From positions 1 to 25,775 of IMG/VR virus record IMGVR_UViG_2609459795_000007: a stretch of DNA of 25,775 nucleotides. One strand, written 5' to 3'. The translations under genes and the position numbers were made by a program. This document shows positions 1 to 25,775 of the stretch, piece by piece. Origin of the DNA: a virus (taxonomy: Duplodnaviria; Heunggongvirae; Uroviricota; Caudoviricetes). The notes below the pieces were generated by a model. It saw only the letters and a list, made by a program, of their open reading frames with translations. It did no database searches and was not told the origin of the DNA. How positions within the stretch are numbered: the first letter of the stretch is position 1; each line of letters starts with the position of its first letter.

Positions 1-1056
1 TTATGACGGGGTAATGCCAACCGCTGCCGCCACTTTGTCGCCACTTGGCAGCGTTGCCAGAGGATTGAAACGGAGCGCCGTTTCCAGATGATCCGGTGCC
101 AGATGTGCGTAACGCATAGTCATTTTTATATCGTGGTGTCCGAGAATTTTTTGTAAGGCCAGAATGTTTCCACCCGACATCATGAAGTGCGCCGCAAACG
201 TATGGCGCAGAACGTGTGTGAGTTGACCGCGAGGGAGCACGATAGACGTTTTTTCCATCACGGATAAAAATTGAAAATAGCAGTCTGTGAAGAAATTGAA
301 TCCATCAAGCGCCATGATCTCTTCATAAAGCTCTTTACTGATAGGGATGCTTCTGTTTTTCTTCCCCTTCGTTCTTACAAAGGTAATTCGGTATTTAGTC
401 ACCTGTGATCGGGTAAGGTTTATTGCTTCTCGCCAGCGTGCGCCTGTGTTTAAGCATATCTTGACTACCAGCGCCAGAATTGGGTCCTGACGTTTGCAAT
501 CAGCCAGCAGTTCAACAATCTGCTCATGGGTAAGCCATGCCATCTCTTTTTCTGCGATGGTGAATTTTCGCATGTTCTCCAGTGGGTTTGGATACGACCA
601 TTCGCCCAGGCGGGATAGTTCGCTAAAAACACTACTTAGATAGCTTTGCTCCAGGTTAATGGTGACCGGGCTGGCTCCTTTCTTCCATTTCTCGCTGAAG
701 TAGATCTCACCGGTCAGGCGTTTATCTCGATAGTGGGCAAACATTTTAGAGGTGAGATTGGTTGCAAGAGGATTGCCTAGAGCGTCAACCATCAGCAGCA
801 ATTTGTCATAGACATGCTGCCCAGCAGTCAGAGATTTACCATGTAATTTGAACCATAGCTCAACCACGTCTTTCAGGGTTCGACGATCCACTGATTCGCC
901 CAGCCAGGGCTTTGATTCGGTTTCTTCCATCGTGTGACGCTCAAAAGCCAGAGCTTCGCCTTTGGTGGCGAATTGTTTACGCACACGACGCCCACTTCGT
1001 CCGGCGGGGTAACATTCGCAAAGCCATTTCCCTGTGGTGAGTTTTCGTACTGCCAT
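1..1056 (-). CDS. int: Phage integrase, tyrosine recombinase (P2/186 type); stop codon at bases 1-3, so the att site/prophage boundary lies just left of the window
   Basis: 351-aa ORF; C-terminal catalytic region with conserved ...HVLRHTFAAHF...HHDIKMTMRYAHL... (His/Arg/Tyr of tyrosine recombinases); position next to repressor as in P2/186. Confidence 0.9.
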   Translation of the reverse strand: MAVRKLTTGKWLCECYPAGRSGRRVRKQFATKGEALAFERHTMEETESKPWLGESVDRRTLKDVVELWFKLHGKSLTAGQHVYDKLLLMVDALGNPLATNLTSKMFAHYRDKRLTGEIYFSEKWKKGASPVTINLEQSYLSSVFSELSRLGEWSYPNPLENMRKFTIAEKEMAWLTHEQIVELLADCKRQDPILALVVKICLNTGARWREAINLTRSQVTKYRITFVRTKGKKNRSIPISKELYEEIMALDGFNFFTDCYFQFLSVMEKTSIVLPRGQLTHVLRHTFAAHFMMSGGNILALQKILGHHDIKMTMRYAHLAPDHLETALRFNPLATLPSGDKVAAAVGITPS

Positions 1057-1061
1057 AAAAA

Positions 1062-1081
1062 AGCCCTCATATCAGAGGGCT
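1062..1081 (-). terminator. Rho-independent terminator-like hairpin on the minus strand, directly abutting the int start codon
   Basis: 7-bp stem agccctc/gagggct (1062-1068 / 1075-1081) with 6-nt loop; on the minus strand it is followed by a T6 run (1057-1062) and then the int ATG. Confidence 0.45.
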
Positions 1082-1126
1082 AAATTTAACTGTATATTTG
1101 ACCAGTAGTCAATGTATGGTTTTTAC

Positions 1127-3115
1127 TTAAAAAACATTCTTATCCCCGTGGAAAAAACGTGCAACGTTCAATAGCCAGTCGGGGGTTTTTATTTCATTTG
1201 AATTTGCTAGTATTTCTAAATATTTTTCGCAAAATTCATTTTTTTTTCCTGGTAATTCGAAATAATCCTCAATAGCTTTTTTTTCTGTAATGTTAAGATT
1301 CAAAGCGCCTCCCGATACTGAAGACTCCATTAACTGTGGGGTTTCCATAAAGGACAAACTAGTTTCTCCTTTAGTGTAAAGCATTTTCAGAGTTTCTACG
1401 TAGAAATCAGCATTAAGAGACTGCTCAATTTCTGTAGGTGGATAAACTCGATCATCAGTAACTTTAACAAGGCTTATATTAGATAAGTCTTTATCGAGCA
1501 AGAGTCTTCTTATTTTTATACTTGGTATTGTATCTGTAGCATCATATGGACTATATTTGTGATCTGTATCTAATAATAATAATACTTTTCCTGAGATTGT
1601 TGCTTTGCGATCCTCTAACGCCATAACGAGTAAATTATATATTTTTTTTACTGTAGGGGAGCCACCGACGGATAAAACTATTAGTTTCTCAATGTTTTCA
1701 TAATCCAAGTGAGCGGAAATATATTTTCTATCAGTTTTTCCTTCGCACAATATCCAGTTATAATTATTTCCAGATGTTATTGAATAAACAATTGATTGTG
1801 CTAAGTCGTGATTGCTTTTCATTTCTAAAACGTCAAGGTAAGAGCCATTTGACTCTTTTGCTAGTTCCTTTAATTCATCCTTGTAGTTTTCCAGATCGAG
1901 TGCTTTGATGTATGTTTGAGAGGGGGAAATATATATGGCTGTACCTGAGCCTGTAACAGGTAAAAAACCATACCAATGAGTTGTACAAATAGTCTGTATG
2001 CCTAGGTCGCTAATTTTTTTTATTTTATCAAATTGATTAAAACATGATGTGGCATGTAAGGATAATTCAGGTTCATCAACAGCAAGAATTGTTGAGTGCT
2101 GAGATTTTTGTGGATTATGTTTTAAGAAATTGGTAGCAAGATCTAGCAATGCTTTTCTTTTTTCTCCTGAGCTTAAATTTTGCACAGGGGTCTCTTTATT
2201 AACATCATCAATATGATGTAATATTTTATCACTAAAATATGATTCAATTATTTTAGATATCATATGACGTTGAGTGAAACTATTTTGTCGCTGAGATGGT
2301 TTTTTAAATTGATATCGCCCCTCAAGCTTTGTAGTTAATTGTCTAATAAAATCATTTAAGTGCGAATTTATTGCTGTAATATCCTTTTTCTTAATGATTT
2401 TACTGATTTTTTGTTGGAGATTTTCACCTAATAAAGACTGTAATAAATCGCTTTCAATCCTTGAGTATTCGGATGTGGTTATTTCTGCAGGTAGGTAAAT
2501 ATAATTATAGATATCCTTAATTGTTATTAATAGCTTAGGTAGTATATTGTTAAATTGATATTTTTTATTATTCGTCGAACTATTTTCATTTGCGAGATCA
2601 TCAATTTGCAATCGATAATCATCTATAGATTCGAAAATTGACATGTAGGGGCGAGGAATATCATTTGCAGTTTCTTTTATTATCCCAAGGGGAATTAATA
2701 AATATTCATCTGAAGAATATTTGTATTCTAGTTGCTTCCTGTGTGATATAAATTTCTCAGCTATAGGACGTTGCAATGTATTAAAAACATCACTTTCTAT
2801 TTGCCAAGTGATATCGCTTACGATTTCTAATGCTTTGTATAGGGAATTATTTATCTTTAGCTTGTTTTTATTTATTAAATAAATTGGCACAATGAATGGT
2901 TCTCGAGTATCGAAACCTTGACTGCGCGCTTCATTGTTGATATCAAGTCTATTGATATCAGTTTTATTTAGTACAATATCTAATGCTTGTAATATTGAGC
3001 TTTTCCCGACACCATTTTCACCAATGAGCCAAGAGGATTTATTGTTTAAAGTGAGAGGGATATAATGTTGATTTTTGAAATTCTTGAAATTTCGTAAAAT
3101 AACACCAATAATCAT
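1127..3115 (-). CDS. OLD-family ABC-type ATPase with C-terminal Toprim-like domain (P2 Old-like or fused PARIS AriA-AriB-like candidate defence nuclease)
   Basis: 662-aa ORF; N-terminal Walker A GENGVGKSS; signature-like LSSGEKR; Walker B ILAVDEPELSLH; C-terminal ILCEGKTD ... LLLDTD resembling Toprim acidic motifs; strongly AT-rich relative to flanking genes. Confidence 0.7.
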   Translation of the reverse strand: MIIGVILRNFKNFKNQHYIPLTLNNKSSWLIGENGVGKSSILQALDIVLNKTDINRLDINNEARSQGFDTREPFIVPIYLINKNKLKINNSLYKALEIVSDITWQIESDVFNTLQRPIAEKFISHRKQLEYKYSSDEYLLIPLGIIKETANDIPRPYMSIFESIDDYRLQIDDLANENSSTNNKKYQFNNILPKLLITIKDIYNYIYLPAEITTSEYSRIESDLLQSLLGENLQQKISKIIKKKDITAINSHLNDFIRQLTTKLEGRYQFKKPSQRQNSFTQRHMISKIIESYFSDKILHHIDDVNKETPVQNLSSGEKRKALLDLATNFLKHNPQKSQHSTILAVDEPELSLHATSCFNQFDKIKKISDLGIQTICTTHWYGFLPVTGSGTAIYISPSQTYIKALDLENYKDELKELAKESNGSYLDVLEMKSNHDLAQSIVYSITSGNNYNWILCEGKTDRKYISAHLDYENIEKLIVLSVGGSPTVKKIYNLLVMALEDRKATISGKVLLLLDTDHKYSPYDATDTIPSIKIRRLLLDKDLSNISLVKVTDDRVYPPTEIEQSLNADFYVETLKMLYTKGETSLSFMETPQLMESSVSGGALNLNITEKKAIEDYFELPGKKNEFCEKYLEILANSNEIKTPDWLLNVARFFHGDKNVF

Positions 3116-3191
3116 TTTTTGTCCTTTAAAATTAATTATTTACAGGTCATAATTACTTTAGCGATGATATTAACATCACTGATATTGCACT

Positions 3192-3725
3192 CTATTTTTT
3201 TGATTTTGACTCTAGCATTATGCGGTTATTAGGTAACCTCATTAATTCTCGAACAGAATATATACCGTCAATGGCAATCAACCATAACCCATCATCAATC
3301 TCATCCACACCTCGTCTCACGACATAAGTTATATGCTCATGCTCAAGAGCTGAGATATCTTTTAGGTCATTTGGCAATAGTGATAAATCAAAAATTAAAT
3401 AGCCATTATCAATCAGTTTGCCATCGATAATTTTCTCTCTGGTCAGGCTTACAACATGCGATTTTGCATCCACATACATGGGGCCTTCAGCTGCGGATAG
3501 CCAACGAAGTGAAATACCTGTTTCTAACGCACATTGAATTATCCAATCAGCGGGGAATGTATCTCTCATATATCGATTAGCTAACGTGCTTTTAGAAACA
3601 CCAAGATGTTCAGCCAAAGCCTGTCGTGTCGTAAAGCCATAAGCTTCGACTAATCGCTCAATCGCAGCCTTACCACCTTTATTGGGATTTATTTTGATCT
3701 CACTTGGGTACTTTGATGTTGACAT
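3192..3725 (-). CDS. cI: 186 CI-type immunity repressor (HTH N-terminal domain)
   Basis: 177-aa ORF; ...AYGFTTRQALAEHLGVSKSTLANRYMR... helix-turn-helix; divergent from the Apl/CII operon; its start codon overlaps the -35 of the rightward promoter. Confidence 0.8.
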   Translation of the reverse strand: MSTSKYPSEIKINPNKGGKAAIERLVEAYGFTTRQALAEHLGVSKSTLANRYMRDTFPADWIIQCALETGISLRWLSAAEGPMYVDAKSHVVSLTREKIIDGKLIDNGYLIFDLSLLPNDLKDISALEHEHITYVVRRGVDEIDDGLWLIAIDGIYSVRELMRLPNNRIMLESKSKK

Positions 3726-3747
3726 ATCTCTTTTGCGATCCTAGTAT
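3719..3747 (+). promoter_or_regulatory. Rightward early lytic promoter (pR-like), near-consensus sigma70
   Basis: TTGACA (3719-3724), 17-nt spacer, TAGTAT (3742-3747); drives apl-cII operon; -35 overlaps the cI start codon. Confidence 0.55.
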
Positions 3748-3754
3748 CAGTTTT

Positions 3755-3770
3755 GTACCCGTTTGGGTAC
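3755..3770. promoter_or_regulatory. Perfect inverted repeat GTACCC-N4-GGGTAC just downstream of the pR -10; candidate operator (CI or Apl)
   Basis: gtacccgtttgggtac is palindromic; the motif TTGGGTACTT also occurs at 3704-3713 upstream of the -35, so the two copies flank the promoter. Confidence 0.35.
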
Positions 3771-3820
3771 TTGTCACGATTACTACAGGCTCACCACAAG
3801 CCAATAGGAGATGTTGCATC

Positions 3821-4042
3821 ATGACCCCTAACATTTCAATAACTCTGAATACGCCACACGTCACAATTGAGCGTTATAGTGAACTTACTGGTCTTTCTAT
3901 CGACACCATCAACGATATGCTGGCTGATGGTCGCATCCCTCGCCATCGCCTTCGGAAAGACAAGAAAAGAGAAAAGGTAATGATCAACCTTGCTGCTCTT
4001 ACCGTTGATGCACTTACTGATTGCAATGTTGTATTCAACTAG
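3821..4042 (+). CDS. apl: Apl/Cox-family excisionase and transcriptional regulator
   Basis: 73-aa ORF from ATG 3821 with AGGAG RBS at 3806-3810; first gene of the rightward operon opposite cI; small basic HTH-like protein (the longer ORF-track start at 3704 is implausible). Confidence 0.7.
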
Positions 4043-4074
4043 TTCCATTTTGGGATGTATCAGGAGTGTCGACT

Positions 4075-4584
4075 ATGTTTGATTACCAAGTTTCCAAACA
4101 TCCACATTTTGATGAAGCCTGTCGTGCATTCGCACTGCGCCACAACCTGGTGCAGCTGGCAGGACGTGCAGGAATGAATGTGCAGATTCTGCGAAACAAG
4201 CTGAACCCTTCTCAACCTCATTTATTAACCGCACCAGAAATTTGGCTGCTTACCGATCTGACTGAAGATTCGACGCTGGTAGATGGCTTTCTGGCTCAGA
4301 TTCACTGTCTGCCATGTGTACCGATTAATGAGGTAGCAAAAGAGAAACTGCCACATTACGTCATGAGTGCAACCGCAGAGATCGGGCGTGTTGCTGCAGG
4401 TGCGGTATCTGGCGATGTAAAAACCAGTGCAGGTCGTCGTGATGCTATCAGCAGCATTAACTCTGTAACTCGGTTGATGGCGCTGGCTGCTGTTTCATTG
4501 CAGGCCCGTTTACAGGCTAACCCTGCGATGGCGAGTGCAGTTGATACCGTTACTGGCCTCGGTGCTTCATTCGGTTTGCTGTGA
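4075..4584 (+). CDS. cII: 186 CII-like lysogeny-establishment regulator
   Basis: 169-aa ORF from ATG 4075 ([20 protein letters not shown]...) with AGGAG RBS; size and position after apl match 186 cII. Confidence 0.75.
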
Positions 4585-4591
4585 GGTGCTT

Positions 4592-4888
4592 ATGCTGTCG
4601 AAAGAACCATCATTTGCATCGCTGTTGGTAAAGCAAAGCCCGGCAATGCACTACGGTCACGGCTGGATCATGGGTGAGGATGGAAAGCGCTGGCATCCAT
4701 GTCATTCACAAGATGAATTGCTGTCTGAATTGACCACGAGGAAACGGAGAAAGTCAAAATGTATACAGCGGAAAGTGATATGGTTTATCAGTTTTGTTAC
4801 AGAGGGGAGAGTTATTCAGTACCTGAAGATGATTTGCTCTGTTGTTATCCGTCGTTGTCGGGCGATGGCAGTTACTTTTTCACGCTAA
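4592..4888 (+). CDS. Hypothetical early protein (position of 186 fil/dhr region); C-terminal third looks non-protein-like
   Basis: ATG 4592 with GAGGTG RBS; N-terminal ~55 aa look protein-like, the rest overlaps the next ORF in another frame. Confidence 0.4.
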   Translation: MLSKEPSFASLLVKQSPAMHYGHGWIMGEDGKRWHPCHSQDELLSELTTRKRRKSKCIQRKVIWFISFVTEGRVIQYLKMICSVVIRRCRAMAVTFSR

Positions 4889-4983
4889 AGGATGGGACAT
4901 TTTTACGGGGAGAGCAGGTTAAAGAGACGGTACGAAAAAATGTATCTCCCCTTGAGCGTTACCGTAAGAACAAAGAACGATAG
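4759..4983 (+). CDS. Hypothetical early protein (74 aa)
   Basis: ATG 4759 preceded by GGAG 10 nt upstream; hydrophilic, well-composed ORF; overlaps previous ORF by 130 nt. Confidence 0.45.
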   Translation: MYTAESDMVYQFCYRGESYSVPEDDLLCCYPSLSGDGSYFFTLKDGTFLRGEQVKETVRKNVSPLERYRKNKER

Positions 4984-5005
4984 GTGCGTTTGGGGGATAT
5001 GAAGT

Positions 5006-5347
5006 ATGGCAATTAATGGCGCTGCGGCGACTGTTCCATTAAGCCCCGGTGAACGCCTGAATGGACTTAATCACATTGCGGAATTAAGGGCGAAAGTATT
5101 TGGCCTGAATATTGAGTCAGAGCTTGAGCGGTTTATTAAAGATATGCGTGATCCACGGGATATCAATAACGAACAAAATAAACGGGCACTGGCTGCTATA
5201 TTCTTTATGGCAAAAATTCCAGCTGAACGTCATAGCATCAGCATTAATGAGCTGACCACTGACGAAAAGCGGGAGTTGATTAAAGCAATGAATCATTTTC
5301 GTGCAGTGGTGAGCTTATTTCCCAGACGGCTAACCATGCCGAATTAA
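5006..5347 (+). CDS. Hypothetical early protein (113 aa)
   Basis: Intact ORF in operon orientation between cII and the replication genes; no recognisable motif. Confidence 0.55.
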   Translation: MAINGAAATVPLSPGERLNGLNHIAELRAKVFGLNIESELERFIKDMRDPRDINNEQNKRALAAIFFMAKIPAERHSISINELTTDEKRELIKAMNHFRAVVSLFPRRLTMPN

Positions 5348-5414
5348 CCAACTAATGAAATTAATGGCGTAAACCCGCCGGGTATCCCTTTATCTAAATT
5401 CAGGAGAATTGATT

Positions 5415-5648
5415 ATGTGTAATATTGAAACTCTCACGACTAAAACCGGACCGGATGATGCAGGGCTTAATATTTTACTAACAGAGGCTCGTCTGGAAGA
5501 ACGCCGGGCAAGGGCTGAAGCAATGGCAGCTCGCCTTGATAGCCTGGCGTGTCATATCACATCCCGCCAGCTAAACCACGTCGAAGCAGCAGAACTACTG
5601 CGTGTAACTGCTGAAGCAATCCAGAACGAAGCGCAGGAGATCCACTAA
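5415..5648 (+). CDS. Small early protein of unknown function (P2-family early-region small ORF; DUF2732-like by recollection only)
   Basis: ATG 5415 with AGGAG RBS 8 nt upstream; stop overlaps next start (TAATG). Confidence 0.55.
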   Translation: MCNIETLTTKTGPDDAGLNILLTEARLEERRARAEAMAARLDSLACHITSRQLNHVEAAELLRVTAEAIQNEAQEIH

Positions 5649-5875
5649 TGGCTGATGCAATGGATCTCGTACAGCAGCGCGTTGAAGAAGAACGCCAGCG
5701 TCATATCCGTGCTGCCAGTGCCAAAACGCCGGGCGTGTCCCGCGTGCTTTGCATTGAGTGTGAAGCGCCAATTCCGCCAGCACGCCGCCGTGCCATTCCG
5801 GGTGTGCAGCTTTGCATTACCTGTCAGGAAATCGCAGAGCTGAAAGGCAAACATTACAACGGAGGTGCTGTATGA
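5648..5875 (+). CDS. TraR/DksA-family C4 zinc-finger protein
   Basis: 75-aa ORF with CIEC...(17 aa)...CITC, i.e. CxxC-N17-CxxC spacing typical of TraR/DksA rather than Ogr; translationally coupled to neighbours. Confidence 0.7.
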   Translation: MADAMDLVQQRVEEERQRHIRAASAKTPGVSRVLCIECEAPIPPARRRAIPGVQLCITCQEIAELKGKHYNGGAV

Positions 5876-6729
5876 GCACCATCCTGAAATGGGCGGGAAA
5901 TAAAACCGCCGTAATGTCCGAACTGAAAAAACATCTTCCTGCTGGTCCGCGACTGGTTGAACCTTTCGCGGGTTCCTGTGCTGTGATGATGGAGACGGAT
6001 TATCCGTGCTATCTGGTTGCGGATATTAATCCTGATTTAATCAACCTCTATAAAAAGGTTGCCGCTGATTGTGAATCGTTTATATCTCGCGCCAAAGTTT
6101 TATTTGAGAACGCAAACAGGGAGGTGGCTTATTACAACATAAGGCAGGAGTTTAATTACTCAACTGAAATTACTGATTTCATGAAAGCGGTATATTTCCT
6201 GTATCTCAATCGTCACGGTTACCGTGGGTTATGTCGCTATAACAAGAGCGGGCATTTCAACATTCCCTACGGTAATTATAAAAATCCGTATTTCCCTGAA
6301 AAAGAAATTCGCGCATTTGCAGAGAAAGCCCAGCGAGCAACGTTTATCTGCGCCAGCTTTGATGAAACGCTGGCGATGCTGCAGGTGGGGGATGTGGTGT
6401 ATTGCGATCCGCCTTATGACGGTACGTTTTCCGGTTATCACACTGACGGCTTCACTGAAGATGACCAGTATCACCTGGCATCCGTTCTTGAACATCGGTC
6501 ATCAGAAGGACATCCCGTCATTGTTTCTAACAGTGACACATCCCTGATCCGTTCGCTGTATCGCAATTTTACTCACCACTACATCAAGGCAAAACGCAGC
6601 ATCGGTGTGGCAGCTGGTGATAGTAAATCTGCAACAGAAATCATTGCTGTTTCCGGGGCGCGCTGCTGGGTGGGATTTGATCCTTCGCGTGGCGTAGATA
6701 GTTCTGCTGTGTACGAGGTGCGTGTATGA
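5872..6729 (+). CDS. dam: DNA adenine methyltransferase (Dam family, alpha class)
   Basis: ATG 5872 ([11 protein letters not shown]...), GGAGGTG RBS; motif [13 protein letters not shown] close to E. coli Dam; motif IV DPPY (VYCDPPYDG); start overlaps upstream stop, stop overlaps A start. Confidence 0.85.
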
Positions 6730-9140
6730 GTCATGACGATATGAGCAACTCTAGCGGCTTTAACGAGGCCGCTGCATCATTTTCATGGAACGGCCCGAAA
6801 AAGGCCATTAACCCTTATCTGGACCCGGCGGAATTTGCGCCGGAGTCTGCACTTTCAAACCTGATCACTCTGTATGCTGCCGATAACGAGCAGGAACAAC
6901 TGCGCCGCGAGGCACTGAGTGAGCAGGTCTGGGAGCGTTATTTCTTTAATGAATCCCGTGATCCTGTCCAGCGCGAAATGGAGCAGGATAAGCTCATTAG
7001 CCGCGCAAAGCTTGCGCATGAGCAGCAGCTTTTTAACCCGGACATGGTCATTCTGGCAGATGTCAGCGCCCAGCCTACCCACATCAGCAAGCCGCTGATG
7101 CAACGTATCGAATACTTCAGCAGCCTGGGCAGGCCAAAGGCTTATTCCCGCTATTTGCGTGAGACGATTAAGCCATGTCTGGAGCGACTGGATTGTGTAC
7201 GCGACAGTCAGCTATCCGCTTCTTTCCGTTTTATGGCAAGCCATCAAGGGCTTGAGGGCCTGCTGATCCTGCCTGAAATGAGTCAGGATCAGGTAAAACG
7301 CCTGTCCACCCTAGTAGCTGCGCATATGAGCATGTGCCTTGATGCCGCTTGTGGCGATTTATATGCCACCGATGACGTTAAGCCAGAAGAAATCCGCAAG
7401 ACATGGGAAAAGGTGGCAGCGGAAACCCTGCGACTGGATGTTATCCCGCCTGCGTTTGAGCAACTCCGCCGGAAAAGAAACCGCCGCAAACCCGTGCCCT
7501 ATGAACTCATACCGGGTTCGCTGGCACGTATGCTTTGCGCCGACTGGTGGTATCGAAAATTGTGGAAGATGCGTTGCGAATGGCGGGAAGAGCAGTTGCG
7601 TGCTGTTTGCCTGGTCAGCAAAAAAGCATCTCCCTATGTCAGCTATGAAGCCGTGACGCATAAACGTGAGCAGCGCCGTAAGTCGCTGGAGTTTTTCCGT
7701 TCTCATGAACTGGTGAACGAAGACGGCGACACGCTGGATATGGAAGATGTGGTAAACGCCAGCAGCAGCAACCCGGCACATCGCCGCAATGAGATGATGG
7801 CCTGTGTTAAAGGTCTGGAGCTTATCGCAGAAATGCGTGGTGACTGCGCCGTTTTCTACACTATCACCTGTCCGTCACGTTTCCATTCCACGCTCAACAA
7901 CGGCAGACCCAACCCGACCTGGACAAATGCGACGGTAAGACAAAGCAGCGATTATCTGGTCGGCATGTTTGCTGCATTTCGTAAGGCTATGCACAAAGCC
8001 GGGTTGCGCTGGTATGGCGTGCGGGTGGCTGAGCCGCACCATGACGGTACTGTGCACTGGCATCTCATGTGTTTCATGCGCAAAAAAGACCGCCGCGCCA
8101 TTACTGCATTGTTGCGTAAGTTTGCCATCCGTGAAGACCGCGAGGAACTGGGTAATAACACTGGTCCACGCTTTAAATCTGAGCTGATAAACCCACGCAA
8201 AGGAACACCGACAAGCTACATCGCGAAATACATCAGTAAGAACATTGACGGGCGTGGTCTGGCTGGCGAGATCAGCAAGGAAACGGGTAAATCCCTGCGT
8301 GATAATGCTGAATACGTTAATGCCTGGGCGTCTCTGCATCGTGTTCAGCAATTCCGCTTCTTTGGCATTCCGGGGCGTCAGGCTTACCGTGAACTGCGAT
8401 TGCTGGCTGGTCAGGCGGCAAGGCAACAGGGGGACAAAAAAGCAGGTGCGCCGGTACTGGATAACCCGCGCCTTGATGCCATCCTGGCTGCTGCTGATGC
8501 TGGTTGTTTTGCCACCTACATCATGAAGCAGGGCGGCGTACTGGTTCCCCGCAAATATCACCTTATCAGAACAGCTTATGAAATTAACGAAGAGCCGACT
8601 GCTTATGGCGATCACGGTATTCGTATTTATGGCATCTGGTCACCCATTGTACAGGGCAAGATTTGCACTCATGCAGTGAAGTGGAAAATGGTTCGTAAGG
8701 CCGTTGACGTTCAGGAGGCGGCAGCCGACCAGGGCGCTTGCGCCCCTTGGACTCGTGGCAATAACTGTCCCCTTGCTGAAAATTTGAACCAACAAGGGAA
8801 AGACAAATCAGCTGATGGGGACTCCAGAACGGATATTACCCGTATGAATGACAAGGAGTTGCACAATTACCTGCACAGTATGAGCAAAAAAGAGCGCCGG
8901 GAACTGGCTGCAAGGTTACGCCAGGTGAAACCGAAACGGCGTAAAGACTACAAACAGCGAATTACAGACCATCAGCGACAGCAGCTCGTCTATGAACTGA
9001 AGTCCAGGGGATTTGATGGCAGCGAGAAAGAAGTCGATTTGCTCCTTCGCGGCGGCAGTATTCCGTCAGGAGCAGGCCTGCGTATCTTCTATCGGAACCA
9101 GCGTCTGAAGGAAGATGATAAGTGGCGGAACCTGTATTAA
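6726..9140 (+). CDS. A: Replication initiation endonuclease (P2 gpA family, rolling-circle HUH nickase)
   Basis: 804-aa ORF; HUH-like motif TVHWHLMCF and tyrosine motif [13 protein letters not shown] characteristic of P2 A; position before the cos-proximal region. Confidence 0.9.
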
Positions 9141-9232
9141 TTACGCGGGTTGACAATTCGTGCTCTTAATAATACCAGGCATATCAGGCCGATGAACGTA
9201 AAAAAACGTTTTACATCAGTAAGATTATTATA

Positions 9233-9252
9233 TACTGTAAATATAAACAGTG
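9233..9252 (+). promoter_or_regulatory. LexA operator (SOS box) upstream of the tum/dinI-like operon
   Basis: TACTGTAAATATAAACAGTG: CTGT-N8-ACAG core, 17/20 match to the consensus TACTGTATATATATACAGTA; 40 bp upstream of the ORF starting at 9293. Confidence 0.65.
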
Positions 9253-9292
9253 GTTATGTATACAGTATTGTTTTGGTGTCATAGGAGGAAAG

Positions 9293-9481
9293 ATGCAGGA
9301 CTATTTTTTGGAGTCTTTGAAGCTCCAGCGCATTGATTTTTTTCTTAAGCTTGTAGCGGCTAGTGAGTGTAGTGATGAAGAGAAGGGGCTGGCTCTGCAG
9401 TGGGTTTCTGAATTGACTGATGAACTCATGGCAAAAATCAGAAGCCACGAATACAACCGCTCAATGGATGTCATCAGCTGA
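9293..9481 (+). CDS. Small SOS-controlled protein, possible Tum antirepressor N-terminal-domain equivalent
   Basis: 62-aa ORF with strong RBS (ATAGGAGGAAAG-ATG); immediately downstream of the LexA box and upstream of the DinI-like ORF. Confidence 0.5.
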   Translation: MQDYFLESLKLQRIDFFLKLVAASECSDEEKGLALQWVSELTDELMAKIRSHEYNRSMDVIS

Positions 9482-9491
9482 GGTGACTTTT

Positions 9492-9725
9492 ATGCGCATT
9501 GAAATAATGATCGATAAAGAGCAGAAGATTAGCCAGTCTACCCTGGACGCCCTTGAATCCGAGCTTTACCGCAATCTGCGCCCCCTGTATCCCAAAACGG
9601 TAATTCGCATTCGCAAAGGTAGCTCTAACGGTGTGGAACTAACCGGACTGCAACTGGATGAAGAAAGAAAACAAGTGATGAAAATTATGCAGAAGGTGTG
9701 GGAGGACGACAGCTGGCTGCATTAA
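9492..9725 (+). CDS. DinI-family protein (DinI-like / Tum C-terminal-domain-like)
   Basis: 77-aa ORF MRIEIMIDKEQKISQSTLDALESELYRNL...VWEDDSWLH matches the DinI family pattern (MRIEV...WE..D.W); ATG 9492 after AGGTGA. Confidence 0.75.
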   Translation: MRIEIMIDKEQKISQSTLDALESELYRNLRPLYPKTVIRIRKGSSNGVELTGLQLDEERKQVMKIMQKVWEDDSWLH

Positions 9726-9917
9726 GAAATGTTGCCCCCAGGAGGATTCATTCTGATGGGGGCTAGTTTGGGCAATGAGTGAAATAAGGCGTAAGGTGGG
9801 CGGTTATTTTGATAAGTGATCGTCCGCTTTGTGTCAGAAGCAGAAGTGGGAGTGTCTGAGACTCTCTAAAAGTTGATGATTCACTTACAAAACCATTTTC
9901 CTGATGGATGCTTACAC

Positions 9918-10253
9918 TTACGAATGATCATTCTGTTTAGTCTTCATGAGAAAATCCCGAATCTTTGCCAAGTTTGAATTTTCGGGGATTGAATCCATGT
10001 ACGGATCACGCTCAAACACTAATTGCTCAGATTCAACGAAAGCCTGCCACTCTACTGGGTCTAGCTCAAATCCCATTGCTGTCATATCACTTTCATCTTC
10101 CCCCTCGATCCAGTGGACTAAATAAAACAATTCATCATCAGGAGAATCATCCTCACCATCAACAATATCAACATCGGTTACAGTGATACGTAGGGTGGGA
10201 TCGATTTTTGAGACATAAATTCCTAACTGTGGTATAGGGGGAATATTGTTCAT
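9918..10253 (-). CDS. Strongly acidic small protein of unknown function (candidate DNA-mimic/anti-defence or regulator)
   Basis: 111-aa ORF with AAAAGGAG RBS 6 nt before ATG; about 26 Asp/Glu versus about 7 Lys/Arg by hand count; AT-rich cargo region. Confidence 0.6.
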   Translation of the reverse strand: MNNIPPIPQLGIYVSKIDPTLRITVTDVDIVDGEDDSPDDELFYLVHWIEGEDESDMTAMGFELDPVEWQAFVESEQLVFERDPYMDSIPENSNLAKIRDFLMKTKQNDHS

Positions 10254-10632
10254 GGAAACTCCTTTTATTGGTGTTTGCTATTTGAATAAAAATACGCCAA
10301 ACAGAGTGTTAACTGTGAATATGGAAAGAATCGTTGTAAGTACCCCGCTTAGGTGTCCCATTCTATTTTAGAGGTTCTCGTGCATATGGATTATGTTATC
10401 TGAAAGTTAACTTCCGCTTCCCGTTCACAGCGAACATTCATCTTTGTAAACCCGTATGATCCGTTTTTCAAGTGGCCATTCAGATACGGATTTTCACTTC
10501 CTTGACAGTGCATGACTATGCTGCATGAAATCGCATGATCGATTGAGGATCGTCTTTGCTCAGATCCGCCAGAACTGGCGGGCTTTTGCTCATGTTATGC
10601 ATGTGCATGAAAACCACTGCATAAAGCGGGCA

Positions 10633-10651
10633 GGCGTGGCGGGGATACGAG
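10633..10651 (+). other. Candidate cos site (cohesive-end sequence) of P2/186 type
   Basis: GGCGTGGCGGGGATACGAG followed by GCGCGCGCTGA; the first 13 nt match the 186/P2 cohesive-end sequences as I recall them (GGCG[T/A]GGCGGGGAAAGCA[T/C]); position between gene A region and portal gene as expected. Confidence 0.35.
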
Positions 10652-10743
10652 CGCGCGCTGAACCAGATAGATATATAAATTAAAACAGTTGTTCGGATAA
10701 AGGATTCTTGATAGCTTGAGCTTTTTCCTAAAAGGATTTTCCA

Positions 10744-12303
10744 ATGTCTAAAAACGAAATATCTCAGTTAAGAGATGAACAAGTAGATAACTTGATCATT
10801 TTGTGTGATGAAGCTATGAGGGCTACGCCTGAAAATGTCAAGAGATTCATAGAACCCGCGCCTGGCGTTCTTGCTCAATCGAAAGCCAAGCAGCACAGTT
10901 TGATTTTTGGTAGAAGGGGCTCTGGTAAGTCCTCATTGTTGAGGAAGGTAGTTGCAGATCTAACAATAGATAGAAGACCAATTTCTTTTGTTGATATGGA
11001 GACATTTAAAGGTCATTCATACCCTGATGTCCTAATTAGTGTTCTTATTAAAAGCCTACAAGAATTCGAGGTTTGGTTAGAAACTGCTGCATTAACCCCA
11101 GCTACTAAAACTACTTTTTGGAATCGAATTTTTGGTAGAGCGCCGGAAAGGAAACCTTTCAAAAAAAATCCTACAAATGAGCTTGTCCGTGAGCTCAAAG
11201 GCATCATTCAAGATTTAGAAAATAAACTTTTGCAGCCAGAAGAAATTAATGTGCAAAGAAAGGAAACTTCCACAAGAAGTTTTGAAGCTTCTGGTAATGC
11301 TTCCTTGAAGCAAGGTCCAGTAGATGTAGGAGTGGGAGTTAAAAAAGGAAATACAGGTACCAAAGAAATTAGTGAAGGATATAAATCATTAAAAACTGAA
11401 TACTTACATCAAAATATACTTAAGTTTCAAAGGTTTTTTAACAAACTTTCCGAATTGTCTGAAGGGCCGGCATATTTAATACTTGATGATCTATATCATA
11501 TTAGAAGAAGTGATCAGGCTAAAGTTATTGATTATTTTCATAGGGTTGCCAAAGGAAATGGTTTGTGGTTGAAAATTGGTACTATCAAGCATAGAAGTGA
11601 ATGGTATATTCATACAGATCCTCCTACTGGTGTTAAACTTGGTGATGATGCAAAAGAAATAAATATAGATATTTCTTTGGAAAAATTTGCAACTTTAAAA
11701 CAGTTTATGCAAAAAATACTCACTAATCTAATGGTAGAAACGCCGCCTATCACAGTAAATGGACTATTAAATACGACTGCAGTAGATAGGTTGATTATTG
11801 CTTCGGGTGGTGTTACTAGGGACTTTATTGGGATATTTACTAAAGCTATTAACCATGCGAGAGAAAGAGGGCCAGATCATCCTAGAGGTCCTCGAATTGG
11901 TGCAGAAGATGTGAATCTTGCTACTGGTGAATATGGTGATATCAAGCGTGAAGAATTTAAATTAGATGCTGATGATGATCGTATTGCCTTGGAGGAAGCA
12001 TTCACAAAACTTGTGGCATTTTGTTTGAATGATGCAAAATGTAATATTTTTCTAATTAATCAAAAAATGACTGGCCCTGTCAAGGATGCTATTAACCAGT
12101 TAATTGATTTAAGATTAGTGCATTTAGTCCAGTCTCGGGTCACTTTGAAGAAAGGTGCTGATGGCTTAGTTTTTGAGGCATATATGCTGGATACTAGTCA
12201 ATATACAGCATCTAGAAAAGTTCGAGATCTTAATTTGATTGACTTGAATTCCAAGACATTTAGTGAAGAGATACGTAAGAAAAAACTTCTCTATGAAGGT
12301 TGA
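10744..12303 (+). CDS. Orphan P-loop NTPase (AAA+/STAND-like), candidate single-gene defence protein
   Basis: 519-aa ORF, AAGGA RBS; Walker A GRRGSGKSS (aa 57-65); Walker B-like YLILDDLYH about 190 aa downstream; AT-rich; located between cos-like site and portal gene. Confidence 0.75.
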   Translation: MSKNEISQLRDEQVDNLIILCDEAMRATPENVKRFIEPAPGVLAQSKAKQHSLIFGRRGSGKSSLLRKVVADLTIDRRPISFVDMETFKGHSYPDVLISVLIKSLQEFEVWLETAALTPATKTTFWNRIFGRAPERKPFKKNPTNELVRELKGIIQDLENKLLQPEEINVQRKETSTRSFEASGNASLKQGPVDVGVGVKKGNTGTKEISEGYKSLKTEYLHQNILKFQRFFNKLSELSEGPAYLILDDLYHIRRSDQAKVIDYFHRVAKGNGLWLKIGTIKHRSEWYIHTDPPTGVKLGDDAKEINIDISLEKFATLKQFMQKILTNLMVETPPITVNGLLNTTAVDRLIIASGGVTRDFIGIFTKAINHARERGPDHPRGPRIGAEDVNLATGEYGDIKREEFKLDADDDRIALEEAFTKLVAFCLNDAKCNIFLINQKMTGPVKDAINQLIDLRLVHLVQSRVTLKKGADGLVFEAYMLDTSQYTASRKVRDLNLIDLNSKTFSEEIRKKKLLYEG

Positions 12304-12313
12304 GATAATTAGA

Positions 12314-12333
12314 AGAGGCGCTCTAGCGCCTCT
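12314..12333. terminator. Bidirectional intrinsic terminator-like hairpin between the convergent NTPase and portal genes
   Basis: Perfect 8-bp stem agaggcgc/gcgcctct with 4-nt loop tcta; T/A-rich flanks on both sides. Confidence 0.5.
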
Positions 12334-12375
12334 TTAGATTACTAATGTTTTATGGTTATTTTAATTTTAAGGTGA

Positions 12376-13401
12376 CTATAAAACATAATCTTTAAAGCGA
12401 ACTATTTCATCACTTACCCATGTGTTTACCTCCTCAAGCCTTTTTTGTAAAGGAATAAGTTCATTACGAACAAAGACCAAGCTCGCTTTTTCCACATCCC
12501 CAAAACCCCCAACATTATTTGGCATTATCCCCATCATCTGAGGCGGTACGCGGTGCGCAGCCATCATGTCATCGCGGCTGACATTTTTGATATTCAGAAA
12601 CTCATCCTTCGCCGCGACCTCTGACAACGGGATAATCTGAAGCCCGTCCTTTTTGCCGTTAGGTGAGTACATAAACAGGTTGCGGAAGTTACCCGGTCCT
12701 TTGGCACTTTTCATCGCGTTGCGGAGGTTGTTCACGTCCTCCTGGTTCTGCGCGGCATCGGTCATGTACATGATGAAGCCTGCGTGACTGCCGTTAATGT
12801 AATACTTGCGACGGAACAGCGTGGCGGACTCATTGAGCAGGGCTGACGGAATAGCAGAAAGATAACCGGGCAGGCCGTAGATCTCCTGGTTGATGTCCGG
12901 TTCCATCAGATGAAAGATGCTGCCTTTCGTGAACTGATATGGCTGCGTGGTCATACCGTATTGCACAAACCAGTAGGTATCCAGGTCTAACCCGCGTCGG
13001 GTGTATTTTGCCAAGGCAGATTCAAGGGCGATAACTTCACCGAAGCGGTTCGTGCGTTTCTCCAGGTAGGCGTTACCAAATACCAGATAGTCCTGCACAA
13101 AACGCGAAAAAGCCTGCTGGCTGAGCAGCGGGTGAGGGATGTAGGTGCTGGTCAGAATGTTGCACTTTACTGCAATCGGGGAACTATGATGAACGGCAGC
13201 GCGGAAGGTGCGCGCCAGTCCGTCAAAGCTGACGGGCGGCTCATACCAGCGGTCCATCTGTACGCATTCCACATAATCCAGCAGTTCTCGGCGGTCCAGA
13301 ACAGGAACGGGATCGCCGAAGCTGAATGCTTCGGCTGTAGTTTGACTTTTAAGCTGGATCTGTTTCGTCGCCGCAGCGCGGTTCTTCTTACTCTTTCCCA
13401 T
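12376..13401 (-). CDS. Q: Portal protein (P2 gpQ family)
   Basis: 341-aa ORF from ATG (complement of 13399-13401) overlapping the terminase stop (ATGA); size and order Q-P divergent from O as in P2. Confidence 0.85.
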   Translation of the reverse strand: MGKSKKNRAAATKQIQLKSQTTAEAFSFGDPVPVLDRRELLDYVECVQMDRWYEPPVSFDGLARTFRAAVHHSSPIAVKCNILTSTYIPHPLLSQQAFSRFVQDYLVFGNAYLEKRTNRFGEVIALESALAKYTRRGLDLDTYWFVQYGMTTQPYQFTKGSIFHLMEPDINQEIYGLPGYLSAIPSALLNESATLFRRKYYINGSHAGFIMYMTDAAQNQEDVNNLRNAMKSAKGPGNFRNLFMYSPNGKKDGLQIIPLSEVAAKDEFLNIKNVSRDDMMAAHRVPPQMMGIMPNNVGGFGDVEKASLVFVRNELIPLQKRLEEVNTWVSDEIVRFKDYVL

Positions 13402-15167
13402 CAAAAAATCTCCACAATATTGCTGGTATTGGCGGATTCGCCCTGCAGCGGTTCGTTAAACAGTGCGTGCATCGTTGCCCAGGCCAGATCGGCGTGGCTG
13501 GCTTCTTCGCTGCGGCTGGCTTCATAGGTCGGGCGGTTGCCACTGGCGGTGGTGGCGCGACGGATTGCCATAAAGGACTGCGCTATGTCGGTGTGTCCGG
13601 CGTCAAACTCCAGACGGCGGTGGCTGATAATGTCGTAGGCCTTGAGTACCAGGGCGTTTTTAACGTTGGGGTTGTAGACAAACTCCCGGACGGCAGGAAA
13701 AAACGCTTTCACGTTCTCGTAAACCCCGTGACCAACGCCGGTTGAGTCGATACCGATATAGGTCACGTTGTACTGTTCGGTCAGTTTTTTGATGGCGTCA
13801 GCCTGGGCGCGGAAGTCCATTCCGCGCCACTGGTGACGCTCAAGAATGCGGAACTTACCGCCCGGCACGGCTGGCGGCGCCACCACCACGCATCCGGCGC
13901 TGTCGCCGTTCTGCGTACCTTTCGCCGGGTCATATCCGATCCACACTTCGCGCCAGCCAAACGGGCGCAGGGCCAGTGCATGAAAGTCGGTCCAGACTTC
14001 CCAACTGTCCACCATGCACGCCTGCAGCTCGCTGAGTGGGAACACAGACGCGAGATCGTCCACGAACTCACACATCAGCAGGTTCTGGTATTCGTCCGGG
14101 CTGTACTCCATGCGCAACTGGTCGAGGTCGAACAGGTTACAGCCGCTGCGCACCGCATCTTCCACAGTGACTATCTGGCGGTACTGCCCGTCTGCGCACA
14201 GCAGGCCGGGGGCCAGATTGCTGTGGGACAGGTCGATGTCCACCTTATCGGCTTTGTTGCGCCCTCGGTTGAACAGCGCACCGGACCAGAACGGATAAGC
14301 ACTGTGTGTCAGGCTGGATGGCGTGGAAAAATAGGTTTGTCGCCATTTTTTGTGAATAGCCATACCGGAAGCCACTTTGCGCAGTTCTTGGAATTTCGGT
14401 ATCCAGAAATATTCATCCAGATACAGGTTGCCGTGGTAACTCTGGGCCGTGCGGGCATTGGTGCCGAGGAAGTACAGCGTGGCCCCGTTAGGAAGCACCA
14501 TCGGATCGCCTTTCAGCTCCACCTCCACTTCTTTGGCGAAGTCGATGATGTACTGCTTAAAGACGTGGGCCTGAGCCTTGCTGGCGGAAAGGAAAATCTG
14601 GTTACGCCCGGTTAGCAGGGCGTCAATCAGGGCTTCACGGGCAAAATAGAAGGTCGCGCCGATCTGGCGTGACTTCAGCAGGTTGCGGATGCGGTTGGTT
14701 TTTCCGGCTTCCCACCAGTGGCGCTGGTAGTTGAACATGGAGGAATGGAAGATTTCTTCCAGCTTCTCAATCTGTTCATCGGTGAAAACGTTCTTTTCCG
14801 GCTGACGGCGCGGGCCTTTGTTGCGGTTGGCGACGTTAGGGTTTAAGTCGGCTTCGTTGCCGCCATTGTTAAACTTGCCGATCCGCGCATGGCGCTCCGA
14901 CTGGCGCGCCAGCAGGTCAATCTCTTTGAAATCTTTCCCTTCTTTGTGCTCCTTCATAATGAGCTGGCAGTAGCGTGCGGCGGTGGTGAGCTGCATCTGA
15001 TCCAGCGGCCCATAGTCACCCCACTTGTCGCGTTTTTTCCAGCTGTGAACGGTTGCAACTTTCTCGCCCAGCATTTCAGCAATGCGGGCTACGCGGTATC
15101 CCTGAAAGTACAGCAGCATGGCCTGCCGACGGGGATCGAAATCTGCGGGTGTCAGTGTGGTGTTCAT
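13401..15167 (-). CDS. P: Terminase large subunit, ATPase (P2 gpP family)
   Basis: 588-aa ORF; size and position as P2 P; divergent from scaffold gene O. Confidence 0.85.
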   Translation of the reverse strand: MNTTLTPADFDPRRQAMLLYFQGYRVARIAEMLGEKVATVHSWKKRDKWGDYGPLDQMQLTTAARYCQLIMKEHKEGKDFKEIDLLARQSERHARIGKFNNGGNEADLNPNVANRNKGPRRQPEKNVFTDEQIEKLEEIFHSSMFNYQRHWWEAGKTNRIRNLLKSRQIGATFYFAREALIDALLTGRNQIFLSASKAQAHVFKQYIIDFAKEVEVELKGDPMVLPNGATLYFLGTNARTAQSYHGNLYLDEYFWIPKFQELRKVASGMAIHKKWRQTYFSTPSSLTHSAYPFWSGALFNRGRNKADKVDIDLSHSNLAPGLLCADGQYRQIVTVEDAVRSGCNLFDLDQLRMEYSPDEYQNLLMCEFVDDLASVFPLSELQACMVDSWEVWTDFHALALRPFGWREVWIGYDPAKGTQNGDSAGCVVVAPPAVPGGKFRILERHQWRGMDFRAQADAIKKLTEQYNVTYIGIDSTGVGHGVYENVKAFFPAVREFVYNPNVKNALVLKAYDIISHRRLEFDAGHTDIAQSFMAIRRATTASGNRPTYEASRSEEASHADLAWATMHALFNEPLQGESANTSNIVEIF

Positions 15168-15213
15168 GGCACAAACCTACAGCCTTGAATGAAGGCTTTC
15201 CCCGCCTGCGGTT

Positions 15214-15231
15214 TGTGTGGTTGTCGGTACA
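15214..15231. promoter_or_regulatory. Late-promoter activator site TGT-N12-ACA (Ogr/Delta/B type) in the divergent P/O control region
   Basis: tgtgtggttgtcggtaca; dyad centre about 87 bp upstream of the O start codon, compatible with a site centred near -55. Confidence 0.4.
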
Positions 15232-15309
15232 AATACCGCGCATTGTTTCACTGCCCCCATCACCGCAACCATAAGGCTCCAGTAAGTTTTTTCTAACGGA
15301 GCACGGCTC

Positions 15310-16143
15310 ATGACAGTGAAAGCAAAGCGTTTTCGCATCGGGGTGGAAGGTGCCACCACCGACGGACGCGAAATCCAGCGTGAATGGCTGGAACAGATGG
15401 CAGCCAGCTACAACCCGGCGGTGTATACCGCGCTGATTAACCTTGAGCACATCAAGTCTTATCTGCCGGACAGCACCTTTAACCGCTACGGCAAGGTGAC
15501 GGCGCTGTTTGCTGAAGAAATCACGGAAGGTCCGCTGGCAGGCAAGATGGCGCTGTATGCCGACGTTGAGCCAACGGAGTCCCTGGTGGAACTGGTGAAA
15601 AAAGGCCAGAAATTATTCACCTCTATGGAAGTCAGCCCGAAATTCGCTGATACGGGCAAAGCCTATCTGGTCGGCCTGGCTGCCACTGATGACCCTGCCA
15701 GTCTGGGTACGGAAATGCTGACATTCAGCGCCAGTGCAGCCCATAACCCGCTGGCAAACCGCAAGCAGAATCCTGCCAATCTCTTTACCGCTGCAGAGGA
15801 AACGGTGATCGAACTGGAAGAAATCCAGGACGACAAACCGTCCCTGTTTGCCCGCGTCACGGCGCTGTTTACCAAAAAAGAGCAGTCCGATGACGCCCGG
15901 TTCTCTGATGTGCATAAGGCCGTGGAGCTGGTCGCCACTGAGCAGCAGAACCTGAGCGCACGCACCGAAAAATCCCTGTCTGAGCAGGAAGAACGCCTGT
16001 CTGAGCTGGAGACTGCCCTGCAGGCACAGCAAACCGCCTTTAACGAACTGGTGGACAAGCTGAGTCATGAAGACAGTCGCCAGGACTACCGCCAGCGTGC
16101 AACAGGCGGTAACGCCCCCGCTGACACTCTGACCAATTGCTGA
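15310..16143 (+). CDS. O: Capsid scaffolding protein (P2 gpO family)
   Basis: 277-aa ORF with GGAG RBS; coiled-coil-rich C-terminus; order O-N-M. Confidence 0.85.
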   Translation: MTVKAKRFRIGVEGATTDGREIQREWLEQMAASYNPAVYTALINLEHIKSYLPDSTFNRYGKVTALFAEEITEGPLAGKMALYADVEPTESLVELVKKGQKLFTSMEVSPKFADTGKAYLVGLAATDDPASLGTEMLTFSASAAHNPLANRKQNPANLFTAAEETVIELEEIQDDKPSLFARVTALFTKKEQSDDARFSDVHKAVELVATEQQNLSARTEKSLSEQEERLSELETALQAQQTAFNELVDKLSHEDSRQDYRQRATGGNAPADTLTNC

Positions 16144-16159
16144 TGGAGCACAAAACCCG

Positions 16160-17218
16160 ATGAAGAAGAATACCCGCTTTGCTTTTAACGCTTACCTGCA
16201 GCAGCTGGCGCGTCTGAACGGTGTGGCAGTTGAAGAACTGTCCAGCAAGTTCACCGTGGAGCCGTCTGTGCAGCAGACGCTGGAAGACCAGATCCAGCAG
16301 TCCGCCGCTTTCCTGACGTTGATTTACGTCACGCCAGTGACTGAGCAGTCCGGTCAGCTGCTGGGGCTGGGAGTTGGCAGCACCATTGCCGGAACCACTG
16401 ACACCACCGCGAAAGAGCGTGAACCTGTCGATCCGACGCTGATGGTCGATGTGGAATATAAATGCGAGCAGACCAACTTTGACACGGTGCTGACCTACGC
16501 GAAGCTGGACCTGTGGGCGAAGTTTCAGGATTTCCAAGTGCGCATCCGTGACGCCATCGTGAAACGTCAGGCTCTGGACCGCATCATGATCGGCTTTAAC
16601 GGCGTGAAGCGTGCGAAAACCTCCAACCGTAGTGAAAACCCGCTACTGCAGGATGTGAACAAAGGCTGGCTGCAGAAAATCCGTGAGGATGCACCGGATC
16701 ACGTCATGGGCAGCACCACCACGGGCGGTGAAACCACACCGGGCGCAGTGAAAGTCGGGAAAGGTGGCGAATATGCCAACCTGGACGCCGTGGTGATGGA
16801 TGCCGTCAATGAGCTTATCGACGTGGTCTACCAGGACGATGACGATCTGGTAGTGATTTGCGGTCGTGAGCTGTTGTCTGACAAGTATTTCCCGCTGGTC
16901 AACAAAGAGCAGGAAAACAGTGAAAAACTGGCTGCCGATATGATCATCAGTCAGAAACGCATGGGTGGCCTGCAGGCGGTGCGTGCGCCGTTCTTCCCGC
17001 CGAATGCGCTGCTGATCACCCGTCTGGATAACCTGTCCATCTACTGGCAGGAAGACACCCGCCGCCGTTCAGTTATCGACAACCCGAAACGTGACCGGAT
17101 TGAAAACTTTGAATCCGTTAACGAAGCCTATGTGGTTGAGGACTACCGCTGCGCTGCACTGGTGGAAAACATTCAGATTGGCGATTTTAGCGCCGCCGCA
17201 GCAGAAACCGGAGCGTAA
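16160..17218 (+). CDS. N: Major capsid protein (P2 gpN family)
   Basis: 352-aa ORF; size and position as P2 N. Confidence 0.9.
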   Translation: MKKNTRFAFNAYLQQLARLNGVAVEELSSKFTVEPSVQQTLEDQIQQSAAFLTLIYVTPVTEQSGQLLGLGVGSTIAGTTDTTAKEREPVDPTLMVDVEYKCEQTNFDTVLTYAKLDLWAKFQDFQVRIRDAIVKRQALDRIMIGFNGVKRAKTSNRSENPLLQDVNKGWLQKIREDAPDHVMGSTTTGGETTPGAVKVGKGGEYANLDAVVMDAVNELIDVVYQDDDDLVVICGRELLSDKYFPLVNKEQENSEKLAADMIISQKRMGGLQAVRAPFFPPNALLITRLDNLSIYWQEDTRRRSVIDNPKRDRIENFESVNEAYVVEDYRCAALVENIQIGDFSAAAAETGA

Positions 17219-17221
17219 TCC

Positions 17222-17872
17222 ATGAGCCTGAGTCCCGCACGGCAGCATCGCCTGCGCGTTCAGGCTGAACAGGCCGCCCGCGAGGGCGGCAGTGTTCGCC
17301 ACGCGTCGGGCTATGACCTGATGCTGCTGCAACTGGCGGAAGACCGCCGTCGTCTCAAGGGCGTTCAGTCCACGGTCAAAAAAGCGGAAATCAAAGTGGA
17401 GCTGCTGCCGAAGTACGCCGCCTGGGCGGAGGGTGTCCTGGCTGCCGGAGGCGCTCAACAGGATGACGTGCTGATGTACGTGATGCTGTGGCGCATTGAT
17501 GCCGGAGATTATGCCGGGGCGCTGGAGATCGGGCGTCATGCCCTGCGTCATGGCTGGGTTATGCCGCTGGGTAACCGCAACGTGCAGACCGTGCTGGCAG
17601 AGGAAATGGCAGACGCTGCGCAGAGTGCAATGCTTGCCGCCACCGGCTTTGATGTCGATCTGTTGCTACAGACGCTGGAGCTGACAGACGGTCTGGATAT
17701 GCCGGACCAGTCACGGGCGCGTCTGCATAAAGCGATTGGCGCTGTCCTGAGTGAAACTAATCCGGCTTCCGCCCTTAATCATCTCAACCATGCGTTACAG
17801 CTCGATCCCCGCTGTGGCGTGAAAAAAGACAAACAGCAGCTGGAGCGCAGACTGCGCAATGACAGCCGCTGA
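17222..17872 (+). CDS. M: Terminase small (endonuclease) subunit (P2 gpM family)
   Basis: 216-aa ORF immediately after N with GGAG RBS. Confidence 0.8.
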   Translation: MSLSPARQHRLRVQAEQAAREGGSVRHASGYDLMLLQLAEDRRRLKGVQSTVKKAEIKVELLPKYAAWAEGVLAAGGAQQDDVLMYVMLWRIDAGDYAGALEIGRHALRHGWVMPLGNRNVQTVLAEEMADAAQSAMLAATGFDVDLLLQTLELTDGLDMPDQSRARLHKAIGAVLSETNPASALNHLNHALQLDPRCGVKKDKQQLERRLRNDSR

Positions 17873-17967
17873 CAGAACGTGCCCCCGCGCACGGGCGGCA
17901 CGGGGTGGCGAAAGGTACTGCCACATCAAAACCCCGTCCACCGCCCTTTATTTCAGGAGAAAGCAGC

Positions 17968-18432
17968 ATGAAGTTTGTTGCGCCAGAACAGGCACCGGAA
18001 CAGGCAGAAATCATCAGAAATACGCCTTTCTGGCCTGATGTGGACCTGTCGGAGTTTCGCAGTGTCATGCGCACTGACGGCACGGTGACGCAGCCGCGTT
18101 TAAAGCAGGTTGCGCTGTCGGCAATTTCGGAGGTCAACGCAGAGCTGTATGAGTTTCGCAGACGCCAGCAGATGCTGGGATATGCGTCGCTGGCAGAGGT
18201 TCCGGCGGAACAGCTGGACGGGAAAAGTGAGCGCATTCAGCACTATTTCAACGCGGTTTACTGCTGGGCACGCGCCATGCTCAACGAACGATACCAGGAC
18301 TATGACGCCACGGCATCCGGTGTGAAGCGAGGCGAGGAACTGGCAGAAGCCAGCGGTGATTTGTGGCGTGACGCCCGCTGGGCCATCAGCCGGGTACAGG
18401 ATGCGCCGCACTGCACAGTGGAGCTTATCTGA
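17968..18432 (+). CDS. L: Head completion/stabilisation protein (P2 gpL family)
   Basis: ATG 17968 with AGGAG RBS (the ORF-track start at 17905 is an upstream alternative codon); stop overlaps X start. Confidence 0.8.
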   Translation: MKFVAPEQAPEQAEIIRNTPFWPDVDLSEFRSVMRTDGTVTQPRLKQVALSAISEVNAELYEFRRRQQMLGYASLAEVPAEQLDGKSERIQHYFNAVYCWARAMLNERYQDYDATASGVKRGEELAEASGDLWRDARWAISRVQDAPHCTVELI

Positions 18433-18635
18433 TGAAAGTGCGTGCGCATCAGTATGACACGGTGGACGCGCTTTGCTGGCGTCATTACGGGCGCACGCAG
18501 GGTGTCACGGAGCAGGTACTGAAGGCAAATCCGGGGCTTGCCGAATACGGCCCCTTTTTACCTCACGGGCTGCAGGTGGAGCTGCCGGACATTCCGACTA
18601 CCACCACCGTGCAGACCGTCCAGCTATGGGACTGA
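18432..18635 (+). CDS. X: Tail protein X (P2 gpX family)
   Basis: 67-aa ORF MKVRAHQYDTVDALCWRHYGRTQGV...ANPGLAEYGPFLPHG..., same length and pattern as P2 X. Confidence 0.85.
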   Translation: MKVRAHQYDTVDALCWRHYGRTQGVTEQVLKANPGLAEYGPFLPHGLQVELPDIPTTTTVQTVQLWD

Positions 18636-18638
18636 ATT

Positions 18639-18854
18639 ATGACGCTTGAGCGAATCAGCGCCTTTATCACGTATTGCATCGCCGTCGTGCTGGCCTGGCT
18701 GGGCGATTTGTCCATCAAGGATGCCTCAACGCTGGGCGGCCTGATGATCGGTGTGCTGATGCTGGCTATCAACTGGTACTACAAACACAAAGCCTACCAG
18801 CTTCTGCGCGACGGGCAGATCTCGCGGGAGGACTATGAATCCATCAATCGTTAA
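18639..18854 (+). CDS. Holin (two predicted transmembrane helices)
   Basis: 71-aa ORF with two hydrophobic segments and charged C-terminus, directly upstream of endolysin. Confidence 0.7.
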   Translation: MTLERISAFITYCIAVVLAWLGDLSIKDASTLGGLMIGVLMLAINWYYKHKAYQLLRDGQISREDYESINR

Positions 18855-19347
18855 ACGCTGCCTTATCGGGGCCGTGCTGGCTGTTGCTGCCACGCTGCCG
18901 GGTTTTCAGCAGCTTCACACCTCCGTGGAGGGGGTGAAACTGATTGCCGATTACGAAGGCTGTCGTCTGCAGCCGTATCAGTGCAGCGCGGGTGTCTGGA
19001 CCGACGGCATTGGTAATACATCAGGTGTCATTCCAGGAAAAAACATTACGGAACGACAGGCAGCGGAAGGGCTGATCTCCAACGTGCTACGTGTGGAGCG
19101 GGCGCTGGAAAGGTGTGTGAAGCAACAGCCGCCGCAAAAGGTGTATGACTCGGTGGTGTCGTTTGCCTTCAACGTGGGAACGGGCAATGCCTGCAGTTCC
19201 ACGCTGGTGAAATTGCTCAACCAGCGGCGCTGGGCGGATGCGTGCCGACAGTTGCCGCGCTGGGTGTATGTAAAAGGTGTGTTTAATCAGGGGCTGGATA
19301 ACCGCCGTGCGCGGGAGATGGCCTGGTGTTTACAGGGAGCAAACTGA
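18835..19347 (+). CDS. Endolysin, lysozyme-like, with N-terminal signal-anchor-release (SAR)-type hydrophobic segment
   Basis: 170-aa ORF; N-terminal hydrophobic LIGAVLAVAATL; lysozyme-family conserved region ...YEGCRLQPYQCSAGVWTDGIGNT... Confidence 0.8.
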   Translation: MNPSIVKRCLIGAVLAVAATLPGFQQLHTSVEGVKLIADYEGCRLQPYQCSAGVWTDGIGNTSGVIPGKNITERQAAEGLISNVLRVERALERCVKQQPPQKVYDSVVSFAFNVGTGNACSSTLVKLLNQRRWADACRQLPRWVYVKGVFNQGLDNRRAREMAWCLQGAN

Positions 19348-19348
19348 A

Positions 19349-19726
19349 ATGAAAAAGAAATTAATCAGCGGACTGTTTCTGATGTTATGGATGGCGCTGT
19401 TAATCGCAGCAATGGTGTATCCGCAGGGGATTTTTCCGGTACTGGCAGCGTCCGGCGTTTGGGTAGCCTGTTTGCTGACATGGGCGGTAATTCCGGTAGC
19501 ACTGGCTGCGTTAATTAAGAATGGCCCGCTCTGGCAGGAGTTAAGGGCATCTTTGCTGAAGACAATTACCCGAAAAGAAAACGTATTTATCAGTTGGGTG
19601 ATGCGATTGCTGATTGTCGTAAGTCTCGCCTGGACGGGGTGGGCTATTACCCTGGTCTTTTATCTGCTGACCGTTATTGCCTTCTGGATCACCCGTAATC
19701 AGATGGCGCAACAGGTAGCAGCATGA
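19349..19726 (+). CDS. lysA: LysA-like integral membrane protein (lysis accessory)
   Basis: 125-aa ORF from ATG 19349 with multiple hydrophobic helices; position after endolysin as P2 lysA. Confidence 0.6.
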   Translation: MKKKLISGLFLMLWMALLIAAMVYPQGIFPVLAASGVWVACLLTWAVIPVALAALIKNGPLWQELRASLLKTITRKENVFISWVMRLLIVVSLAWTGWAITLVFYLLTVIAFWITRNQMAQQVAA

Positions 19727-20151
19727 ACCGGTTGCTGCTGGTTGTGCTGGCGTTATTACTGGCGGCGCTGGGCTGGCAGACGTGGCGGCTGGCTGATGCC
19801 AGCCAGACCATTAGCACGCAGGCAGACGAGCTGCAGAGCAAAAGTCAGGCACTGGCAAAGAGCAACAGCCAGCTTATTAGCCTGTCCATTCTGACTGAAA
19901 CCAATAACCGGGAGCAGGCGCGGCTCTATGCCGAAGCAGAACAGACCAGCGCGCTGCTGAGACAACGACAACACCGGATCGAGAAACTGAAACGTGAGAA
20001 CGAGGATTTACGCCGCTGGGCTGATACTCCTTTGCCTGCTGACATTATCCGGCTGCGGGAACGTCCGGCACTCACCGGAGGTGCAGCTTACCGTCAGTGG
20101 TTGTCCGCGAGTGACGCCGTGTCGGCTGGATCAGGCAGCGCCGCGCACTAA
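19723..20151 (+). CDS. lysB: LysB, Rz-like inner-membrane spanin
   Basis: 142-aa ORF with N-terminal TM helix then coiled-coil; start overlaps lysA stop (ATGA). Confidence 0.7.
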   Translation: MNRLLLVVLALLLAALGWQTWRLADASQTISTQADELQSKSQALAKSNSQLISLSILTETNNREQARLYAEAEQTSALLRQRQHRIEKLKRENEDLRRWADTPLPADIIRLRERPALTGGAAYRQWLSASDAVSAGSGSAAH

Positions 20152-20281
20152 CGGTGATCTGAACGCGTTGCTGGATGAAACGGAGGCCGCCTGGGCGGTC
20201 TGTGCAGACAAAGTGGACATGATTATTGCGTGTCAGGAGCGAAACAGTGAACAAACCACAATCCCTGCGCCACGCCCTTAA
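19994..20281 (+). CDS. lysC: LysC, Rz1-like outer-membrane lipoprotein spanin (embedded/overlapping)
   Basis: Alternative-frame ORF starting within lysB; lipobox LTLSGC; Pro-rich C-terminus; start codon uncertain (GTG 19994). Confidence 0.5.
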   Translation: MRTRIYAAGLILLCLLTLSGCGNVRHSPEVQLTVSGCPRVTPCRLDQAAPRTNGDLNALLDETEAAWAVCADKVDMIIACQERNSEQTTIPAPRP

Positions 20282-20678
20282 TAAAGCAGTGCCTTATGTC
20301 CGTAATAACCCGGACAAACTGCATCTGTTTGTGGATAACGGTTCGCTGGTTGCCACGGGGGCCAGCTCCATGTCATGGGAGTACCGCTACACCCTGAACG
20401 TGGTGATTGAGGATTTCAGCGGCGACCAGAATTTGCTGATGGCCCCGGTTTTGCTGTGGCTGCGGGATAACCAGCCCGATGCCATGAATAACCCGGCGTT
20501 ACGGGAAAAGCTATTCACCTTTGAGGTGGATATTCTGCGCAACGATGTCTGTGATATCAGCCTCAACCTGCAACTGACGGAGCGTGTGCTGGTCAGCACT
20601 GACGGCAGTGTGTCGAGTGTTGAAGCGGTAGCGGAACCCGATGAACCTGAAGAAATGTGGACGGTGAAACGTGGCTGA
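20247..20678 (+). CDS. R: Tail completion protein R (P2 gpR family)
   Basis: GTG 20247 with AGGAG RBS 7 nt upstream; KPQSLRHALNKAV...LHLFVDNGSL... resembles P2 R. Confidence 0.75.
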   Translation: MNKPQSLRHALNKAVPYVRNNPDKLHLFVDNGSLVATGASSMSWEYRYTLNVVIEDFSGDQNLLMAPVLLWLRDNQPDAMNNPALREKLFTFEVDILRNDVCDISLNLQLTERVLVSTDGSVSSVEAVAEPDEPEEMWTVKRG

Positions 20679-21117
20679 ACTGCAGAAGGTGGACGACTGG
20701 CTGAGTGCCTTGCTGGCGAATCTTGAACCAGCCGCAAGAAGCCACATGATGCGCCAGCTGGCGCAGGAGCTGCGCCGGACACAGCAGCAGAATATCAGGA
20801 TGCAACGCAACCCTGACGGCAGCAGTTATGAACCGCGACGGGTAACAGCACGCAGTAAAAAGGGGCGCATCAAACGTCAGATGTTTGCAAAGCTGCGCAC
20901 CACAAAATACCTGAAAACTGCCGCCAGCGCCGACTCTGCCAGCGTGCAGTTTGAAGGCAAGGTACAGCGCATTGCCCGTGTTCATCACTACGGCTTACGT
21001 GATCGCGTCAGCCGCAAAGGACCGGAGGTCCGTTACGCAGAGCGTCGCCTTCTGGGTGTAAATGATGATGTTGAGGCAATGACCCGCGACATGATTCTGC
21101 AATGGCTGGCGGGGTGA
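20671..21117 (+). CDS. S: Tail completion protein S (P2 gpS family)
   Basis: 148-aa ORF overlapping R stop; start codon (GTG 20671) uncertain. Confidence 0.7.
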   Translation: MAELQKVDDWLSALLANLEPAARSHMMRQLAQELRRTQQQNIRMQRNPDGSSYEPRRVTARSKKGRIKRQMFAKLRTTKYLKTAASADSASVQFEGKVQRIARVHHYGLRDRVSRKGPEVRYAERRLLGVNDDVEAMTRDMILQWLAG

Positions 21118-21121
21118 TTTT

Positions 21122-21139
21122 TGTATCAGCACTGATACA
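21122..21139. promoter_or_regulatory. Late-promoter activator site TGT-N12-ACA upstream of V (extended perfect palindrome)
   Basis: ttgtatcagcactgatacaa: TGT-atcagcactgat-ACA inside a 9-bp-arm inverted repeat; between S stop and V start. Confidence 0.4.
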
Positions 21140-21185
21140 AGTTGCAGCACTGCCGCCTTTCTTCCCCTGATGGCAACCTTTCCCT

Positions 21186-21764
21186 ATGAACGCACAATTA
21201 ACCGAAATCATGCGCCTTATCACCAACCTGATCCGCACTGGGGTAGTCACCGAAGTGGACAGGACAAACTGGCTTTGCCGGGTGAAAACGGGCGACCTTG
21301 AAACTAACTGGATTAACTGGCTGACGCTGCGCGCGGGTAATGCCCGCACATGGTGGAAACCATCAGAAGGTGAGCAGGTGGTGCTGCTGAGTCTGGGCGG
21401 CAATCTGGAGACTGCCTTTGCGCTGCCCGCTGTCTATTCGAATCAGTTCGCACCACCGTCGACGTCGGCGGACGCCTGCGTGACAGAACATCCTGACGGT
21501 GGCTGGTTTGAATACGAACCCGCCACCGGGCGCTGGTATGTCAGGGGCATCAAATCAATGGTCATTGAGGCCGCTGATAACATCACCATGAAAACCAGTG
21601 AGTTTGTACTGGAGGCTGACCGCACGCGCATTAACAGCGAAGTGGTGATCAATGGTGGCGTTACCCAGGGCGGCGGAGCGATGAGTTCTAACGGGATCGT
21701 GGTTGATGCGCATCAGCATACTGGCGTCCTGAAAGGCGGCGATACAACCGGAGGCCCGGTATGA
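21186..21764 (+). CDS. V: Baseplate spike/assembly protein V (P2 gpV family)
   Basis: 192-aa ORF; N-terminus MNAQLTEIMRLITNLIRTG... parallels P2 V. Confidence 0.85.
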   Translation: MNAQLTEIMRLITNLIRTGVVTEVDRTNWLCRVKTGDLETNWINWLTLRAGNARTWWKPSEGEQVVLLSLGGNLETAFALPAVYSNQFAPPSTSADACVTEHPDGGWFEYEPATGRWYVRGIKSMVIEAADNITMKTSEFVLEADRTRINSEVVINGGVTQGGGAMSSNGIVVDAHQHTGVLKGGDTTGGPV

Positions 21765-22120
21765 CGCTTTATAGCGGGATGAACAATACCAGCGGCAAAG
21801 TCATTACTGATATTGACCATCTGCGCCAGTCGGTGCGGGACATTCTGCTGACGCCGCAGGGTAGCCGCATTGCTCGCCGTGAATATGGTTCCCTGCTGTC
21901 GGCACTGATAGACCAGCCACAAAATCCGGCGTTACGCCTGCAGGTCATGTCGGCAGTGTATGTGGCGCTGAGTCGCTGGGAGCCACGGCTGACGCTGGAT
22001 TCCATCACCATTAACAGCAATTTTGACGGTTCAATGGTGGTGGGACTGACCGGGCGGCGTAATAACGGTGTGCCTGTTTCCCTTTCCGTATCAACAGGAG
22101 CAGAGAATGGCAGTGATTGA
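21761..22120 (+). CDS. W: Baseplate protein W (GPW/gp25 family)
   Basis: 119-aa ORF with GGAG RBS; overlaps V stop and J start. Confidence 0.85.
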   Translation: MTLYSGMNNTSGKVITDIDHLRQSVRDILLTPQGSRIARREYGSLLSALIDQPQNPALRLQVMSAVYVALSRWEPRLTLDSITINSNFDGSMVVGLTGRRNNGVPVSLSVSTGAENGSD

Positions 22121-23015
22121 CCTTTCGCAGTTGCCTGCGCCGCAGATTGTCGATGTGCCGGACTTTGAGACGTTGCTTGCCGAACGCAAGGCCGAATTTG
22201 TTGCGCTTCATCCGAAAGATGAGCAGGAAGCCGTGATCCGCACGCTGGAACTGGAATCTGAACCCGTCACCAAATTGCTGCAGGAGAACGCTTACCGTGA
22301 GTTGCTTCTGCGCCAGCGCATTAACGAAGCCGCGCAGGCGGTGATGGTGGCTTACGCGATGGGCGGCGATCTTGACCAGCTCGCTGCCAACTACAACGTG
22401 AAACGCCTGACGGTGACGCCTGCTGATAATGACGCTGTGCCGCCCGTTGCGGCTGTGATGGAAAGCGATGAAGCGTTACGCCTGCGTGTGCCTGCAGCCT
22501 TTGAAGGGCTTTCAGTTGCGGGGCCAACTGCAGCCTATGAATTTCATGCCCGAAGCGCCGACGGTCGGGTGGCGGATGCCAGTGCAACCAGTCCGGCACC
22601 TGCAGAGGTGGTACTGACTGTCCTTAGCCGTGAAGGCGACGGAACAGCAGAAAAAGACCTGCTGGATGTGGTGGAAAAAGCCCTGAACAGTGAGAACGTC
22701 CGCCCGGTGGCTGACCGTTTGACGGTTCGCAGCGCAGAAATCATCCCGTATCGCGTGGAAGCCACCATTTTTCTCTATCCGGGACCGGAAGCAGAGCCGG
22801 TAATGGCAGCGGCAAAAGCCAGCCTGCAGAAGTACATCGCCAGTCAGACGCGTCTTGGTCGGGATATTCGCCGTAGCGCCATCTTTGCCGCCTTGCATGT
22901 TGAGGGTGTGCAGCGTGTGGAGCTGGCTTCTCCTCTGGCGGATGTGGTCCTGAACAAAACACAGGCGGCATCATGTACGCAGTGGAGCGTAACCAACGGA
23001 GGAACGGATGAATAG
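22107..23015 (+). CDS. J: Baseplate protein J (P2 gpJ family)
   Basis: 302-aa ORF from ATG 22107 (AGGAGCAGAGA-ATG), same length as P2 J. Confidence 0.85.
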   Translation: MAVIDLSQLPAPQIVDVPDFETLLAERKAEFVALHPKDEQEAVIRTLELESEPVTKLLQENAYRELLLRQRINEAAQAVMVAYAMGGDLDQLAANYNVKRLTVTPADNDAVPPVAAVMESDEALRLRVPAAFEGLSVAGPTAAYEFHARSADGRVADASATSPAPAEVVLTVLSREGDGTAEKDLLDVVEKALNSENVRPVADRLTVRSAEIIPYRVEATIFLYPGPEAEPVMAAAKASLQKYIASQTRLGRDIRRSAIFAALHVEGVQRVELASPLADVVLNKTQAASCTQWSVTNGGTDE

Positions 23016-23613
23016 TCTGCTGCCACCGGGTTCAACACCACTGGAGCGCCGACTGGCGCAAACCTGCAGCGGGATTTCTGATCTGCAGGTGCCGCTTCGT
23101 GACTTGTGGAATCCGGCAACCTGTCCGGTCAGTTTCCTGCCTTATCTCGCCTGGGCGTTCTCTGTGGATCGCTGGGACGAGGACTGGACAGAAAGTGTCA
23201 AGCGCCAGGTGGTGAAGGATGCTTTTTATATTCATCAGCATAAAGGGACCACCAGTGCCGTGCGGCGGGTGGTGGAGCCGTTCGGCTTTCTGATCCGCAT
23301 TATTGAGTGGTGGCAGACCGGAGAGACACCGGGCACGTTTCGTCTGGATATCGGCGTGCAGGACCAGGGCATCACTGAAGATACCTATCTGGAACTTGAG
23401 CGACTGATAAGCGATGCCAAACCATGCAGCCGTCACATGATCGGCATGTCCATCAACCTGCAGACCAGCGGCCCGCATTGGGTGGGAGCCGCCAGCTATC
23501 TTGGCGAAGAAATCACGATCTATCCGTATATCAACGAAACAATTATTTCCGGTGGCACCGCGCATGAAGGCGGGGCGGTCCATGTTATTGACACAATGAG
23601 AGTGAATCCATGA
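23008..23613 (+). CDS. I: Baseplate/tail protein I (P2 gpI family)
   Basis: 201-aa ORF with GGAGGAACGG-ATG; order J-I-H. Confidence 0.8.
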   Translation: MNSLLPPGSTPLERRLAQTCSGISDLQVPLRDLWNPATCPVSFLPYLAWAFSVDRWDEDWTESVKRQVVKDAFYIHQHKGTTSAVRRVVEPFGFLIRIIEWWQTGETPGTFRLDIGVQDQGITEDTYLELERLISDAKPCSRHMIGMSINLQTSGPHWVGAASYLGEEITIYPYINETIISGGTAHEGGAVHVIDTMRVNP

Positions 23614-25112
23614 GCACAAAATTTTATACCCTGCTGACGGATATTGGCGCGGCGAAACTTGCCAGCGCCGCCGCGCTCGGTGTGCCTTTAAAAATTACCC
23701 ATATGGCGGTCGGCGATGGCGGCGGAGTATTGCCAACGCCGGATGCAAAGCAGACTGCACTGGTGAATGAGAAACGCCGGGCTGCGCTGAATATGCTCTA
23801 TATCGACCCGCAGAACAGTAGCCAGATTATTGCTGAACAGGTAATCCCTGAAAATGAGGGCGGTTGGTGGATACGTGAAGTGGGCCTGTTTGATGAGTCC
23901 GGGGCATTGATTGCCGTGGGAAACTGCCCGGAAAGCTATAAGCCGCAACTGGCTGAAGGCAGTGGGCGTACCCAGACCGTGCGCATGGTGCTGATTACCA
24001 GCAGCACGGACAATATCACCCTGAAAATCGACCCTGCCGTCGTGCTGGCAACCCGCAAGTATGTGGATGACAAGGTACTGGAGCTGAAGGTGTTCGTGGA
24101 TGATAAGATGGCAAAACATCTTGCCGCACCGGACCCGCATTCACAGTATGCACCCAAAGAAAGCCCGACATTGACCGGAACACCCAAAGCGCCAACGCCA
24201 GCGGAGGGGAATAACACCACGCAGATTGCGACCACCGCGTTTGTTCAGGCGGCACTGATGGCCCTTATTAATGGTGCGCCAGCCACACTGGATACGCTGA
24301 AAGAAATTGCCGCTGCCATTAATAATGACCCGAAATTCAGTACCACCATTAACAATGCGCTGGCACTGAAAGCGCCGCTGTTAAGTCCGGCATTCACCGG
24401 AACGCCAACAGCCCCCACTGCCGCACAGTCGGTTAACAATACACAGATTGCCACCACGGCTTTTGTGAAATCGGCAATTGCGGCAATGGTGGGGTCTGCA
24501 CCTGCTGCACTGGATACACTGAACGAACTGGCTGCGGCGCTGGGGAATGACCCGAACTTTGCCACGACAATGCTTAATGCGCTGGCAGGTAAACAACCGT
24601 TGGACAATACGCTGACTAATTTGAGTGGAAAGGATGTAGCTGGTCTTCTCGCATACCTTGGTTTGGGAGAAGCGGCAAAACGGAATGTGGGCAACGGGGA
24701 AAACCAAATCCCTGATATGTCTTTCTGGACGGTTACTGGTGGCAATGGAAATTTTGTGATTCGTCAACCTGACGGGCTAATCATTCAGATGGTTACTGTA
24801 AGTATAAGCGGTCCAGTGGCGATGAATGGAATGACTGATAATGCTTATGCCATTACAGGTTCTAATAAGTCTTATATTGCCACAGCCACATTGCCCTTTG
24901 TATTTCCTAATAAGGTGCTGGGCGTTATCCCTCTGGTATCAACAACAGCTTATGGTGGTGTATCCAGTAATATTACAGGTTCATACGCGACGGCGGTTTG
25001 TTCTTTTGCCGCTGTCAGGGGGAATAATACGATTGTGTTCAAAGTCGACAAACCACTGAATGCAGCCTTTCCTTCAGATACCAGCGTCTCAGCGTTAATC
25101 ATTGGACGGTAA
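23610..25112 (+). CDS. H: Tail fibre protein H, with conserved N-terminal part and AT-richer C-terminal receptor-binding region
   Basis: 500-aa ORF; N-terminus MSTKFYTLLTDIGAAKLA... typical of P2-family H; internal fibre repeats; composition shifts after about 24650. Confidence 0.85.
   Translation: MSTKFYTLLTDIGAAKLASAAALGVPLKITHMAVGDGGGVLPTPDAKQTALVNEKRRAALNMLYIDPQNSSQIIAEQVIPENEGGWWIREVGLFDESGALIAVGNCPESYKPQLAEGSGRTQTVRMVLITSSTDNITLKIDPAVVLATRKYVDDKVLELKVFVDDKMAKHLAAPDPHSQYAPKESPTLTGTPKAPTPAEGNNTTQIATTAFVQAALMALINGAPATLDTLKEIAAAINNDPKFSTTINNALALKAPLLSPAFTGTPTAPTAAQSVNNTQIATTAFVKSAIAAMVGSAPAALDTLNELAAALGNDPNFATTMLNALAGKQPLDNTLTNLSGKDVAGLLAYLGLGEAAKRNVGNGENQIPDMSFWTVTGGNGNFVIRQPDGLIIQMVTVSISGPVAMNGMTDNAYAITGSNKSYIATATLPFVFPNKVLGVIPLVSTTAYGGVSSNITGSYATAVCSFAAVRGNNTIVFKVDKPLNAAFPSDTSVSALIIGR
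24162..24599 (+). repeat. Tandem duplication (two diverged units of about 72 codons) inside H
   Basis: Unit 1 ...SPTLTGTPKAPTPAEGNNTTQIATTAFVQAA...DTLKEIAAAINNDPKF... and unit 2 ...SPAFTGTPTAPTAAQSVNNTQIATTAFVKSA...DTLNELAAALGNDPNF... Confidence 0.6.
24646..24671. other. Candidate crossover site for a Gin/Cin/Pin/Hin-family serine DNA invertase
   Basis: TTCTCGCATACCTTGGTTTGGGAGAA: 26-bp imperfect palindrome with TTCTC...GAGAA ends and ACC..GGT core, resembling gix/cix/hix sites; lies at the constant/variable junction of H. Confidence 0.45.
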
Positions 25113-25114
25113 GA

Positions 25115-25558
25115 ATGAACTCAGTATTCTTTTCACCCGGAAGTAAAAGTTTTTATCTGCAAGAATTGTTTCCAGAATATGAGGATGCGGGAACGCTTCC
25201 AGATGATGTTATTGAAATTACCAGAGAAACATATGAGCAATTTCTTGGGCTGCATCCAGAAGGGAAAGAAATTGGCGCTGACAGTTCAGGACGGCCAATA
25301 TGGATTAATTCCCCGCCGCCTTCAAAAGAGGATGAGGTGCTGGCGGCTGAAATGAAAAAAATATCTTTGGTTTCAGAAGTCAATACCTACATCAATACCC
25401 ATCAGTGGCCTGGCAAAGCTGCTATTGGTCGTCTGAAAGGTGACGAGCTGGAACAATATAATTTATGGCTGGATTATCTGGACGCACTGGAACTGGTTGA
25501 TACCTCCAGTGCTCCAGATATTGAATGGCCTACGCCTCCGGTAGTTCAGGCCAGATGA
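25115..25558 (+). CDS. G: Tail fibre assembly protein (P2 gpG / Mu U family)
   Basis: 147-aa ORF directly after H; C-terminal conserved ...LWLDYLDALELVDTSSAPDIEWPTPP. Confidence 0.8.
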   Translation: MNSVFFSPGSKSFYLQELFPEYEDAGTLPDDVIEITRETYEQFLGLHPEGKEIGADSSGRPIWINSPPPSKEDEVLAAEMKKISLVSEVNTYINTHQWPGKAAIGRLKGDELEQYNLWLDYLDALELVDTSSAPDIEWPTPPVVQAR

Positions 25559-25775
25559 CATCCGGCGCGGTGCTGATATCTGTTGCAGTCACCGCGTCAA
25601 TGTAATCCAGCACAGCGTTAAGCCGGGTTGTTTCTGCCTGCGTCAGCTTCCGCCCGGCCTGCAATTTCAGCTGAATCAGACTAATGGAAGCCATAGCCGC
25701 ATCAATCAGTGACTGGCGCCGTACTTCTGCCGCGTCTACTGCGGCGTTATGCTGTGCCTCAGTGTCGGTCACCCA
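25530..25775 (-). CDS. Second tail fibre assembly protein in inverted orientation (3' part only; gene start lies beyond the window end)
   Basis: Minus-strand ORF ending ...AVLDYIDAVTATDISTAPDVIWPELPEA, paralogous to the G C-terminus; convergent with and overlapping G by 29 bp. Confidence 0.6.
   Translation of the reverse strand, partial: WVTDTEAQHNAAVDAAEVRRQSLIDAAMASISLIQLKLQAGRKLTQAETTRLNAVLDYIDAVTATDISTAPDVIWPELPEA

Follow-up and report, generated by a model that had tools for sequence, protein, structure and literature searches.

The window analysed here, a stretch of 25,775 nucleotides, is a P2/186-family prophage, in which the genes for an integrase, a 186-type CI, CII, a Dam-like methylase and the replication protein A precede the module under study, and the portal, terminase and late genes lie 3' of it. 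The module consists of two small open reading frames, ORF1 and ORF2, that stand behind a LexA box next to gene A. The features considered below are as follows.

3192-3725, minus strand: 186-type CI immunity repressor, which Tum presumably targets (Phage_CI_repr, 2.2e-30; Phage_CI_C, 3.7e-17).
6726-9140, plus strand: replication gene A (P2 gpA / 186 A; Pfam Phage_GPA, 5.9e-128), the upstream neighbour of the LexA box and tum.
9210-9215, plus strand: putative -35 hexamer TTTACA of a p95-like SOS promoter, followed by a 17-nt spacer and TACTGT; assigned by analogy with the annotated p95 of 186.
9233-9252, no strand assigned: LexA box 1, TACTGTAAATATAAACAGTG, with three mismatches to the 20-nt consensus; its left arm also serves as the putative -10.
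9248-9267, no strand assigned: predicted LexA box 2, CAGTGGTTATGTATACAGTA, with five mismatches to the consensus; it overlaps box 1 by 5 nt.
9283-9288, plus strand: Shine-Dalgarno sequence AGGAGG of ORF1, 4 nt 5' of the ATG at 9293 and invariant in relatives.
9293-9481, plus strand: ORF1, tum (tumA-type), 62 aa, LexA-controlled antirepressor (phrog_698, 5.9e-38; identity to the tum of DuoHS).
9480-9485, plus strand: Shine-Dalgarno sequence GAGGTG of ORF2, overlapping the stop of ORF1, which makes a coupled two-gene junction.
9492-9725, plus strand: ORF2, DinI-family gene (tumB-type), 77 aa (Pfam DinI, PF06183, 6.6e-23).
9734-9763, plus strand: G+C-rich hairpin 3' of ORF2, with a 7-bp GCCCCCA/UGGGGGC stem in the RNA fold.

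The LexA box, the 62-aa ORF, the 10-nt gap and the 77-aa DinI-family ORF lie exactly at the coordinates given in the original prediction, which was made from the letters of the DNA. The order gene A, LexA box, tum is common to 186, PSP3, Fels-2 and DuoHS, and a segment of ~600 bp is 96-97% identical between the window, Fels-2 and dozens of Peduoviridae from Klebsiella, Salmonella and Escherichia, in all of which two genes are annotated. The segment 9233-9725 had been proposed to be the prophage induction module, and homology, gene order and the 100% identity of ORF1 to the tum of DuoHS (PMC12055606) bear this out. We hold with high confidence that it is the SOS induction operon, in an intact state, of a prophage resembling Fels-2 (Felsduovirus, P2/186 family), a reading that has direct observations behind it in the anatomy of the locus, its homology, its conservation, the purifying selection on its genes and the identity to a genetically tested tum.

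Such a two-gene SOS induction module is already known, as GenBank annotations and the literature give both its arrangement and its function. It explains how prophages of the Fels-2/186 type are awakened by DNA damage, which is relevant to phage release, gene transfer and strain stability, and about a quarter of the complete E. coli genomes match the module region, including those of the laboratory strains B, BL21(DE3) and C. What the window adds are modest variations on known themes, namely a double LexA operator and a single Tum that occurs with many types of CI.

A putative promoter and overlapping LexA boxes

The near-consensus LexA box noted in the original prediction stands up well to a count. 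In the 25.8-kb window, TACTGTAAATATAAACAGTG is the sole site that departs from the 20-nt LexA consensus at three positions or fewer, and no such site occurred in 100 shuffles. The motif CTGT-N8-ACAG is also unique in the window, where 0.2 occurrences are expected. Box 1 is identical in Fels-2 and DuoHS, and its arms are conserved in five genera of Peduoviridae (Felsduovirus, Elveevirus, Gegevirus, Dagavirus and Wadgaonvirus).

A second, overlapping box at 9248-9267 had been missed in the original prediction. Sites of this grade, with five mismatches, are expected 0.19 times per window. Together, the two boxes form a composite operator (9233-9267) of the colicin type, that is, an overlapping pair of the form CTG-N10-CAGTGG-N8-ACAG. 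This pattern is present in 75 of the 83 viral loci of the ORF1 type, with invariant arms and with variation confined to the spacer of box 2, and the double operator is retained in the five genera despite the divergence of the flanking sequence. By comparison, only one LexA box is present in each of the 81 loci of the 186 type.

The likeness to colicin operons is close. When 50 nt taken from the operator of Fels-2 were used as a query, 1,108 plasmid records were matched, mostly small mobilizable Col plasmids, in which the matches lie ~40 nt 5' of pore-forming colicin genes and contain 35-bp cores nearly the same as the phage element. The colicin operator ACTGTATATAAAACCAGTGGTTATATATACAGTAT and the operator of the window, ACTGTAAATATAAACAGTGGTTATGTATACAGTAT, are equal in their 35-bp architecture and nearly so in sequence. 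They differ in what they govern, which is a bacteriocin in the former case and a phage antirepressor in the latter. At colicin genes, two LexA dimers are reported to bind the two overlapping boxes (PMC2994835; Lu & Chak 1996 cited there), whereas occupancy by two dimers is a prediction for the window. The likeness of the colicin and phage operators may reflect either shared ancestry or convergence. By analogy, the double operator would hold the Tum of the window more tightly than that of 186 and would release it later.

The promoter was assigned by analogy with p95 of 186; the consensus scanner called no sigma-70 promoter in 9050-10350. The two layouts are alike, with TTCACA, 18 nt and TACTGT in p95 and TTTACA, 17 nt and TACTGT in the window, and in both cases the left arm of the LexA box serves as the -10 of a LexA-repressed promoter, putatively so in the window. 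The hexamer TTTACA is kept in Fels-2, SopEPhi, MLG42, phi4.1 and phi12.1.

Tum and its CI partners

ORF1 is 100% identical, in DNA and in protein, to ECHS_RS04495 of E. coli HS, which is the tum gene deleted in frame in prophage DuoHS (Supplementary file 3, PMC12055606). The induction of DuoHS by mitomycin C was abolished by this deletion or by a non-cleavable LexA; tum was needed for the induction of the prophage, and the activation of an SOS reporter was unaffected (PMC12055606). The likeness extends to the whole 595-bp module of DuoHS (Nat Microbiol 2025, PMC12055606), which is 97% identical to that of the window, with the DinI-like gene ECHS_RS04500 next to ECHS_RS04495 across the same 10-nt junction. 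Differences include two spacer positions of box 2 and the downstream cargo genes.

The repressor of the window was said in the original prediction to lack, apparently, a RecA-dependent autocleavage domain. This is confirmed by the domain search, in which Phage_CI_repr and Phage_CI_C were found but an S24 peptidase domain was not. For 186, it has been reported that Tum sequesters or inhibits CI after the LexA-dependent de-repression of p95 (PMC7708051), and that Tum-CI binding blocks the binding of CI to its operators (Shearwin 1998, cited in PMC3121763 and PMC7708051). The same course of events may be proposed for the window. In a lysogen, host LexA would sit on the operator 9233-9267, which overlaps the -10 of the p95-like promoter, and would keep it shut. 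After DNA damage, active RecA would bring about the self-cleavage of LexA, and the operon would be transcribed. The 62-aa Tum would then bind the non-self-cleaving 186-type CI, presumably directly, so that CI would no longer hold the lytic promoter, and with CI inactivated the prophage would enter lytic growth.

In this scheme, ORF2 is a stand-alone DinI paralogue that would be translated from a ribosome-binding site of its own, 10 nt beyond the stop codon of tum. Most likely it would tune the activity of the RecA filament, and with it how long or how strong the SOS signal is; an action on CI is less likely. Judging from its relatives, ORF2 would bind RecA filaments and modulate SOS functions; the GenBank note on the C-terminal product of 186 reads 'modulates SOS induction'. 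How much ORF2 contributes is uncertain, because in the Gifsy prophages deletion of the dinI homologue left induction unchanged (PMC3121763), with no measurable effect.

The CI of the window is 34% identical to 186 CI and 46% identical to DuoHS CI, and its best identity to any CI in the phage collection is 58%. ORF1, for its part, is 97-100% identical to its counterparts in phages whose CI is 39-58% identical. The divergence is unevenly spread over the repressor. Among the CI partners of the Tum type found in the window, the N-terminal domains are 63-85% identical and the C-terminal domains 24-35%, compared with 41% and 27%, respectively, for 186 CI. With the N-terminal domain conserved and the C-terminal domain diverged, these comparisons suggest that the DNA-binding domain of CI is what Tum recognises.

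We tentatively propose that a near-invariant 62-aa Tum serves many heteroimmune CIs by docking on their N-terminal domain, and that a colicin-type double operator, absent in 186 and PSP3, has been kept in front of it; this may well prove wrong, but it is a serious possibility. In the literature searched, we found no mention of one Tum with many CIs or of a colicin-type double operator on tum. Should both features be functional, Fels-2-like prophages of different immunity that share a cell would induce one another, and their induction would take place at a higher and later SOS threshold than that of 186.

The same divergence could be read in another way, in which the module is intact and mismatched, mosaic recombination having supplied a CI class that this Tum cannot inactivate, and SOS induction is poor or absent. 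The ceiling of 58% on the identity of the window's CI to those in the collection, the constancy of ORF1 across phages with such different repressors, the 46% identity to DuoHS CI and the low identity of the C-terminal domains are all in keeping with it. However, the N-terminal domains are far closer among the partners of this Tum type than to that of 186, which fits a conserved docking surface. Moreover, hundreds of prophages carry this near-invariant Tum together with CIs of many types, and it stays under purifying selection, which would hardly be expected if most of these pairings were dead. We regard a mismatch in the window as improbable. The preferred reading is that the Tum of the window inactivates the CI of the window. 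This is a step that we infer, since the genetically tested Tum of DuoHS has a partner CI of only 46% identity to that of the window.

The junction of the two genes

ORF1 ends with TGA at 9479-9481, and after a 10-nt spacer (9482-9491) ORF2 begins in the +1 frame relative to ORF1. The domains of ORF1 and ORF2 are thus not in one frame, as they are in a fused Tum of ~146 aa, and on the strength of the stop, the spacer and the frame the module was filed under the split tumA/tumB type instead of the fused type. ORF2 covers the whole Pfam DinI profile (positions 1-63 of 63; 81.3 bits vs a cut-off of 24.2) and is 41% identical to residues 71-145 of 186 Tum. It also aligns from end to end with E. coli DinI (PDB 1GHH, residues 1-77; 2.7e-6), the acidic WEDDSW tail included. 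A longer, 101-aa version of ORF2 from the ATG at 9420 was rejected; the extension overlaps ORF1 and is impossible wherever a relative has a different frame offset. The idea that 9470-9487 forms a hairpin or attenuator masking the Shine-Dalgarno sequence was not adopted, as its fold has a z-score of only -1.4 and the structure is kept inconsistently in relatives. The hairpin at 9734-9763, with no clear U-tract and a z-score of only -1.6, is possibly a weak counterpart of the t95a terminator of 186, an assignment by analogy to which we attach low confidence.

Was an ancestral tum of ~146 aa broken here by a recent frameshift, such that the two ORFs are remnants and SOS inducibility is lost or changed? 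The original prediction had offered this possibility beside that of naturally separate genes, and had proposed to look for a single-nucleotide indel that restores one frame. Such an indel can be found. The +1 frame is open from ~9414, and a 1-nt deletion in about 9414-9478 would give an ORF of ~143 aa, near the 146 aa of 186 Tum. However, fusability of this kind carries no evolutionary weight, and the comparative evidence points the other way throughout.

First, each of the 82 close loci has the two-gene junction of the window. For either query, the 80 top viral loci are very close relatives, among which those of the ORF1 type are all split and those of the 186 type all fused. Second, the relatives in the five genera have two genes throughout, although the junction itself has diverged, with spacers of 10, 11, 12 or 13 nt, each of the three stop codons (TGA, TAG and TAA) and every frame offset. 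In these relatives, as in the window, ORF2 retains an ATG of its own behind a G-rich Shine-Dalgarno sequence. Both genes are under strong purifying selection among the five genera (dN/dS of 0.03-0.12 for ORF1 and 0.03-0.10 for ORF2, with dS of 0.5-1.3 between lineages). Third, the identical arrangement in DuoHS is inducible in a tum-dependent manner (PMC12055606).

Because close loci are a biased sample, fused forms were also counted, free of this bias, among representatives at 50% identity. When 1.84 billion cluster representatives were searched with a profile, 154 Tum-N-like clusters emerged. For the 150 representatives listed, the median length is 66.5 aa, and a DinI domain is present in only three of them, all of the 186 'MDREL' type. 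Even the N-domain of the 186 type often stands alone, as a 'Tum protein' of 63-67 aa, and in phages of the ESSI-2 type a LexA box and a Tum-like ORF occur without any dinI. A DinI extension is absent from each of the 120 best relatives of ORF1 in the protein database; longer entries among the relatives are artefacts of upstream start codons, which read through the operator.

The split is also on record for well-known phages. The tum of Fels-2 and that of PSP3 are split in two, and the upstream gene of PSP3 carries the antirepressor activity (PMC3121763, citing Bunny et al. 2002 for the split). In Fels-2 (NC_010463), whose DNA in this segment is 96.8% identical, the upstream gene is STM2728, annotated as hypothetical, and the downstream one is STM2726.1, a DinI-family gene described as 'similar to TumB of PSP3'. 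In PSP3 (NC_005340), tumA is annotated as 'similar to 5' end 186 tum; UV induction of prophage' and tumB as 'similar to dinI and 3' end of 186 tum'. Both phages, like the window, have a small upstream ORF of the antirepressor type and a downstream DinI homologue, located after gene A and behind a LexA box. PSP3 differs from the window in that its TumA belongs to another subfamily (phrog_1993; 16% identical to ORF1), in that an in-frame stop and 3 nt separate tumA from tumB, and in its single LexA box.

In 186, by contrast, Tum is one polypeptide of 146 aa, for which internal starts are annotated, including a GTG that yields the DinI-like part alone. The Tum/p95 operon of 186 (Shearwin et al. 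1998; Lamont et al. 1989; both cited in PMC7708051) shares with the window the position after gene A and the 186-type CI partner. It differs in its single LexA box, in orf97, which follows, and in the N-terminus of its Tum, which is only about 19% identical to ORF1. More distant are the dinI-gfoA/gftA operons of the Gifsy prophages (PMC3121763), which are likewise LexA-controlled and combine a small antirepressor with a separate DinI homologue and an uncleaved repressor. Here dinI comes first, the antirepressors are unrelated in sequence, and both phage and repressor are lambdoid.

Separate genes are the ancestral and usual arrangement, and the 146-aa Tum of 186 is a lineage-specific fusion; a suggestion made in PMC3121763 agrees that the 186 fusion is the exception. 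A frameshift in the window is effectively refuted and deserves very little belief, and the loss of inducibility that was thought to follow from it is unsupported. The split layout needs no repair or special explanation.

Relationship of ORF1 to the Tum of 186

Two findings had been named in the original prediction as jointly telling against it, namely that relatives consistently carry two genes and that the 62-aa ORF shows no similarity to the N-terminal domain of Tum. The former is indeed the case. The latter is not, as remote homology is detectable. Residues 7-44 of 186 Tum match positions 7-44 of phrog_698, the family of ORF1, at 2.4e-5 and in register with ORF1, and phrog_8554 is matched by ORF1 and 186 Tum both (1.1e-8 and 1.4e-11). 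ORF1 also matches phrog_1993, the family of PSP3 TumA, at 2e-3. In hhalign, columns 4-43 of the ORF1-type profile are aligned to columns 4-43 of the Tum-N profile with E = 9e-4; the probability is only 23%, since short and shallow profiles were compared. A bridge is provided by the homologue in Cronobacter phage ESSI-2, which is 41% identical to ORF1 and is linked to residues 5-49 of 186 Tum at E = 1e-6 with 33% identity. A cysteine at position 26 and an A-L pair at 34-35 are common to all the Tum members compared.

BLASTP gave no alignment of ORF1 with 186 Tum or PSP3 TumA, nor of the ESSI2_ev015 homologue with 186 Tum, so the homology between ORF1 and Tum rests on profile and transitive evidence. 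Taken together, the profile matches and the bridge indicate that ORF1 and the N-terminal half of 186 Tum are truly homologous, if remotely so. The AF2 model of ORF1 is a plain two-helix antiparallel hairpin (pLDDT 88), for which Foldseek returned no match below E = 0.4 in BFVD. Sequence searches of the PDB found only DinI, for the C-terminal half, and neither a match for the Tum N-domain nor a structure of Tum or of a Tum-CI complex.

One might also take ORF1 for some other small protein induced by SOS, such as a toxin or a host-takeover factor without kinship to Tum, so that the DinI-like part would be all that the module has in common with 186 Tum. This notion would account for the missing BLASTP similarity to Tum and TumA, for the lack of any match among Pfam and PADLOC families and for the generic helical-hairpin fold, but it can be given practically no credence in view of the in-register profile and bridge homology to the N-terminus of Tum, of a position, promoter logic and type of CI partner that are all as in Tum systems, and of the identical DuoHS protein, which is required for induction and leaves the activation of the SOS reporter unaffected (PMC12055606). 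Annotation pipelines could safely give the name Tum or TumA to this 62-aa 'hypothetical protein'.

Constancy of Tum and divergence of CI

The antirepressor Tum, which is encoded by a LexA-controlled gene (9293-9481, plus strand), is 97-100% identical among phages whose CI, the 186-type immunity repressor and presumed Tum target, is just 39-58% identical to the window CI (3192-3725, minus strand). The identity of CI amounts to 63-85% in the N-terminal domain, compared with 24-35% in the C-terminal domain. No close match to the window CI was found in the phage collection, the best one being 58% identical.

In two extracted loci, with coordinates local to each, the replication gene A is followed by a perfect LexA box and a Tum-like ORF of 70-74 aa, namely in ESSI2_ev015 (L004, 1150-1413) and ESSI-2 (L005, 1150-1425). 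The dinI gene is absent from both loci, and the portal gene comes directly after the Tum-like ORF. The occurrence of a LexA box and a Tum-like ORF without dinI therefore indicates that the Tum-like ORF is an autonomous SOS module.

Operator and tum/dinI junction

The tum operator of the window is formed by two overlapping LexA boxes (9233-9267), whereas 186, PSP3 and ESSI-2-type phages have one LexA box each. The double SOS operator of the pore-forming colicin genes on Col plasmids is a near match to this arrangement.

At the tum/dinI junction (9470-9487), the dinI Shine-Dalgarno sequence (GGUGAC) could pair with the final tum codons (GUCAUC). With z = -1.4 the fold falls short of significance, and its conservation across relatives is inconsistent; analogous pairing, involving other sequences, is present in some relatives and hints at translational coupling of tum and dinI. 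In Escherichia phage 500465-1 (CP025900, an unannotated record; 901-1350 of the extracted locus), local frame scrambles occur in both ORFs: ORF1 contains EERGWLCSGVSELT, while ORF2 is truncated at its start. The probable cause of these scrambles is sequencing error, not biology.

Gene content around the module

Genes between integrase and cI, and before gene A
1127-3115, minus strand: ABC-type ATPase, 662 aa, between integrase and cI
5812-6729, plus strand: D12-class Dam-like adenine methyltransferase, 3' end overlapping the gene A start (6726)

The 662-aa ATPase is similar to AriA, OLD, GajA and PtuA (PADLOC AriA, 3.6e-23; Old, 2e-17; Pfam AAA_15), and its gene probably represents cargo for anti-phage defence. 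Its junction with int reaches at least 80% query coverage in only 8 of the 5,426 complete E. coli genomes. The interval from the stop codon of the ATPase gene to a terminator hairpin directly adjacent to the integrase ATG contains an additional LexA-like site, AACTGTATATTTGACCAGTA (1088-1107; CTGT-N8-CCAG, five mismatches). This site could be a chance occurrence, the expectation being 0.19 sites as good as this one per window.

The methyltransferase-gene A arrangement is the same in DuoHS, the E. coli HS prophage with an identical tum, whereas 186 carries the PAPS-reductase-like orf84 instead.

Genes between dinI and the portal gene
9918-10253, minus strand: 111-aa ORF, phrog_17127
10744-12303, plus strand: P-loop ATPase, 519 aa, ORC-CDC6-like (6.5e-10), weak PADLOC mad8

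The contents of this slot differ among prophages, and it is occupied by orf97 in 186 and by STM2726 in Fels-2. Some match to 9100-12400 is found in 1,305 of the 5,426 complete E. coli genomes, and the entire region in just one. Over 9100-10659, the window is 100% identical to a prophage in E. coli B, BL21(DE3), C43(DE3), BLR(DE3) and E. coli C.

Follow-up and report, generated by a model that had tools for sequence, protein, structure and literature searches.

A strongly acidic DUF8087 protein encoded beside cos in 186/P2-like prophages: a mobile one-gene cassette and a tentative inhibitor of nucleic-acid-binding proteins

Introduction

The antirepressor CarS of Myxococcus xanthus is an SH3-like mimic of operator DNA, a five-stranded antiparallel fold with acidic residues lining its pocket, and works by occupying a DNA-recognition surface (PMC2926617). 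Mimicry by strongly acidic proteins of mobile elements is represented by Ocr (gp0.3) of phage T7 and by ArdA (PMC3439906, PMC2731889). The Ocr monomer has 116 aa and carries a large net negative charge. ArdA is longer, at about 165 aa, and genes of the Ocr and ArdA types are known from lytic phages and conjugative elements. In P2-like phages a hotspot of cargo genes lies between gpA and gpQ, beside cos (Rousset 2022, PMC9122126; Vassallo 2022, PMC9519451). The curated list of Rousset 2022 dropped arrangements made only of proteins shorter than 120 aa (PMC9122126).

Here we describe a 111-aa acidic protein, DUF8087 (PF26332), encoded in a viral contig of 25,775 nt (IMGVR_UViG_2609459795_000007:1-25775), the whole of which is referred to as the window. 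DUF8087 resembles Ocr and ArdA in its extreme excess of Asp and Glu, its carriage on mobile elements and its place near a genome end. It is similar in size to the Ocr monomer and shares the large net negative charge (-19, pI 4.05), which is conserved in 91 homologues. However, the folds of Ocr and ArdA are unrelated to the beta-barrel predicted for DUF8087, with no match in sequence or structure, and DUF8087, unlike ArdA, is predicted to be a single barrel plus one helix. Moreover, deposited phage genomes do not contain it, and only a single plasmid record among those searched does. CarS offers a working model: both proteins are small (about 86-111 aa), the predicted topology and acidic loops of DUF8087 would fit it, and the predicted fold has the five antiparallel strands of the SH3-like type, although neither homology between CarS and DUF8087 nor a cognate repressor partner was found. 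By location the comparison is with old and tin of P2, cargo of the gpA-gpQ interval; DUF8087 occupies the same locus by cos, likewise AT-rich and exchangeable, but Old and Tin show no homology to it. The hotspot systems that have been cloned and validated (PMC9122126, PMC9519451) are far larger than the 111-aa DUF8087. The protein is listed as 'hypothetical' (WP_001059831) in Table S5A of Rousset 2022 (PMC9122126), and its sequence is absent from the part of Table S5B covered here.

Results

An acidic gene in an AT-rich cargo region

The DUF8087 gene (9918..10253, minus strand) begins with ATG and encodes a cytoplasmic product with 15 Asp and 11 Glu against 4 Lys and 3 Arg. These totals of 26 acidic and 7 basic residues reproduce exactly the hand count of the first-pass annotation, and the two runs it had quoted, DGEDDSPDDE and EGEDESD, are both found in the protein. 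The pI is 4.05 and the net charge at pH 7 is -19.3. With an acidic fraction of 0.234 the protein stands at the top of the 45 window ORFs of at least 80 aa, the runner-up reaching 0.186. A ribosome-binding site, AAGGAG (10259..10264, minus strand), lies 5 nt 5' of the ATG, in keeping with the excellent site claimed for this ORF, and is kept in 6/6 aligned copies of the module. GC content near the gene is 0.38-0.42 versus 0.51-0.58 in the phage core and flanking phage genes, so the earlier description of an AT-rich cargo region holds. The divergent gap between the acidic gene and the ATPase ORF measures the 490 bp originally reported, and the cos-like sequence noticed within it is a true cos, cut at 10632/10633.

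Comparison with homologues from five other genera and from Klebsiella-type prophages, down to ~68% identity, gave dN/dS values of 0.04-0.23. On these substitution patterns, 9918-10253 is a genuine conserved gene under purifying selection.

Identity and spread of the DUF8087 family

RefSeq lists the identical protein (100%) as WP_001059831.1, under the name "DUF8087 domain-containing protein". The PF26332 assignment comes from a precomputed match on a 98%-identical cluster representative and on 61/61 homologues; a direct hmmscan against a Pfam copy that does not hold the PF26332 model returned no family. The full length is covered by phrog_17127 of PHROG (E 2e-70), to which no function is assigned. 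NCBIfam gave no match, PADLOC-DB 2.0 gave 0 families at E <= 0.1, and the literature search found no paper describing DUF8087, PF26332 or WP_001059831. DUF8087 is already catalogued, as a DUF, and its locus is a well-known hotspot; the gene itself is no discovery.

The gene is present in 218/5426 complete E. coli genomes, and BL21(DE3), REL606 and E2348/69 are among the strains that carry the identical protein. The family is small, with 61 clusters at 90% identity in 5.8 billion proteins, and an exhaustive profile search of 1.84 billion representatives recovered 35 clusters. It was found in 4/185,579 species-representative genomes and in 34 IMG/VR viral contigs. A tblastn search of 50,697 deposited phage records did not find the gene, and among the plasmid records searched it occurred in one alone, a P2-like sequence. 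No homology of DUF8087 to a structural or regulatory phage protein was found.

Distant members have 70-106 aa, and similarity to them is confined to the N-terminal ~80 residues. The family is marked by the motifs P-x-x-G-(L/I)-Y-V-S, (F/Y)-(F/Y)-L-V and E-L-D-P-x-E-W, in which P8, G11 and W69 are invariant, with E63 and the aliphatic and aromatic residues nearly so. In a set of 91 sequences, acidic residues make up a median fraction of 0.234 and the median pI is 4.05; even the least negative member has a charge of -6.5. Loop length differs between members while the Asp/Glu-rich composition of the loops is kept, so charge itself appears to be selected. Judged across these sequences, acidity is a property of the family, not tied to particular positions and not due to chance.

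Predicted structure

Two AlphaFold2 runs agreed with one another, reaching a pLDDT of 78 from 27 sequences and of 82 from 35 sequences; in the latter run all five models had a pLDDT of at least 75. The 111-aa protein is predicted to contain strands at residues 11-15, 22-31, 43-50, 60-64 and 78-82 and helices at 66-75, 84-87 (short) and 94-109 (C-terminal). The Asp/Glu-rich stretches form two predicted loops, residues 32-42 and 51-59. The predicted fold class is an SH3-like beta-barrel plus a C-terminal helix.

Foldseek searches of the model against the PDB and BFVD gave no match at E < 0.001, and a sequence-profile search of the PDB returned a chance match alone. Low scores generic to small barrels, at 8-13% identity, were obtained for DUF1653 (PDB 3be3), itself a family with no known function, FeoA, EF-P domain I and the CarD N-terminal domain, but these barrels do not have the acidic loops and C-terminal helix of DUF8087. 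The comparison with known DNA-mimic folds that the first-pass annotation had called for yielded no match in sequence or fold to Ocr, ArdA or another solved mimic.

Prophage setting and the cos boundary

The window is a 186/P2-like prophage. An integrase (1-1056, minus strand) and a 186-type CI repressor (3192-3725, minus strand) flank an OLD/AriA-like AAA_15 ATPase (1127-3115, minus strand), and replication gene A (gpA) lies at 6726-9140. It is followed by orf62 (62 aa) and a DinI-like gene (9293-9725, plus strand), which are convergent with the DUF8087 gene. Beyond DUF8087 are the cos region (10507..10659, plus strand), whose cohesive-end sequence opens with GGCGTGGCGGGG at 10633, and the portal gene Q (12376-13404, minus strand). 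The ~150-bp block at 10507-10659 is conserved in 45-86 P2-like phage records, and the linear record of Salmonella phage SEN8 has its right end at the equivalent of window position 10632. On the linear genome the right arm thus ends with the acidic gene, which lies 380 bp inside cos and is transcribed inwards.

DUF8087 lies between A and Q, adjoins cos and is exchangeable among similar prophages, as is characteristic of the gpA-gpQ hotspot. Its position and leftward orientation in the window are those of P2 old. In 26 IMG/VR contigs the right-arm stretch orf62-DinI-DUF8087-cos hardly varies, while identity in the portal gene is 84-95%, which makes cos the recombination joint. Read in this way, cos is a recombination boundary between a conserved right arm (gpA-orf62-DinI-DUF8087) and variable left-arm cargo. 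For other loci, Table S5A of Rousset 2022 lists a KAP NTPase or SieB between DinI and cos.

Some neighbouring genes have features of their own. The 62-aa ORF belongs to phrog_698, and the 77-aa DinI-like ORF, which starts 10 nt later, matches the C-terminal half alone of phrog_189 (positions 71-148 of 151). Together the pair presumably comes near the length of the Tum antirepressor of phage 186, and might represent an SOS module that is split or made of two parts. The AAA_15/AAA_21 ATPase at 1127-3115 has 662 aa and matches the PADLOC models for AriA (E 4e-23) and Old (E 2e-17); it occupies a third cargo slot of the prophage, equivalent to the slot of DUF8087 in Klebsiella-type P2-like prophages.

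The ATPase across cos

The slot between cos and the portal gene is filled by a 519-aa ORC/Cdc6-like P-loop ATPase (10744-12303, plus strand), with which the left arm of the packaged linear genome begins. It matches PF24389 (ORC-CDC6-like) at E 6.5e-10, falls below the cutoff for the Sll1717-family model NF047389 and has weak PADLOC matches (mad8, PtuA), with a GC content of 0.30-0.40. The protein is identical to WP_023150398.1 and is found at ~99% identity or more in the four E. coli genomes listed, with differing right-arm neighbours. On these grounds it is a candidate single-gene defence protein.

It had been suggested that the acidic protein is a partner or regulator of this ATPase. The suggestion does not survive, as cos separates the two genes and both occur together in only 1/5426 genomes, against 218 with the acidic gene. 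The single E. coli genome with the acidic gene, cos and the ATPase is that of strain 1008S19. The proposed check for co-occurrence revealed no tie, since the identical acidic gene has ten or more different cargos opposite it; they include retron Ec86 in BL21, DprA in E2348/69 and, elsewhere, retron Ec67, ParA with SIR2, and GmrSD. Likewise, the cos-to-portal distance takes at least ten values among the 26 IMG/VR contigs with the same right arm, representing five identified cargos and many unidentified ones. Elsewhere the ATPase is accompanied, in the slot of the acidic gene, by a 141-aa signal-peptide protein or by nothing (Table S5A, Rousset 2022). The gene contexts thus refute the link, and DUF8087 is independent of the ATPase. 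The 141-aa protein is WP_021561694.1, seen in the DinI-cos slot beside the same ATPase in E. coli CE0021a (locus L033, 2358-2783); its presence there shows the slot to accept unrelated morons transcribed leftward.

A cassette shared with islands and lysogeny operons

The DUF8087 gene travels in a 550-bp cassette (9882..10431, minus strand) comprising the gene with 35 bp of 3' and 178 bp of 5' sequence. The cassette is found at 85-88% nucleotide identity in islands of Serratia, Symbiopectobacterium, Lonsdalea and Proteus, and at ~89% in an integrative island present in 82 E. coli genomes. In Symbiopectobacterium it adjoins a VirB4-like gene, in an element with type IV secretion genes. Among its island neighbours are PD-T7-1 (E 1e-168), a DUF4365-TPR protein, an Mrr-like protein, a TmtA/MkoA-like helicase of 1589 aa and a PDC-M68A-like nuclease. 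The PD-T7-1 homologue, full length by PADLOC (E 1e-168), is encoded in Proteus hauseri (L007, 9265-10626), in a chromosomal island adjoining a PAAR/Sel1 gene cluster; it lies directly downstream of DUF8087 and a gene for a 127-aa protein.

The 127-aa protein has an N-terminal membrane segment (phrog_26730), and its gene lies ~200 bp downstream of DUF8087. Copies occur in Lonsdalea and Proteus, in the E. coli island and in three P2-like contigs; the window, Serratia and Symbiopectobacterium have none. The loci concerned are L006 8538-8921, L007 8538-8921, L010 7417-7800, and L057-L059 at about 5538. The protein has no match in Pfam or PADLOC and may be a partner of DUF8087 or a second moron.

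A different arrangement is found in Klebsiella-type and other P2-like prophages, where an HTH_3 repressor, a Flk_N-like gene, DUF8087 and the integrase follow one another on one strand with gaps of 10-24 nt. In the Klebsiella-type prophages the DUF8087 stop overlaps the integrase start codon by 4 nt. The Flk_N-like protein has about 210 aa and a C-terminal membrane anchor; it corresponds to phrog_5825, which is uncharacterised, and is weakly similar to Ant-type anti-repressors. The same order of repressor, Flk_N, DUF8087 and integrase surrounds a DUF8087 homologue of 42% identity. The position between Flk_N and the integrase is variable, being occupied by Abi_alpha/PDC-S47 in Dickeya and by an unrelated 126-aa gene in Yersinia; Flk_N was accordingly rejected as an obligate partner of DUF8087. 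This lysogeny operon with a variable slot was seen at L012-L016, L018, L030 and L031 (Klebsiella, Dickeya, Yersinia and other P2-like prophages), and a description of the position as a cargo slot was not found in the literature searched.

Distant DUF8087 homologues lie amid HigBA-like and BrnTA toxin-antitoxin pairs, and the HTH genes near them pair with HigB/Gp49-type toxins. Across the prophage, island and distant-homologue contexts no conserved partner gene was found. As for a tightly linked toxin of the kind expected in a type II toxin-antitoxin system, none is conserved; DUF8087 has no such neighbour, a Flk_N-like neighbour, or the 127-aa gene ~200 bp away. Nor does an HTH gene of the aca type adjoin DUF8087 in the window, as would be expected of an acr-aca pair. 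Taken together, these contexts firmly support DUF8087 as a free-standing mobile one-gene cassette in slots used elsewhere by defence or exclusion genes.

The region upstream of DUF8087

The ~180 nt 5' of DUF8087 are as conserved as its coding sequence, which suggests that recent transfer explains the upstream conservation. A structured 5' leader was rejected, with 0 compensatory pairs in six sequences, and Rfam gave no match in 9000-12500.

A hydrophobic 27-aa ORF (MGHLSGVLTTILSIFTVNTLFGVFLFK; 10278..10361, minus strand) is intact in six diverged copies. Its dN/dS ranges over 0.16-2.5, mostly 0.4-0.7, indicating little or no constraint. The end of this ORF and the spacer that follows align with the 3' end of the Flk_N-like gene (24 nt, AAAAGGAG, with the product ending in GAVLFK and a stop). 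The 27-aa ORF is therefore probably what is left of the C-terminal membrane anchor from a Flk_N-like protein, and probably not functional, and the cassette looks like a fragment cut from a Flk_N-DUF8087 operon. A type-I-toxin-like peptide, which had also been considered, was rejected because the ORF is unconstrained and homologous to the end of the Flk_N-like gene.

Promoter scans upstream of the gene in the window revealed no good sigma-70 site, the best being TTCACA-19-TATTTT. A LexA box was likewise rejected, the sole ACAG...CTGT motif, as read from the sequence, being wrongly oriented. Lastly, 85 nt at 10334-10418 show a ~79% match to unannotated intergenic DNA of 16 large conjugative plasmids from Klebsiella, Citrobacter, Raoultella and E. 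coli, one record of which is IncFIB/IncHI1B. At one of these plasmid loci (L069) nothing informative was found nearby.

Discussion

We tentatively read DUF8087 as an inhibitor of a basic nucleic-acid-binding protein, with a leaning towards anti-defence; the reading is possible and is the one we prefer. DUF8087 is an accessory ('moron') cassette in cargo slots of P2/186-like prophages and of integrative islands of the Enterobacterales, with no obligate partner gene and with a product presumably expressed from the prophage. As a small cytoplasmic SH3-like barrel it would display two Asp/Glu-rich loops round a conserved core of P8, G11, Y13, W69 and E63, and it would act as a stoichiometric inhibitor, occupying the basic nucleic-acid-binding surface of its target by mimicking the charge of nucleic acid. 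A defence nuclease or DNA-binding protein of the host or of a rival element would be slightly favoured as target over a protein of a superinfecting phage.

The extreme acidity of the whole family, its small, Ocr-like size and its constant place in slots for defence and counter-defence cargo all point this way. Such a protein has 70-110 aa, no catalytic domain, an aromatic and hydrophobic core and acidic loops, and so a stoichiometric binder of a basic surface would fit it best. CarS, an acidic SH3-like mimic of operator DNA, provides the precedent (PMC2926617). Moreover, anti-defence genes co-locate with defence genes on mobile elements, and DUF8087 adjoins PD-T7-1, the DUF4365-TPR protein, the TmtA/MkoA-like helicase and the PDC-M68A-like nuclease. 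However, high acidity alone is weak evidence for mimicry, and there is no likeness in sequence or fold to Ocr, ArdA or any other solved mimic; nothing links DUF8087 to the known mimic families. The absence from 50,697 phage genomes, with one P2-like plasmid record alone, argues against anti-defence, as does the place of the Klebsiella-type copies inside a repressor-integrase operon, which is a pattern of exclusion and defence genes and points to expression in the lysogen. The window also offers no convincing upstream promoter.

These positions would suit genes expressed by a resident prophage, and they fit exclusion or defence equally well. DUF8087 could instead be an exclusion or defence factor in its own right, a decoy, made in the lysogen and acting alone, that ties up a basic protein essential to a superinfecting phage. 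We regard this as somewhat unlikely, and the same doubt attaches to the targets one might name, a DNA-binding, recombination or packaging protein of that phage. The gene lies inside the gpA-gpQ hotspot of Rousset 2022. Its position and orientation, presumably those of P2 old, would favour exclusion, and so would the Klebsiella-type operon, in which a transcript running between repressor/Flk_N and integrase is expected in lysogens. The same slot in Dickeya holds Abi_alpha/PDC-S47, DUF8087 neighbours validated defence genes, and it is found only in integrated elements and never in the deposited phage genomes (50,697 searched). However, it is unusual for a defence protein that acts alone to have just 70-110 aa and no effector domain, PADLOC has no model for DUF8087, and acidity this extreme is more typical of inhibitors of host nucleases. 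In addition, Rousset 2022 discarded arrangements made only of proteins below 120 aa. A function other than inhibition, exclusion, immunity to a toxin, regulation or partnership with the ATPase is unlikely, but it has to be allowed for.

There is a small chance that DUF8087 is an orphan antitoxin or immunity protein, with an acidic barrel that neutralises a toxin of the basic or membrane type; in the window, where the gene stands alone, its product would guard against a relative of that toxin, encoded at another site or brought in by competitors. Small membrane proteins do recur as neighbours, both the Flk_N-like protein with its C-terminal anchor and the 127-aa protein with its N-terminal membrane segment, and distant homologues sit in islands rich in toxin-antitoxin pairs (HigBA-like and BrnTA). 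However, no partner is conserved and most E. coli prophage copies are solo. The slot between Flk_N and the integrase takes unrelated occupants, the 127-aa gene is separated by a gap of ~200 bp, and the upstream 27-aa hydrophobic ORF is unconstrained.

We consider it very improbable that DUF8087 regulates lysogeny or induction, whether as a CarS-like antirepressor or as a modulator of a DinI/Tum-type SOS module or of the integrase. CarS is a precedent of an acidic SH3-like antirepressor, the gene is convergent with the orf62-DinI-like pair, and other prophages place it between repressor and integrase with the 4-nt overlap with the integrase start codon. Set against this, the same cassette occurs in non-phage islands and in the type IV secretion element with no phage repressor or integrase beside it, two unrelated repressor types are involved (186 CI in the window versus HTH_3 in Klebsiella), and the variable slots can do without DUF8087, which would not be expected of a core regulator. 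A partnership with the ORC/Cdc6-like ATPase can be dismissed, as adjacency and divergent orientation in the window and one other genome are all that favour it, against the intervening cos, joint presence in 1/5426 genomes, at least ten alternative cargos and an ATPase that keeps company with other slot occupants.

Returning to the inhibitor reading, we would put forward with considerable doubt the broader proposal that DUF8087 founds a new family of SH3-fold, charge-mimicking inhibitors, which P2/186-like prophages and defence islands would deploy as a one-gene cassette against a defence system or against a DNA-binding protein of a rival phage. Should no phenotype appear, DUF8087 would be one more DUF in a known hotspot. 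The gene is unusually easy to test because BL21, REL606 and E2348/69 carry it natively.

The gpA-gpQ hotspot is a well-mined source of defence genes, and DUF8087 is among the small occupants that the curated catalogue overlooked. It is conserved, mobile across genera and always found in cargo slots related to conflict. Should it prove to be an inhibitor, the few known nucleic-acid mimics would gain a new fold, and its target would be identified as well. Moreover, as an identical copy is carried by BL21(DE3), REL606 and E2348/69, these widely used laboratory and reference strains would, if that reading is true, already be making an uncharacterised modulator of immunity.

Follow-up and report, generated by a model that had tools for sequence, protein, structure and literature searches.

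The stretch of DNA analyzed here (the window; 25,775 nucleotides in all) derives from a P2-like prophage in which the slot between the cos site and the portal gene is occupied by a gene (positions 10744 to 12303, plus strand, ATG start) encoding a 519-residue protein, WP_023150398.1, a predicted AAA+ ATPase of the ORC/Cdc6-STAND type with a C-terminal winged helix. With both strands considered, this is the sole long open reading frame of the 10744 to 12303 stretch. The left border of the variable slot is a conserved P2-type cos region (10508 to 10659) with the core GGCGTGGCGGGGATACGAG at approximately 10634 to 10652, and the right border is the portal gene Q on the opposite strand (12376 to 13404, minus strand). 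Between the cos region and the ATPase gene lies an AT-rich leader (10660 to 10743, plus strand), which includes a Shine-Dalgarno sequence, AAGGA (10732 to 10736), read from the sequence 7 nt upstream of the start codon. A promoter scan of the plus strand of the leader yielded no strong sigma-70 promoter, and an Rfam search of the window returned no match. GC content is 0.34 to 0.36 over positions 11001 to 12500, compared with 0.52 to 0.60 in the portal, terminase and capsid genes. The first-pass annotation of this DNA had described a single large open reading frame with a Walker A and a Walker B-like motif, AT-rich against its GC-richer flanks; this description is confirmed, with the gene at a GC content of approximately 0.35 and the 2 motifs approximately 187 residues apart.

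The convergent ATPase and portal genes are separated by a GC-rich hairpin (12312 to 12335), located 9 nt past the stop codon of the former and approximately 40 nt past that of the latter. The hairpin consists of a stem of 9 perfect base pairs, extended by one G-U pair, and a TCTA loop. Stable whichever strand is read (−20.5 kcal/mol, z −4.75, and −16.9 kcal/mol, z −4.42), it corresponds in position to the tQ terminator annotated in P2. A distinct hairpin occupies this position with each alternative cargo and with each enterobacterial homologue of the ATPase. A terminator scan did not call the hairpin, and its U-tracts are weak. A perfect hairpin terminator shared with the portal gene had been proposed for this position; the stable intergenic hairpin stands, and it is a plausible candidate for a bidirectional terminator. 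Leader, gene and hairpin make up a self-contained, mobile one-gene cassette of approximately 1.7 kb (approximately 10660 to 12375) in the cos-proximal gpA-gpQ hotspot of the prophage.

Comparison with related prophages strongly supports the notion that the gene is swappable, horizontally acquired cargo between gpA and gpQ. It is found in 4 of 5,426 complete E. coli genomes, against approximately 1,255 with the conserved cos flank, and in sister prophages the same cos-Q slot holds DprA or a TIGR02391-family protein instead. These sisters share the backbone proteins WP_001154431 and WP_001059831 as well as a DinI-like protein (same accession in E2348/69). The junctions are sharp, with the swap beginning a few bases past the cos core: the cos regions of E2348/69 and AR_452 are identical to that of the window up to approximately position 10659 and diverge beyond it. 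The cos region is also kept upstream of the ATPase copies in Pantoea and in an Enterobacterales metagenome-assembled genome (MAG), with which the leader is partially conserved as well. The proposal of horizontally acquired cargo is thus borne out by the rarity of the gene, the swaps on the same backbone and the sharp junctions, and the comparison across P2-like prophages suggested along with it finds the locus to be polymorphic for presence and absence. In the P2 reference, cos lies 167 nt from Q, in agreement with the earlier remark that the portal gene follows almost directly, and the ATPase gene is absent. That the gene encodes a conserved P2 morphogenesis or replication protein, an alternative raised in the first-pass annotation itself, is vanishingly improbable and was ruled out by its absence from P2 and from over 99% of the approximately 1,255 P2-like prophages of E. 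coli compared; the PHROG matches were limited to the P-loop, consisting only of a terminase P-loop match.

The gpA-gpQ hotspot of P2 is established as rich in defense genes; it includes tin and old in P2 itself, with cos separating these two genes from the cos-Q slot, and what had been stated about the tin/old locus as a variable anti-phage hotspot of P2 holds (PMC9122126). The DprA+PRTase system was validated as a defense system by Rousset 2022 (PMC9122126), and Table S5 of that study enters WP_023150398 in this hotspot as ‘hypothetical’. Cargo of the hotspot is not always defensive, which speaks against a defense role: it also includes partition systems and toxins, with about a quarter of the hotspots holding partition systems and no defense genes, and anti-defense genes occur in 28 of 1,511 elements.

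The fold of the ATPase was read from an AlphaFold model built on an alignment of 92 sequences (pLDDT 91.5); a model built from 30 close homologues (pLDDT 66.9) was not used. The predicted structure comprises a conserved N-terminal extension of 50 residues, an AAA+ core, a lid with a sensor-2 arginine, a long helix and a winged helix, and its nearest folds in structure searches are archaeal PF01637 ATPases, Orc1/Cdc6, CED-4/NB-ARC, TnsC, MuB, BrxC and RdrA. Within the P-loop (GRRGSGKS, residues 56 to 63, positions 10909 to 10932; the motif GRRGSGKSS runs to residue 64), G56, R58, G59, G61 and K62 are invariant in the 92 diverse relatives. The Walker B motif (LILDD, residues 244 to 249, positions 11473 to 11490, within YLILDDLYH at residues 243 to 251) has an invariant D248, followed by D249, an aspartate in 88 of the 92 sequences and a glutamate in the other 4. 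The sensor-2 motif SGGVTRD (residues 354 to 360, positions 11803 to 11823), in which G355 is invariant and R359 is present in all 92 sequences, lies within the lid helices (residues 344 to 375). T280 (T or S in 77 of 92) and R284 (R in 77 of 92) are sensor-1 and arginine-finger candidates, respectively, by position only. [quoted passage not shown] An ABC/OLD-type ATPase (Old, GajA, AriA, PtuA) was considered and rejected, given that the SGG motif follows Walker B and sits in the lid, and that the fold is AAA+.

The model also has an insertion of approximately 155 residues (residues 85 to 241, positions 10996 to 11466, by AlphaFold secondary structure) at the position of the initiator-specific motif (ISM). 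It is predicted to start directly after strand β2 (residues 80 to 84) and to form three long helices and a β-hairpin arm (residues 166 to 216, positions 11239 to 11391); a paper on BREX places the helical insert of ORC/Cdc6 after strand 2. The tip of the arm (residues 183 to 202) is disordered and hypervariable (pLDDT below 50 at residues 185 to 202; entropy 3.2 bits) and no part of the protein is less conserved; across the family the tip ranges from 3 to 67 residues in length, with a composition rich in S, E, A, G, T and K. A membrane pore formed by a ring of such arms was rejected because the arm strands, with their strongly polar and charged character, show no alternating hydrophobic pattern. 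The winged-helix domain (residues 432 to 490, positions 12037 to 12213; strand-helix-wing element at residues 435 to 482) contains H460, found in 91 of 92 sequences, and the invariant D483, and structural alignments to Cdc6/Orc1, 2qen and 2fna extend over it. Its net charge is a modest +2 and the wing residues R465 and K469 are unconserved in the wider family, both of which count against assembly on DNA as proposed below; the protein ends 29 residues past this domain. All these elements are encoded on the plus strand.

Contrary to its initial description as an orphan, the ATPase has at least 1,312 full-length homologues and passes the threshold of Pfam family PF24389. Approximately 264 loci were found among 185,579 species genomes, spanning at least 14 phyla with at least 44% identity; such conservation across phyla is unusual for an immune protein and counts against a defense role. 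The gene has a pN of 0.13 to 0.26, with synonymous sites saturated and hence no dN/dS value, and its motifs are intact: it is under strong purifying selection and encodes a functional protein. The GC content of the gene is below that of its flanks in 69 of 72 loci. Among the best 150 of 1,175 clusters of relatives, almost all members are 480 to 570 residues long if full length. A fused effector was sought in the 8 long relatives scanned (at least 560 residues) and none was found; a Pfam scan of the ATPase and the same 8 relatives detected no C-terminal repeat sensor (TPR, LRR, WD40) and no N-terminal effector domain. An immune ATPase without an effector is unusual, and this too counts against a defense role. 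With only approximately 1.7 kb, the cassette has no room for a partner gene, and across 80 homologous loci no neighbor family occurred in more than 5. A single-gene system, as had been suggested at the outset, with no partner and no enzymatic effector domain, is therefore supported.

Outside the P2 prophages of enterobacteria, the first and second shells of neighbors consist mostly of housekeeping genes, and restriction-modification, toxin-antitoxin or defense neighbors accompany only about 10% of the loci, so that guilt by association is weak and the gene is not clearly enriched in defense islands outside P2. The Serratia copy stands by itself, inserted as a single gene between aroA and cmk; a Bradyrhizobium phage has a distant relative at its int-att edge, and plasmids are nearly devoid of the gene. 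An intact copy of 520 residues adjoins portal fragments in Pantoea, where the notion that the gene outlives its prophage holds; this notion is weakened by the copy in the Enterobacterales MAG, which is frameshifted. The intact copy next to a portal remnant and the lone copies in many phyla under purifying selection point to a benefit that is independent of an active phage. The same observations argue against counter-defense or competition between elements during lytic growth, be it against host defenses or P4-type satellites, and against an essentially selfish passenger from which the host gains nothing. We consider this group of explanations quite improbable: the gene does adjoin cos in a phage, and anti-defense genes are occasionally present in P2 hotspots, but there they are rare and usually small.

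The fold itself raises the question of whether the protein serves the mobile element, either in replication, partition or maintenance as a Cdc6-like factor or as the relic of a transposon AAA+ target-selection subunit of the TnsC, MuB or IstB type. The resemblance to Orc1/Cdc6 initiators and to TnsC/MuB, together with the partition systems that replace defense genes in about a quarter of P2 hotspots, fits such a service role. However, iterons, origin-like repeats and terminal inverted repeats are all missing from the flanks of the gene, and no transposase or partner recurs in the 80 loci, on which grounds the replicon and transposon readings were both rejected. Furthermore, lone chromosomal insertions such as that between aroA and cmk make a replicon role implausible, the gene is nearly absent from plasmids, and P2 does not need it, since only 4 of approximately 1,255 P2-like prophages have it. 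We therefore regard element service as improbable.

The best explanation, to which we give somewhat less than an even chance, is that the ATPase is a lysogenic-conversion gene which protects the lysogen from attack by other phages or by mobile DNA through ATP-driven assembly on DNA. A role in defense, or in superinfection exclusion as also put forward in the first-pass annotation, remains an inference from position, phyletic pattern and fold, of which defense is the best reading. By analogy with initiator-clade AAA+ proteins (Orc1/Cdc6, TnsC, MuB), ATP binding would lead to cooperative oligomerization on DNA by way of the winged helix and the greatly enlarged insertion at the ISM position, and the assembled ATPase might block or trap the invader's intermediates of replication or packaging, the oligomer itself being the effector. 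DNA binding, oligomerization and the target are, like the defense role, inferred. Specificity would most likely be set by the hypervariable tip of the β-hairpin arm. A bolder version, possible but unlikely in our estimate, is that the protein represents the first of an undescribed family of immune proteins that act singly, a minimal ORC/Cdc6-STAND hybrid which, free of effectors and partners, would stop phages by self-assembling in an ATP-driven manner, either on the DNA of the invader or on an intermediate of replication or packaging that is universally conserved, with specificity conferred by the arm. If true, effector-free self-assembly would explain how a single cassette of approximately 1.7 kb can work after transfer into at least 14 phyla.

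Defense could also be exerted by a minimal STAND/NLR-like switch, which we deem distinctly unlikely. Here, the protein would persist as a closed, ADP-bound monomer held by an H460/D483 latch (compare the MHD histidine of NLRs) until a phage protein bound the hypervariable arm; nucleotide exchange and oligomerization would follow, resulting in abortive infection, with killing effected either through the 50-residue N-terminal extensions, which would cluster on a host target that is conserved universally, or through uncontrolled ATP hydrolysis. The C-terminal repeat sensors and recognizable effector typical of STAND immune proteins are, however, both missing, and both the sensor-2 arginine, which is invariant, and the ISM-position insertion mark initiator-clade AAA+ proteins rather than STAND proteins.

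Searches of the literature found no paper that names WP_023150398, none on the Sll1717 family and none linking PF01637 to defense. The protein is absent from the systems evaluated in Rousset 2022 (PMC9122126) and from the DefensePredictor supplements, and its family is not covered in Vassallo 2022. The ATPase is probably a single-gene anti-phage protein new to the catalogue, and the P2 hotspot inventory had it only as ‘hypothetical’. Should the gene be defensive, it would represent a compact, portable single-gene system from the ORC/Cdc6-STAND AAA+ clade, which has so far been seen in immunity only with effector domains or partner proteins. Its effector-less form would then indicate that an ATPase oligomer alone can be an antiviral agent and would offer a minimal model for target recognition by NLR/ORC-type switches, while its unusual conservation and solitary loci outside defense islands would mark a type overlooked by island-based discovery. 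Even without a defensive role, a bacterial Cdc6-like gene that has been transferred so widely and conserved so strongly would still merit explanation.

Among profile collections, and counting against a defense role, PADLOC-DB v2.0.0 gave no significant match (best mad8, 3.1e-6, residues 49 to 201, P-loop region only; HerA and PtuA with E > 1e-3, PtuA at E 0.024), and among the NCBIfam antiphage models DS41_1 reached 16 bits against a cut-off of 370. The best NCBIfam match was NF047389, ‘P-loop ATPase, Sll1717 family’ (2.2e-14, residues 35 to 268), membership in which was rejected at 53.5 bits against a cut-off of 75, with only the N-terminal half covered. A profile search against PDB sequences gave P-loop-level matches only, including an artefact of tandem RecA fusions, and in the BFVD viral fold library the matches were confined to clamp loaders, RFC and generic AAA+ proteins. 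The threshold is passed for PF24389, ORC-CDC6-like (38.8 bits against a gathering value of 27, E 6.5e-10), an uncharacterized family of similar overall length. Since the best stretch spans only residues 30 to 67, the ATPase is a divergent branch of this family; the homologues listed all bear the PF24389 tag, and distant relatives align over approximately 300 of the 571 profile positions. In the literature, the exact phrase ‘ORC-CDC6-like’ was found only in a BREX paper, which does not describe the PF24389 family.

Of all structural matches, the PF01637-type archaeal ATPases are the most similar, although the PF01637 (ATPase_2) profile itself stays below threshold (21.2 bits against a gathering value of 33.2). 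PAB2304 (2qen) and SSO1545 (2fna), for which we know of no function, are 12% to 13% identical in sequence to the ATPase and have neither its N-terminal extension nor its 155-residue β-arm insertion. Archaeal and eukaryotic Orc1/Cdc6 proteins are 10% to 17% identical, and the ISM of the ATPase is expanded about tenfold relative to theirs; moreover, they are encoded by core genes, whereas the ATPase gene is a sporadic accessory without origin context. With the STAND NTPases (CED-4/Apaf-1, NB-ARC, Avs) the ATPase has in common the nucleotide-binding domain, helical domain and winged-helix core and the hhhhDD Walker B, but unlike them it has a sensor-2 arginine and is much smaller. TnsC and MuB are always accompanied by a transposase, a partner not seen at the ATPase loci. 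RdrA of RADAR and BrxC of BREX, to neither of which PADLOC reported a match, are much larger and need partners (the RdrB deaminase, and PglZ, BrxX and others, respectively). Old of P2 is likewise a single-gene, NTPase-based exclusion protein of the gpA-gpQ hotspot, but it joins a TOPRIM nuclease to an ATPase of the ABC type; the ATPase of the window is nuclease-free. Old, Tin and DprA+PRTase share the hotspot with the ATPase but no homology, and DprA occupies exactly its cos-Q slot on an otherwise identical backbone.

The window is a P2-like prophage, in which the integrase, CI, the early operon, replication gene A, a short accessory region and cos precede the focal gene (10744..12303, + strand), and beyond it come the portal (Q) and terminase (P) genes, which are convergent with it, and then the genes for capsid, lysis and tail. 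The gene encodes a 519-aa NTPase with a Walker A motif, GRRGSGKSS (residues 56-64), and, ~187 residues away, a Walker B motif of the hhhhDD type, LILDD (residues 244-249). The Shine-Dalgarno sequence AAGGA lies 7 nt 5' of its ATG, a cos-like core, GGCGTGGCGGGGATACGAG, stops ~90 nt 5' of the same codon, and its GC content is 0.34-0.36, compared with 0.52-0.60 for the morphogenetic genes. Re-reading of the window thus bore out the first-pass annotation as to the ORF, Walker motifs, low GC content, cos-like site and hairpin. This hairpin (12312-12335), which had been proposed to close both the NTPase and portal genes, lies between their convergent stop codons and does form a stable fold from either strand (-20.5 and -16.9 kcal/mol; z about -4.5). 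Its position is that of the annotated tQ terminator of P2, yet its U-tracts are weak and a consensus terminator scan did not call it. Just 3' of this GC hairpin, a G-U-rich 19-bp hairpin (12345-12386, + strand) overlaps the portal stop codon; it is stable on the + strand only (-18.2 kcal/mol, z -7.3, versus -5.0 on the - strand) and may be a second terminator or an RNA element for the NTPase transcript.

The proposal that the gene is horizontally acquired cargo is supported by comparison of related prophages. In a megablast search of 5,426 complete E. coli genomes, the cos flank was present in ~1,255 and the focal gene in 4, in all 4 of which it adjoins the portal gene. The prophages of E2348/69 and AR_452 have the same backbone as the near-identical RefSeq match of the window, and both encode two hypothetical proteins (WP_001154431, WP_001059831) together with a DinI-like protein (WP_001217575 and WP_085456892, respectively); their cos-Q slots hold DprA in E2348/69 and a TIGR02391-family protein in AR_452. 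Among the cargo of this hotspot, DprA+PRTase is a defence system validated by Rousset et al. 2022 (PMC9122126). In alignments, the left junction falls at ~10660, only a few bases from the cos core, and each alternative cargo has a separate hairpin before the portal stop, indicating that the mobile unit of ~1.7 kb comprises a leader, a single gene and a hairpin. The P2 reference has cosL 167 nt from Q, with tin and old on the A-cosR side; tin/old and the focal gene lie on opposite sides of cos, all within the established gpA-gpQ hotspot. The focal protein, WP_023150398, is entered as "hypothetical" in Rousset Table S5, and its sequence is not in the table of evaluated systems of that study.

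Two other genes of the window deserve mention. The 111-aa backbone gene for WP_001059831 (9918-10253, - strand), just upstream of cos, is unchanged among prophages with differing cargo and gave no match in either Pfam or PADLOC. Another AT-rich cargo gene (1127-3115, - strand; GC 0.29-0.36), located between the integrase and CI genes at the minor int-proximal P2 hotspot (PMC13586616), encodes a 662-aa AAA_15/AAA_21 ABC-type ATPase; its PADLOC matches to AriA (3.6e-23) and Old (2e-17, residues 287-496) make it an OLD/PARIS-like single-gene candidate.

The focal NTPase had been labelled an orphan, which does not hold: a word-indexed search recovered 1,312 homologues, the best 120 of them full length and 57-100% identical, and an exhaustive profile search yielded 1,175 clusters at 50% identity (364 with E below 1e-30), the full-length members among the 150 best being nearly all 480-570 aa long. 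Scanning of 185,579 genomes, one per species, identified 264 loci, every one full length and with at least 44% identity. The hosts include Gamma-, Beta- and Alphaproteobacteria, Acidobacteriota, Planctomycetota, Verrucomicrobiota, Chloroflexota, Gemmatimonadota, Nitrospirota, Myxococcota, Desulfobacterota, Elusimicrobiota, Actinomycetota, Paenibacillus and others. Identity does not follow taxonomy, with some Beta- and Gammaproteobacteria falling within the 45-50% group, which argues for horizontal transfer. Gene GC is below that of the flanks in 69 of 72 loci (mean difference, 9 points). Synonymous sites are saturated (pS 0.76-0.84) and pN is low (0.13-0.26), pointing to strong purifying selection. 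The family is large, strongly conserved and a loner; conservation of this degree is unusual for an immune protein, and either hints at a conserved target or speaks against an immune role.

When ORFs within 6 kb were clustered all against all, none of the neighbour families recurred in more than 5 of the 80 loci, in line with the earlier view of single-gene cargo, and 8 longer relatives scanned (at least 560 aa) have no additional Pfam domain. Outside P2, the neighbours in the first and second shells are for the most part housekeeping genes, with a minority of methylases (4), integrases (4), ParE toxins (2), a restriction enzyme, PD-T4-6 and PDC-S02, so that guilt by association for defence comes mainly from the P2 slot. 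Three loci have a 587-614-aa ORF adjacent to the gene (median gap, 52 nt; e.g., L032:8090-9934), and three immediate neighbours in the same locus set are Gln/Glu-tRNA synthetases; if these are the same genes, a shared or recurrent insertion site is suggested. A 73%-identical copy in Serratia ureilytica (L002, 7716-9914) is inserted alone between aroA and cmk; it is accompanied by a terminator-like hairpin of its own, and mobility genes are absent from its surroundings. Loci of Pantoea sp. BAV 3049 (L006, 9857-11936) and an Enterobacterales MAG (L016, 9857-12356) retain the P2 cos sequence and the NTPase gene with the portal as fragments only, and hence are decayed P2-like prophages; the MAG copy carries a frameshift near codon 327, reflecting either a pseudogene or an assembly error. 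In the temperate Bradyrhizobium phage ppBdUSDA122-1 (L088, 882-4040), a ~30%-identical relative between the integrase gene and the tRNA-Thr att end is interrupted by an IS1380-family transposase insertion. The one-gene cassette moves into chromosomes as well as into cargo slots of phages. A role in counter-defence, or as a passenger, is less likely, given the intact 520-aa Pantoea copy beside portal fragments and the lone chromosomal copies under selection. The same applies to a replicon, partition or transposition function: no iterons, terminal inverted repeats or, across the 80 loci, partner gene were found, the gene is nearly absent from plasmids, and it is dispensable for P2 (4 carriers versus ~1,255 genomes with the cos flank).

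The earlier statement that the protein belongs to no named family is superseded: it passes the threshold of Pfam PF24389 (ORC-CDC6-like), and the best Foldseek matches of its AlphaFold model (92-sequence alignment as input; pLDDT 91.5, pTM 0.88) are ORC4 and Cdc6/Orc1. AAA_16, ATPase_2, KAP and nSTAND6 scored below threshold and NCBIfam Sll1717 below its cut-off, and membership of PF01637 (ATPase_2) and Sll1717 was rejected on these scores. The model comprises an N-terminal helical extension (residues 1-50), β1, P-loop and β2 (52-84), an insertion at the position of the initiator-specific motif (ISM; 85-241), β3/Walker B, β4 and β5 (243-307), a lid with SGGVxRD (312-375), a long helix (387-430) and a winged helix (435-482). 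The insertion contains three long helices and a β-hairpin arm of 16+16 residues whose tip (183-202) is disordered; conservation is lowest in the arm (entropy, 3.2 bits; length, 3-67 residues), which is too polar in composition to be a membrane hairpin. Structure comparison scored highest with the archaeal PF01637-type ATPases PAB2304 (2qen, 17.8) and SSO1545 (2fna, 17.6), over 300 aligned residues, followed by Orc1/Cdc6 (15.1), CED-4 (14.9), NB-ARC resistosomes (about 14), TnsC (14.0), MuB (13.3), Avs3 (12.6), and BrxC and RdrA (both 12.1). Invariant or near-invariant among 92 diverse members are R26, G56, R57, R58, G59, G61, K62, D248, D249, Q258, K277, G296, D302, D309, S354, G355, G356, V357, R359, D360, K401, H460 and D483, of which R26, K277, G296, D302, D309, K401, H460 and D483 (window about 10819-12192) do not belong to the classical AAA+ motifs. 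In place of the usual β4-β5 helix there is a conserved loop, HRSxWYxHxDPPxGxKLGDD (residues 283-302).

The focal protein has a winged helix, lacks effector and partner, is under purifying selection and is predicted to act as a catalytically competent AAA+ switch. A literature search found no experiment on it; we infer that its carrier gains protection from phages or other invading DNA. In the favoured, initiator/TnsC/MuB-like mode, it would assemble cooperatively and ATP-dependently on invader DNA, or on its replication or packaging intermediates, the oligomer itself being the effector and the variable arm tip tuning specificity. The principal alternative is a minimal STAND-type sensor, in which H460/D483 would form a nucleotide latch and the arm a protein sensor, with abortive infection triggered through the conserved N-extension or ATP consumption.

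Fold and motifs place the protein in the ORC/Cdc6-STAND superclade, as a threshold-level member of PF24389. It is neither a canonical STAND protein with sensor and effector nor an OLD/ABC ATPase, and has no significant match in the defence libraries (PADLOC, NCBIfam). Its hotspot position was to be expected; its architecture, distribution and conservation were not. ATPases of the ORC/Cdc6 clade are well known as pillars of conflict systems, in which they always come with partners or fused effectors (PMC10853773; BREX paper), whereas the focal protein stands alone, effector-less and with a giant ISM arm.

Follow-up and report, generated by a model that had tools for sequence, protein, structure and literature searches.

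What does it mean when a tail-fibre gene changes its base composition in mid-gene and is then followed by two assembly genes that face each other, right where the available DNA ends? This question is raised by the right end of the window, i.e., the whole stretch of DNA analyzed here, which comprises 25,775 nucleotides (positions 1 to 25,775) of the Caudoviricetes record IMGVR_UViG_2609459795_000007 from IMG/VR. A first-pass annotation made from the sequence alone had proposed a tail-fibre switch of the Gin/Cin/Pin type at this point. Cassettes in related genomes, which exist in both orientations, support that proposal, and we conclude that the window very probably ends within a Pin/Cin/Gin-type invertible host-range cassette at the H-G / Z-fun tail-fibre locus of a P2-like prophage.

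The right edge of the window is the end of draft contig JNPX01000033.1 (assembly GCA_000703945.1; 100% identity, same last base), of which the window constitutes the final 25.8 kb. The contig end falls 246 nt into the second of the two assembly genes, tfa-B, and because the contig stops inside the cassette, the remainder of the latter is unreadable in this assembly. Repeated and possibly mixed-orientation sequence is a likely reason for the break in the draft assembly at this very place. By its gene order and its hallmark families, the prophage is P2-like (Peduoviridae-type): int is followed by genes for a CI-type repressor, the GPA replication protein, portal, terminase, GPO, the P2 capsid protein and L, and then by X, holin, lysozyme, R, S, V, W, J, I and H. 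In one close relative, L003, the sheath, tube, E, T, U, D and ogr genes come next, and the prophage is apparently intact from int to ogr. Shortly upstream of the baseplate gene V, the window contains a TGT-N12-ACA dyad that, judging from what is known about P2 late promoters, we take to be an Ogr-dependent late promoter element, likely driving V-W-J-I-H-tfa. The features on which the following argument is built are these:

21124..21141, plus strand: TGT-N12-ACA dyad, about 45 nt 5' of the ATG of baseplate gene V, read directly as TGTATCAGCACTGATACA; likely late promoter element.
23610..24657, plus strand: constant part of H (Hc), outside the putative invertible segment; PF12571 Phage_tail_fib N-terminal domain, E 6.9e-65.
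24646..24671, plus strand: putative left crossover site, pix/cix-like, 26 bp, TTCTCGCATACCTTGGTTTGGGAGAA; within H, central TT at 24658-24659.
24658..25112, plus strand: variable H C-terminus in the present orientation (Hv-A), about 150 aa, AT-richer, at the drop in G+C.
24658..25775, no strand assigned: in-window part of the putative invertible segment, the rest of which was placed from relatives.
25115..25558, plus strand: tfa-A, G-like tail-fibre assembly chaperone for Hv-A, 147 aa; PF02413 Caudo_TAP, E 4e-28.
25530..25775, minus strand: 3' part of tfa-B, a tfaE-like second chaperone (C-terminal 81 aa); PF02413 positions 53-131, E 1.1e-20.

The open reading frame of H (23610-25112) encodes 500 amino acids, and its homology among many isolated P2-like phages stops at query positions 1048-1063, equivalent to positions 24657-24672 of the window. 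This is at the 26-bp sequence, which codes for ..LLAYLGLGE.. of H and is the sole match in the window both to TTCTCGCATACCTTGGTTTGGGAGAA and to the degenerate pattern TTCTCNNAAACCNNGGTTTNNGAGAA (up to 3 mismatches; 0 matches in 100 shuffles). Its two half-sites of 12 bp each flank the central TT and agree at 10 of 12 positions, and 21 of its 26 positions are identical in P1 cixR, for which the crossover is annotated at the same centre in the P1 record. When determined in 200-nt windows, G+C is 0.52-0.58 on the 5' side of the site, falls to 0.415-0.46 over 24600-25499 and returns to 0.52-0.55 in the inverted gene. Thus, the imperfect palindrome at a drop in composition and the AT-richer H C-terminus, both noted in the first-pass annotation, are indeed there. 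Hv-A bears a weak match to a Gp53-like C-terminal domain (PF21882, E 3.9e-5) that just misses the cut-off (24.5 bits against 24.9 bits). Tandem Repeats Finder detected no DNA-level repeat in H; the H protein does show a duplicated motif.

The tail-fibre assembly gene G and the inverted paralogue that leaves the window on the minus strand had likewise been recognized correctly. The two genes, tfa-A and tfa-B, are convergent and overlap by 29 nt. Their products are distant paralogues with 33% identity over 81 aa, as calculated with the full-length copy of tfa-B from L003; full-length tfa-B (200 aa) is present in L001, L002, L003 and L005.

What should follow beyond the edge was read from the three relatives that were analyzed in full, namely L001 and L002, which share 98-100% identity with the window over the variable part (99.5-100% for Hv-A), and L003, the H protein of which is identical. 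In all three, the rest of tfa-B on the minus strand is followed by a promoterless fibre C-terminus, also on the minus strand, by a second 26-bp site and by a gene for an invertase of 188 aa. The inverted second site, the inverted alternative H C-terminus and the serine invertase, all anticipated on the basis of the window, are in fact present in every close relative that reaches that far. The orphan inverted tip belongs to the Collar family (PF07484, E 1.2e-15). The right site reads TTCTCCCAAACCAACGTTTATGAAAA in L001 and L002 and ...TTTAAGAAAA in L003, and its central AA on the plus strand becomes TT upon inversion, in agreement with the central dinucleotide of the left site. A search of the relatives that allowed up to 5 mismatches yielded exactly two sites, inverted with respect to each other, per complete locus; a shufflon with a third site, as in one EPEC prophage, was discarded on the same grounds. 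The complete segment comprises 1947 nt in L001 and 1986 nt in L003. The 188-aa invertase, which occurs in L001, L002, L003, L006 and phage KP12, combines PF00239 (E 2.6e-53) with PF02796 (E 1.4e-15), aligns with Gin of Mu from end to end (PDB 3uj3 and 4m6f, E 4e-92 and 1e-90) and conserves Ser9. A plus-strand scan upstream of the L003 invertase gene revealed no sigma-70-like promoter, a result that is uninformative either way. By homology to L001 and L002, the right site and the invertase gene should also be present in the genome studied here and would be expected about 816-841 nt and about 897-1463 nt beyond the edge, respectively.

Both orientations of the cassette exist in nature, as is evident from comparisons between complete genomes. 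Flipping the segment in silico resulted in an intact H' of 519 aa for L003 and 506 aa for L001, directly followed by the 200-aa chaperone. This very layout, H' and then a 200-aa chaperone, is the natural, annotated one in L006. Between L003 and L006, the flanks are collinear (99.4% and 97.3% identity), the middle is inverted (99.9%) and the breakpoints fall inside both 26-bp sites. Furthermore, the flipped L003 model matches the sequence of E. coli 20A24 with 100.0% identity over 2273 nt, and the flipped L001-type cassette was found as a single uninterrupted stretch in at least 13 genomes with 97.6-99.4% identity. A census of junctions retrieved Hc joined to the present tip (tip A) in 28 genomes and Hc joined to a Collar tip in 460, though no orientation ratio can be derived from the latter count, given that fibres outside such a cassette may also have a Collar-type tip after the same Hc.

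The contig is read only to position 25775 and terminates inside the cassette, and cryptic elements such as e14 hold decayed versions (K-12 stfE, for instance, is annotated as a pseudogene); this would suit a genome that has a lost or inactive invertase gene or right site, so that only the present H tip is made. We consider this quite improbable, given that both sites and an intact invertase are retained in the close relatives analyzed in full, that a recombinase gene is annotated at the locus in 40 of 40 collinear relatives among the matches listed, and that the visible part is free of frameshifts. Moreover, such segments can be acted upon in trans by another invertase of the Pin family from the same cell, as e14 is by PinQ (PMC12529663).

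The window is also a mosaic, since Hc is 100% identical to L003 and 94-96% identical to L001 and L002, and the variable part is 99.5-100% identical to the latter two. Together with the end of H homology at the site and the occurrence of the same cassette next to pinE in e14-like elements, this might be taken to mean that the 26-bp sequence marks a boundary for the horizontal swapping of tips and serves no reversible switching here. Such swapping is compatible with switching and does not exclude it, and collinear flanks enclose identical cassettes in either orientation, the invertase always adjoins and both sites retain the matching central dinucleotide required for inversion. An explanation by exchange only is therefore, in our view, extremely unlikely.

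For the homologous P segment of e14, which belongs to the same cassette family, inversion by PinQ has been reported to affect StfE2 in such a way that the lysogen expresses a fibre-derived protein that blocks the adsorption of other phages (PMC12529663), and the cassette at hand could in principle serve host defence likewise, with no bearing on the phage's own host range. Here, Hc is part of a complete P2-type late operon that carries the TGT-N12-ACA late-promoter motif. Operons of this type are known to be silent in lysogens and, as L003 has an apparently intact prophage from int to ogr, a function in the virion is the simpler reading; we give a role in defence hardly any credence. Inversion could also do without any site-specific system and proceed by general homologous recombination, with the oppositely oriented chaperone paralogues or some other inverted repeats as substrates, but this has a negligible chance of being correct. 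The paralogues do exist, yet their protein identity is only 33% over 81 aa, and an inversion by this route was rejected since the L003/L006 breakpoints lie at the 26-bp sites, outside the chaperone genes.

A separate observation concerns the mobility of the cassette. In NZ_CP046000.1, the same cassette (about 98% identical) is found both in a P2-like prophage and beside pinE of an e14-like element. One might imagine the cassette as a portable unit that is moved among unrelated prophage families by the invertase acting at the 26-bp sites, its copies flipping one another in trans. The double cassette of NZ_CP046000.1, the shift in identity at the site and the stop of P2-like homology at the same position would all fit. 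Ordinary homologous recombination in conserved flanks also accounts for these data, and modular fibre exchange is an old idea. We regard the portable unit as a rather doubtful possibility.

Returning to the reversible tail-fibre switch as the preferred explanation, we propose that it operates as follows. The 26-bp site would split H into a constant N-terminal part outside the segment, probably transcribed as part of the V-W-J-I-H late operon, and a variable C-terminal tip inside it. The segment itself would consist of two convergent modules, in each of which a fibre tip is paired with its own assembly chaperone. The serine invertase, predicted to be encoded just past the inverted second site, would cleave each of the two sites at its central TT/AA dinucleotide, and strand exchange would flip the segment of about 1.95 kb. 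In the present orientation, H should end in the short Gp53-like tip, co-expressed with the 147-aa chaperone. After inversion, H would be fused in frame (..LGLGE joined to GSALPVG..) to the Collar-domain tip, followed by the 200-aa tfaE-like chaperone. With one tip made per orientation, a lysogen population would therefore release two types of virions that differ in receptor specificity, and inversion would be expected to change the host range. Inversion may depend on Fis and an enhancer in cis. A stretch homologous to the P1 enhancer (nt 19-90 of cin) is identical at 55-56 of 72 positions, which says little about function because it lies within the coding sequence of a protein that is itself 77-79% identical.

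A switch of this kind would explain the compositional shift in the middle of H, the two opposed chaperone genes and, past the window edge in the relatives, the orphan fibre-tip ORFs that carry the label "hypothetical" or "phage tail protein". It would add one further case of host-range bet-hedging in phages. For those who use such loci for tailocin or host-range engineering, it would mean that the locus encodes two receptor-binding tips and expresses one or the other according to the orientation of the segment. Beyond correct annotation, the significance is small: tail-fibre switches of this type are ordinary and already described, and inversion is known in P2-like prophages. In those of EPEC E2348/69, tail-fibre inversion with coexisting orientations was shown by sequencing and PCR (Goldberg et al. 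2014, PMC4272514), and invertases with inverted neighbours have been reported for the P2 Z/fun hotspot (bioRxiv 10.1101/2024.10.15.618418; for the Fels-2 invertase, see PMC7953296). These cases agree with ours in phage family, locus and the combination of an invertase with inverted repeats that provides alternative fibre C-termini. One EPEC locus differs in that it has three repeats and hence four variants, whereas the relatives of the window have exactly two sites.

The P segment of e14 with PinE from E. coli K-12 shares the arrangement of a constant part with its tip, tfa, an inverted tfaE, an inverted orphan tip (stfE) and a pin gene that points outward. The left sites agree at 23 of 26 positions, the right sites of e14 and L001 are identical, the invertase of the relatives shares 83% identity with PinE, and RefSeq names the inverted chaperone of the relatives tfaE. 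On the other hand, e14 is a defective prophage, whereas the cassette described here resides in an apparently complete P2-like myovirus prophage; its constant part is P2 H (PF12571) instead of the e14 fibre, and tip A and its chaperone are unrelated in DNA to stfP/tfaP of K-12 except for the site and the 3' end of tfa. The C segment of P1 resembles our locus in its invertase (77-79% identity to Cin), in its cix sites (18-21 of 26 positions identical, central TT/AA crossover) and in the layout of the constant part of S, alternative tips and U/U' chaperones. It differs in length (4.2 kb versus about 1.95 kb) and in the position of cin, which lies on the opposite side and reads toward the segment with the enhancer at nt 19-90, whereas the invertase gene here reads away from it. 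The G segment of Mu, about 3 kb in size, likewise alternates between S/U and S'/U', and its invertase gene lies downstream of it. Gin is homologous to the invertase of our relatives from end to end, including the catalytic Ser9 and a C-terminal HTH; the tips encoded here differ from those of Mu in being short (about 150-165 aa), and one of them is Gp53-like instead of Collar-type.

An invertible tail-fibre switch at the right end of the window, as proposed by the first-pass annotation, is supported by the composition of the locus, by its continuation in relatives and by the occurrence of the same cassette in two orientations. The proposal had been built on a 26-bp imperfect palindrome inside the tail-fibre gene H at a drop in composition, a tail-fibre assembly gene behind H and an inverted assembly paralogue running off the edge on the minus strand, and all three are present:

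24646-24671, within H (23610-25112): 26-bp site TTCTCGCATACCTTGGTTTGGGAGAA
25115-25558, plus strand: first chaperone (assembly) gene, Caudo_TAP, E 4e-28
25775 down to 25530, minus strand: second chaperone gene, C-terminal 81 residues, Caudo_TAP, E 1.1e-20

The 26-mer as well as the pattern TTCTCNNAAACCNNGGTTTNNGAGAA gave a single match in the window when up to 3 mismatches were allowed and none in 100 shuffles. Its half-sites are alike at 10 of 12 positions and enclose a central TT. The G+C content is 0.52-0.58 before the site, falls to 0.415-0.46 at about 24600-25500 and recovers in the inverted gene. With 33% identity over 81 residues, the chaperones are distant paralogues, and their convergent genes overlap by 29 nt at the 3' ends (25530-25558), an overlap that is kept in all relatives and in e14 of Escherichia coli K-12 (tfaP/tfaE). 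Translation of the constant part of H revealed a duplicated protein motif of about 60 residues per copy (..NNTTQIATTAFVQAAL..LDTLKEIAAAINNDPKF.. and ..VNNTQIATTAFVKSAI..LDTLNELAAALGNDPNF..; residues ~200-330, window ~24200-24600), for which Tandem Repeats Finder detected no repeat at the DNA level.

When the H protein was used as an exact-match look-up query, three contigs were retrieved. The window's own contig, JNPX01000033.1 (GCA_000703945.1, 56,668 nt), shares window positions 13610-25775 (12,166 nt) at 100% identity and terminates exactly where the window does, after 246 nt of the inverted chaperone gene; the window makes up its final 25,775 nt. A draft contig thus ends at the right edge, and rightward extension is impossible within this assembly. 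The break is probably due to a repeated or mixed-orientation cassette, and repetition within the genome would be a plausible cause (compare strain 1916D18 with two copies). In that strain (NZ_CP046000.1, also the source of the relative L002), a second cassette copy resides at 3690322-3692450 beside an annotated pinE gene. Between left site and invertase, inclusive, the copies share ~98% identity, one lying in a P2-like prophage and the other being pinE-linked, so that a single strain harbors two copies in different prophage types; similar pinE-linked copies occur in other genomes, too.

We searched complete E. coli genomes with the sequence from the start of H to the window end (2,166 nt). At least 80% of this query was covered in one place in 25 genomes, with full cover as one collinear piece in 22 of them and identities of up to 97.5%. 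Three of the relatives' loci reaching past the edge were read further: L001 and L002, in which the variable part of the window is 98.2-100% identical, and L003, which encodes an identical H protein. In all three, the inverted chaperone gene is completed (603 nt; RefSeq name tfaE). Next come an inverted orphan ORF of 169-182 residues, which matches the Phage Tail Collar domain (E 1.2e-15), another 26-bp site, a gene for a 188-aa protein with Resolvase and HTH_7 domains and the sheath gene FI. Thus, the inverted second site, the inverted alternative H C-terminus and the serine invertase that had been predicted beyond the edge were found in these relatives, and a recombinase gene is annotated in 40 of the 40 listed genomes whose H-to-invertase region is collinear with that of L003. 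The right site (TTCTCCCAAACCAACGTTTATGAAAA in L001 and L002, TTCTCCCAAACCAACGTTTAAGAAAA in L003) corresponds to the left one in inverted orientation: their inner halves are the same (GGTTTGGGAGAA, reading inward) and their outer halves are not, and the central dinucleotides, TT in the left site and AA in the right one, match after inversion. Each complete locus contains exactly two such sites when up to 5 mismatches are allowed. Since the assembly ends inside the cassette, the second site and the invertase of the window genome are predicted from relatives; on the L001/L002 model they should lie ~816-841 nt and ~897-1463 nt past the edge, respectively. Between window positions 23610-25775 and these loci, identity is mosaic, with the 26-bp site as the switch point: in the constant part of H it is 100% to L003 and 94-96% to L001 and L002; in the present tip and both chaperone genes it is 98.2-100% to L001 and L002 and 92-99% to L003.

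The stretch of L003 enclosed by the two central dinucleotides was then inverted in silico. H stayed open, encoding 519 residues with the junction ..LLAYLGLGE|GSALPVGVPVPWPSATPPTGW.., and a 200-aa chaperone begins at its stop codon. Across both junctions, 2,273 nt of this model match E. coli 20A24 (NZ_CP147044.1) in one piece at 100.0%. The RefSeq annotation of this locus is as predicted by the flip: the plus strand carries a 1,560-nt fibre gene and a 603-nt chaperone gene, and the minus strand a 444-nt chaperone gene and an orphan tip, followed by a recombinase. Alignment of L003 with the 20A24 locus (L006) yields three blocks: collinear left and right flanks (99.4% and 97.3%) and a middle block (L003 11049-13037) that is inverted and 99.9% identical, the block ends overlapping within the two 26-bp sites. 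Flipping of the L001-type cassette, the one closest to the window, gave a 506-aa H', and this model is matched across both junctions in at least 13 genomes (97.6-99.4%). Therefore, the same cassette occurs naturally in either orientation, with an exchange point within the 15-nt stretch TTGGTTTGGGAGAAG common to the sites. The expectation that both orientations would be found thus holds as an observation between genomes.

The cassette belongs to a P2-like prophage of canonical gene order (ORF map and Pfam matches in the window). After the integrase follow a CI-type repressor, the GPA replication protein, portal, terminase, scaffold, capsid and lysis genes and, onward, R, S, V, W, J, I, H and the tail-fibre assembly gene. 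Two further features are:

1-1056, minus strand: integrase (ORF map and Pfam)
21124-21141: TGT-N12-ACA dyad just upstream of V, read from the sequence

We take the dyad to be an Ogr-dependent P2 late promoter, from which the constant part of H would be transcribed together with V, W, J and I. The tip-and-chaperone module facing the constant part would be expressed, the other one lacking both a promoter and an N-terminus. Flipping of the segment by the invertase at low frequency would consequently give two virion types from one lysogen population. The present tip (~150 residues) has a weak Gp53-like C-terminal match just under the Pfam cut-off (E 3.9e-5), and the alternative tip is of the Collar-domain type. 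By analogy with Mu, P1 and related systems, we infer a change in host range. A role in blocking adsorption, reported for the e14 P segment, whose inversion by PinQ leads to a protein that blocks T2 adsorption (2025, PMC12529663), is a minor rival to a host-range function because H here is part of a complete late operon.

Several accessory genes were noticed in the prophage. Flanked by the integrase and CI repressor genes, a 662-aa AAA_15/OLD-type ATPase (1127-3115, minus strand) matches AriA (E 3.6e-23), Old (E 2e-17) and, more weakly, GajA/PtuA in PADLOC; it may be cargo of a P2-like hotspot that serves in anti-phage defence. A 519-aa protein (10744-12303, plus strand) is encoded in the tin/old cargo position, immediately ahead of the portal gene; its N-terminus weakly resembles ORC/CDC6-like AAA ATPases (E 6.5e-10), and PADLOC gave a faint match to mad8. 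Accessory genes are also present in the early region: a D12-class (Dam-type) adenine methyltransferase gene (5812-6729, plus strand) immediately precedes replication gene A, and a DinI-like gene (9420-9725, plus strand) lies downstream of A. The gap between S and V (21118-21185) is empty in the window and holds an inverted cargo gene in relatives (an 852-nt hypothetical gene, L001 3648-4499; a DUF6216 gene, L006 1734-2540); it is a further variable hotspot.

The recombinase and its sites closely resemble established systems. Residues 1-184 of the relatives' invertase align with two crystal-structure sequences of Gin from Mu (E 4e-92 and 1e-90), with Ser9 and the C-terminal HTH conserved; identity is 78.6% (tblastn) or 77% (global alignment) to Cin of P1 and 83% (156/188) to PinE of K-12 e14. 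The P1 record annotates cixL, cixR and the crossover points, and when centred on the latter, cixR and the window site share 21 of 26 positions, including the central TT. The enhancer annotated in P1 (cin nt 19-90) has a counterpart in the invertase genes (55-56 of 72 positions identical); this stretch is coding sequence, so that its enhancer function is putative. The P2-like Klebsiella phage KP12 (OM835953.1, region 1507-3059) has the same two sites and an annotated DNA invertase that is 98.9% identical. Its fibre gene is annotated in two pieces, 1507-2775 and a hypothetical ORF of 243 nt, as would result from a frameshift or an error in sequencing, and its taxonomy line, Vequintavirinae, is at odds with the P2-like gene content. 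K-12 e14 exhibits the same gene order (stfP, tfaP, inverted tfaE, inverted stfE, pinE) with the sites CTCTCGAAAACCTTGGTTTGGGAGAA, which shares 23 of 26 positions with that of the window, and TTCTCCCAAACCAACGTTTATGAAAA, which is also the right site in L001. Coexisting orientations have been described for e14 and for two P2-like prophages of EPEC E2348/69, one with a simple two-variant locus and one with a three-repeat shufflon, and were confirmed by PCR for e14 and the shufflon locus (Goldberg et al. 2014, PMC4272514). The Z/fun hotspot of P2 often contains a DNA invertase and inverted adjacent genes (2024 preprint on hyper-variability hotspots), a programmed inversion is likely in Fels-2 (PMC7953296), and the gene families enriched at such inversions include tail-fibre and tail-fibre-assembly genes (Milman et al. 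2023). The system is of a long-known kind, already described for P2-like prophages.
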